DNA from: Octopus sinensis
Taxonomy: Eukaryota
Direction of reading: 5' to 3'
Assembly (NCBI RefSeq): GCF_006345805.1
Contig: NC_043001.1
Location: 41,850,001-41,914,000, forward strand
Length of the DNA stretch: 64,000 bases
Made by a program: the position numbers and the translations under genes. The notes under the pieces were generated by a model. That model ran no database searches. It was not told where the DNA came from and saw nothing but the letters and a program-made list of their open reading frames with translations. Below are positions 1-64,000 of this stretch, in pieces (position 1 is the stretch's first letter; the number at the start of each line of letters is the position of its first letter).

Positions 1-423
1 AAATTTTGGGGAGGGGACAGGTCAATTACATTGATCCCAGTGCATAACTGATGCTTAATTTATTGACCCCGAAAGGATGAAAGGCAAAAATTGACCATGA
101 CAGAATCTGAACTCAGAACATAGCGGCAGATGAAATACTGCTAAGCATTTCACCCAGCATGCTAACGATTCTGCCAGCTTGCCACCATACATACAATAAT
201 TGCAATAATCCTTTCTACTAAAGGTACAAGGCTTGAAATTTGGGGAGGAGGGGACTTGTTGATTACATAAACGTCAGTGTTTCACTGGTACTTATTCTAT
301 CGATCCTGCAAGGATGAAAGGCAAAATCAACCTTGACGGAATTTGAACTCAGAATGCAGCAATGGGTGAAATACCGCTAAGCATTTCGTCCAGTGTGCTA
401 GCGATTCTGGTAGCTCGCTGCCT
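1..423 (-). mobile_element. Two tandem copies of a tRNA-derived SINE
   Basis: 1-185 and ~205-423 are mutually similar; A/B-box-like head (GGCAGAATCGTTAGC...GAGTTCAAATTCC) on the minus strand. Related copies near 10060-10220 and 11370-11560. Confidence 0.7.
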
Positions 424-811
424 TAATAATAATGAGAAGAATAAGAAGCTACTAGATAAAAAAAAATAAAAATAAACTTTGGAATACTTATAACTGGACA
501 TAAGAGAATTCTATGGATGTGCTAAATAGACATTCCTAATTCATCATCATCATTTAACATCCATTGTCCATGCTGGCATGGGTTCAACAGTTTGACCAAG
601 GCTGGTAAGCTAAGGGGCAACACCAGATTCCAGTCTAATTTGGTATGGTTTCTATGACTGGATGCCCTTCATAATGCCATCCACTACGAATTTATTCATA
701 GAACAATAAATTCAAGCAGAGAAACAACTTTAATTTGCTGGAATATAATATATATTAATTTTAAACATCAAATGAATTTTTTAAAGGAAGAAATTATTAT
801 AAAAAACCTAC

Positions 812-1178
812 CAGGAATATTGTATTCTTCCCAGTCCAATGAACAAGCCTCAACTGCTGGTTTAAACCCACAGAAATTTTCAATATCAGTCTTCTTCAGG
901 CTAACTGGTATGCCAAAGCTTGAACCACGAATTTTTTTGACTTTGTCAATTGTGGATATATGCCAATCTCGGAATTTAGTGCATAGATCGTCTCGTTGGA
1001 TAGGTGACAGTTTTGGATTTAGAGCAGCCAGTCGCCATAGTGTGACAATTTCATCACAGAAACTGGCTGCTGCATGTTGGGAAGCATTTGCACTACTGTT
1101 GCTGTTGCAGCGATTCACATGGTTACTGTTACCACTGTGAGAACTGGACATTTTGGTTGCAAACCACCAAACTAAAAT
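812..1178 (-). CDS. ZSWIM8: ZSWIM8 coding exon 9 (gene continues beyond window start)
   Basis: ILVWWFATKMSSSHSG...HAAASFCDEIVTLWRLAALNPKLSP...FCGFKPAVEACSLDWEEYNIP; ttctag/GTAGGT; 367 nt, phase 0 to 1; no stop codon. Confidence 0.93.
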
Positions 1179-1295
1179 CTAGAAAAAGAAAATTAAGATA
1201 AATCTTTAAAAAGAAACTGGTTAAAAAATTCAGCATTAATAAAAGCTGTAATTATTTGAAGATGATATTGCTAAGGGATCACTCTGTCTTTTTAT

Positions 1296-1507
1296 CTATT
1301 TTTTGTCTTTATTTACTTGTTTCAGTCATTAGACAGCAGCCATGCAGGGGCACTGACTTAGAGAATTTCTTAGTCAAATGAAATAACCTCGTTATTTATT
1401 TTTTTAAAGCCTGGTACTTATTGGTCTCTTTGGTGAACCACTAAGTTATAAGGACGTAAACACACTAGCACCAATGGCCAAGCAGTGGTACAGGACAAAC
1501 AGAAAAA

Positions 1508-1543
<36 letters not shown>

Positions 1544-1700
1544 ACAGGCTTTCTTCTGTTTCCATCAACTAAATCCACTAATGAGGCTTTGGTTGGCCTG
1601 AGGCTATAGTACACTTGCCCAAGATGTTATGCAGTAGGACTGAACCTTGAATCATGTGGTTGGGAGGCAAGCTTCTTACCACACAGCCATGCCTGGGCCT
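1296..1700 (-). mobile_element. Bipartite tRNA-derived SINE with internal (CA)n
   Basis: Head GGC..GGCTGTGTGGTAAGAAGCTTGC...GGTTCAGTCC, (CA)n, tail TGAAACAAGTAAA. Family pieces also at 4395-4560, 5440-5580, 35782-35990, 36489-36645, 40378-40530. Confidence 0.7.
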
Positions 1701-1823
1701 ATGTATTTCAATTTTTTAAAATAATCAAGAATTTAGAGGGATTTAGTAAAACAAATAACTTTGTTATTTTCCTTACATTACATTTTGATAGAATGTTTTA
1801 GTTGTGAACACTTTAAAATGAGT

Positions 1824-3847
1824 ATCATCATCATCATCATTTAACGTCCGCTTTCCATGCTAGCATGGGTTGGACGGTTCAACTGGGGTCTGGGGAGCCC
1901 GAAGGCTGCACCAGGCCAGTCAGATCTGGCAGTGTTTCTACAGCTGGATGCCCTTCCTAACGCCAACCACTCCGAGAGTGTAGTGGGTGATTTTATGTGC
2001 CACCGACACAGGTGCCAGACGAGGCTGGCGAACGGCCACGCTCGGATGGTGTTTTTTATGTGCCACCGACACAGGTGCCAGACGAGGCTGGCAGACGGCC
2101 ACGCTCGGATGGTGCTTTTATGTGCCACCGACACAGGTGCCAGATGAGGCTGGCAAACGGCCACGATCGGATGGTGTTTGTTATGTGCCCACAGCATGGA
2201 GGCCAGTCGATGCGGTACTGGCTACGGCCACGTTCGGATGGTTTTCTTGTGTGCCACTGGCACTGGTACCACAAGGATACAAATTCCATTGATGTTCATC
2301 TATTTTGATTTGATTTTCACTTGCCTCAGCAGGTCTTCACAAGTGTCACAAGAAGGAAGGTATGCACAGGTGGACTGACTACGTCCCAGGTAGGGGCCAC
2401 GGGTTATGGCCTGACTAGTCTTGCCGGGTCTTCTCACGTACAGCATACTTCCATAGGTCTCGGTCTCTAGTCATTTCCTTGGTGATACCTAAAGTTCGAA
2501 GGTCGTGCTTCACCACCTCGTCCCAGGTTTTCCTGGGTCTACCTCTTCTACAGGTTCCCTCAACTGCTAGGGTGTAGCACTTTTGCAAACAACTATCTTC
2601 AGCCATTCTCGTCACATGACCATACCAGCGCAGCCGTCTCTCTTGCACACCACAACTGACGCTTCTTAGGTTCAACTTTTCTCTCAAGGTACTTACACTC
2701 TGACGATTATGAACACTGACATTACACATCCATCGGAGCATACTGGCTTCATTTCTTGCGAGCTTACGCATATCCTCAGCAGTCACGGCCCATGTTTCAC
2801 TACCATGTAGCATGGCTGTACGTACACATGCATCATACAGTCTGCCTTTTACTCTGAGCGAGAGGCCTTTTGTCACCAGCAGGGGTAAGAGCTCTCTAAA
2901 CTTTGCCCAGGCTATTCTTACTCTAGCAGTTACACTTTCAGCACACCCACCCCCGCTACTGACTTGGTCTCCTAGGTAGCGGAAGCTATCAACTACTTCT
3001 AGTTTGTCTCCCTGGAACGTGGTAGAAGTTGGTCTCTGCACATTTCCAGTGTTTATTGCTCCTGAGCATCTGCCACAGACAAAAACTATTTTCCTAGTTA
3101 GCCTTCCTTTGACATTGCTGCACCTCTTATGTGTTCATAGCTTACACTTGGTGCACCTTATAGAGTTTCTACCTACACCTTTTTTACAGATCGAGCAGGG
3201 CCATCTACCTGAAGTCGTTTGTGATTGGTCCACCTTCCTACTTATTAGGACTTTGGTTTTGGCTAGGTTGATTCTAAGGCCCTTCGATTCTAATCCTTGT
3301 TTCCACACCTGAAACTTCTCCTCCAGTTCTGATAGTGACTCAGCAATTAGAGCAAGGTCATCAGCATAGAGGAGCTCCCAGGGGCATCCTGTCTTGAATT
3401 CCTCCGTTATTGCCTGGAAGACTATGATAAATAGGAGGGGACTGAGGACTGAACCTTGGTGGACCCCAACCTCTACCCGGAATTCTTCACTGTACTCGTT
3501 GCCAACCCTCACCTTACTAGCAGCGTCTCTGTACATGGCTCGCACAGCTCTCACTAACCATTCATCTATCCCTAGTTTCCTCATTGACCACCAGATAAGG
3601 GATCGGGGGACCCTGTCAAAGGCTTTCTCCAAGTCAACAAAAGCCAGGTACAAGGGCTTATCTTTGGCTAGGTATTTCTCCTGCAGCTGTCTTACCAGGA
3701 ATATAGCATCAGTAGTACTTTTGCCTGGCACGAACCCAAACTGCATATCATCTAAGCTAACTCTCTCTCTAATTAATTGGGCTATAACCCTCTCCGTAAC
3801 CTTCATTACCTGATCCAGCAGCTTGATACCCCTGTAGTTATTTGTAT
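1824..3847 (-). mobile_element. RTE LINE copy 1, 5'-truncated, with (GAT)n tail and tandem-repeat 3'UTR
   Basis: RT ORFs 3135-3854 and 2415-3041 (AFVDLEKAFD, GVHQGSVLSP, YADD); tail ATCATCATC at 1824. Confidence 0.93.
1996..2260 (-). repeat. 62-63 bp tandem repeat array in RTE 3'UTR
   Basis: TGTGCCACC starts at 1996, 2059 and 2121, with a degenerate unit at 2184; the homologous array has starts at 18121, 18183, 18245 and 18307. Confidence 0.95.
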
Positions 3848-4070
3848 TTTGCATTTTTGAACCAGATGGTTTCAGGTAGGTTGATATTAAAAAGGCTAAG
3901 GTAAAATGAATAAAATGACACTTTCATCCACTTTTAATCTTTAATTTTCAAAACAGTAGAAAAAAATGTACATGAGACTAAATCATATGAGTAATCAAGA
4001 GGATTTGGCATCACAGACACAAAACAAATAAATAAAAAAAGTAAAAAATAAAAACCTTTCCTTAACTTAC

Positions 4071-4266
4071 CTGTTCACATTGTAGAACTTCATCTGTGAG
4101 TATCTCAAGAAGTGGGACGGCGTTATTGTCACTGCGACGGAACATCTCGCGTACTATGGAAAGTAAATTCCACATACCTTCTGGTTCTCGACCACGTAGT
4201 GGTCTCAATAAGCTCTGCCATTCTGCAGCAGCTGGTGGTGCTGATGAAGACAAATAGTTCACATCA
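4071..4266 (-). CDS. ZSWIM8: ZSWIM8 coding exon 8
   Basis: DVNYLSSSAPPAAAEWQSLLRPLRGREPEGMWNLLSIVREMFRRSDNNAVPLLEILTDEVLQCEQ; tttcag/GTAAGT; 196 nt, phase 2 to 0. Confidence 0.95.
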
Positions 4267-5875
4267 CTGAAATATAAATAAAAAAAAAAAAAAGAATATT
4301 AACCGTTTTTCAACCCCAAATTCAACACAAAAATTTTGCTAAATGCAAATTTCACATCTTATAAATACTATGAAAGTGAAGCTAAGAGATAATAGGTGCA
4401 GACACAGCTGCATGGTTAAGAAATTCACTTCCCAACTACATGGTTTCAAGCTCATTCCAACAGTGTGACACCATGGGCATGTGTCTTCTCATATAAACCT
4501 AGCCAACCAAAGCCTTGTGAATGGATTTGTAGACAGAAACTGAAAGACTCCCAATGTATATATGTATGTGTATGGGTGTTTGTATCTTGACATTATCCGA
4601 TGGTTGTAAACAAGTGTCACTGTTGCATTGTTTGCTTTGCCAATCACTTTTCAAAGTGTACTCAATGCTTTTTTTCATGGCACCAGTGCTAATGAGGTTG
4701 CCTTATAATTCAGAAGATTAAAGGGCTTCCACAAATGAGAAAGAAATTAGGAGATCGGGTCTTTAGGTTAGGTGCTAAGGAGTTAAAGTATAACAAAAGG
4801 AACAAGATATATTGTTGTGAGAGGATGGTATTGGAAAAACTAACAGGGTCAGTGTTAGGGAAGAGAGTAACAGAAAAGAAGGAAAAAGAGTAGTGTTTGT
4901 GTGTGAGAGAAAGTAAGGAGGACAGTGAGGTGGGTTGAGTAGGAGGAGATTTGAGGCTACCTCACATCATATACTGGTACCTCACATTATATACTGGTAG
5001 AAGAAATTGGTATTGAAAGAGATAAAGGTGATGGCATGAAGGAGCAAGGGTATACTCCCAAGGTAACCGGTCAAGAAGGTGAGTAAAAGAATCAGGAAGG
5101 GTCGGTAAATGTTGCAAAAGTGTATGGAAAGAGAGTGAGTGATGAATAAGAAATAGGGGTAGTGGTGGTTGATGGTAAGAACAAAGGATGTCAATAGGAA
5201 GTGGCTAAGAGGAGAGGGAGTGATGACTGGCAGTATAATATTCATCATTTAATGTCCACTTTTCCATGCTTGCATGGATCAGAAGTTTACAGAAGTAGAT
5301 TTTCTACAGCCAGATGACCTTTCTGTCACCAATCCTTAGCTGTTTTCAAGCAAGACATGTTTTTTGCAGAATAGTCGAAATGAATGACACTCATTTATAG
5401 CAATCACATGATATCAAAACAATCAGACTCAAACATATACACACTCACACATACATATATGAAGGGCTTCTTTCAGCTTCAGTCTACCAAATCTACTCAC
5501 AAAGCTTTAGTTGGCCCAGAACTGAATCCCAAACCATATAGTTAAGACGTTTACTTCTTAACCACAAAGCCACAACTGCACTTGTGAGACAAATACAAAA
5601 AGTGGTGGAAACGAAAATGATGACTATAAAACTACAGAAAAGCGATAATATTGGTTTATAAATAGAATTATAAATAAAGCATGAAGTTGGTTAATTTTTT
5701 GCATGGTAACTGAATTTATAACACATTTGGTGGAAACAGAAAATGGATTTCATTTCTCAATATATTTCTTCGTTTTTCTATACTTGTTTTTAATACATAC
5801 AATTCTAGCCTATATTTATGCATGTGCTTACAACTATTATTCTATATTTGAAGAATATTACAAGCACTTACTTAC

Positions 5876-5996
5876 CTAAAGACCATTGGTGTGGGGAGAC
5901 AATGTTTCACAAGTGTTTTTTTGATGTTTTCATGCAGTGTATCAGGATCCAAGCACCAAGATGTCTGTTCACTAGCAGATGGACCAGCAGTTGGAT
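5876..5996 (-). CDS. ZSWIM8: ZSWIM8 coding exon 7
   Basis: DPTAGPSASEQTSWCLDPDTLHENIKKTLVKHCLPTPMVF(S); caacag/GTAAGT; 121 nt, phase 1 to 2. Confidence 0.93.
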
Positions 5997-6404
5997 CTGT
6001 TGAAATAATACATAGGTTACAAAGATTAAAACAAATTAATCATAAACTAGCTTTAATATATCAGTTTTAATAATATGTGAATCTCAAGTCCTAGCATTTA
6101 TTTAACCTTGATCAGAGTTTTGTCTCTTTTTACTTGTTACAAAATAGATCTATTTACCTATCTACTGACAATTTATCTTCAGCTATTTCCCCATACTGCC
6201 AGTAAAAACTGTGTCCACACACCCTTAAACTTGATTATAAATAAGGAGAATTTCATTTAGTAAAAAGAGAAAAAATGACATGGTGCAACCCTTGCACAAC
6301 TTCCAGGTTGCTGATATTAATGCAGCTCGAATGGTTTTGTAAAAATATGAGAAAAGTCAAAGATTTCTTTTTATCAATATTTAAAATACAAAGAAAAATC
6401 TCAC

Positions 6405-6486
6405 CAGGAGCACCATAAACAGTGTTCATAGCAGTTTCTTGAGATGAGAGAAGTTCATCTAAGAGTTTTTGTGCTGTAGGAAGAAT
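6405..6486 (-). CDS. ZSWIM8: ZSWIM8 coding exon 6
   Basis: ILPTAQKLLDELLSSQETAMNTVYGAP; cctttcag/GTGAGA; 82 nt, phase 0 to 1. Confidence 0.93.
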
Positions 6487-7739
6487 CTGAAAGGAAACAA
6501 AGCATTCAATAAAAATGTTAGGTTGGGGCTAAAAACAAGATAGTGACTTAAAGCATTTTTAAATAGTGACTTAAAGCATTTGGCGTTAGGAAGGGCATCC
6601 AGCCGTAGAAACAGATCTGACTGGGCCTGATGAAGCCTTCCAGCTTCACAGACCCCAGTTGAACCGTCCAACCCATGCTAGCATGGAGAACGGACGCTAA
6701 ATGATGATGATGATGATGATGATGAAATTAATACAAGTAATGAAGACAAAAATTATTAGCTTTAACAAATTATTCTTGTCAAGAAAGGTAAGAGAAACAA
6801 CTCTTAAATCCAATTAAAATTGGGCATGCAGTAGGGAGTGAATATTTGGCTAATTCACGATTCACTTCCCGGTGCATGTCCAATTTTTAGTTGTCTTTAA
6901 ACTGGCAAAAACTCTGAAGACAATTTAGTTTTCTAAGACCTCCTCAGTGATGTATAAGTTTTACTTATAATTCTAGACACCCAAGAGACTATATAAATTT
7001 TTATTGAAGAATGTTCAATTATAAAACAAGGTAAAATTTTATAGAAGTCCTTCTGTTTGGAGAACTCCATGAAAAGTTGTGGTTAGGGTAACAAAACAAA
7101 GATATAAACTTTTTTTTGTGATTTCGATAAGAGAGATAAATACTAATTTAATCAATTTAAAATCCCATAGTGTATGTAAATATATAGTATTTAGCAGCTT
7201 AGCATTGGTTTTTTTAATATGCTGAATCCAAAAATAGTATTAATTTTGCAATCTGACTTTCCAATATGGGAGCCAAAATACACAATTTTTCCAAGAAATC
7301 AGTAGCTGCTACCAAGAATGTCATGTGATATGTCTTTATAAATGTTTTTGAGATTATAGAACACAAATTTGATGTAGAATAAACAGTTTAATAACAAATA
7401 ATTAAGTAATTTAATTTTACAAAAGAAAAAAACATTTTTCGAGTTCCATAATTCATCATCATCATTTAATGTCCGTTGTCTATGCTGGCATGGTTTGGAC
7501 AGTTTGACTAGGGCTGGCAAGCTGGAAGCCCTTCCTAATGCCAACCACTCCAAGAGTGTAACGGGCACTTTTACATGCCACCAGTATCTGCCACACAATA
7601 CAATGAACCTCATACCAAGTTATTCAATGCATGATTTTTCAAAATATCTGAGTTGGCTGTTTGTTATCTATCCACTGCAGTGTTGGTGATTTTCTTCTCC
7701 AGTCCCTCCACCATTACCTACTACTGGCAGTTATTCCAT

Positions 7740-9290
7740 TCTTTAATGATGCCAGGCACTCCCCACCCACCTGCCAGGTTTGGTGAGTTTGGTATATTGC
7801 CTGAATGCCCCAGACACTTGACGTTCAATCAGATCAGCTGACTCAGATTTAACTTGGAAAGAAGATGTTAATTTGAGTTGCTTAGCATCTTGACAACTCA
7901 ACTTGTAGCTGATAAATCCCACACTGCATTCTGAGTCAAGATTGTGAATGGGAGCTCTCTCTAGTTTAGCTAAATCCATGTTTGTTAGAGAATGGGGAGA
8001 CTGATGATGTTTCCAAAACCTAACAGAACTTCCTTCTGGTTCTGGAAACCTTCTGCTAACTTTGGAAGAAACCTTGACAGTACTTTTAAAAACCTCTGGC
8101 TTCAACTTGATTGCAATATCTTCATTATAGCTGGTTTCCTAGAAACTGCCTGAAGATATGAAACTGAGTGCAGGATTATGTACATTTTAGCAGTTGGTTT
8201 GGATCCACAGTGGAAAGGTCATCATAAAGTTGTTTGAAAGCAGGTACAAGTTTTGAGTAGGTTGTGTTTGTTGAAGTGGTGAGTGAGAGGAATGGTTCAA
8301 CAAGGTGCAATCCAATCAGTGCTCCTGTGCAATAAAAGACTTTGAGGAACTCCAGATCTATGAAACATCAAACAATATGAGCCAGTTGGTTTGTAACATG
8401 CTCATATTTTGCCAAATACGATGCCACATAATCCAGGTGGAACAAAGTTATTCCACATGTCAAAATGAAACGGTTAAAGCGTTCATTCTTCAGGGCAACA
8501 AATTTATTAACCCTTGGTTGAGTGAGAATGTCGAATTCACTGGCTTTGTTCCAGGACTTGTGATCAAAATGATGATTGATTAATCTTGTTATGCAATCAA
8601 GAGCCTGTTCAGTGACACTGGATGAGCTTGATGTTGCATTCACAAGAAAACTCAAATAAATTTTGTCTTGTCCAATTGTGTTCTCAATGTCACTCCACAG
8701 TTTAGTTATTAAACTGAACATAACTGAAGGGTGCACATTGCAAAACAGATGTTCAGGTATGTGTTCTGTGCTGAGATTTCCTGCTATAATCTCTTCAACC
8801 CCAACATTGTGTGATGTTTGATCTGAGATAATAAAATCAATTTTTTCAAATAGTGTTTCAACTAGAATATTACTTGCTGCTTCTAGCAGCAAAAGTACAG
8901 TCACTTTCAAATCAGCCAGGTTATTTTTTGTTTCTGATGCTACAAGCAGAATTGGCAGAGGTCTGTAATGACCATTAATAGTCAACCCCAGGACGGAGAA
9001 AGATCTAGCTCCCTGTTTTTTTAGATCCATCACTAGAATAAGTAATGACTAACTTTTTATCAGAAGAGATCATCTCTTTTACGATTTCATCCAGTGCCAA
9101 GAGTTCAATATTTTTACCAGCCTCCCAAATGTTTCGGGGTGCAGGTAAAGTGTCTAGATCCATAAAATCTGCCTGATCATGTGCCTTCCAAATTCTACTG
9201 AACAGTTTATTACCCACTATTATCAAAGCCACTTCCGCTTGTTTTTGAGACATATGGTTTACAATGTTAGTTTTGAGGTGCTATTTGGAC
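7740..9290 (-). mobile_element. Decayed DDE-type transposase of unresolved superfamily
   Basis: Frameshifted ORFs 9005-9253, 8368-9033 and 7743-8105 give ITYSSDGS, FIISDQT, HLFCNVH (CxxH) and HNLDSE(C)SVG, the order expected for D, D, CxxH, E. Confidence 0.6.
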
Positions 9291-9752
9291 CCAACCACAA
9301 CTTTTGAGGGGGTTCAGATAAAAAAGTAGGGTTAACATTCCCACCTACTTAGGCAAGAAGTATAAAACTATATAGACATGTAAATTTATGGTAAAGAAAC
9401 AATGGAAGACATTTTATAAAATTCTGAAACATTCTTCCCTTTCGTTTTTTTTTAAAGATACTTAAAAAATTTCATCAAGTTTCTTACTAGCATATATAAG
9501 TTTACAGAAACTGGTCTAAATTGCATACTGTCTTAATTTTAACTTGTCAAGAACGATGCAGAAAAATGAAAAAAAAACGTTCCAGATAAATATAAAAAAC
9601 AGTTGCAACACTCAGACACAATAGAAACAAAACAGTTGTGATTAGATAATTCAATGATAATTGAGAAATAAAGACTGACTTAACAGCCCAATTCTGAATG
9701 ACAATTTTTTCAGAGTATACATGAAAAATGTATATATAAATATAAAAATTAC

Positions 9753-9860
9753 CTGCTGTGGCAGCTCGCTAATCAAATACTGAGCAAATTTCTGCAATTG
9801 GTCTCTACGCAATCTTGAAAGTGATTCAGACACAGGAGCCCGCAAACAAACTGAATGAGA
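9753..9860 (-). CDS. ZSWIM8: ZSWIM8 coding exon 5
   Basis: SHSVCLRAPVSESLSRLRRDQLQKFAQYLISELPQQ; ttttccag/GTAATT; 108 nt, phase 0. Confidence 0.95.
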
Positions 9861-12137
9861 CTGGAAAAAAGATGTGGAAAATCTCCTTTACAACACCCTA
9901 ATCCAGTTAACAATGTGATAATTTAAGCAAATTGCTTTTGTCAAGGAAAGTCAATGTTTTAGTAATATATAAAAACTTTTGTTCACAGGATACTGAGAGA
10001 CAAACCAGAAAGATCTGTAAATGGTATAGATATAAAACCTGTGTATCATTATAGAACAAGTGCAAGGTGGCGAGTTGGCAGAATCGTTAGCATGCTGGAT
10101 AGACTTTGCCTTTCATCTTTTTGGGGTTGATAAATTAAGCACCAGTTGAGTAGTAGGGTTGATGTAATCAACTTAACCACTGCCCCCAAATTTCAGGCCT
10201 TGTACTTATAGTAGAAAAAATTATAGAACAGATGCATGCAAGTTCAAGCTGATAGGCTCTCACATAACAGAAGACTTTGGGAGGTGAAATATACTTAACT
10301 GAAGTCAAGTTTTCATATGGCATAAATAAATGTTTGTATGAAAAGTGATGCAAAGAATTATATCATATAGAACTATCGTTCCTTTGCTTCCTTTTACAGT
10401 ACACTTTTGAGCAAGTAAAAATACTATTGTGCACTTGGTGCAATAAAGTAAAAAAAACAAAGGAATTTAAAAGATATGTATATATTTCATCCCAAACTAC
10501 AGAACTACTATTAAGTACAAATTTCTTTATGGACTAAATGAGGCATACCTATCAGTGAGAAACATGAACTTGATGATATGTGTTAAGGAGAGAGGACATA
10601 CTTATGACACACAAATGTGCTGTGGTAAACTATTTAGGAACTACAGGAGTAGAGGAAAGCTAGGCATTTGTTAGAGTTTGATTTCATTGTACATGACATA
10701 TTTAAGTGAACAATGTCAAATAGTAGATAAAATGTAGAGGAATAGAGTACAAGATAACACAGTAAATGATAAAAGACAAATTCAGAAGGAATTAAATAAA
10801 GAAGATATCAAGTAAGCTCTTTTTTCATAGAAGTTTAAACATTAAGCTTAACTGGAAGAGAAGCAAAGAAGGGATTGCAAACGAAGGCATGGAATATTAT
10901 TGAGGCTGTGAGTATGGCCATTAGAGGAAGTGTGTCTTATGTGATACTGACAATCTGCCCTCACTGACAAAGAGTATAAGTGAGAGGCATAAATGAGAGT
11001 GTAAAGAAGACAAGAGAACTAAAAATGAAGTTAACAACAAAGATGAAGTAGGAGTCAGAATAGATTGTGAGACCTATTGAGGAAATGCACAGAAACTAAA
11101 AAACAAAGCCTTGACCTACAGATCATTGTCAAGATATTCAGGATGGATGATTGGATGAACTTTTTTATAATGATGACGATTTTTAGTGAAAAATTAATTC
11201 AACTGCTATAGAACAAATTTGCAATTTGGAAGAGTTGGCTTGAATTAAAAGGTTTGAAATAGCCATGGTGATATTAAATAGCAGAAACCATCAACAAGCT
11301 GCAAAAATGTATGGCTGGCAATAAAGAGTTCTATCTGTTCAAAAAGGTAGACTATATGATAAGTTGTTAGAATGCCCAGTGGTATTTGTTCTGACTCCCT
11401 ACACGGGTTCAAATCCCACTGAGATCAGTTCCACCTTTCATCCTTTCAGGGATCAATAGAAAAGTACCAATTAAGACAGCGGACTGGCAGAATTGTTAGC
11501 ATTGGATGAGATAACTTGTGGAATCTGTTCTAGTACTGAATTCAAATCCTACCTTGTCACTGTAAAATGGTTGACACTTCTGTCAGAAGCTGTGAAAGAC
11601 ATACAACATCAACAATTTTAAAAAGTAACGGAAACCTGGATTCTTTGGTTTGATTAGAGGATCAAATGTCACCACAAGAGATTTAGATATATAAATTGTA
11701 CAAAATAAATGTAGTAGAACTGAATGTCTAAAGATGAATGGGTTGGTGGCCATGCATTGAGAACTTTAAGGGATAGGTCAAGCACAACGAGTTGATAAAT
11801 AAATAAATGTAATGCAAGAGAGAAAGGTATATGGGTAATGAAGATAAATGAAGTATAGGCAATGAACATAAATGAAGTATAGTGAAATGGTAGTGAAAAG
11901 CAGAGTAAAATTTGACTAAAGAAAACTTGGAGGAAACAGATTAGAACTAAGAAGTGCAAGTATTGCAGATAAGTTAACAATGAATAGTGATACATAGAAA
12001 ACAGTATTATAGGTAAAATCTACTTATCCCAGGATAAGAAATGGTAATGAAAATGAGAATACACCATCACCACCTGTTCAAAAGACAAAATAACTGTAAC
12101 TAGTAAATAAGGTGAATGACTTAGACTATCTCTTTAC

Positions 12138-12310
12138 CTGATGAATCCTATATAAACATAAAGCTACTACATGAGAGCACCATGCTGTGCTTCCACAAGT
12201 ACACATACAAGAAGTGATTCGTCTTCTGTCAAATACAACTGCGACATTGTATGAGCCTTTACCCTGAGTTGAGCTTTGGGAGGGATCTACAGTTGCACTG
12301 AGATGAAAAC
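12138..12310 (-). CDS. ZSWIM8: ZSWIM8 coding exon 4 (SWIM zinc finger)
   Basis: (G)FHLSATVDPSQSSTQGKGSYNVAVVFDRRRITSCMCTCGSTAWCSHVVALCLYRIHQ contains the SWIM CxC..CxH motif; ttcag/GTAAAG sites; 173 nt, phase 1 to 0. Confidence 0.95.
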
Positions 12311-12745
12311 CTGAAATAATATGAATGAAATAAAAACTAGTATAAAAAGCAGATAACTGATGACATTGAATAGGTCATATCAGGTACAAAAGTTTGACAA
12401 ATACAAAAAATATGGATAGTTTATCAGAGAATAACTCAAAGAACACAAAACCATAAAGGAAATTAAATATAATAAGCATTATAATGTTCTTTTTTTGGAG
12501 TGTTAAAGACTATCTACCCTCCCCTTCTAGTTAGTGAAGCTGGTGTGACTTATGTTTGTTATGAATATCTAGATTAACATCAAAAAGAAAATTTAAGCAG
12601 CCAAAGAATGCCAGAAAGTTTCAGTGCTAGGAAGTAATGATTGGCAAAAGTTTGACTGAAAACAGAATTTTTGACAGAATCAAATAAATTTAATTAACAA
12701 TGGAAAAGTAATAAAATCATAGTAAAAGGAAAGCTTAATACACAC

Positions 12746-12840
12746 CAATTTGCAATGCTTCTTTCACAGCTTTCATTTTATACAAGTGTTCTCCCTTTTG
12801 GAATTCATCAGAACTGCCATTGGCCAGGCAAGAATACAAC
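12746..12840 (-). CDS. ZSWIM8: ZSWIM8 coding exon 3
   Basis: TAG acceptor; (R)LYSCLANGSSDEFQKGEHLYKMKAVKEALQI(G); GT donor; 95 nt, phase 2 to 1. Confidence 0.93.
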
Positions 12841-14469
12841 CTACCAAAGAAAATTTTAAAAAGTGATAAAAATAGTGTAAGACCCCAATCCAGCAAAGGG
12901 AATAGTCATTATAGTTAACAGAAAAAAAAGCAATCAATCCAAGTGTTGCAGAGTCAGTTAAAAAGTTTAAATTTGACAGAACAGGCTAGAATAAAAAGAT
13001 TTGAATAAAAATGTCTATGACAAACTAGAAGCTGCCAAATTCAATAGCATTTGATAAAAAAAAATCTCAATTACAGATACAAAATAAACAGCAACTTAAG
13101 ATAGAATAAGCACTCAAATAATGTAGGCCTTCTCAAGAAAACTAGCTAGAGTTAAACTTTATGATAAATAATTTAGGAGACAATTGGTACAGTAAATGGA
13201 ATAAGTGCTAGCAAAATCTCTAGAATGTAAAGTGGATGGAAAACTTTTTGTATACTGCTAGCAGTATACAAATTCTGTTTTCATAAAAGAAATAAATTAG
13301 TTGAATATATTTCTCAAGGCATAGTGCATCCCATATAGAAACTACATAGTAAACTTACAACAATTAGAGAAGGATGAATTAAAGATGATTTGTTAAATGC
13401 ACTGCATCAAACTTGACAATTTTATTGAATGCATGCAAGTTAAGAAATGCTTAGATAAACACCATTGGGTTGATGAGGGAAGACTACATTAGTGTGAAAG
13501 TATAGTGAAATAAAAAGATGCTTGATGAGTGAGTGCAAAAGTATTTCAATGATAGCCAAAAAGACAAGATAAAATTAAGTTAAATAGATGACACAGACAA
13601 CCTTAGAATATATGGGTTTTATGAATGAAATACTGCAAGAACAAGACATATTTTACACTGTGGTATCAAGTTTCAGTATATGTATTAGGAGGTTTCACAA
13701 ATTGGTTTATAATATAAGCAAACATACTACTTCCATAATAGGGTTTCAGGAAGAAAACAAAATGTCATTATTATGAAAAGAGAGGCTCTACACTCACTAA
13801 AATGCTGTATTCATTAATGAGTTAAAACTAAAAAATTGAAGCGTGTACTGTCTATATTCTTTTATTCTAAATCAGTATAGTTTCAAACAGTAAAATGCCC
13901 TTGAGCTTTTATTCAAATACACATTTTGTGGCACATAAAAAGCACCATTCAAGCAATGGGCCACATGAAGATAGTGACAGGTGACTGAGATCTTTGGTGA
14001 TATACCATGTGTGTGAAGACCTGTCAAGCCAAGCAAGACTGTAGCCATGGCTGATGCTAATGTCACATCAATGGCACCCATGCCAGTGGCACGTAAAAAG
14101 TACCACTACACACTTGGAGTGGTTGGCATTAGGAAGGGCATCCAGCCATAGAAACCATGCCAAATCAGATTGGAACCTAGTGCAGCGCCCTGGCTTACCA
14201 GTTTTCAATCAAAGCGTCCAAACCACCCCAGCATGGAAAATGGATGTTAAATGATGATGATGATGATGATGCAGTTTACTAAACATAAAGTCAGATCAGT
14301 AAATTTAAACTGATGCCTAATTATTTTGCTGGTACCAACCAATAGACTGGAGTTATACTGGCACGCTACCCTAGTTAATGTTTTGAGATTACAATTTGGA
14401 AGGTGAAACCTGTATGGAAGCTCATTGTAAGTGTGTGTATATGTTTGTATATATGTGTTAGTATCCATG

Positions 14470-15195
14470 TTTGTTATTTACATTATTTACATTTGTTATT
14501 TACCTAAGGTATTTTTCAATGTTGTTGTTATTCAGGTCACTGCCTGGAATCAAACTTGGAATCTTGGGATTAGTAGCCTGTACTCATAACCACTACGCTA
14601 TATGCCCACGGGCAATTATGGAGTTAATTTTAGGGCTTTCGTCGACAAACATCACAAAGCTGTGACACGAGGAGATATTGATAAATCGGGTATAGCTGAT
14701 CATGTATGGAAAAATGGAGACCGCCCCCCATGGGATGAAGTTAAAATAATAGACAGAGAACACCACTGGAAAATATGAAAACTAAAAGAAGCAACACATA
14801 TGCTAGGACACAACAACCTCCTAAGCAGACCGAGTGCAGATATGAGTAGCATATGGGAACCGGTATTAAGGAAGGATAGAAAAATATTAGATTTATAAGC
14901 CCTAAAATTCACTCCAGAATTGTCCACGGGCATATAGCATAGTGGTTAAGAGCATGGGCTACTAATCCCAAGATTCCGAGTTTGATTCCAGGCAGTGACC
15001 TGAATAACGACAACATTGAAAAATACCTTAGGAATGAGAATCCAGGTTCCAAATTTCCCCAAGACGCCTAATAAAGGCTGGAGGGTATATCTGCCAAAAT
15101 GTTGTGTTAACAACAAACAAGATGAGGACAAATATCCGTCAAATGTAAATAAAGTACACAATTCCTCATCTCTTAAATATAGAACTGTAGTGTCC
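14470..15195 (+). mobile_element. Penelope-like element 3' portion (GIY-YIG C-terminus + terminal repeat) with upstream inverted repeat copy
   Basis: HHKAVTRGDIDKSGIADHVWK...WDEVKIID..HHWK..KLKEA..LSRPS-like residues; 14503-14638 is the reverse complement of ~14897-15032; tRNA-like segment at 14928-15000; decayed hammerhead at 15063-15108. Confidence 0.75.
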
Positions 15196-16757
15196 ATGTT
15201 TGCTTATGTCCTGTAATGTGGTTTGTCAAGTAGACATTAATAAAACAAGTACCAGGCTTGAAAATAAGTACTGGCATTGATACATCAACTAAGCCTTCCA
15301 TATGGCTGTAGTTCATTGACTGAAGTTATTAAAAGAATAAATTTTAAAGCTCAAGAGAAGGATATGTTTTGTAAAGTTGCAATATCATCAATATAATTGA
15401 TGCTGGTATATTATTGCCACTAACTGCCTTTTGAGAGATGAAACACTCCAGTTCAACTTGATCTCAGTCTAGCATCTCTGTCATTGTTTACAAATATTAC
15501 AATATTGAATCTATAAGTCTAAGAGGTAAATAAGCTCATAACAACCTAGTTTTGGTTCCAAGTTAGAGACATATACGTCATTTGTGCTATGAACATCAGT
15601 GAGAAAACAATTTTACAACCTCCCCATTTCCTCTATAAATCTCACAAGCAACTTAACATATCAACATTGAATTTATATCATATGTTTTATAATTATAGCA
15701 TTTTGGTGATATTTCTAAGGTAGACTGAAAATACTGTGCATGAAGCACTAGTGATTTAACGAGTAAAGAATAAATTATAAATTTGAGTTTTAAGCATAAT
15801 TTTACAACCTACTGTCAGAATTCATTGTACATATGTTTTTCCATGTAGGCAAATGTTGGAGGGATTTGCAGTAGAGCATCCCTCCATATGTCTTGGATTC
15901 TTCCCTGAATCTTGACACATCTAGTATGTTTCCAAGTACATGGTTTTGATTAACTGGATTCTCATCCTATCAACAATTGAGTCAACTGAGTTTTATGAGG
16001 CACTTATACCATGGAAGTTCTGTAGCAGAAACATGATAACTCTTGACCTTTAGTTACCCACGTAGTGGCATTTTACTTTTAGCTGCCTATTTTTGGTTCA
16101 TCACATGACAGTCAAGTCTATTTAGCTTTACGTGGACTGTCTGTCCCTTATGTGATAGACTAGCCAAGCGCCCCTTTTCAGCTATTTAAGGGACAATTTT
16201 CCCCAATTTAGATCTTAACATACTTTAAACCGCATTTAATACAACCACACATCATTGCTAAAGTTTTTTTTATTAGACTTCTCTATGAAAGAATTGCTTT
16301 TATTATGAATAGTAGCATCAATAATATAAAGCTTCCAAGCCCATGAAATAAACACAAACAATCAGATATATATTTCAGATAGCAGTATAAGAAATTCTTC
16401 ATTCAGTCTAACTTTGGTTACACTAGCTTAACTTTTACAAACAAAATGAAACAAGTGAGATGTCTTTATTGTAGAAATTATTGATAGAAGAATTGTACAT
16501 CTAGGAGCTGCCTTCATTGTTTTAACATTTCTATGTTACATTTATTTCCCCAAGAATAGGAAAGAGAAACAGAACGTCATAGCTTAGGCTCATCCTTAAT
16601 AAGCATGGTAGAGTAAGCTCATGTTCACTGTGTAATTTAACTCTTGCTACTCTATTTTTCAATAACAGTATGAATGAAAAAAATAAAGCACTGACATTTT
16701 CACATGATCAAAAAATGCAAAGGAAAATACAAAATGAAGGAAGAAAGTGTTTACTAC

Positions 16758-16911
16758 CGTATATCTTCTTCATTTTCAGGAAAACTCCAAAAAGCAATCC
16801 TGAGTTGAAGTTGATCTGGAACAGGCTGTCGGAAATTTTCAACAACTTCAAAAGGAATGTGGCAAGCAACAGCCTGTGCAGACATTTCCACCAGTGTCAC
16901 AATCTTGTCTC
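16758..16911 (-). CDS. ZSWIM8: ZSWIM8 coding exon 2
   Basis: tttgcag acceptor; (G)DKIVTLVEMSAQAVACHIPFEVVENFRQPVPDQLQLRIAFWSFPENEEDI(R); GT donor; 154 nt, phase 1 to 2. Confidence 0.93.
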
Positions 16912-17711
16912 CTGCAAAGAAATAAAAGATATTACTATTTTCACAAACACTTCATACTTCATAAAATCTTGAGGTGACTACTAATGAGTCTAGTTTGAGT
17001 AAGTACATTATAAATATTCACACTGAGATAGCCATACCTGTATTACAAAAGTAAATAAATATCTAAAAAACACTTCTAACATAAAAACTCTATGACCAAT
17101 ACATTTCCATGTTCATTAATTAGAATGACGTGGTATATGTACAGGATGTGTATATACATATCACATCCATTATTACACTTTACACACTAGAGATTCCTTC
17201 CACTGTACTTATATATGCACTTGAATGTTCTCCCTGCAATCTTTTTACATTGGGCAAACTGGCCACTGACTAAGTTCACACAATGTTATAGTGACATCTG
17301 ACTTGGCAACAAGTCTCCTATCTCTTGACATTTCCACCCAATACCTCTTGAACTTCATCATGGCTACACTTGAGCCCTTCCACCATTTGACTCCTGAAGG
17401 AACAGGAGCTCAGTTTCTCTCTCCAAACCTATAGTTCTTTTAGTATTAACTCTCCTTTGAAATTCTTCAAGTCCTCTTTCTCCTGCTCTTATCCCATATC
17501 ACTCCCACCCACCGTTTACCCTCAATACACTTACACCTTTACCACTCTACAATTTCACATGCCATCACAACTTTCACATACACACAACTCATCTCCACTT
17601 CCTTGCCTCCTTAACACCTTGCACACCAGCATGTCCACAAAAATCCTCTTACATCCCTCACTAGAATACATAATTTATATATATAATGCATACACACGCA
17701 CACATATATAT

Positions 17712-18046
17712 ATGTGTGCATTATGTGGTCGGTTGAGCTGAAAATATGCACACCTATGTTAAAAGTGCTGGCGAGTTTGTATGGCAACTATTTTTTCCCT
17801 CAAATGAAAGGCGTGACCTCTAGGACAAAATTCCTCATCTTATAAGTAGACCCAAATGAAATTGGGTTATATTAACCAAAATGTGAAAAGGGGTCTAAAT
17901 GGGGCTGGAAGGGGATTAAAATTTACAGGAGCGGGTGTTTAGGAATTCTCTGTTACATCAAGCTAAAAAAATTTGCGCCAGCCTTTTAATCGTCAATGTG
18001 TTGCCGTTCATGATGAAGAAGTTTTGAATGCTTGTCATGGTGAGTC
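17712..18046 (+). repeat. Direct repeat of 21631-21977 (5' part of the Helitron-like element)
   Basis: ~335 vs 347 bp, about 12 substitutions plus a 12-bp indel, by eye. Confidence 0.93.
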
Positions 18047-21000
18047 AGATCTGGCAGTGTTTCTACAGCTGGATGCCCTTCCTAACGCCAACCACTCCGA
18101 GAGTGTAGTGGGTGATTTTATGTGCCACCGACACAGGTGCCAGACGAGGCTGGCGAACGGCCACGCTCGGATGGTGTTTTTATGTGCCACCGACACAGGT
18201 GCCAGACGAGGCTGGCAGACGGCCACGCTCGGATGGTGTTTTTATGTGCCACCGACACAGGTGCCAGACGAGGCTGGCAGACGGCCACACTCGGATGGTG
18301 TTTTTATGTGCCACCGACACAGGTGCCAGACGAGGCTGGCAGACGGTGTTTGTTACGTGCCCACAGCACGGAGGCCAGTCGATGCGGTACTGGCTACGGT
18401 CCCGTTCGGATGGTTTTCTTATGTGCCACCGGCACTGGTACCACAAGGATACAAATTCCATTGATGTTCATCTATTTTGATTTGGTTTGACTTGATTCGA
18501 TTTGACTTGCCTCAACAGGTCTTCACAAGTGTCACAAGCAGGAAGGTATGCACAGGCGGACTGACTACGCCCCAGGTAGGGGCCACAGGTTATGGCTTCA
18601 CTAGTCTTGCCGGGTCTTCTCACGCACAGCATACTTCCATAGGTCTCGGTCTCTGGTCATTTCCATGGTGAGACCTAATGTTCGAAGGTCGTGCTTCACC
18701 ACCTCGTCCCAGGTTTTCCTGGTCTACCTCTTCCACGGGTTCCCTCAACTGCTAGGGATTGGCACTTTCTCACACTCCTATCTTCATCCATTCTCGCCAC
18801 ATGACCATACCATCGCAATCGTCTCTCTTGCACGCAACAACTGATGCTTCTTAGGTACAACATTTCTCTTAGGGAACTAACACTCTGTCGAGTAAGTACA
18901 CTGACATTATACATCCATCGGAGCATACTGGCTTCATTCCTCATGAGCTTACGCATGTCCTCAGCAGTCACGGCCCATGTTTCACTGCCATGTAGCATGG
19001 CAGTTCGAACACATGCATCATACAGTCTGCCCTTCACTCTGAGCGAGAGGCCTTTAGTCACCAGCAGAGGTAAGAGCTCCCTAAACTTTGCCCAGGCTAT
19101 TCTTATTCTAGCAGTTACACTCTCGGCGCACCCACCCCCACTACTGACTTGGTCACCTAGATAACGGAAGCTATCAACTACTTCTAATTTTTCCCCCTGG
19201 AAAGTGACGGAAGTTGTTTTCTGCAGATTTTCGGAGGTCAATGCTCCCGAGCATCTGCCACATATAAAGACTGTCTTCCCAGTTAGCCTACCTTTGACAT
19301 TGCTGCACCTCTTATGTGTCCATAGCTTACACTGGGTACATCTTATAGAGTTTCTACCTACACCTTTTCTACAGATCGAGCAGGGCCATCTTCCTGAGGA
19401 CATTTGTGGATTGCCTACCTTTCTACTTATTAGTACTTTGGTTTTAGCTAGGTTGACTCTAAGGCCCCTCGATTCTAAACCCTCCTTCCACACCTGGAAC
19501 TTCTCCTCCAGTTCTGATAGTGACTCAGCAATTAGAGCGAGGTCGTCAGCATAGAGGAGCTCCCAGGGGCAACCTGTCTTGAATTCCACTGTTATTGCCT
19601 GGAGGACTATGATAAATAGGAGGGGGCTGAGTACTGAACCCTGGTGGACCCCAACCTCTACTTTGAATTCTTCTGTGTACATGTTGCCAACCCTAACCTT
19701 GCTTACGGCATCTCTGTACATGGCTTGCACAGCCCTCACCAGCCATTCATCTATCCCTAGTTTCCTCATTGACCACCAGATGAGGGATCGGGGGACCCTA
19801 TCAAAGGCTTTCTCCATGTCAACGAAAGCCAGGTACAGGGGCCTATCTTTGGCTAGGTATTTCTCCTGCAGCTGCCTTACCAGGAATATAGCATCAGTGG
19901 TGCTTTTCCCTGGCACAAACCCAAACTGCATCTCATCTAAACTAACTCTCTCTCTAATTTGTTGGGCTATGACCCTCTCCGTAACCTTCATTACCTGATC
20001 CAACAGCTTGATACCTCTGTAATTATTTGTATCTAGGGCATCACCTTTACCTTTGTAGCAGTTGACTAGTACGCTGCTACACCAGTCATTGGGTATGACT
20101 CCTTCGTGTATCACCTGATTAACTATACGGGTGACTAGGCTATAGCCGACACTGCCAGATATTTTGAGCATCTCTGCAGTAATTCCTGATGGGCCTGGGG
20201 CTTTCCCTGTCTTCATGCTTCTAATTGCCTTAGCTACCACGGAACTATCAACTCGTATAGCTGGTCCCTCTGTTGGGTCAATATTCGGCAGACTTTCTTT
20301 ATCCCATTCATTTTCTTTATTCAGCAACCTTTCATAGTGGCATCTCCAAACCTCTCTCTTTGCTTCCTCATTTAGTGCAAGTGAACCATCATCCATGCGA
20401 ACACACTTCTCTCCTACCACATCACGATTCTCTCTCACACACTGTCTTGCAACACGAAATACCTCAAGTCTTTCATCCTCACGGCGCAGAACAATGGCAA
20501 ATTTTTTCTTATCCGCTTCCCCTCTGGCTAAATAAACCTGTCTCCTAGCTTCCCTTCTGGCTGTCTGATACAATTCCCTGCTACCACCGTTCTTCCAGTC
20601 CTTCCAAGCCTGTCTCTTTTGTCTAATAGCCCTGTCAACCACAGTGTTCCACCACCATGTTACTCTGGGTTGAGACGGTACTTTGCTCCATCCACAGATC
20701 TGGTCAGTGACTGTCAGCAGATTGTCCCGTAGAAATCTCCAGTTGTCTTCCACATTAAGTGAAGCTATATCCCCTTCTATTTCGTCAAAGGCTTCGAGTA
20801 GTATGTCTCTAAATCTCTGTCCATTTGCAGGATCTTTAAGCTTCCAGACCCTTCTCCTCCAAGCAGGTCTTCTTCTGGGCAACCATTTAGCTCTGATCCT
20901 AAAGTCGCTGACTACTAATCTATGTTGAGGAGTGCATTCTTCGCCTGGAAAGGTTTTGGCATTTATAATCAGCCCTCTTTCCCTTTTTCTGGCAAGGATG

Positions 21001-21608
21001 TAGTCAATCTGGCTGGTGTGTCTGCCAGAACGGTAGGTGACTAGGTGAGAGGAGAGTTTCCTGAAGTTGGTATTGCAGACCATAAGGTCATTTGCATCGC
21101 AGAACTCCAGCAGCCTGGTTCCCTCCTCATTACGAGAGCCGAAACCATAGCCTCCATGGACGCCATGGAAGCCCCCGACATGCCGTCCGACATGTCCATT
21201 GAAATCACCTGCCACGAAGAGAAGGTCACTGTCATTTGTCAACGAGGTAGTTTGCAATAGGGTGTCATAGAATTGGTCTTTTTGTCCTTCCGGTAGCCCT
21301 GGCTGAGGGGCATATGCCGAGATGATGGTAACTGTCCTGTGGTGAAGAACTAATCTAATTTTAATTACTCTGTCACTTACTCTGACTACCTCAATTACCT
21401 TACCTACCCATTTCTCTGCAAGAAGTATACCCACACCCCCGACCCCGTCAGTGTTCCCTGCCCAGAAAATCTTATACCTGTGTTCCTTGCCTGTGAGGAG
21501 CCTAGCGGAACCTCCTCTCCACCTTACTTCCTGGATACAACATACATCCACACGTCTCCGTTCAAGCAGCTCTACAATCTCTCCAGACCTACCTTTCAAT
21601 GTGCCAAC
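18043..21608 (-). mobile_element. RTE LINE copy 2 with 967-aa APE+RT ORF, lacking the terminal ~100 nt and tail
   Basis: ORF 18696-21599 with QEVRW, GDFN and QHRLVV endonuclease motifs plus RT; a single frameshift at ~18720 near the C-terminus. Confidence 0.95.
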
Positions 21609-22481
21609 TCTATATATATATATATAAATAATGTGTGCATTATGTGGTCGGTTGAGCTGAAAATATGCACACCTATGTTAAAAGTGCTGACAAGTTTGTA
21701 TGGCAACTATTTTTTTTCCTCAAATGAAAGGAGTGACCTCTAGGACAAAATTCCTCATCTTGTAAAATGTGGCCCGAGTAGACCCAAATGAAATCGGGTT
21801 ATATTAACCAAAATGTGAAAAGAGTTCTAAATGGGGCTGGAAGGGGATTAAAATTTACAGGAGTGGGTGTTTAGGAATTCTCTGTTACATCAAGCTAAAA
21901 AATTTGCGCCAGCCTTTAAATCTTCAATGTGTTGCCGTTCACGATGAAGAAGTTTTGAATGCTTGCCATGGTGAGTCTACTGTCGTGAGAAAGAATCACT
22001 TCAAAACTTGGTGTTTAGGAATTTTCTTTTACATCAAATTCAAAATTTTATGCCAGCCGTTAAACTGCCACTATGTTGCTGTCTGCTGTTAAGAAATGCC
22101 AGCCATGATGACTCTACTATCCTCAGATTCTATCCCTTCAAACTTTGGTTTACAATATTTTATTATTTTTATTCAGCTCGCAAGTTTGTTTGTCCTTTTT
22201 AAAAGTTAGTGTTTTGTTGTATGCCTTGAAGCAGACCTTTCCGTTGTCACTGCCTGATATTTATGATTGATCTTTCAACATATTTTCTTTCTTAACTTAC
22301 TCAAGTTCTTTTATTGTTTATAAATGGGAGAGAGATAGATAGAGAAAGATAGATAGTAAGAGAGTGGGAAAATGAAAGAGAAACAAAGAGGGAGAATGTA
22401 GTGATAAAAAAACAGAAAGGAAGCAACAGAAAGTAACAACCACACCCTTACCCATGCGTAGAGCGGGTCACCTTAAGCTAG
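21609..22481 (+). mobile_element. Non-autonomous Helitron-like element
   Basis: 5' TC(TA)nAAAT at 21609; 3' GC-rich hairpin ACCCATGC-GTAGA-GCGGGT (22450-22468), then CTAG (22478-81) followed by T. The base before TC is C, not the expected A. Confidence 0.6.
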
Positions 22482-23203
22482 TTTCTTATAAACGTTAAAA
22501 CCTACATTTTTACATTTAAAATTCAGTTATATAATATTCATCGATAAGATAAGTAACGTTTTTTATTTAACAATATTATTTAATTTTTGAATTGTATTAT
22601 GTTTGATTATCATTATTATTGTTAAAATATAAATTTATATATAGTTTCTTGATAATTACTAGTTACAATATGTATATCTATTTAATTCATTATGTTCATT
22701 ATTATTTTCATAATGTGACTTAACATATTACATATAATTTACTTTGAGAAATAGTTTTGTAAGACAATATATATTTAATAGTTAGAAGGTTTATTTGATA
22801 CATAGTATTACATTTAAGTAAATAAGTTTAATATTAATTGATATTTTGGTCAATTCTATTAGTGAGTGTAATATTAAATCTATATATACTATATATAAAT
22901 TAATAATATAGTAAGTTTATATTATATAATAGGTGTGTATATATTTGTAGCATTTTCTATTTTTAATTCTAATATGCATAGCATGTACTAGTATTATGTA
23001 TATAATTTAACATGAAGATTTTTTAGTATATATTACTTAATTATAATAAGATTTAACTTAGATGTTTATTAAATAGATATATAAATAAATAATTTAATTT
23101 AATGTATATAGATTAAATTATATTTTAGTTTTCACTTAATGTATATTTTGTATCTTTATATATATATATATTTATTAATATATATATGCATATGTTTTAT
23201 TTA

Positions 23204-23255
<52 letters not shown>

Positions 23256-24239
23256 TTGTTTTAAATAATTTAATTAATTGTATTTTATTTTCTAGTAATG
23301 ATATATTATAGTTTGTTATTCTTTTCTTATATAAATTTTATTTTTATAATAAATATTTATTCTATTTTTATTTACACCAGAATATATTTAAGATATTTCC
23401 TATTTTACAAGATTACATACATATATTTATTTAATTATTTTATTGTTTTTCTCTTTGACCTGAAGAGTGGCTATATTTAAATTGAAATATATACGTATGC
23501 CTTCTCCACGAGATGAGACGCGCCCCTTCATGGCTGCTAGTTTACGTGGGTCGCGATCCCCCCTCTCTGTCTCACTATGTTTTTCTCTATCTCTTCACAT
23601 GGTCTGTCTCCCTATCTCTTTCGATTACCACTCGACAGGACTTCCTACTCCCCTTCCATCACCATGCTATATAAACTAACACACGCATTATAGCTCCCCC
23701 ATTTTCGATTCAAAACTTTTGCTGTAAACTACGAACAGAAGAGATGAATCACAGATAAGCATTCCTTTAAATTCAACCCGTTAACTACCTAGTATTATTT
23801 CTGCGCAATTGATTCACCTTTTTAGTCTATCTCTATTCTGTTTTACTCTGTCTATTTCAGCCTCACGTCTCGTGTTAAATATATATCATTCTATAGTTCC
23901 CCTTACTTATCGATGTCTAAGATAAATTTAGCTCACGCATCTCCCCTAAATCTGCAACATATCTCTCTCTCAATTATGTCTCTTAATACCTACAATGAAG
24001 TATTCCTTCTCCAAAAAATGAGAGGCGCCCCCTCATGGCTGCTAGTTTTCATGGTGCACTCGCCCTCCCACCCCCTCCACCTTTACAGGAAGTCCCAATT
24101 TTGTCATCCCTGGTTGTCTCCCATGTACACTTCAAAAGTCTTACACCACTCCATCCCCTGCTATATAAGGTAGTGATCATACATTGCAAAATATGATAGT
24201 GTAGTGTACGCGGTTTGAACTTAAGTCCACTGTTTGTCT

Positions 24240-27200
24240 ATGAATCCTGCCAAATGCGGGTTTTCCTTTCAGGTACATGAAGCTACTGTCCCCCATCCCA
24301 AGGTGCCTAGGGCCTATACCTCCCACACCCTCAATGTTGGCACACTGAAAAGTAGGTCTGGCGAGATTGTTGAGTTGCTTGAACGGATATGTGTTGATAT
24401 ATGCTGCATTCAAGAAGTGAGGTGAAGAGGAGGTTCTGCTAGGTTCCTCACAGGCGTGGGCATACTTCTCACTGAAAAATGGGTAGATAAGGTAATTGAG
24501 ATAGTCAGAGTATGCGACAGAATACTTAAGATTAGATTAGTGCTTCATCATGGATTAGCAACCATTATATCAGCCTATGCCCCTCAGCTAGGGCTACCTG
24601 ATGGACAGAAAGACCGATTCTATGACGCCCTACTGCAGACTACCTCATCGACGAACGACAGGGACCCTCTCTTTGTGGCTGGTGACTTCAATGGGCATGT
24701 TGGACAACATGCAGGGGGCTTCCATGGCATACATGGAGGCTACGGTTATGGTTCCCGCAATGAGGAGGGAACCAGGCTGCTGAAGTTCTGCGATGCGAAT
24801 GATCTTATGGTTTGCAATACTAACTTCATGAAACCTACCAGTCACCTATTCACTTACTGATCGGGCCGACATACTAGCCAAATTGACTACACCCTTGCCA
24901 GAAAAAGGGAAAGATGGCTGCTTATAAATGCCAAAACCTTCCTAGGTGAAGAATGTACCCCACAACATAGACTGGTAGTTAGTGACTTTAGGATCAGGAC
25001 TAAGAGGACGACCAGAAGACGACCAACATGGCGAAGAAGGGTCTGGAAGCTTAAAGATCCTGCAAATGGACAGAGATTTAGAGACATATTACTTGAAGCC
25101 TTTGATGTAATAGAAGGGGATATAGCTTCACCTGGGGTAGAAGATAACTGGAGGTTTCAAAGGGAGAACCTGCTGAGAGCTAGTGACCAGATCTGTGGTT
25201 GGTGCAAAGTCCCCTCAAGACCCAAAATAACGTGGTGGAGGAACAATATTGTTGACAGGGCTATTAGACAAAAGAAACAGGCTTGGAAGGACTGAAAGAA
25301 CGGTGGTAGCAGGGAAGTGTATCAGACTGCCAGAAGGGAAGCTAGGATGCAGGTGTATTTAGCCAGAGGGGAAGCAGATAAGAAAAAATTTGCCAATGTT
25401 CTGCACCGTGATGATGAAAGACTTGAGGTATTTCGTGTTGCAAGACAGTGTGTGAGAGAGAATCGTGATGTGGTAGGAGAGAAATGTGTTCGCATGGATG
25501 ATGGTTCACCTGCACTAAATGAGGATGCAAAGAGAGAGGTTTGGAGACGCCACTATGAAAGGTTGCTGAATAAAGAAAATGAATGGGATAAAGAGAGTCT
25601 GCTAAATGTCGACCCAACAGAGGGACCAGCTATCCAAGTTGACAGTTCCTTGGTAGTTAAGGCAATTAGAAGCATGAAGACAGGGAAAGCCCTAGGCCCA
25701 TCAGGAATTACTGCAGAGATGCTTAAAATATCTGGTAGTGTCGGCTATAGCCTAGTCACCCGTATAGTTAACCAGGTGATACACGAAGGAGTCATTCCCA
25801 ATGACTGGTGTAGCAGCATAATAGTCAACTGCTACAAAGATAAAGATGACGCCCTAGATACAAATAATTACAGGGGTATCAAGCTGTTAGATCAGGTAAT
25901 GAAGGTTACGGAGAGGGTCATAGCCCAACTAATTAGAGAGAGAGTTAGTTTAGATGAGATGCAGTTTGGGTTCGTGCCAGGGAAAAGCACCACTGATGCC
26001 ATATTTCTGGTAAGAGAGCTGCAGGAGAAATACCTAGCAAACGATAAGCCCCTGCACCTGGCTTTGGTTGACATGGAGAAAGCCTTTGAGAGGGTCCCCC
26101 GATCCCTTATCTGGTGGTCAATGAGGAAACTAGGGATAGATGAATGATTAGTGAGAGCTGTGCGAGCCATGTACAGGGACGCTGCTAGTAAGGTGAGGGT
26201 TGGCAACGAGTACAGTGAAGAATTCCGGGTAGAGGTAGGGGTCCACCAAGGTTCAGTCCTCAACCTCCTCCTATTTATCATAGTCCTCCAGGCAATAACG
26301 GAGGAATTCAAGACAGGATGCCTCTGGGAGCTCCTCTATGCTGATGACCTTGCTCTAATTGCTGAGTCACTATTAGAACTAGAGAAGTTTCAAGTGTGGA
26401 AACAAGGATTAGAATCGAAGGGCCTTAGAGTCAACCTAGCTAAAACCAAAGTCCTAATAAGTAGGAAGGCAGGCAAACCACAAATCCCTTCAGGTAGATG
26501 GCCCTGCTCGATCTGTAGGAGAGGCGTAGGTAGAAACTCTATAAGATGTACCCAGTGTAAGCTATGGACACATAAGAGGTGCAGTAATATCAAAGGAAGG
26601 CTAACTGGGAAGATAGATTTTGCATGTGGCAGATGCTCGGGAGCGATAAACACTGAAAATGCACAGAGACCAACTTCCGCCACATTTCAGGGAGAAGAAC
26701 TAGAAATATTTGATAGCTTCCGTTACCTAGGTGACCAAGTCAGTAGCGGGGGCGGGTGTGCAGAAAGTGTAGCTGCTAGATTAAGAATAGCTTGGGCAAA
26801 GTTCAGAGAGCTCTTAACTCTGCTGGTGACAAAGGGCCTCTCACTCAGAGTAAAAGATAGACTGTATGATGCATGTGTACGAACAGCCATGCTACATGGC
26901 AGTGAAACATGGGCTGTGGACATGCATAAGCTCGCACGGAATGAAGCCAGTATGATCCGATGGATGTGTAATGTCAGTGTACATACTCAACAGAGTTTAA
27001 GTACCTTGGGAGAAAAGATGGACCCAAGAAGCATTAGATGTGGTGAGAATGGATGAGGATAGCTGTGTGAAAAAGTGCCTCACCCTAGCGGTTGAGGGAA
27101 ACCATGGAAGAGGCAGACTCAGGAAGACCTGGGATGAAGTGGTGAAGCACAACCTTAGAACATTAGGCTTCACCAAGGAAATGACGACTAGCAATCGAGA

Positions 27201-27830
27201 CTTTTGGAAATATGCTGTGCTCGAGAAGACCAGGCAAGCCAAATGAGACCATAACCCGTGGCCTATGCCAGGAGCATAACCAGCCCGCTTATGCATACCT
27301 TTTCCTTCTTTGGTCACTAAACTCTGCTTGCGAAGACCTGTTGAGGCAAGTAAAATCAAAATCAATTCGATGACTGGCATCTATGCTAGCGGGGTGCAAA
27401 GAGCACCATGCGAGTGGGATCGGTGACAGAGCGGCTATTCAAGTATGATCACTACCAGTGTCGCCTTACTGGCACTTATGCCTGTGCTAGTAGGGTGCCA
27501 AGAGCAGCCAACTGGCTTTCATACCCGTGGCACGTAAAAGGGCACCATTCGAGCGTGATCGTTATCAACATCGCTTCACTGGCACGTGTAAAAAGATTCG
27601 AGCAAAGTCATTGCCAGTGCTGCCTGACTGGCCCCCATGCCGGTGGCACGTAAAAAGCACCCACTACACTCTTCGAGTGGTTGGCGTTAGGAAGGGCATC
27701 CAGCTGGAGAAACTCTGCCAGATCAAGATTGGAACCTGGTGCAGCCATCTGGTTTGCCAGCCCTCAGTCAAAATCATCAAACCCATGCCAGCATGGAAAG
27801 CGGACTTTAAACGATGATGATGATGATGAT
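24240..27830 (+). mobile_element. RTE LINE copy 3, near full-length, disrupted, (GAT)n tail, different 3'UTR subfamily
   Basis: APE and RT ORF pieces 24234-27056 with stops and an internal deletion near 24455; tail ends at 27830. Confidence 0.92.
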
Positions 27831-27864
27831 TTATACATGTATGTATATATATATATAGAGATAT

Positions 27865-27996
27865 ATCATCATCATCATCATTTAACGTCCGCTTTCCATG
27901 CTAGCATGGGTTGGACGGTTCAACTGGGGTCTGGGGAGCCCGAAAGCTGCACCAGTCCAGTCAGATCTGGCAGTGTTTCTACAGCTGGATGCCCTT

Positions 27997-28000
<4 letters not shown>
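27865..28000 (-). mobile_element. RTE 3'-end fragment, tail-to-tail with copy 3, running into a (TA)n array
   Basis: Nearly identical to 1824-1960. Confidence 0.88.
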
Positions 28001-28925
<925 letters not shown>

Positions 28926-29429
28926 ATTCAAAGAGCAATAAAGATTCAAGTTAATTTAAATGAATTTACTTGAATATGGTACCTAACTTAGATGCACCAA
29001 AAAAACTATACTGATTTAACAATACAGTAATGTGGGGTGATTATAAGCGAGAAAGAAGCAACAGAATGGATAGGTTTTTAGTACGATCGTTTCATACAAG
29101 GACAGGTTTTTTATTAAAAGTTGCAAAGATTACAGCATATAAACGAGTCCCGTACTCATCAGCTAAAATACATGTGAGTTCTCTAGACATCCTAGTGTTT
29201 GAGGCTATACTCATGAAGTAATGTAGATAAATAAGTAACATAAACAGATTTCTAAAGTTCATTAAAGTTCTTTAAAGATGATGTACAGTCTTATCACAGA
29301 ATTTAAAAAAATTTTTTAGCATCACAGAGAAGGTGACCTAATCCATATGCATTTCCATAGATATGATGAGGGATTATATACTCACAGAAGACAAATTTAT
29401 CTTCTGTGAGTATATAATCCCTCATCATA

Positions 29430-31621
<2,192 letters not shown>

Positions 31622-31622
<1 letters not shown>

Positions 31623-32640
31623 CTCTTTTACTCTTAACTCTTTTACTTGTTTTTCAGCCATCCGGCTGAGGCCATGCTGGGCACCGCCCTTTTGCTACCC
31701 TCTCTAAGTCCAGTTTGCCGGGCTGGCCACTGATCTAAGAGAGAGTTTGTAGCTGCTGGCCTTAGGTTACCTTCGTACCTTGCAGTGGGTTCATCTGGGA
31801 TCCCGAAAGCAGCTTGTCTAGATGTTTTTGAAAATGTCCACATCCGCATCATGTAGATCTCTTAGTTTTCTTGGCAGTTTGTTGAACAGCTGAGGGCCCC
31901 TGAACCCAGGCTATTACAGTATCTGCTCCTTACCCTGGATGTGGAAGATGGGACCTTTGGCACCACACAGTGACGTCCTGTACGGGGATTGGAACAGCTC
32001 TCAATTCCAAAATTTGGTGCTAGTCCCCCAGGATTTTCCATATGTATATCACTGCATATCTCTCTCGTCTTCGTTCCAGGAGTACAAATTGAGTTCCCTA
32101 AGCCTCTCCCATAGTTCTTTTTTTTCATGGTGGAAATCCTCTTGTGAAATGTCTTTGGATTGTCTCAAGCTCTGTGGTTAGTTTGACACTATGCGGTGAC
32201 CACAGTTGGGAGCAGTAGTCCAGGCGGCTTAGGACAAATGTCCTCCATAGTGTCAACATGGTCTCGCAGTCTCTTGTCCGGAATGTCCTCAGGATCCAGC
32301 CAGTGAGTCGTCTGCACATTGCCGCCACCTTCGCGATGTGTGAAGAAAAAGATGCATCGTCACTCATGTCTATCCCCAGGTCCCGTATTGATTTCGATAC
32401 TGGGATTTCGATCCCTCCTGGACCAGTATAGTTGTGTTGTAATGTATGTGTTTACAGCTTGATATGTAAGGCTTGAAATTTACCAGCATTAAATTGCATG
32501 TTGTTGTCTTCAGCCCATTTGTATATGGCATCCAGATCTTGTTGTAAAGGTCAGCATCAGCTGGTTTTTGATTGCCTGTGCTACCTTTGTGTCATCAGCA
32601 TAGCTAGTGAGGGATGTTGTTTGTGCTACCAAGGGCATGT
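31622..32640 (-). mobile_element. CR1-clade LINE 3' fragment with GAGTAAAA-type tail (tail similar to local SINEs)
   Basis: GWILRTFRTRD...FVLSRLDYCSQLWSP...IQRHFT; internal deletion/frameshift near 32125. Confidence 0.85.
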
Positions 32641-32664
32641 CAGAGAGCGCCACCAAAAACATAT

Positions 32665-32936
32665 ATATAATATGTATGTATATATAAATATTTTATATTT
32701 ATATATTTATACATACATATACACACACATATATATATATTTATATATATATATTTAAATATATGTATTCATATATATATATTTACATATATATATTTAT
32801 ATATATATATATTTATATATATATACCCACATATATATATCTATATAGGATGCCAACATACATACACACACACATATATATATATATATGACGATGATGA
32901 TATATACACACATATACATATACATGCATATGTGTA

Positions 32937-32996
<60 letters not shown>

Positions 32997-33046
32997 ATAT
33001 GTATATATATATATGTAATATATATATTATATATATATATATATAT

Positions 33047-33125
<79 letters not shown>

Positions 33126-33231
33126 ATATATATAATATATATATGTATATATATGTATGTATAATATGTATGTATATATTATATATATATATGTTATATA
33201 TATATATTAATATATATATATATATTAATAT

Positions 33232-33285
<54 letters not shown>

Positions 33286-33362
33286 TACACATATGCATGT
33301 ATATGTATATGTGTGTATATATCATCATCGTCATATATATATATATATGTGTGTGTGTATGT
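32665..33362. repeat. Compound microsatellite block with internal inverted duplication
   Basis: (TA)n, (CA)n and (CT)n tracts; 32848-~32990 mirrors ~33240-33375. Confidence 0.93.
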
Positions 33363-33364
33363 AT

Positions 33365-35781
33365 TGTTGGCATCCTTTTTGTCTCAGGAGACAATGGAGT
33401 TGCGCATAAAGTAGTCTAGTCCGGCTTTTACATTTCATGTCCTGATACATTTCCTGCTGTGTAGTCCAATCCTGGACAAACACTCCCTCTGGCAGGTACC
33501 GCAAATGTAGCAAAGACTGTTCCTGGCGTGCCTCAAGGTTCAGTGCTTGGGCCCTTGTTGTTCTTAGTCTTCATAAATGACTTGCCCGACGACCTCACGC
33601 AACACACCCTTCTATTTGCCGACGATATCAAACTGGTTGCTCCTCGCGGTAATATAGAGGATCTTCGTTGATGCCTCCACCAAATTTGGAAGTGGTCTAA
33701 CAATTGGGACCTGTGTCTGAACGTGTCAAAGTGCTGTCATCTGCCTGTCGGCTCTACTCCTGCAACTCAACTTGATTTCGAGCCGGGTCGTCTGCTGCTG
33801 GAGAGGACCGATCAGGTAAAGGACCTAGGTATCTTGGTGGATTCCTCCTTTTCGCCTTCGGCCCAGTGCGTCCATGCTGCCAACAATGCACGCGGAATTC
33901 TGTTCTTGATTCGACGGTCATTCGGAATGCTCACAGCAGCCATATTCCTACCACTCTATGTCACGCTGGTGAGACCCATATTGGAGTATGGGATTGAAGC
34001 CTCTTCTCCTTATCTCCTCAAAGACATACAGCATCTCGAAAGAGTCCAGAAGCTGGCTACCCGCATGGTTCATGGTCTCAAAAATTTGTCCTACGAAGAA
34101 AGGCTGAGGACGCTCGACCTTTATTCTCTTGAAAAACGCCGCCGCCGTGGTGATCTCATTCTTGCCCACAACATCATAAGCGGAAAGTGTAACCTCTCGA
34201 AAGAGCTGTTCTTCACTCCTGCTCCAGAGCGTCGGCTGCGGAGTCATTCCGAAAAGCTCTACCTGCGACAATTTCATCTCAATCGAAGGAGAGGAGCTTT
34301 CTCCGTCCGGGTTGCGGATCCGTGGAACAAGCTGCCAGACGAGATGGTGAAGATGCCGACGACCGCTTTGTTCAAAGCCTCCCTTGACCTCAAGTGGCCT
34401 GAACTCTTTACATGAACACCACCCTGTACTTAACTCCATGTCCCCCTACATGGCCTTGCTATTTGCTTTTGAGCCAAATTAACTAACTAACTAACTAACT
34501 AATGCCATAGTTTCTTGTTGATGTCTTTTCTTGTCTTTCCATTTCTCCTCTCTCTCTCTGTCACTCCTTTGTATTCCCTCTCTTACGGTACGTCGCCAGT
34601 CTCCACGGTTGCCGGCAACTGCCTCCCAACCGCTAATATTGATGTTGCAGGCCTTCATGTCCCTTTTGCAAACATCCTTGTAACGTAAGAGCAATCTACC
34701 TACAGACCTAGTACTCCTAGCAAGCTCTCTGTAGAGTATGTCCTTGGGGATTCTGCCATCTTTCATACGGCTAACATGCCCAAGCCATCTCATACGTCTT
34801 TGTGTGAGGAGTGCAAACATGCTTGGTATTCCTGCTTGCCTGAGGACATCTTTGTTGGGGATATGGTTCTGCCATTTGATGCGGAGAATTTTCCGGAGGC
34901 AGTGCAGGTGAAAGATGTTTAGGCGACGCTCTTGGCGTGTGTATAGCGTCCAAGTCTCACTTCCATATAGTAGAGTGCTAAGTACACATGCCTGGTAGAT
35001 CTTCATTTTCGTGATCTTGGTCAGCTTATTGTTGTCCCAAGCCCGTTTGGAGAGTTGGGCCATTGCAGCAGCTGCCTTGCCAATGCGTATATTGAGCTCA
35101 GCGTCGAGGGATAGATTGTAGGTGATGGTAGAGCCCAGATAGGTAAACTTCTCCACCTCTTGTAATCTGTGGTCTCCAATATGTATGTTTGGGATGTCCG
35201 ATGTAGCCTGACCCATGATGTTGGTCTTCTTAAGGCTGATAGCTAAGCCAAAGTCGTTACATGCTTGCTCAAAACAGTTAATGAGCCTTTGGAGGGCTTC
35301 TTCTGTGTGTGATACCAGAGCGGCATCATCAGCAAATAGCATCTCCTTGATCAGGATGTTTCTGATTTTGGTCTTGGCATGCAGACGCGAGAGATTGAAC
35401 AGTTTCCCATCACTTCTACTGTGCAGAAACACTCCATCATCTGATGTCTGAAAGGCATGTGAGAGTAAGAGCGAGAAGAAGATGCCAAACAATGTAGGAG
35501 CGAGGACACAACCTTGCTTTACCCCGTTTTTTATTTGGAAGGCGGCTGATGTTGAACCGTTGTGCTGTATGGTGCCTTGCATGTCATCATGGAAAGACTT
35601 GATGATCCTCAGCAGCTTTGGTGGACATCCGATTTTTTGGAGCAGGGTGAAGAGGCCTGTTCTGCTTACCGAGTCAAAGGCCTTTGTTAGATCAATGAAG
35701 GCCATATATAATGGCATTCTCTGCTCTCTGGACTTCTCCTGAAGTTGGCGTATGGAGAATATCATATCGATAGTTGATCGT
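33365..35781 (-). mobile_element. RTE-clade (BovB-like) LINE, 5'-truncated, split by the CR1 insertion
   Basis: 424-aa RT ORF (AFIDLTKAFDSV, GVKQGCVLAP, LFADD); the C-terminal zinc finger [17 protein letters not shown] lies on the other side of the insert (33440-33520). Confidence 0.9.
33524..34500 (+). mobile_element. 3' fragment of the same (TAAC)n-tailed CR1-clade LINE, nested in an RTE element
   Basis: ~97% identical by eye to 57655-58629; same 3'UTR and tail. Confidence 0.92.
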
Positions 35782-35968
35782 TATTCTTTTACTTGTTTCA
35801 GTCGTTTTGACTGTGGCCATGCTGGAGCACCGCCTTTAGGCAAACAAATCGACCCCAGTACCTATTCTTTGTAACCCCAGTACTTATTCTATCAGCTCCT
35901 TTCGCTGAACTGCTAAGTTACTGGGATGTAAACACACCAGCATCAGTTGTCAAGTGATGTTAGGGTGG

Positions 35969-36005
<37 letters not shown>

Positions 36006-36182
36006 ATAATAATATTAGGGAATAAATCCAAATTTACAGGGAAAAAATCAGATTTAGGATTAAATCCAATTTTATAGTAAAATATTATAAAATATTATTA
36101 GAGACAAAACCACTATTTTGCAAAACAAACAAGGAAAGACTTAATCAATACATAAAATTTTAATAAATAGTCAAAAAAACCG

Positions 36183-36225
36183 CCACTACAATTGTTTCTT
36201 GTCTTGATCGACAATCTTCAGGTGG
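36183..36225 (-). ncRNA. Minimal type-I hammerhead ribozyme (intact core)
   Basis: CCAC-CUGAAGA-UUGUC(GAUCAA)GACAA-GAAA-C(AAUU)G-UA^GUGG: stems I and II, palindromic short stem III, GUA cleavage triplet. Confidence 0.85.
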
Positions 36226-36293
36226 ACTTCCAATAAGTCAGTTTCAAATTATAATTATATAGTTTCATAATTTGAAACTGACTTATTGGAAGT

Positions 36294-36335
36294 CCACCTG
36301 AGATTGTCGATCAAGACAAGAAACAATTGTAGTGG
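36294..36335 (+). ncRNA. Hammerhead ribozyme copy with 1-nt core deletion (CUGAGA)
   Basis: Identical to the minus-strand motif except for a missing A in CUGAAGA. Confidence 0.65.
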
Positions 36336-36422
36336 CGGTTTTTTTGACTATTTATTAAAATTTTATGTATTGATTAAGTCTTTCCTTGTTTGTTTTGCAA
36401 AATAGTGGTTTTGTCTCTAATA

Positions 36423-36488
<66 letters not shown>

Positions 36489-37199
36489 GGCGAGCCTCTT
36501 TCAGTTTCCATCTACCAAATCCACTCACAAGGCTTTGGTTGGCCTGAGTCTATAGTAGAAGATACTTACCCAAGGTGCCATGCAGTGGGAATGAACCCAG
36601 AACCATGCGGTTGGTAATCAAGCTACTTACCACAAAGCCACTTCTCCAAATAGAAGACAGAAGATGGAATATACAAGAATTTACTATTAATCACAACAAT
36701 TTTTTCGACGCATTTAGCATCAATTCCTCTTGAGTGGGACACTTAACACGTGGTTCACGAGCTTCCAGTGGTGCAGGTGTATCTCGTCGGGTGATAAATA
36801 AATACAACTCGTTAAAATGACTGTTCTGCAATGTAACTTCCTGCCTTGTAGAGAGAAAAGCAGGCAGACGGAGGAAATATCTTCATTTAAATAGCAGATC
36901 CAATATAAAATCAGAGATAGCAAAAAGAGAAACGCACACATAGTCCAGTGAGAAAAGCATTAAAAATAACCGTTAACAGATATGGATGTATAAACGCCCT
37001 TGGGCAAGCTGCATGGCGTGAGAACAGTCGCTCATACAAGCATCTGCAAAAATGTGAGTATATACACACAGGAGGTTTGGTGCACTCATGATCACAAAGT
37101 GTGTTAGTTATCTACTAGGTATTTATAAGAATAGAGAGGTTAAAAGTAAACTTAAGGCATCTATTCCTTAAAGTAAATTAAATTAACATTTACTGAAAA

Positions 37200-38510
37200 T
37201 TCATTCCCACTGCATTGTGTCAAAGTATATTTACATGCATGTAGGTATCTCAAGAGCCTTCAGAAATTCTATTAATTATCTTCTTGTTAGTTCACTGAAT
37301 AGATAGGTATTCCTCGGAGCAGAGACGGCATCTCCTGGAAATTATATTGTATGGTTTCGCATACCTTACTAGGGACCAATTAATGTTGTACTTCGTTTTA
37401 TCCTCCTTCAGTTGCCATACAAAATCTGCCAAAGATGTTGAATGTCTCTTATTGTCTTAAAGCTGGCAACAGGGTTACGATAATGATTCTTAAATGAATC
37501 AGCCATCTGCCCAATGTAAACATAGGGCCCTCCCCTTGTATGCATAGTACATTTATATACAAGATTTGTACTCAAACAGAGATTCATCAAAGGACATTTT
37601 GATTTTTCTCTGCATGAGCATTGTGATACCAGTGCCGATAGCACGTAAGAGAACCATCCGAACGTGACCATTGCCAGTACCGCCCCGACTGGCCTCCGTG
37701 CCGGTGGAACGTAAAATGCACCATTCAATTGTGGCCGTTGCCAGCCTCCTCTGGCCCCGTGCCAGTGGCACGTAAAAAGCACCATCCAATTGTGGCCATT
37801 GCCAGCCTCGTCTGGCCCCATGCCGGTGGCACGTAAAAAGCACCATTCAATCGTGGCCGTTTGCCAGCCTCGTCTGGCACCTGTGCAGGTGGCACGTAAA
37901 AAGCACCCACTACACTCACAGAGTGGTTGGCGTTAGGAAGGGCATCCAGCTGTAGAAACACTGCCAGATCAGACTGGGCCTGATATAAGGCGACTCCATT
38001 TAGCTGTATCATAAATATTTCAACTACTACAAATTGGTTGTAGTTGGTGTTTATGAATGCGGTTTACATCTGCTTGGTTGGTATTTAGATTCAAATGTTC
38101 GCTAGAGCCAGTAGGTGGGTTATTGAACCTTTGTTGCATTTTGCTATCATTTATGTGATGCATAAGGTGCTCTAAATTAGCAGAGTTGGCATAGGATATC
38201 TTCATGGTGTGCCGGTTAAAAATAGCAAGATACCAATTAGATTTAGGAAAACACTTGTCCAAAGCAGCGACCTTGGTTGAAACATGCAAACTGAAAATTG
38301 GGTTGAACCAGAGGACAACCTGAATCCTGTATCTGTTGTCTGGCTTATTTGATCGAGTGTGTTGTATAGGATTGGTACAAGTAGTTGAATTATTATGTTG
38401 CATGTATCTATGAATTTTCGTTGATAGTTCATTGATACAACCAATTCTTTCTGGCCTGTATTCTTTATCTGAGTTCTCAAACCATAACGTTGTGGTGGTA
38501 TACAATGTGC
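37200..38510 (-). mobile_element. Penelope-like element fossil (WFNP linker + GIY-YIG endonuclease)
   Basis: VLWFNPIFSLHVSTK..LDKCFPK...IFNRHTMKISY; CSCREKSKCPL..CL..VYKC..YIGQ..SFK.HY.N; NWSLVRYAKPYN...CRLC. Confidence 0.75.
37621..37982 (+). mobile_element. RTE 3'UTR fragment without tail, inserted in a Penelope-like ORF
   Basis: Contains the ~60-bp UTR repeat units and ends at CAGACTGGGCCTG. Confidence 0.82.
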
Positions 38511-38636
38511 ATCACAGTTGGAGGAACTACCAGTGTTGTGTATGCCTGCTTCTTGTATATATTGTATTTTTTCACGGTACCCAACTCTAGCCAGAGCAGC
38601 ATTATAAGTTGTATGTATATATACATGTGTGTATAT

Positions 38637-39022
38637 ATCATAATCATTTAATGTCCGCTTTCCATGCTAGCATGGGTTGGACAGTTCAACTGGGGTCTGG
38701 GAAGCCAGAAGGCTGCACCAGGCCCAGTCTGATCCGGCAGTGTTTCTACAGCTGGATGCCCTTCCTAACGCCAACCACTCCGTGAGTGTAGTGGGTGCTT
38801 TTTATGTGCCAGACGAGGCTGGCAAACGGCCATGATCGGATGGTGCTTTTTACGTGCCACCGGCACGGAGACCAGACGAAGCTGCCAACAGCCATGATCG
38901 GATGGTGCTTTTTACATGCCACGAACACGGAGGCTAGTCAGGGCGGCACTGGCCACATTCGGATGGTTCTCTTATGTGCCACCAGCACTGGTATCACAGC
39001 TACAAATTCCATTGATGTTGAA
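38637..39022 (-). mobile_element. RTE 3'UTR fragment with short tail
   Basis: Matches 1824-2290 with fewer and shorter repeat units. Confidence 0.85.
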
Positions 39023-39104
39023 ATTCCATATATATATATATGTGTGTGTATATATATATGTATATATACATGTGTGTGTATATATATATATATTTGAAGA
39101 GGCT

Positions 39105-40080
39105 ATTTATATAAAATATCGAACAACAGGGAATGTTTTTAATCTGACCAGACTGAAATTCAAAATGAAGGTTTTTACATCACTCATTAGGCAACTTTTG
39201 TATACTGACGATTGCGATTTTGTCAGCCATTCTGAAACAAATGCATCAACCCGCATGTGGTGCTGTTTGTAATCCCACTAAAATTTTTGTTAAGGGAATG
39301 ATACTTGAGGCTTTCAATTTGTTCATCTACCTTGAAAGCTCTGTTCAAAATGATGGAAATCTTGGTACAGAAATACAGCTGCAAATTCAAAAGGCAGCAA
39401 AAGCATTTGGTGTCTTGGAGCCATTCACTTGGTACCAGCAACATATAAATAAGAATCCAAAGCCGGCTCTTTACAAATCATTTGGCTTACTATCCCTGTT
39501 GGATGCCTGTGAAGCTTGGACTTGTTATGAAAGGCATTTTAAATTGTTAGAACAATTCCACAAAAATTGTCTTCATCGCATTTTAAAAATTAAATGGAGT
39601 TCTTTTACTCCAAACACAGATAGCCTTGCATTTGCAAGCATCTCCTCAATTAAAGTTATGATTTCGAGGAACCAACTGAGATGGTGTAGCCATATTGTTT
39701 GAATGGCGATGAACGCATGCTGAAACAGCTGTTTTATGGTGAGCTTGCAGAGGGGAAACGCTACCAATGTAAACCTAAAATAAAGGTTTAAGAATGGTAT
39801 AAGGACTACTATGAAGTCACTTGGAATGGTTCCAGAAGATATAGAAACCCGTGCTTCGGGTTGAGTTGGATGGCGAACAAAGATGTGAAGTGGAGTGAAA
39901 GCATTTGAAGAGGCCAGGATAATGTAAGTAAGACTCAAAAGAGATCTAAAGAAGAATGTAACGATTGAGAAAGTGAATGACAATGACCTTTTTGTGTGCA
40001 CAGTATGTGACAGACCACGCCTGTCTTTTGCTGGCCTCAAATCTCATCTGTGAATGCATGGAAAATGAACTTCCACCAAC
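39105..40080 (+). mobile_element. Old RTE-clade LINE fragment
   Basis: LLYTDDCDFV, LLDACEAWTCY, NQLRWCSH motifs with stops. Confidence 0.75.
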
Positions 40081-41079
40081 TATTCTGCCTGTATGTCTGT
40101 GCACACCTTTGAATGCAGTGTATGCTAGAAGGTTTGCAAATCCAACAGAGGCCCCAAAAGACATTTTAATATCCACAAAGAGCAGAACTTATCTGCAGCT
40201 CTTGGTGGTCCAATTTAGAGGTGCAATCTATGTAGGTGTCTTTTCAGAGAACATTACCTGGTTTAAAAAGCCGCATCAGATGCCATGACAGTGCTTAGGT
40301 ACAGGAGGTGGTCAAACTCCGCATAAGGAGTAGACAACCACCATATATGTGTGTGTGTGTGTGTGTATATATATATAGGAGCAGGTGTGGCTGTGTGTTA
40401 AGAAGCTTGCTTTCCAACCACATGGTTCTGAGTTCAGTCCCACTGCGTGGTACTTTGGGTGTCTTCTACTATAGCCTTGGGCTGACCAAAGCCTTGTGAG
40501 TAGATTTGGTAGACAGAAACTGAAAGAAGCCCTTCATGTGTGTGTGTAAAGATATATATATATATATATATGTATATCTGAGTGTGTCTTTGTGTCTGTG
40601 TTTGTCCCCCCACCACTGCTATTTATTGCAATTAATAAAAAATTTGACCTTTTGACCTGTCATCAATTTCAACCATCCTAGAAAAACACTTTATTCTTTC
40701 CTTTCCTCTCAAATCAAGCCACCCAAAAAAACCACACACACACACACACATTCTTACACATGTACACACACACACACACATACACACACGTATATAAATT
40801 CAATATACAAAAGCATATCTCAAATAACCACTGCCAAGGCACCCTCTTTCCAAAACCCAAGAAAACAAATTCAACTCAAGATTTTTTAAAGTTGACTTGC
40901 ATATATATATAAAAGGTATGAATTTTCTATAGAGAAACCCATTCATGATGAATCCCTTAAAGGGCTGCAGGTGCTAATAAACAGATTTTATCCAGTCTCT
41001 GATTACCTTCTTTTTCTTAATATATAAAATCTATACACTTCAAACAAACAATCTCTCCCTCCCTCTATATATATATTTT

Positions 41080-41923
41080 CAAAGAGGTACCCAAAAGTAA
41101 CTGGAAATGTTCTCTGTGGCACAAGTCCATTGTAGTTCGGGTGTCCACTGCTAGAAGCCACTTGATGCAACCTTCAGCTATCAGTCTGTCAACTGGTGGC
41201 ATAGGGTGTATTCCGACTGCCATGTGGTGCAGCTTTGCTTTGCAGTGATGCTCCCCTGTTCGTCAATTTTTGCGATGGCTGAAACAAAGGAACAGCGTGC
41301 TTCCATGAAATTCTGTTTTCTGCTGCAGTGAAAACAGGTGTCATGTTTCAAATAGCTTACAAAGACACTTTCATGAGCAAAACACAAGTTTACAAATGGT
41401 TTTCATGCTTTAGGAATGGTCACTTGTTGCTTGAAGGCCAACTTCATTCAAAGTGACAACATCATTAAAATTCATTAACTGATCTTAGAGGACCATCACT
41501 GAATAATTGACAAACTTGTTGATATGAATGGTGTGTCCTGGAGCACTTGCCAACGAATTCTGAGCAAGGAATTGTGAATGAAAAGAGTAGCAGCAAAATT
41601 TGTGCCTTGCTTGCTTAATGGAAGATCAAGAGCAGTCATGACTGAATGCATGTCATGAACTGAAAGAACAGTTGGGTTGATCCCGACATTGTTTTTGAAG
41701 GTCATCACTGGTGACGAAAGCTGGTGCTATGAATTTACAGATGTGGAAGGGGTGAAGAAAAAAACGACAGAGGCATTAAAAGGCATCACTTTGCAAGAGT
41801 TCCAACATTGGAAAATGCATTGCTTCAAATGGAGAATATTTTGATGGTGATAAAAGTGTAAACATGTAAAACTAAGTAAAATAATATTGCAAAATTTCAG
41901 TTTCTTTTGTGTACCCTCTCCTA
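41080..41923 (+). mobile_element. Mariner (Tc1/mariner) decayed element
   Basis: Imperfect TIRs GAGGTACCCAAAAGTAACTGGAAAT / ATTTCAGTTTCTTTTGTGTACCCTC; EQRASMKFCF and ITGDESWCY motifs. Confidence 0.8.
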
Positions 41924-42419
41924 CACATATATATATAATGCATGTAGATATGTCTATACTACAATGTGTTTTTTTTTTTATATAGAAGTGTGTATGTATA
42001 TATTTTGTATATTGCAGAATAATATGGGGTGTGAAAATGTGTATTCTAGGTGTGTTGTTTGTATGTGAGTGAGATTGTTGTCATATTAATTTCTTCTGTG
42101 GAAGTATGTGGCTGAATATGAAAAGTCGAGAGTTTAAGAATATTATTTCTTAAGTAAAAGGAGACCCTGCAGCCCTCGATGCATTCATAAACGAATTCTT
42201 GTAGAATATGTCCCATCCCTCTTGGAATTATTTTGGTAATTTTTATACTATTTACACAGAACACACACACACATATGGTATGTGTGTGTGTGTGTGTATA
42301 TGTATGTATGAAGTAGTCTCTCATCTGAGAAAGACAGTTCTGTAATTTCATGCTGAACAAATGATTTGTTTATAGTGATCAAATACATTAGCTCATCACC
42401 TCCATCAAATTGACATTGC

Positions 42420-44384
42420 CAGAACAGGTGCATGGTGTACCATATGTCAGATTTTGAACTGATTGCAGAGCAGTGTTTTGTGTTGCAGACAGTGTGTGAG
42501 AGAGAATTATGATATCATTGGAGAGAAACGTGTCCACATGAATGATAGCTAACTTACATTTAATGAGGCTGCAAAGAGAGAGACTTAGAGACATCATTAT
42601 GAAAGGTTGCTAAATGAAGAGAATGAATGGGAGGAGGAGAGTCTGCCAAATGTTGACCCAACAGAGGGACCAACTATCTGAACTGAGAGTACCTTGGTTG
42701 AGAAAGCAATTAAGGGTATGAAGACAGGGAAAGCCCCCGGCCTATCAGGAATCACCGCAGAGATGCTTGAAATATCTGGTGGTGTGGGATACAGTCTAGT
42801 CATCCATATAGTCAATTAGGTGATACATGAAGGAGTCATACCCAATGACTGGTGTAGCAGTACCATAGTCAACTGCTACAAAGGTAAAGGTGACGCATTA
42901 GATATAAGTAATTACAGAGGTATCAAGTTGTTGAGGTAATACAAGTCATGGAGAGGGTCATAGCCCAACTAATTGGGAGAGAGTTAGTTTAGATGAGATG
43001 CAAATTTGGTTTCTGCCAGGGAGAGAAGCACCACTGATGCTATATTTCTGGTAAGATAGTTGAAGGAGAAGTACCTAGCCGAAGATAAACCTCTGTACTT
43101 GGCTTTCGTTGACATGGAGAAAGCCTTTGACAGGGTCCCCTGATCTCTTATCTGGTAGTCAATGCAGAAACTAAGGATAGAGGGGTGGTTAGTGAGAGTT
43201 GTACAAGCCATGTACAGGGATGCTGTCAGTAAGGTGAGGGTTGGCAATGAGTACAGTGAAAAATTCTGGGTAGAGGTTCATCAAAGATCAGTCCTCAGTC
43301 CCCTCTTATTCACCATAGTTTTCCAGGCAATAGCAGAGGAATTCAAGACAGGAATCCACTGGGAGCTCCTCTATGCTGATGACCTTGCTCTAATAGCTGA
43401 ATCACTGCCAGAACTAGAGACGAGGTTTAGGGTGTGGAAGCAAGGACTAGAAAGGCAATAGAGTCAATCAAGCAAAAACCAAATCTCAGTAAGTAAGAAG
43501 GCAGACAAATCACAAATCCCTTCAGGTAGATGGCCCTGCTCAGTCTGTAGAAAAGGCGTTGGTAGAAACTCCCTAAGATGTACCCAGTGTAAGCTATGGA
43601 CACACAAGAGGTGCAGCAATATCAAAGGAGAGCTAACTGGGAAGATAGTTTTTGTATGTAGCAAATGTACAGGGGCAATAAACACTGAAAATGTGCCGAA
43701 AACAGCTTCTGTCACATCCCAGGGGAAAAACTAGAAGTAGTTGATAGCTTCCATTTCCTAGGTGACTAAGACAGTAGCTGGGGTGGATGCTCTGAGAGCG
43801 TAGCTGCTAGAATAAGAATAGCCTGGGCAAAGTTCAGAGAGCTCCTACCTCTGCTAGTTACAAAGGGCCTCTCACTCAGAATGAAAGGTAGACTTAAGAG
43901 TAGTCTTCAATCATTGGGCAATAAACTGTGCTTGAGAAGACCTGTTGAATCAAGTAAAATCATTATTGTGGCTGATGCCAGTACTGCTTAACTGGCACCT
44001 GTGTTGGTGGCATGTAAAAAGCAACATTTGAGCATGGTCAATGCCAGTCCCACCAGACTGGCCCCCATACTGGTAGCATGTAAAATTCACCATACGAATG
44101 TGGTCGATGCCAGTGCTGCCTGACTGGCTCTTGTGCTGGTGACATGTAAAAAGCAACATTTGAGTGTGGTCGATGCTAGTGCCACCTGACTGGCCCTCAT
44201 GCCAGTGGTACATAAAAAGCACCCACTACACTCTCGGAGTAGTTGGTGTTAGGAAGGGCATCTAGCTGTAGAAACATTGCCAGATCAGACTGGAGATTGG
44301 TGCAGCCTTCTGGCTTGCCAGTCCTCAGTCAAACTTTTCAACACATGCCCACATGGAAAGCAGACGTTAACTGATGATGATGAT
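42420..44384 (+). mobile_element. RTE LINE copy 4, older and degenerate
   Basis: RT motifs with many stops; degenerate 3'UTR repeats; GATGATGAT tail. Confidence 0.88.
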
Positions 44385-45189
44385 ATAAAAGAAAAAGGGG
44401 ATTGAAAAATCCAGGCAGATATCAATAAAGCACTCAATTTTAATCAAGTTTGGTTAACTATATCAAACAATCAGACACCAATAAATGCAAGTAGAATATA
44501 CATCCAAGGTAATTCCTCATGTATGATGAGTAGACCGAAATATCATTTACAAGAATTTCAGAGTATTAGACAACAAAAATTCAAATAGAGAAAATCACAT
44601 CTTTAATTGTTGAATTCAGCATATAAAGCCGACAATCATGTCTGTTGTATCATTCAAATTAATATATCTGAAAATATATGCCAACATAATGTTTTTAAGG
44701 TAAATTAAAAAAAATCATCATCATTTAGCAACCATTTTCCATGCTGGCATGGTTAGATGGTTTCACTGGAATTGCTAAGCTGGAGAGCTGCACCAGGCTC
44801 CAATCTCTTTGGCTTGGTTTCTACAGCTAACTGCCCTTCCTAATGCTAACCACTCTATTGTGTAGTGGGTGCCGTTTACAAGTCATGACTATTTCACTTG
44901 GCTTGACACGTCTTCTCAAGCACTGCAAATTGCTGAAGATCTCAGTTACTTGTCAGTCTCAATGAGACTAAACATCCAAAGATCATACATCAACACCTCA
45001 TCCCATGTATTCCTGGGTTGACCTCTTTCACAAAAAGTATCCGACTGTGTTTTTCCTCACCTAAACTAATGCTGTCTAGGCATAATCCTTTGGGTGGGAG
45101 GTGACACCACTTTTCCTGTATATGCTTGAAAGCTTTTGAGGTCTGTAGGCTGTGTCAGTTCCTGGCTGTTATGCCTAGAGTACAGATAT

Positions 45190-45905
45190 CTAGTGTACAC
45201 TCAATGGATTTTCATTTTCACCTAATGCACTGAACAGAGATACTGCATTAAACTTTACTAAAAGCTTGGTGGTGCTTAAGCTCAAACCTTCCAGAAGACC
45301 CAGTAAACCTTTGGCGATGATGTCATGGGAAAAACTCAGATCAAGGAGTGGTACAATTGCTTTAAACATGATCACACCTTAGTAGAGAGCAAGGCAGGCC
45401 ATCCACAAGCTGAAACAAGGAGCCAATTGAGAAGGTGGCAAATAGTCGTGGAAGACTTGCGTAACAATCCAGGAAATTGCTCAAAAAGTGGGGAATAAGT
45501 ACAAGATCAGTGTTATTCTAATTTAATGGAGGATTCGTGCATGCAGAAAATGCCAGCAGAATTCATCCCCTAGGTGCTGGCAGAGCAGCTGAAGCAACTT
45601 CGCATGGAAATCAATCAGGACATGCTGAACTGTGCAAAGCACAACCCAGACTTCATGAAGACCATTATCACTAGTGATGAGACATGGATTTATGGTCTCT
45701 GCTCAATGTGCTTGGTTATCTTACCTGAAAACAAAAATCTGATTAGCATACACTATATGCCTGTACTATAAGTGTAATGGTCGGTAACTGACACAGCCTA
45801 CTGGTGTGAAAATTTTCAAGCATGCACAAGAAAGCTGGTGTAATCTCCACCCAAAGGATTTTGCCTATGTGGCATTAGTTTTGACAGGGAAAAATAAAGT
45901 TGGAT
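45190..45905 (+). mobile_element. Mariner fragment
   Basis: DFMKTIITSDETWIYG motif and preceding HTH-like remnants. Confidence 0.7.
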
Positions 45906-46189
45906 ACTTTTAGAACACACACACATATATGTATATATGTGCGTGAATGCAGAAGACTTGAGAAAACTGGAAATAAACGGAGTATGCTTCATTGGATGTG
46001 CAATGTATGATGACTGAGCTTGTTTGGTTACATGAGGTATATGGATGAAGATAGCTGTATTAAGATGAACTGATCACTTAATGTGGTTGGAACCAGCAGA
46101 ACAGAGAGAACTAGGAATACATGGAATGAAGGTTGATCTAAGGACCTCAGAGAAGAGAAGACAAATATAAGGGATAGCTGGCAATATGC

Positions 46190-46750
46190 AATTCTCAAGA
46201 CCCATCCAACTCGGTGTAACTGAGGTTTGGAACTCTGCTATAGAGACATTGAGCATGCTTTGGCAAACTTATGGTAACAAGGCAATTGGTCGCATGCAAT
46301 GTTGCAAATGGCCAGGGCTCTTTGAAAGTAGAATGTCCCTGGAAGATGATGAGCAATCTAGAAGACATATCACAAGCATCACCCCCAGGAATGTGGTATT
46401 ATGCATTGAGAATCCATCCCCCAAGGTCAGACCTTCAATCTAGAGTTCTGCTGCAACATTTTGAAGCATTTGGTGAAAGTGATCAGATCTGTGGAACATG
46501 AAGAATAGGATTCTTCACCAAGTTCATGTGATTCACAAGTTTCTCACCGAAAGCAACATGGTATCACTTCCACATCTGCTCTATTTGCCAGATTTAGCAC
46601 CTGCAGACATCCCTAAGATGAAAATACAGCTCAAAGGTCACTGTTGCCAAGATTTAGAGTGAATTACAAAAGGTTCTTGATTTGTTTACAGAAAACAATT
46701 TCCAGGCCAGACTCCAAAAGTGGCAGGAACACTGGGACCGGTGTATTGGT
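46190..46750 (+). mobile_element. Mariner fragment
   Basis: MSLEDDEQSRR and PDLAPAD..PKMK-like remnants. Confidence 0.6.
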
Positions 46751-46789
46751 CAGTTTCCTCCCAAAGACATCCCCATCACATTTCATCTT

Positions 46790-47620
46790 ACTAACTGTAG
46801 CTTTTCCTTGATATTTATCCATCATTCTCTCCACCTATAATTGACACTGACTCCATCCCTGAACCTTAAAATCATCTACAAATTTCTCTGCAACTAGCCA
46901 TGTGATATTTGCTTCTTTCATGTTGGTTTCCAATGTTTGGCACCATGTAGTTTTTGTCAACCTCTTTCTTTTTCACCTCCAGTGGTGTCTATTTGAAAGC
47001 TGTTTTAGAATAGTGTTGTTCTGGTAACTAGAGTATGTGACCTGCTAGTTTTAATCTTCAATCAGTGATGATTTCACATAGTGGACTTATATTGACTCTC
47101 TTTAGAATGCCTTCATTGGTTATGTGGTCTTGTCAGTACATTCTCAGAATCCTTCTCAAGCATCTTTGATGGAGCACATCTAGCTTTGTGTCAAATTTCA
47201 CAATGCTTTCCATGTTTCGCTAGCATAAATGTTGGTAGAACTATGTGTAAGTTGATGGTACTGGAGGACCAAATAGCATGCATTCTCTGGAATATGGCCA
47301 TGGCTTTGCCAATTCCATGGTTAAGGTTAGTTTCAATATTGCCATTGTTACTGATGATGCTACCAAGATAGGGGAATTTGCCTACTGTCTTGATATTTTG
47401 CTAAGTGATCTGTATGATTGTTGATGCTTGACAGTCATCATTTGTAATATTCCTTGTTTTGATCGTCTCCACATTGATTCTCAGACCAATCTTTCCTGCA
47501 TTCTGTTCTAGTTCTAATGTGAGATCCTGTAGATTTTTATTATCTTCACCCAGCAAGACAATGTCATCAGTAAATTCCAAAATCTAAACCATCAACACAA
47601 ACCTCTTTAATAAGATAAGG
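46790..47620 (-). mobile_element. Old RTE-like LINE fragment
   Basis: DLEFTDDIVLL...KIGLRINV on the minus strand near 47500-47590. Confidence 0.65.
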
Positions 47621-48272
47621 TAGTGGTGAGGTAGATAGTTGGTATAACAACATCCGTTGAGTTGGTATGGAAGCAGAAAAGACAGATAAACAAGCATAAA
47701 AAGTGTATTTACATGAATGGTTGCATGTACAATTTAATTGATGATTGATGTCATAACTATGTAATATTTTGCAATGAGATCCAACAATATTAAAGGTATA
47801 GAGACAGGCAAGGATTTTGAGAGACCTGTAGGGTAAAGTCATTTTATCATCATCAGAAGACACTAGCAAATAGCTTAGTGGAAAACAGTGTTAATATAAT
47901 TCAATAAGAAAAAAAGATAAGAGTATACTACTCTTATCTTTCTGTATTGCATTTATATATATATTTATAAGCACTGTTCTCTACTAAGCGATTTGCCAGT
48001 GATTTCTGATGAGAGTAACAGGACCTAATCCCCATGAGTCTCTCAAAATTCATACCTCTCTATGCACCTACAATATTGTTGGACCTCATTAACATTACAC
48101 ATGGTTATAGCATTAATTATCTAAATCAGTTGTAAAGGTAGGACTTGATTACATCATTTAATTATATATGCAACTTTCCATGTGAATACAATCATTATAA
48201 CTACTATTATTTGTCTGTCTTTTCTGCTTTTGAATATATATGTGTGTGTGTGTGTGTAAATACACACACACA

Positions 48273-48605
48273 AAGGCACATAGCTCAGTGGTTAAGGCAT
48301 TGGACTCACAATTATGAGAAAGTGAGTTCAATTCCTGGACTGGGCTGTGTGTTGTGCTCTTGAGCAAGACACTTTATTTCATGTTGCTCCAGTTCACTCA
48401 GCTGTAGAAATGAGTTGCGATGTCACTGGTGCCAAGCTGTATCAGCCTTTGCCTTTCTCTTGGATAACATCAGAGAAGGGAGGCTGGTATGCATGGACAA
48501 CTGCTGGTCTTCCATAAACCTTGCCTGGACCTATACCTTGGATTCTAACTTTCTAAGTGCAATCCCATGGCCATTCATGACCAAAGAGGGCCTTTACCCT
48601 TTTAT
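48273..48605 (+). mobile_element. tRNA-derived SINE with conserved central domain
   Basis: TAGCTCAGTGG A-box, GAGTTCAATTCC B-box, then GTGTTGTG(C)TCTTGAGCAAGACACTTT core. Confidence 0.72.
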
Positions 48606-49329
48606 ATATACATATTCCACAACTTTATCATTTGGTACAAATGTTCCTGTAACCACTCCATTTCTAACAACATGGCATGTAAAGGAATTTGTGTAAAAAG
48701 CCACACGATATGCATGCTTGAATATATAGGAGTGACACCAGGGAAGGAACCGAGTAATTTGTGTGTGTGTATGTATATATATATGAGAGGTATCGGTATC
48801 TAGAAGTCCCAAAGAGTGGCAGGTAATGCTAAGTAAGTGCTGTGGACAGACCGTAGTTAAACTGAGTGAGGAGTCTAATGTGGGTCACTTTTTCCTTATA
48901 AATGTCCTGGAAACTATTCACATATGCATCAATATATTTTGTCATTCAAAATAATAGTTGATTCATTTCATTGTGAGCCACTAGACAAATGTTGGTGTAC
49001 TGTATTTAGAAATCTTAGAGTTCATGATTTATAGTAAAGTTAAGAAAACCATCACACATTCTATATTTGCCATTTTGACTTTATAATAAGTTTGAGAGCT
49101 GTGGCCATGCTGGGGTGCCAAAGTGAACATATTAATCTATCTCACCAAAGAAGAGATCTTATCTTGAGTGATAAGTGGACTTTGAATTTATCAGAAGTTT
49201 TTCAGAAATCACAATATATTTTTTTGTTGTTAACTACAGGGTATTGCATGTCTGAAGCTTCCTATTATGAAAGCTCAACTTGCTTTTAGTCAACACAGAT
49301 AGATGATTGTTGGAAAGCTTTGATAGCCA

Positions 49330-50790
49330 AATCTGCCTGATTTCATGCAGATAAAATATTGCCCAATCTGGGAGTCATGCCTGAAAACAAAGCCAAATTT
49401 GAAGTAACTTACTATGCTAGTCTAAAAATAGCAATAGAAAAGGAACTACATACATTTGGGAAGAACTTGAGTAATCATGTGCTATGGCTGGACTCATTTG
49501 TAGAAAAGAAAGTTGGAAAATTTCATTATCAAACAATATAGTATGATCTCATCTAGGTGAGATGTCACAGAGCCTGGTAAATCAAACAGTGGATGAAATT
49601 TGTGCAAATCTATAACAATCATTTGCTAATTGGAAGAATCAACTGATGTTGAACTCAGCATGATTGTTATGGTCATTGAGGACAGTTGACAGAACAGTTC
49701 TAGATATGTGAAAATTTGGAGAGACAACAAATGCAGTGGGCATTCTGAACAAAATAGATAATTTCCTTAAGCAGAAAAAATTTTCATTGAATAATGTGGG
49801 TTTGTAGTACACGGGTGGGATTCTTGCTATGATTGGTGCTACGTTTGTATTTACAAAACTTGTGAAAGACTACTACACGTTTTCTTCCCATTGTGTCCTT
49901 CGACATGTACTGATAAGAAAACATTTCCAGATTACTGGAAATTTATTTTGCAGTATGTAACTGAAAGTCTGGATTTTATTAGAGCACGAATTTTCAATTA
50001 TGTTTATAAAATTGTGACCAAGTGGGATGAAAACATGCTATCCTTCTCTACCACACTGAGGTGCGATTGCTCGAGAGGGCTTGTTTCGTCTTGGGTTTTC
50101 GAAGTATGGAGTGAATTGGAGATTTTTTTTTTGAGAATGGAAACCAGATTTTATAACAAATTTAATGGAATATTATCTTACTTGACAGATAGCTTTTACA
50201 TTTAAATCAGTTCAATATTCAAACACAAGAAAGGAGCGGTACCGTTATTGCTACATGAAACAAATTCTGGTGAAATTAGTTCTGTGGAGTAGTAGGATTC
50301 AGAGCAGCAATCATGCAGATTTTACTAAATCCAGGAGGCAGGTGAACGAAACAATATTTCAATACTTGACGTTGAAATATGTCAGTTTCTGACTGCTTTA
50401 AAAAAAAATTCTACGATTATTTTGATAATATTATTACCTCTCAGATAATTTCATTAGCAAATGAGAAAACATTTATAATGACTCGTGTTAAGACTGATCT
50501 TCAATACTCTACAATTCGTCGTGACAAATTTAATACTTGCAATAGGTACTTTTCAAGTGAAGGTTAGGATTAACTGAAGAATTTTCTCCATAGATAAAGC
50601 AGGTTTTTGAAATCACCCAACCAAATGCAACTATTTGTGTCAGGCTCCTTGACATCGGTGACCCTCAAAAACAACATGAGCCTTACTTTCAAACACTACA
50701 ATAGGGTTACGTAGATGAAAGCAACAAGGCCTTCATTGACTAATATTGTCTGGTTCAGGTATCTGTGCATCCCCATAATGAAGTGAAACG
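49330..50790 (+). mobile_element. hAT (Charlie/Buster-type) transposase fossil
   Basis: Frameshifted YHTEVR(W)LSRG..L..VFE-like and HCVL.H-like motifs near 49890-50130. Confidence 0.7.
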
Positions 50791-51023
50791 AGAGGTGATT
50801 AAATTTATCATTGAAAAGTTTCCTGGGGGGCGGAGAATAAAAAGGAAAAGGTTCGGATCCTCAGTTGTACAGTTTGTGTTCCTACAACATACACATGTGC
50901 GTGTACATATACAACACTAACACCTATATATTTATATACATTCGTATTAATATATGCATACAAACACTTACATACACATTTGCACACACACAATCGTTTG
51001 AGTTTATTTATATATATATATAT

Positions 51024-51086
<63 letters not shown>

Positions 51087-51550
51087 ATGATCATGTCACA
51101 TCTGCATTAGATCATTTATGCAAAATTCATAACTGTTTATACGCTGGCTTTTCTTTATCTTCAACATATATGCAAAAGAAATTTAAAAAAAAATTGGAAA
51201 GAGTATTCCGATATAATGAAAGTGATAAACAATATAGTGATCTAAATAATCAGCTAAATATTCATTTGTAGGTAAAATTTCAGTTCGTGTATTCTGATTT
51301 CGTTGAATATTTTTGGATAATGAAAAATTGAGAATATATGCACTCCTGACAGCTACACATACAATTGACAATGAGTACACATATACCTAAATTTAGTCAT
51401 TAGATATACATATACGATGTGCGAGGTTCAGTAGACCATATAAATAAACATAAATATATATATATACACATATGCATAGATTTAAAATATAGAAAAACAT
51501 AAAGTGTAAGCTTGGAGAAAATTCTCAATGTATTTTATTTGTTTTCTTAC

Positions 51551-51743
51551 CAGTGGTTCGCTGCTGTTGCTGCTGCTGCGCTGGAAAAGCCTGGCCTCCA
51601 TTTTGCCTCTTCCATCCTCTCCAGTTGTTGCACAGACTCTCGGGCTCGCTGTTCCACGAGCACAGAGAATCCTCCTCGAAACGGTCACTGTCATCAAATG
51701 AGATATGATCGGCTTCCGTCTCCCAGTCAAACATAAAGTGCAT
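51551..51743 (-). CDS. ZSWIM8: ZSWIM8 coding exon 1 (SWIM-type zinc finger 8, Cullin-RING substrate adaptor)
   Basis: MHFMFDWETEADHISFDDSDRFEEDSLCSWNSEPESLCNNWRGW matches the conserved ZSWIM8 N-terminus as recalled (MELMF..SFEDSDRFEEDSLCS..ESLC.NWRGW). ATG at 51743; GTAAG donor after 51551; phase 1. Confidence 0.9.
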
Positions 51744-52628
51744 ACTTTGGTGGACCCGAGAGTAGAGGGTGTTGTAGTTTATAGACGTCAAGTTACGAAT
51801 GTAGAGGATGACTTTCTCGGATATTCCCCCCCTGGAGAATGCTTACCAGGTAGCCAGCCTCTCTTATAGGAGGCTGTGAGTGAATGATGACTGTGTTAAT
51901 GTATATCACAGGTCGATATTATTTAGATTAAAAATAGTATCTATAAATAGAGTGAGATAGAAAAAGATAAAACTGGTTATAGAGAAAAACAGATGTCAAA
52001 TTAAGATAATAGAGGGTTTTAGCTAAGTTTCTTAAAGTCGGTGCCCGTAGTTTGAACCATTAATCTTGTTTAACAAAAAATTGGTTTTGATATGGGTCAC
52101 ACAGTAGGCCTATGAAGTTGCAATACTTAAATATGTGGTTAGCAAAACATACATTACAGAGAGGAAGAGAGAGAGAGAGAGACAGACAGAGAGAGAGAGA
52201 GAGAGAGAAAGAGGGAGCGCACTACACGAATATACAAAGGAACACTGACTTCTTGAAATACAAAGCGAAGGTTTACTTCAGCTAAGTTTATCTTCGCTTC
52301 GTCAATCAGCAGACAAATTTTACTAGACAGAAACACTGATAATCAATGGATGTTAAAGGAAGAAATGATATAACACGAATAAACTAGATGATAAGCCATA
52401 ATTTTGTCCCGAAGCAAAGCGTTGCGTGATGGTAAAATGTTTAGCAAATAAAAGGGGAACTAGTATCTTTCTCACTCACAATAACAACACTATTCCAAAT
52501 GCATCGAGTGACTTCGGTAGCAATCGGTAAATTTTTCGGTATATTTCGGGGAAAAAAAAGATAAACGCACTCTAGCTTCTTTTACTCTTACTCCTACTAT
52601 CCCCAACCCACCTTTTTTTTCTCATCAA

Positions 52629-52636
52629 ACCGGAAG
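52629..52636 (+). promoter_or_regulatory. ETS/GABP-like site (ACCGGAAG) in the RPS14/ZSWIM8 divergent promoter
   Basis: Exact CCGGAAG core ~70 nt upstream of the TOP tract; such sites are common in RP-gene and bidirectional promoters. Motif match only. Confidence 0.45.
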
Positions 52637-52700
52637 ATGACAAAATCTCACTTTCTGACGAGATTTACAGGACCTCGTAAGTTCTCGTTCTCATCTACTA

Positions 52701-52733
52701 CTTCCTTTTGAGTCTTAGTCATATTGGTATAAG
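52701..52733 (+). other. RPS14: RPS14 non-coding first exon with 5'TOP/TCT-type start (TSS approximate)
   Basis: CTTCCTTTT pyrimidine tract, then a short exon ending AAG|GTATGT donor (52734). This is the typical ribosomal-protein gene architecture, upstream of an exon starting cag|A ATG. Confidence 0.7.
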
Positions 52734-53377
52734 GTATGTGTTTTTTGTTTGCTGTATTTAATCTGCTTTCATCTTATTTTATTTAACACATTTAAATTAT
52801 AAATTATATTTTTAATATACACTGTAACTAATTGCTCACTGAATAAAGTACTTTTGCGTATCTCACTGCTAGAAATTGTTGTTTTTTTGCTCCAAACACA
52901 TGATGGTCTAATTTTAAATTGATTTTATTTCTACACGTTCTTGGTTATTTAGATTTATTTTAACCTTTAGTGTATTATAGTGTTATGTAAATTTTAAGTT
53001 GTGATGGTATTTTTTATCGTGTGATTTGAAATTTAACTTAGTTTTTGAAGATAAGGCATATTTTTAAACAACTTTATGTCCATTTAACTCGCCAGTGTTA
53101 TAGGGTGTCTACTAATGAAATATACCGAGGGAATTGCCCGCCAGATATTAATATTCTATTTTGTGCTAATCAAAACTGATGTTAGATTAAGTCAATCTTT
53201 GTTCCACATGTTTTGTAATTCTGTTGGTGAACTGTATATTCACCAGTATGTGAAACACATCATCGGGAAATTTATTGAGAAACTAATACTCTGATTTGGT
53301 TATCCCTTATTCAATGCAAATGTTTATTATTTCTGTTTCCTAACACCCACCTTATTGTAATGAAATCTGCTTTCAGA

Positions 53378-53526
53378 ATGGCTCCACGTAAAGGAAAGAC
53401 GCAACAGCAGCAAGAGCAAGTATCGCTCGGCCCACAAGTGCTGGAAGGAGAGAATGTTTTCGGCGTAGCCCACATTTTTGCTAGTTTCAATGATACATTT
53501 GTGCATGTTACTGACCTTTCAGGCAA
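53378..53526 (+). CDS. RPS14: 40S ribosomal protein S14 (uS11), first coding exon
   Basis: [49 protein letters not shown](K); tttcag acceptor at 53376; GTAAGT donor; 149 nt of CDS. Later exons not seen in the window. Confidence 0.96.
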
Positions 53527-53586
53527 GTAAGTGATTTCTTTGTATATATATTTTTTACGTCAAGATATTGTTAGTGCTTGTAAATC

Positions 53587-53651
53587 AAGATATGTGATGA
53601 CAACAACCTTGATACCTTGTGTTTTGCGATGTCTTGGAGAGCTGATGTCTT
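53587..53651 (+). ncRNA. SNORD55: C/D-box snoRNA, SNORD55/U55-like, divergent short copy 1
   Basis: Terminal stem AAGATA/TGTCTT; C box GTGATGA (53594-53600); D box CTGA (53642-45); guide TGTCTTGGAGA pairs 28S UCUCCAAGGUG with G-U wobbles; homologous 5' part to copies 2-4. Confidence 0.7.
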
Positions 53652-55377
53652 CTTTTGAATTCCTAAGTTTATAACGAGAAAATACATTTCGGAGGCCTCA
53701 TTTTTGGAATCTTCGTGATTTTAAATCCCAGAATAATACTTACGTATTCAGAAGATGATATTTCGAAACTGAATTTTCAAACCTTCATGGTCCGAATACT
53801 TTTGGTTTTTGTGCGTGTGCACAATTATATCGCGAACCATCCCAAAATTTACAATAAAGCCGTGTCGGCCATCAATCACCACTTCCATAACCTTTTTCCT
53901 TGAAGTCTAACCTGAAATAGCGTATGGCTGATAACATTAACACTGGTGATACAGTGAATTCTTAAAGGAGAGCGAAAAAAAGATCTCGTTGGTAATTCAT
54001 GGCTTCCAACCTGTTGAGAGTAGGGAAGGCCTAAAGAATCACAATACTTGCTGATGTCGTCATGTGTAAAAACGCGGAGAATTTGTAGTGGTACATCCAC
54101 ACTTCATATTAGCAACAGAATTGAAAATGTGATTGTTTAATACATTTTGAATTCAGAAATTTCTCAGGGATTTGATAAACTGGGTAAAGTGATTACTTAT
54201 TTATATATCATGAGTTATATCAAGTCAGTCTGTTGAGTCATGTGCAGTCTATCCATTTGGTTGTGGTCAGGTTTTCTTAACCCTTTCGTTACCGTATTTA
54301 TTTTGAGATGCTCTGTTTCATTCAATTAATTTTAAATAGAACAAAGAATTTAATAAAAGAACTTAGTTATCATTAAGCTAGTGTTAGGAACATAAATTGT
54401 GACAAAGGTTTGGTGAAAGATTTTAATTCAATACTTACGAAAACAAGACATTTGTACTACAGAGGCAGAGGCGGTTTTGGCTGGGTTGGTATCATAATTT
54501 GGGACCAGTGCTCAAAAGCCAAAATAAGCTGGACCGTTTTATGTTGATTTGAACAGTTGTCTCGGTGATATTTTAATGGCTTTTGTGTAAATTCACATCT
54601 AAATGGGTTCTTGATTTTGAGTTAGCTATAATTTTTCACGATTTAATTTGTCATTTGAATAGAAAGAGGATAATTTAACTCTTTTTACTTAGCAGCCGAG
54701 ACTGGTTATATGACACAAACTTTCTGTTTTTTAATGTAATTTAAATTATCTTTCAAAATTTCATGTTTAATAATGTTCCAAACATCAGTTTAATGACTTT
54801 TTTTCTTCATTGAATTAAAGCAAAGAAAGTTTATTTCAACAGAAAAAGTAGTAAAGGGGTTTATAGAAACCTTGAACCTTAATTCGACATTCTTTTGATA
54901 TAACTTGACGAAATTAAAACATTTTACTTCGGGTATTTCCATGGGTTGTGGAGTATAGATATAATGAAATTATGCCATCAATGTCTCATTTTAAACTTGA
55001 AGAATAAAAGCATTGCATATTTGTTCTTACCTATTTCATGTGTGTATGTAAAATCTGCAAATTTCCAAGCAGAAAACAATCGAACTGTTGTTTGCTTCCA
55101 TGGAAATACCCGAAGTGAAATGTTTTGATTTTGTCGAGTTATATCAAAAGAATGCCCTTAATTCTACATTTCCCTGTCGACTTTGCTAGTTGTGTGTATG
55201 CACTGATAATAGTTCTGTAAAAAGTCATCCCAACGAAACGAAATTATGCGAGTGTAAAAGTTGACACTCAAGTCTATATAGGTTGCTTTAATAGTTTACG
55301 AACATTGAGTTTCTATCATTTGGTTGCATAGTATTTTTTAAACTATTTTGTCTAGATATTTATTGAAGGCCATGCAT

Positions 55378-55456
55378 CAGGACATATGATGACAACAACT
55401 TGGTACCTTATGTTTCTCAATGATAGGTCCAATCACCTTGGAGAACTGATGTCCTG
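55378..55456 (+). ncRNA. SNORD55: C/D-box snoRNA, SNORD55/U55-like, copy 2
   Basis: Perfect 7-bp terminal stem CAGGACA/TGTCCTG; C box ATGATGA (55386-92); D box CTGA (55446-49); 12-nt guide TCACCTTGGAGA complementary to conserved 28S UCUCCAAGGUGA. Family assignment is from recalled human U55 (ATGATGACAAC...ACCTTGGAGAGCTGA). Confidence 0.85.
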
Positions 55457-55494
55457 TAATTAGGTGTTAAGAGATTTATGGCCAACAGAAAACT

Positions 55495-55751
55495 GGGCAT
55501 TCTTTCGATATAACTCGACAAAATCAAAGCATTTCACTTTGGGTATTTCCGTGGGTTGTGAAGTATAGATATAATGAAATTATGCCAGCAATGTCTCTCA
55601 TTTTAAAAAAGCCTTGCATATTTGTTCTTACCTGTATTGTGTGTATATAAGATCTGCATTCCAAGCAGAAAACAGAATCGAACTGTTATTTGCTTCCACG
55701 GAAATACCTGAAGTAAAATGTTTTTTGTCACGTTATATCGAAAGAATGCCC
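55495..55751. mobile_element. MITE with ~55-60 bp TIRs (GGGCATTCTTTCGATATAAC...GTTATATCGAAAGAATGCCC); further copies at ~54888-55157, 58904-59160, 59804-60070
   Basis: Long imperfect terminal inverted repeats seen directly; superfamily unresolved. Confidence 0.8.
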
Positions 55752-55755
55752 TTAA

Positions 55756-56047
55756 CCCTTTTACTGTTTAAACCGGCCAAAATATTCTACCTATTTTATG
55801 TTCAAACTAGTCAGATATGGTCATTCATAGCTACCTTATTGTGTCATTTTAAAAATAATCACATCATTGAAATCTCAAAGCCATGAAATGATGCAAGATT
55901 AATTTTACATGGTGTGAATACATAAGCTTTACATTTTACAGAATAATCTGAATGCTAAAGGGTTAAATATGAATAGGTGATTATGGACGGTTGGGGGGCT
56001 GGTCACATGAACCAAAATTTTTTTCAGGCGGTTTGGTAATGAAAGGG
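55756..56047. mobile_element. piggyBac-like non-autonomous element(s), TTAA-flanked
   Basis: TTAA|CCCTTT...AAAGGG|TTAA with an extra internal right end at 55962. The paralogous unit at 55155-55165 shows the empty site (CCC TTAA TTCTAC). A second copy is in unit B. Confidence 0.75.
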
Positions 56048-56148
56048 TTAATTCTACATTTCCTTGTCGACTTTTCTATTCGTGTGTGTGCATTAATAAT
56101 AGTTCCATAAATATAAGTCATCTTATATAATAGTTCCATAAATATAAG

Positions 56149-58629
56149 CTCATCTACTCGAAGCGATAAGATTCGTTTCAGCTTCGCATGACTGCTTGGT
56201 ACTAGGCGACTTCAACGCTCCCACGATCGATTGGCCCGCATCAATTTGTACAACATCTTCCCGGTTCGGCCAGGCCCTTCTTGACGTGGCTGAAGATTGT
56301 TTTCTATTGCAACATGTTGAATATCGGTCTGGGCAGCAGCCATCTATGCTAGATCTGGTATTCTCCCGCTATCCAAGATCAGTGTCAGACGTATCTGTGT
56401 GCGCCCCTCTTGCCAAGAGTGATCATGCGGTCCTGAAGTTCGTCATGCACACAACTTTTTCCACGCCCACGATTACTTCGCTGCCACGTAGAGTCTTCTC
56501 TGCAATTAATCTTGAAATTCTAACCGAGGCTTCTGCGCTTCTGGACTGACGTTGTCCTCAGTTGACGAACTATGGTCATCCCTCAAAGCATATGTAATCT
56601 GTTTGACTGACCAGGCAGTTCCCGTTGGACTTCCCAAGAGGAAGAAACACAAGCCCTGGGTGACGAAGAAGGTTGAACGAGAACGTCGACTCAGAGATAT
56701 TGCTTGGGCTGAATTCAAAAATCTGGATTCGACTGCAGCTTTTGAGGTGTACAAAACTCAACGAGACTGAGCCGTGAAAATTGAAAAGAAAGAACGCTTC
56801 AGTTATGAATACAAAATCGCGGCAAATGCCAGTAGCAATCCAAAAACCTTCTTTGCCCATGTCCAGCGGAATTCCCGCTTGAACAACCAGATTGCAACGT
56901 TGGTAGACTCAACAGGCGTATCGATTGAGGACCCTTATCAACAGAGTCAATTATTTGCCGAGGCTTTTTCAACTATTTTCAAACAAGATGATGGTCGTGA
57001 ACCCCCTCCATTTGATAGATCGGTACCTCCAATGCTTCGATTGATCATCACGCGGGACCAAGTCAAGCGTGTTATTCAAGGCCTCGATGTCAACAAGGGT
57101 CACGGCCCTGACGGCATACACCCACGGGTTATCAAAGCGTTGGCTCCGGTCATCTGCGAGCCCTTAACACGACTATTCAATATGTCGTTGGCGACGGGTG
57201 TTATACCTGCAGACTGGAGAACAGCGATAGTCTGCCCAATTTTCAAGAAAGGGAGCCGCGAAGACCCGCTTAACTACCGACTGGTTTCCCTTACATCAAT
57301 AATCAGCAAGATGTTCGAAACCATCCTTAAGAAAAGTATGATGCTCCACCTCCTGAACACAGCCTCGATCACTGATTCCCAACACGGCTTCGTGCCGAAG
57401 AGATCATGCTTGACCAACTTACTAGTAATGGAAGAATTGGTGACGCGCATCCTCGATGATAGTGATACTGTTGACATCGTTTTATTGGACTTTGCCAAAG
57501 CTTTTGACTCGGTAAACCACCGCCTACTACTTGTCAAGCTTCAAGCATATAGTTTCCATCCGGATATTGTACGATGGGTTGGTGCCTTCCTCTCAGATCG
57601 CTCCTTCCAAGTTCAAGTTAATGGTTCGCGGTCCGATGTCTCCAGTGCGAGCAGTGGCGTGCCTCAAGGTTCAGTGCTTGGGCCTTGTTGTTCTTAGTCT
57701 TCATAAATGACTTGCCCGACGACCTCACGCAACACACCCTTCTATTTGCCGACGATATCAAACTGGTCGCTCCTCGCGGTAGTATAGAGGATCTTCGTCG
57801 ATGCCTCCACCAAATTTGGAAGTGGTCTAACAATTGGGACCTGTGTCTGAACGTGTCAAAGTGCTGTCATCTGCCTGTCGGCTCTACTCCTGCAACTCAA
57901 CTTGATTTCGAGCCGGGTCGTCTGCTGCTGGAGAGGACCGATCAGGTAAAGGACCTGGGTATCTTGGTGGATTCCTCCTTTTCGCCTTCGGCCCAGTGCG
58001 TCCATGCTGCCAACAAAGCGCGCGGAATTCTGTTTTTGATTCGACGGTCATTCGGAATGCTCACAGCAGCCATATTCCTGCCACTCTATGTCACGCTGGT
58101 GAGACCCATATTGGAGTATGGGATTCAAGCCTCTTCTCCTTATCTCCTCAAAGACATACAGCACCTCGAAAGAGTCCAGGGGCTGGCTTAACCGCATGGT
58201 TCATGGTCTCAAAAATTTGTCCTACGAAGAAAGGCTGAGGACGCTCGACCTTTGTTCTCTTGAAAAACGCCGCTGCCGTGGTGATCTCATTCTCGCCCAC
58301 AACATCATAAGCGGGAAGTGTAACCTCTCGAAAGAGCTGTTCTTCACTCCTGCTCCGGAAGTCGGCTGCGGGGTCATTCCGAAAAGCTCTACCTGCGACG
58401 ATTTCATCTCAATCGAAGGAGAGGAGCTTTCTCTGTCCGGGTTGCGGATCCGTGGAACAAGCTGCCAGACGAGATGGTGAAGATGCCGACGACCGCTTTG
58501 TTCAAAGCCTCCCTGGACCTCAAGTGGCCTGAACTCTTTACATGAACACCACCCTGTACTTAACTCCATGTCCCCCTACATGGCCTTGCTATTTGCTTAT
58601 GAGCCAAATTAACTAACTAACTAACTAAC
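56149..58629 (+). mobile_element. CR1-clade LINE, 5'-truncated (partial APE + RT), (TAAC)5 tail
   Basis: GDFNA and SDH endonuclease motifs; [18 protein letters not shown] and LFADD RT motifs; few stops/frameshifts; 9-bp TSD TAAGTCATC (56114-22 / 58630-38). Confidence 0.92.
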
Positions 58630-58786
58630 TAAGTCATCCCAACGAAATGAAATTATGTGAGTGTAAAAGTTGACACTCAAGTCTATGTAGGTTGCTTTAA
58701 TAGTTTGCCAACATTGAGTTTGTATCATTTGGTTGCATAGTGTTTTTTAAACTATTTTGTCTAGATATTTATTGAAGGCCATGCAT

Positions 58787-58865
58787 CAGGACATATGATG
58801 ACAACAACTTGGTACCTTATGTTTCTCAATGATAGGTCCAATCACCTTGGAGAGCTGATGTCCTG
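58787..58865 (+). ncRNA. SNORD55: C/D-box snoRNA, SNORD55/U55-like, copy 3
   Basis: Same stem; C box 58795-58801; guide TCACCTTGGAGA-G; D box 58855-58. Confidence 0.87.
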
Positions 58866-59686
58866 TAATTAGGTGTTAAGAGATTTATGGCCAACAGAAA
58901 ACTGGGCATTCTTTCGATATAACTCGACAAAATCAAAGCATTTCACTTTGGGTATTTCCGTGGGTTGTGAAGTATAGATATAATGAAATTATGCCAGCAA
59001 TGTCTCTCATTTTAAAAAAGCCTTGCATATTTGTTCTTACCTGTATTGTGTGTATATAAGATCTGCATTCCAAGCAGAAAACAGAATCGAACTGTTATTT
59101 GCTTCCACGGAAATACCTGAAGTAAAATGTTTTTTGTCACGTTATATCGAAAGAATGCCCTTAACCCTTTTACTGTTTAAACCGGCCAAAATATTCTACC
59201 TATTTTATGTTCAAACTAGTCAGATATGGTCATTCATAGCTACCTTATTGTGTCATTTTAAAAATAATCACATCATTGAAATCTCAAAGCCATGAAATGA
59301 TGCAAGATTAATTTTACATGGTGTGAATACATAAGCTTTACATTTTACAGAATAATCTGAATGCTAAAGGGTTAAATATGAATAGGTGATTATGGACGGT
59401 TGGGGGGAGGGGGCTTGGTCACATGAACCAAAATTTTTTTCAGGCGGTTTGGTAATGAAAGGGTTAATTCTACATTTCCTTGTTGACTTTTCTATTCGTC
59501 TGTGTGCATTGATAATAGTTCCATAAATATAAGTCATCCCAACGAAATGAAATTATGCGAGTGTAAAAGTTGACACTCAAGTCTATGTAGGTTGCTTTAA
59601 TAGTTTGCGAACATTGAGTTTGTAACATTTGGTTGCATAGTATTTTTTAAACTATTTTGTCTAGATATTTATTGAAGGCCATGCAT

Positions 59687-59765
59687 CAGGACATATGATG
59701 ACAACAACTTGGTACCTTATGTTTCCCAATGATAGGTCCAATCACCTTGGAGAGCTGATGTCCTG
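59687..59765 (+). ncRNA. SNORD55: C/D-box snoRNA, SNORD55/U55-like, copy 4
   Basis: Same stem; C box 59695-59701; guide and D box 59755-58; exactly 900 bp after copy 3; one internal T>C change. Confidence 0.87.
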
Positions 59766-60269
59766 TAATTAGGTGTTAAGAGATTTATGGCCAACAGAAA
59801 ACTGGGCATTCTTTCGATATAACTCGACAAAATCAAAGCATTTCACTTTGGGTATTTCCGTGGGTTGTGGAGTATAGATATAATGAAATTATGCCAGCAA
59901 TGTCTCTCATTTTAAACTTGAAAAAAAGCCTTGCATATTTGTTCTTACCTGTTTCATGTGTGTATGTAAAATCTGCAAATTTCCAAGCAGAAAACAGAAT
60001 CGAACTGTATACCATGGAAATACCTGAAGTGAAATGTTTTGACTTTGCCAGGTTATATCGAAAGAATGCTGAAAACTGAAAGTGAAGAGAATCACCAACA
60101 TGCTTGAGTTGGTCTAAGCACAATTTCCATTTCTTTAGCCCTTTGGCATTAAGCTTACTTTGTCAAATGCAATGCTCTGACATTGTTTTGAATTAATCAG
60201 GCTCAAGAAGAGTATCAATATTTGTTAGTAACTTCAATTTTTTAAAAATAGTCTTGAAATTTGTGCTTG

Positions 60270-61135
60270 GATACCGTTCATGAAGTTTTCATCCTGTCAG
60301 TCAAAAAAGTCATCAACAGTAGACATATCACTGATACTGGTTCCCAGTGTTTTTTCATGTTGGGTAACAGGTGGTAGTCAGATGGGACCAAATCAAAATA
60401 GGAGGAGTGGTCAACCTGTTCAAAGCTGCAGTTATGCACAACAGCCATTGAAACCAAGGATTTGTGTGATGGAGCATTGTCCTGATGATACAAGAACCCT
60501 TTGTTCAATTTTCCTGGGCATTTGGTCTTGATGACCTTCCATTACTGCTGCAACAAGTTGGCATAATACTCTTTTGATGGTGTGGCCCTTTTGAAGATAG
60601 TCAATAGGCACAATGCCTTTTGCATCCCAAAAAACTGAAGCCCAACACCCCTGCAGGTGGAATGACTGGCCTTTTGGGGCAGATGGGAGGGGGTGTTTCC
60701 ACTGCATGGATTGTCTCTGGTTCAAAGTAAAGAGGCCAACACATCCTGGATTCAGGGAAACCTGGATCTGCTTGAAACAGTCTTGAATAATTGTCAAAAG
60801 ACATGGCAACTACCAAGTAGGGTTGTTTATTATCTCAACTCACAAGAAATGCTAATAGATTGGCTGTTTGATTTATTGTCAATTGCCTGTCATCTATCAT
60901 CATGTGGTGGCAGTTGCAGAATGTCCAAACCTTAGGTCATCTTCAAGATTTTCCCTGTCCCCCCTAAATTCACCTGCCTACTTTTGCACTGTTGATAAAG
61001 CTGGAGCATTATCCCCTGATGTAGCAATCATGTTGGCACAAATGTCCTTTTTCTGCAGGTACTTGATAACACCACGGTGTCACATTTTATTCATTTTCAA
61101 GAGAAGTCACTACTAGTTACTTTTGAAGACTTCTT
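60270..61135 (-). mobile_element. Mariner fragment
   Basis: ASVFWDAKGIVPIDYLQKGHTI; GFLYHQDNAPSHKS; DLVPSDYHLLPNMKKH. Confidence 0.82.
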
Positions 61136-61156
61136 TTTACAACTGTTTATCTGGAA

Positions 61157-61335
61157 CAGTGGTTTTCAACCGGGGTTCCGCAAGAAGTTACAAAACTGCT
61201 AAAATCGGCAGTAATTTTAAATTCTCCTGTGCAGATATGTGTGCATAAGACTATTAAATTATTGCACAGGGGTTCCTTGAGCCAGTGGAATGTTTCCTTG
61301 GGGTTCCGCTCCAGCAAAATTGTTGAAAAGCACTG
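61157..61335. mobile_element. hAT (Charlie/Buster-like) MITE
   Basis: TIRs CAGTGGTTTTCAAC / GTTGAAAAGCACTG with perfect 8-bp TSD ATCTGGAA. Confidence 0.9.
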
Positions 61336-64000
61336 ATCTGGAAGGAAACTGCAGTTATTAATAAGACGGTTGAAATTAATGCTTGTAAGATTTTATAGCT
61401 TCATCATCACTCCTTTATAGTCAGCCTATGTACTTTTCGGCCCACCCTCATAAAACTTAACTTACATTCTAATGGGATTGCATTACTGTTGATATTTATG
61501 AATATTACCACTTTCCCATGTTGGATAAACATGCTACTTACAATTTCTGCATCTTTAAAGTTTGCTGTTGGTTTTGAGTTAAGCACAGACTGACACTTCA
61601 AGATGTTTTGTAAGGAATTAGTTTTATGCTTAAGTTTCCATTCTTACATGGGTTGAGCAAGTTTCATTGCTTGCATCATCTTGCATATAGCACAAAACCT
61701 GCTGGCTTTGTTTTATGTTTTGCGCTGGGTATATTTTCTTGTAATAACACTACCCTGTATTACTGTTTAATTGAGGTTGCTGTCTTTGGGTGACCTGTTG
61801 TGACTTGCAGGCTCCACATATATCTGTGCGCATGCAGATAACTGTGCCACAGTGGCTTGGTACATTGTTATCCTTCGTGCAACATATATACTTTTGTAAC
61901 AAAGTGGTAAGAATAATCAGCAGCTTAATTGTAGCTTTGTCAGTTGCAAAATGAATTAATGCGCTTTCTATGGGTATTTGAGAAAACACAACACGTGTTT
62001 TTGTATTTTCCACCTTTAAAAACATTGCAACACCTGCACTAAATACACTGAAGCTATTTTTTGCACCTACAAGTTGTCTGAAACCTGTTCTCTACATGGT
62101 TTGCCAATATTGGAAAATCAAAGTTTTTAGCTTGTGCAATACTATCCCAAATTATCCACTCTAGACACAAATTTAGGAAGTACCAAACTGGCGCTAGTTA
62201 ACATTTGGAACCATTGCATCACTACCTCTCTTCTCCATACCATTTGCTTAAGTTTACATATACCATAAAAAGCCATGTAATTTAACACAAAAATAAAATT
62301 TAGGAGTACGTAAATTACATGAACAAATTTTTTGGGGCCTTTTTTTCTTTTTTTTTTCATAAAGATTTACAAAACAAACATTTGTACCAAAAGTTGACTC
62401 ATTTAATGTCAGAGTAGGTTTTTACAGAAAAAATAAGGGCTTAAATATAATGAAGCTGACTTTATTTATGTTGGGTGGTATAATGCTTCCTTTTTCTCTA
62501 TAAATTTACTAAAACCATTACATTGCTGGTAATCACATTCCTCAGTCAAACAGTCCAACCCATGCCAGCATGGAAAGTGGAGGTTAAATGATGTTGATGA
62601 TTTCCTATGATAGTGATTTGAGAAGGCATACAACAGTATGCTAAAGATCAGACTTAGTCTCTTGACAAGAAATGTAAAATAAAGTTTAATAATATCTAAT
62701 CATAAGTGAAATTATGCTAAATACAAATAAATTGAAAACCTTTTCTCCCTGGCCGGCAATTCTGAAAACTTTTGGGTGTGAATTTTACATATCCTAAAAA
62801 TCACCTGCATAAATTACACAGGTATGCAAATTACATGAGTTTTTACAGTAAAACCTTTGGTGATTGCCCTCGAATTTGGCTGCTTTTTGCCTTTGTATTT
62901 GTATGTACACACAAAACATGATGCATTCACTTATTAATCATATAAAATCCAACCAATGTCACTGCTGAATATACCATGTTTCTGGGTTTGGTCTTACTGT
63001 ATAACAACCTTGGGCAAGTGTCATTAGCTATAGTCTTGGGTTGACCAAACACCTATGGTTAGATTTAAGAGATAGAAACTGAAAGAAGCTCATTGTGCAT
63101 GTGTTTCATTGTCTTGACATTACCTGATGGTTGTAAATGTCATCATCATAAAAATGGTGTGCTTTGTTTCCAACTACCTGTGAAAATATGTCCCACCATA
63201 AGGAAAACCTATGCTTGCAAACAGGTGTGGTTTGATGACAGGATATGCATCCAGCCATAGAAAATCTGCTTCATTGAATTGTTTGACCTATGCAAGCATG
63301 GAATAGTGGTTATAGATATAATGATGTGGCAATTATTTACCTATATTTTTGCATGATTCTTCTTTTTTAAATTTTGCCTTTTTTATTTTGTATGTTCTAG
63401 GTTCTTCATATTCATAATGTTTTTGCTTTGTGATGTTCTGTCTTTCATATGGCCTTGCGTAAGCTATTATGTTAATTACTGAGTTTTATTATATTTGGTA
63501 GGAAATTTGTACAACCTCTTCAGATATCTTTGGTTTTCATAGCTTTTTATCTTTTTTTTATTGGTTGTTGTTTGTCTTCCTCTGACATTTGTCTTTCCTT
63601 ATCTGTTTTAAAACTGAAGTAACTTGATGTTTAAAAAATCAAAGCTCACCAAATAGGTTTTTTTTCTTTTCTTTCCCTGTATGGAAAAAAGACTTAAGAA
63701 CTTATCCCTTTCCCCTCACTTTGAGAATAAGTGAAAGTGAAGATCAATGTTAAAAATTGAAACAAAAAATTAACCCTATCTCAGAACTTGTTTTGGTAAG
63801 TTGTGTGAAAGGACTGAGTGTAATATTGAAGTGAATTTACTCTAGATGTAATTGTGGATGTGTGTGTATATACATACGATGAAATATATATGTGTGTGTA
63901 TATATATATATATATATTTATATATAATGATTAAGTATTTGACTATGGCCATATTGGCATCACCTTGAAGGGTGGAATCGACCCCAGAACTTTTTTTGAA

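What the first reader, a model, noticed from the sequence alone, without database searches (positions are those of the whole stretch)
53587..59765. Four SNORD55/U55-type C/D snoRNAs packed into a single RPS14 intron
Seen: four C-box...guide-D-box units with terminal stems (53587, 55378, 58787, 59687), all sense to RPS14 and downstream of its exon-2 donor. I found no further RPS14 coding exon between them. The guide TCACCTTGGAGA is the reverse complement of conserved 28S GG-UCUCCAAGGUGA, and the D+5 rule points to the C in UCU(Cm)CAAGG. Knowledge (recalled): this is the site of human SNORD55/U55 (28S Cm2804, old Cm2791), hosted in RPS8. Vertebrate intronic snoRNAs are normally one per intron because they are released by debranching and exonucleolytic trimming. 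Inference: this is a host switch to another 5'TOP gene plus an intron-internal polycistronic snoRNA array, which needs endonucleolytic separation, cryptic/recursive splicing, or else yields only some mature copies.
Basis: partly seen in the sequence, partly recalled or inferred. Interest (0 to 1): 0.82.

Follow-up and report, generated by a model that had tools for sequence, protein, structure and literature searches.

The report
Duplicated U55-type snoRNAs in RPS14 intron
A long, transposon-filled intron of the ribosomal protein S14 gene carries three near-identical copies and one decayed copy of a small guide RNA predicted to direct methylation of one conserved cytosine in large-subunit rRNA; this is a recent local duplication of a known kind of gene, not a new kind of system.

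Summary
Three 81-nt box C/D snoRNA genes (55377-55457, 58786-58866, 59686-59766, + strand) have a C box, a D box and a 7-8 bp terminal stem. Their 12-nt guide is perfectly complementary to UCUCCAAGGUGA of eukaryotic LSU rRNA. It is placed so that the site methylated by SNORD55 in human (28S Cm2791) is selected. Rfam matches them only below threshold (snoZ101, 36-39 bits against 44).

The fourth unit (53585-53653) is a diverged, shorter paralogue. Its guide keeps only 8 Watson-Crick pairs plus 3 G:U pairs.

All four lie in RPS14 intron 2, which is at least 10.5 kb and has no coding exon before the window ends.

Units 2-4 are not an evolved polycistron. They sit in a recent 0.9-kb tandem segmental duplication that also copies a 261-nt hairpin element. 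One unit is interrupted by a broken LINE.

RPS14 loci from seven other invertebrate samples lack the snoRNA.

Several snoRNAs in one intron are already known in rice, Drosophila, chicken and human (sno-lncRNAs). Expression and processing could not be tested here.

Verdict: a new member of a known kind, of modest interest.

The parts
52611..52676 (+). Putative non-coding exon 1 of RPS14. It begins with a pyrimidine tract (CCTTTTTTTTCTC) and is followed by the donor GTAAGT at 52677. The transcription start is unknown.
   Evidence: Read from the sequence. Inferred, not tested.
53377..53526 (+). RPS14 exon 2: acceptor AG at 53375-53376, ATG at 53378, residues 1-50. The Lys50 codon is split by the donor.
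   Evidence: tblastn with human RPS14, 80% identity, E 5e-24. The exon boundary (…DLSGK|) is the same in 11 related loci.
53527..64000 (+). RPS14 intron 2, at least 10,474 nt and running off the window. It is filled with transposon remains.
   Evidence: No further RPS14 coding exon by tblastn. LINE RT and mariner transposase remnants. In the relatives this intron is 0.13-1.4 kb.
53585..53653 (+). Unit 1: a short (about 65 nt) diverged C/D paralogue, 58 nt downstream of the donor. It has C box GUGAUGA, D box CUGA and stem AAGAUA/UGUCUU, with one compensatory G-C to A-U change and one G:U. Its guide is reduced to 8 Watson-Crick plus 3 G:U pairs, and it has no C'/D' region.
55377..55457 (+). Unit 2: an 81-nt U55/Z101-type box C/D snoRNA gene with guide UCACCUUGGAGA-A-CUGA.
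   Evidence: Rfam snoZ101 39.1 bits, E 1e-4. Fold with an 8-bp terminal stem. 12-bp match to LSU rRNA.
58786..58866 (+). Unit 3: the same snoRNA, 1 nt different from unit 2 (A to G directly 5' of the D box).
   Evidence: Rfam 37.7 bits.
59686..59766 (+). Unit 4: the same snoRNA, 1 nt different from unit 3 (U to C in the internal loop).
   Evidence: Rfam 36.3 bits.
55158..60069 (+). Tandem segmental duplication of period about 900 bp, in 2.6 copies. Copy A is 55158-56047. Copy B is 56048-56122 plus 58631-59463, interrupted by the LINE. Copy C is 59464-60069 and is truncated after the hairpin.
   Evidence: Self-BLAST: A/B 97.9% over 908 bp, B/C 93.0%, A/C 91.3%. Alignment.
55334..55560 (+). Tract (copy A coordinates) that is invariant in all three tandem copies except for two SNPs, both inside the snoRNA (55417, 55445). 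It covers 43 nt upstream and 103 nt downstream of the snoRNA.
   Evidence: In the flanks 18% of columns vary. In 20,000 permutations of the variable columns, none gave a tract of this width with 2 or fewer variable columns.
54888..55161 (.). Hairpin (MITE-like) element, copy 0, directly upstream of tandem copy A.
   Evidence: 83-88% identical to the other copies; terminal inverted repeats of about 60 bp.
55495..55755 (.). Hairpin element, copy 1. It starts 37 nt 3' of unit 2.
   Evidence: RNA fold -98.2 kcal/mol, z = -9.9. Weak Rfam MIR821 hairpin hit.
58904..59164 (.). Hairpin element, copy 2, 37 nt 3' of unit 3. It is 100% identical to copy 1.
   Evidence: Rfam MIR821 37.5 bits, far below the gathering score of 249.
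59804..60069 (.). Hairpin element, copy 3, 37 nt 3' of unit 4. The tandem array ends here.
   Evidence: 87.9% identical to copy 1.
56123..58630 (+). 5'-truncated non-LTR retrotransposon (LINE) inserted in tandem copy B. The RT reading frame is broken, and the element ends in (TAAC)n.
   Evidence: Pfam RVT_1 in two out-of-frame ORFs. A 97% identical copy of its 3' kb lies at 33524-34500.

Best explanation
What it is:
- Units 2-4 are three copies of one box C/D snoRNA gene. It belongs to the group that guides 2'-O-methylation of the C in LSU rRNA UCU[C]CAAGGUGA. That site is human 28S Cm2791 (SNORD55) and Arabidopsis 25S C1850 (U55/snoR15, with rice Z101 the closest Rfam model).
- Unit 1 is an older paralogue that has lost most of its guide and its internal C'/D' part. 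It is probably a weak or inactive relic.

How it would work:
- The RNA is transcribed as part of RPS14 intron 2.
- The C and D boxes, brought together by the 7-8 bp terminal stem, are expected to recruit the core C/D proteins (Snu13/15.5K, Nop56, Nop58, fibrillarin).
- The 12 nt upstream of box D pair with pre-rRNA. The nucleotide opposite the fifth position upstream of box D is methylated.

How three copies arose:
- A 0.9-kb segment (snoRNA plus a 261-nt hairpin element) was duplicated in tandem, probably by unequal crossing-over.
- The core of the copies was later homogenised by gene conversion, and a LINE inserted into the middle copy.

Processing:
- All copies share one intron. Exonucleolytic trimming of the debranched intron alone can free only the outer ends.
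- The internal copies therefore either need endonucleolytic cuts in the 0.8-3.3 kb spacers, or the locus yields snoRNA-ended long RNAs, or only some copies mature.

Shown: the sequence anatomy, the complementarity to rRNA, the duplication structure, and the absence of the snoRNA from related RPS14 loci.

Inferred: expression, snoRNP assembly, the methylation itself, and the processing route.
For: - C box, D box, terminal stem and length are as expected for a C/D snoRNA.
- The best Rfam matches are snoZ101 over its full length (E 1e-4 to 5e-4) and Afu_294. Both consensus sequences carry the identical UCACCUUGGAGAACUGA.
- The target 25-mer was found in at least 120 contigs. Two of them were confirmed as eukaryotic LSU rRNA, at about position 1841 of the LSU, close to Arabidopsis C1850 (PMC6461891).
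- There is a 12-bp perfect duplex in all 120 rDNA loci, and no competing target adjacent to the D box.
- SNORD55 guides 28S Cm2791 (PMC8677024).
- Tandem duplication, mosaic identity and a homogenised 227-nt core.
- LINE and hairpin identities.
- No coding exon between the copies.
- No further copies in the window when my own covariance model was run with filters off.
Against: - All Rfam scores are below the gathering threshold, and the whole-window gathering run returns nothing.
- The paralogues give no sign of selection specific to the snoRNA. The only two differences in the 227-nt homogenised tract lie inside the snoRNA, while 146 flanking nt are identical. Conservation among copies therefore says nothing about function.
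- C' and D' boxes are poor (UGAUAG and CUUA at best).
- The snoRNAs lie more than 4 kb from any possible 3' splice site. This is far from the roughly 70-80 nt optimum described for vertebrate intronic C/D snoRNAs (recalled).
- There are no expression data, no rRNA from this species, and no orthologue in any related locus available.
Confidence: 0.7

Rival explanations
1. The copies are mostly or entirely silent. A single snoRNA gene was passively amplified by transposon-driven unequal recombination in a bloated intron. The copies are neutral passengers or pseudogenes, and the working gene for this site may lie elsewhere in the genome.
For: - Unit 1 has clearly decayed: 13 nt are missing, the guide has 3 G:U pairs, and Rfam gives 18.6 bits.
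- Among units 2-4 the flanks are as conserved as the snoRNA, or more so.
- The surrounding intron is made of LINE, mariner and hairpin elements.
- Reviews state that a quarter to two-thirds of annotated snoRNA copies are not expressed (PMC11028025).
Against: - Boxes, stem and guide are intact in all three copies despite 7-9% divergence of the outer flanks.
- The host is a highly expressed ribosomal protein gene, and the snoRNAs are in the sense orientation.
Confidence: 0.25
2. The shared intron yields snoRNA-ended long non-coding RNAs (sno-lncRNAs), as when two snoRNAs share an intron in human. Exonucleases stop at the outer snoRNPs and the spacer survives.
For: - The structural prerequisite is met: at least two complete C/D units in one intron.
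- The mechanism is documented in PMC11028025.
Against: - The spacers are 0.8-3.3 kb of transposon sequence and include a long hairpin that is a likely nuclease target.
- No RNA data are available.
Confidence: 0.2
3. The one-snoRNA-per-intron arrangement is kept after all. Unannotated non-coding or alternative exons, or recursive splice sites, lie between the units.
For: None found here. It cannot be excluded without transcript data. SNORD116-type repeat hosts work this way (recalled).
Against: - No RPS14-coding segment lies between the units.
- The sequence directly downstream of each unit is a hairpin transposon, not a polypyrimidine tract plus AG acceptor.
- The duplication is very young (98-91% identity).
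Confidence: 0.07
4. It is an assembly artefact. Haplotypes or a collapsed or expanded repeat were mis-joined, so the true copy number differs from three.
For: Tandem repeats at 91-98% identity are hard to assemble. Copies A and B share a 100% identical hairpin element.
Against: - The copies differ by SNPs, indels and a 2.5-kb LINE insertion inside copy B. The LINE is flanked by repeat sequence on both sides. This does not fit a simple haplotype duplication.
Confidence: 0.08

Closest known systems
Human SNORD55 (U55), the guide for 28S Cm2791 (Cm2804 in the newer numbering)
   Same: Box C/D class. The D-box guide pairs with the same LSU rRNA sequence and selects the same C by the box D+5 rule. 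It is intron-encoded in a ribosomal protein gene.
   Different: The host is RPS14 here, whereas it is RPS8 in human (recalled, not checked). There are three copies plus a relic in one intron, against a single copy per intron. No direct score against the Rfam SNORD55 model was seen: clan filtering hid three lower-scoring matches from another family of clan CL00057, and their identity is not known.
Rfam snoZ101 (RF00358, plants) / Arabidopsis U55-snoR15 (25S C1850)
   Same: This is the best Rfam match over the full model length. It has the identical 17-nt UCACCUUGGAGAaCUGA and a terminal stem.
   Different: The score is 36-39 bits, below the gathering score of 44. The plant RNA also has a long D' guide (AAUGGGUAAUUUGCGU-CUGA), which is missing here. 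The RNA here is 81 nt against 96 model positions.
Rfam Afu_294 (RF01506, Aspergillus fumigatus)
   Same: The same D-box guide, UUUCACCUUGGAGAACUGA.
   Different: Only 22-25 bits against a gathering score of 43. The rest of the RNA is unrelated.
Intronic snoRNA gene clusters of rice and Drosophila; identical duplicates within one chicken intron
   Same: Several snoRNA genes lie in one intron of a host gene on the sense strand (PMC2780460, PMC3089462, PMC2770669).
   Different: Rice clusters are compact and hold different snoRNAs. Drosophila clusters are said to be mainly H/ACA. Here there are copies of one C/D snoRNA spaced 0.9-3.4 kb apart by transposon sequence, and processing is untested.
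Human sno-lncRNAs (for example SLERT and LNC-SNO49AB)
   Same: Two snoRNAs in one intron, which is the structural prerequisite (PMC11028025).
   Different: No evidence here that a snoRNA-bounded RNA accumulates.

Membership tests
Box C/D snoRNA | C box RUGAUGA near the 5' end and D box CUGA near the 3' end | tested here: met
   AUGAUGA and CUGA in units 2-4; GUGAUGA and CUGA in unit 1.
Box C/D snoRNA | Short terminal stem that brings the C and D boxes together | tested here: met
   A 7-8 bp stem in the minimum-energy and centroid folds of units 2-4. In unit 1 the 6-bp stem is kept through one compensatory G-C to A-U change and one G:U pair. However, unit 1's minimum-energy fold prefers a competing structure.
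Box C/D snoRNA | Antisense element of at least 10 nt ending 1-2 nt upstream of box D or D', complementary to rRNA or snRNA | tested here: met
   Units 2-4 form 12 Watson-Crick pairs with LSU rRNA in 120 of 120 rDNA loci. Unit 1 has only 8 Watson-Crick plus 3 G:U pairs, so it is not clearly met for unit 1.
Box C/D snoRNA | Stable 60-100-nt RNA bound by fibrillarin, Nop56, Nop58 and Snu13 | not testable with these tools
   No expression or binding data.
SNORD55 / U55 / snoZ101 group (guide for the site of human 28S Cm2791) | The guide selects the C of UCU[C]CAAGG by the D+5 rule | tested here: met
   The fifth nucleotide upstream of CUGA is the G that pairs with that C (sequence). The site assignment to SNORD55 and U55 comes from PMC8677024 and PMC6461891. 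The exact nucleotide within the human sequence rests on recalled coordinates.
SNORD55 / U55 / snoZ101 group (guide for the site of human 28S Cm2791) | Reaches the Rfam gathering score of a family in the group | tested here: not met
   snoZ101 gives 39.1, 37.7 and 36.3 bits against 44; Afu_294 gives 25 or less against 43. There were no hits at gathering thresholds.
SNORD55 / U55 / snoZ101 group (guide for the site of human 28S Cm2791) | The target C is 2'-O-methylated in this species and depends on this RNA | not testable with these tools
   Needs RiboMeth-seq and a knock-down.
Intronic snoRNA gene cluster | Two or more snoRNA genes within one intron, on the host's sense strand | tested here: met
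   Four units lie between the donor at 53527 and the window end with no RPS14 coding exon. Non-coding exons cannot be excluded.
Intronic snoRNA gene cluster | All members are released as mature snoRNAs from the one intron | not testable with these tools
   No RNA data.
sno-lncRNA locus | A stable RNA bounded by two snoRNAs from one intron | not testable with these tools
   Only the genomic prerequisite is met.

The most novel reading that the evidence does not exclude
The 261-nt hairpin that sits exactly 37 nt downstream of each duplicated snoRNA (stem about 60 bp, -98 kcal/mol) may act as an entry site for an RNase III-type enzyme. The enzyme would cut the intron between copies, so that every copy can be trimmed to a mature snoRNA. 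This would be an animal counterpart, built from a transposon, of Rnt1-dependent processing of polycistronic snoRNAs in yeast. Alternatively, the locus may make snoRNA-ended long RNAs in a mollusc. Either outcome would make transposon-mediated amplification a route to raising snoRNA dosage within one intron.
Probability: 0.1. Interest if true: 0.55.

Novelty: new member of a known kind. Interest (0 to 1): 0.3.

Why it matters
- It adds a probable orthologue of the SNORD55/U55 guide in an invertebrate lineage where snoRNAs are hardly annotated. Rfam's thresholds miss it.
- It shows a snoRNA family expanding inside one host intron through transposon-associated tandem duplication and gene conversion.
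- If the internal copies turn out to be expressed, the locus would be a natural test case for how animal cells resolve several snoRNAs from one intron: by endonuclease, as sno-lncRNAs, or by loss.
- As it stands, it does not challenge any established rule. Clusters within single introns and changes of host gene are both documented.

Tried and rejected
1. Yeast snR76/Cm2197 as the equivalent site. I first recalled this and then rejected it. The target lies at about LSU position 1841 in a 3.3-kb LSU, matching Arabidopsis C1850, not 2197. snR76 is confirmed only as the guide of Cm2197.
2. A second (D') guide. The best complementarity of the region after the C box is 9 nt (AAGUUGUUG of SSU rRNA, 39 of 120 loci), with no D' box next to it. 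Unit 1 differs there by an indel. Rejected.
3. An alternative target for unit 1. Nothing beats the same LSU site with 3 G:U pairs.
4. Orthologues.
   - The window's own exon peptide is not in the protein collection.
   - Eleven RPS14 loci from seven other samples have the same exon boundary but a short intron. They have no guide match, no Rfam snoRNA, and no hit with my own model.
   - A metagenome scan for the snoRNA's 5' half found nothing.
5. Selection test among the tandem copies. It was uninformative because the whole 227-nt core is homogenised.
6. More copies in the window. There are none. No other snoRNA was found in the rest of intron 2 or in intron 1.
7. The primary papers on rice and Drosophila intronic clusters are not held. 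They are cited through secondary sources.
Full report
**Observation.** The region was read directly. Three units at 55377-55457, 58786-58866 and 59686-59766 (+ strand) share one layout:
- a C box AUGAUGA, then 59 nt, then a D box CUGA;
- inverted flanks CAGGACA(U)/(A)UGUCCUG, which form the terminal stem in both the minimum-energy and centroid folds;
- the 12-mer TCACCTTGGAGA one nucleotide upstream of the D box.

The 12-mer occurs exactly three times in the 64-kb window, against 0.32 expected with up to one mismatch. The three are copies of each other, so they count as one event.

A fourth unit at 53585-53653 shares the C-box half (85% over 40 nt) and the 17 nt CTTGGAGAGCTGATGTC. It lacks 13 nt in the middle. 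A search for the C-box half and a covariance model built from the four units, run with filters off, found no further copy in the window.

**Host gene.** tblastn with human RPS14 finds residues 1-50 at 53378-53527 (80% identity, E 5e-24) and no other exon anywhere in the window.
- The exon has an acceptor AG at 53375-53376. Its donor GTAAGT starts at 53527 and splits the Lys codon.
- The same exon boundary is seen in all related loci.
- A likely non-coding first exon with a pyrimidine tract ends at 52676 (inferred).
- Intron 2 is therefore at least 10,474 nt. All four units lie in it, in the sense orientation, with unit 1 only 58 nt from the donor.
- A ZSWIM8 exon at 768-1151 (-) gives the same head-to-head ZSWIM8/RPS14 arrangement as relative L001. 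This argues that the window holds the true RPS14 locus and not a stray gene fragment.

**Identity of the RNA.**
- At Rfam gathering thresholds the window has no hit.
- In a permissive search of 53500-60000, units 2-4 match snoZ101 (RF00358, clan CL00057) over the full model at 39.1, 37.7 and 36.3 bits. E is 1e-4 to 5e-4 and the gathering score is 44. Afu_294 matches at 22-25 bits.
- Both consensus sequences contain the same UCACCUUGGAGAACUGA.
- Unit 1 reaches only 18.6 bits (E 6.5).

**Target.** I tested the target with tools rather than from memory.
- The 25-mer GGTCTCCAAGGTGAACAGCCTCTGG is present in at least 120 metagenome contigs.
- Two of these were checked and carry complete eukaryotic SSU-5.8S-LSU units, with the match at about LSU position 1841.
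- Across the 120 rDNA loci, the D guide of units 2-4 forms 12 consecutive Watson-Crick pairs with UCUCCAAGGUGA in every locus. Nothing else comes close.
- The fifth nucleotide upstream of box D is the G that pairs with the fourth nucleotide, UCU[C]. Under the established D+5 rule, that C is the one methylated.
- The literature assigns human 28S Cm2791 to SNORD55 (PMC8677024). It equates it with Arabidopsis LSU C1850, guided by U55/snoR15 (PMC6461891). This agrees with position 1841 found here.
- That Cm2791 is exactly this C in the human sequence rests on my recollection of the neighbouring modified positions.
- I had first equated the site with yeast snR76/Cm2197 and withdrew that. The coordinates do not fit.

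**Unit 1.**
- Its guide region reads TGTCTTGGAGA. Compared with units 2-4 it differs by C to T, A to G and C to T. These changes leave 8 Watson-Crick pairs followed by three G:U pairs at the same rRNA site.
- The same letters can equally be read as the result of a 12-13-nt deletion that fused the C' region to the last 8 nt of the guide.
- The terminal stem is kept, with one compensatory G-C to A-U change and one G:U. The minimum-energy fold, however, prefers a competing structure.
- I read it as an older paralogue that is weakened or dead. Its flanks share nothing with those of units 2-4.

**Origin of units 2-4.** Self-comparison shows a tandem duplication of period about 900 bp.
- Copy A is 55158-56047.
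- Copy B is 56048-56122 plus 58631-59463.
- Copy C is 59464-60069 and is truncated.
- Identities are 97.9% (A/B), 93.0% (B/C) and 91.3% (A/C).
- Copy B is split by a 2508-bp 5'-truncated LINE. Its reverse-transcriptase frame is broken, and a 97% identical copy of its 3' kilobase lies at 33524-34500.
- Each copy carries a 261-nt hairpin element starting 37 nt after the snoRNA (terminal inverted repeats of about 60 bp, -98 kcal/mol, z = -9.9). A fourth hairpin lies just upstream of copy A. All four hairpin copies in the window are in this intron.
- Divergence is mosaic. Upstream, A differs from B and C. Downstream, C differs from A and B.
- A central 227-nt tract (55334-55560 in copy A) is identical in all three copies except for two SNPs, both inside the snoRNA. 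In the flanks, 18% of columns vary.
- This pattern points to unequal crossing-over plus gene conversion. It gives no evidence for selection on the snoRNA itself, and it does not argue against function either.

**Relatives.**
- The window's exon peptide is absent from the protein collection.
- Eleven loci from seven other samples were examined. They come from unidentified invertebrates, and one shares the ZSWIM8 synteny. All have the same exon 2, but their introns are 0.13-1.4 kb.
- They have no guide match, no Rfam snoRNA and no hit with my model.
- A metagenome scan for the snoRNA's 5' half found nothing.
- The RPS14 association is therefore restricted to this lineage. Whether it arose by transfer from another host gene cannot be told.

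**Mechanism.**
- Most likely, the snoRNAs are transcribed within the RPS14 pre-mRNA, assemble C/D snoRNPs, and guide methylation of the site equivalent to human 28S Cm2791.
- With several snoRNPs on one intron, exonucleases acting on the debranched intron stop at the outermost particles.
- Three outcomes are possible: internal copies are freed by endonucleolytic cuts in the long spacers; snoRNA-ended long RNAs form, as documented in human (PMC11028025); or only some copies mature.
- The hairpin placed next to each copy is a conceivable RNase III entry site. This is speculation.

**Comparison with what is known, and verdict.**
- Intronic snoRNA clusters are a recognised category (PMC11028025). 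[quoted passage not shown]
- Chicken has two introns that each hold two identical copies (PMC2770669).
- Movement of snoRNAs between host genes is commonplace (PMC2817437 abstract).
- The finding is thus a real but ordinary case: a new, sub-threshold member of the U55/Z101 guide group, amplified recently by transposon-associated tandem duplication inside one intron, plus a decayed paralogue.
The count of four equivalent copies and the novelty of the arrangement were overstated.

Noticed in passing
window 768-1151 (-): An exon encoding the TPR region of ZSWIM8 (Pfam PF25572, E 3e-29). ZSWIM8 lies head-to-head with RPS14 here, about 52 kb away. The same arrangement occurs in relative L001, where the gap is about 3 kb. 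The locus is therefore syntenic but expanded roughly 15-fold by repeats.
   Followed up: partly
window 18696-21599 (-): An apparently intact 967-aa LINE ORF with endonuclease, reverse-transcriptase and PHD-like zinc-finger domains. Degraded copies of the same family lie at 2415-3854 (-) and 24456-27056 (+).
   Followed up: partly
window 27700-33250: Several kilobases of (TA)/(TATG)-type microsatellite. They show up as long YIYIYI 'ORFs' on both strands.
   Followed up: no
window 33524-34500 and 57655-58630: Two 97% identical copies of the 3' kilobase of a LINE, both on the + strand. The family was recently active.
   Followed up: partly
window 60432-60809 (-): A remnant of a mariner/Tc1-type transposase (Pfam Transposase_1, E 2e-8), just downstream of the tandem array in the same intron.
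   Followed up: no
window 55334-55560, 58743-58969, 59643-59869: A 227-nt core that is identical in all three tandem copies except for two SNPs inside the snoRNA, while the flanks are 7-18% diverged. It looks like a gene-conversion tract covering the snoRNA and the first arm of the hairpin.
   Followed up: yes
window 53560-53568 and 53585-53593: TCAAGATAT occurs twice, 25 nt apart. The second copy forms the 5' strand of unit 1's terminal stem. In addition, GATGTCTT occurs twice inside unit 1, once in the guide and once at the D box and stem. This may be a small local duplication and could explain unit 1's altered guide.
   Followed up: no
window 55357-55363 (and the same position in copies B and C): An AT-rich TATTTAT lies 15-21 nt upstream of the snoRNA 5' end, inside the invariant tract. 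It might hint at independent transcription, but it is closer than a normal TATA box and the region is AT-rich.
   Followed up: no
window 52160-52215: A (GA)n microsatellite about 400 bp upstream of the putative RPS14 first exon. A weak SNORD38-like Rfam hit at 52273-52333 (-) (23 bits, E 0.16) lacks a proper C box and is probably chance.
   Followed up: partly
L001-L006, L127-L131: In the seven related samples, RPS14 intron 2 is 0.13-1.4 kb, and no RPS14 intron examined holds an Rfam-detectable snoRNA. L127 and L128 are two near-identical RPS14 loci on different contigs of one assembly, either haplotypes or a duplication.
   Followed up: partly
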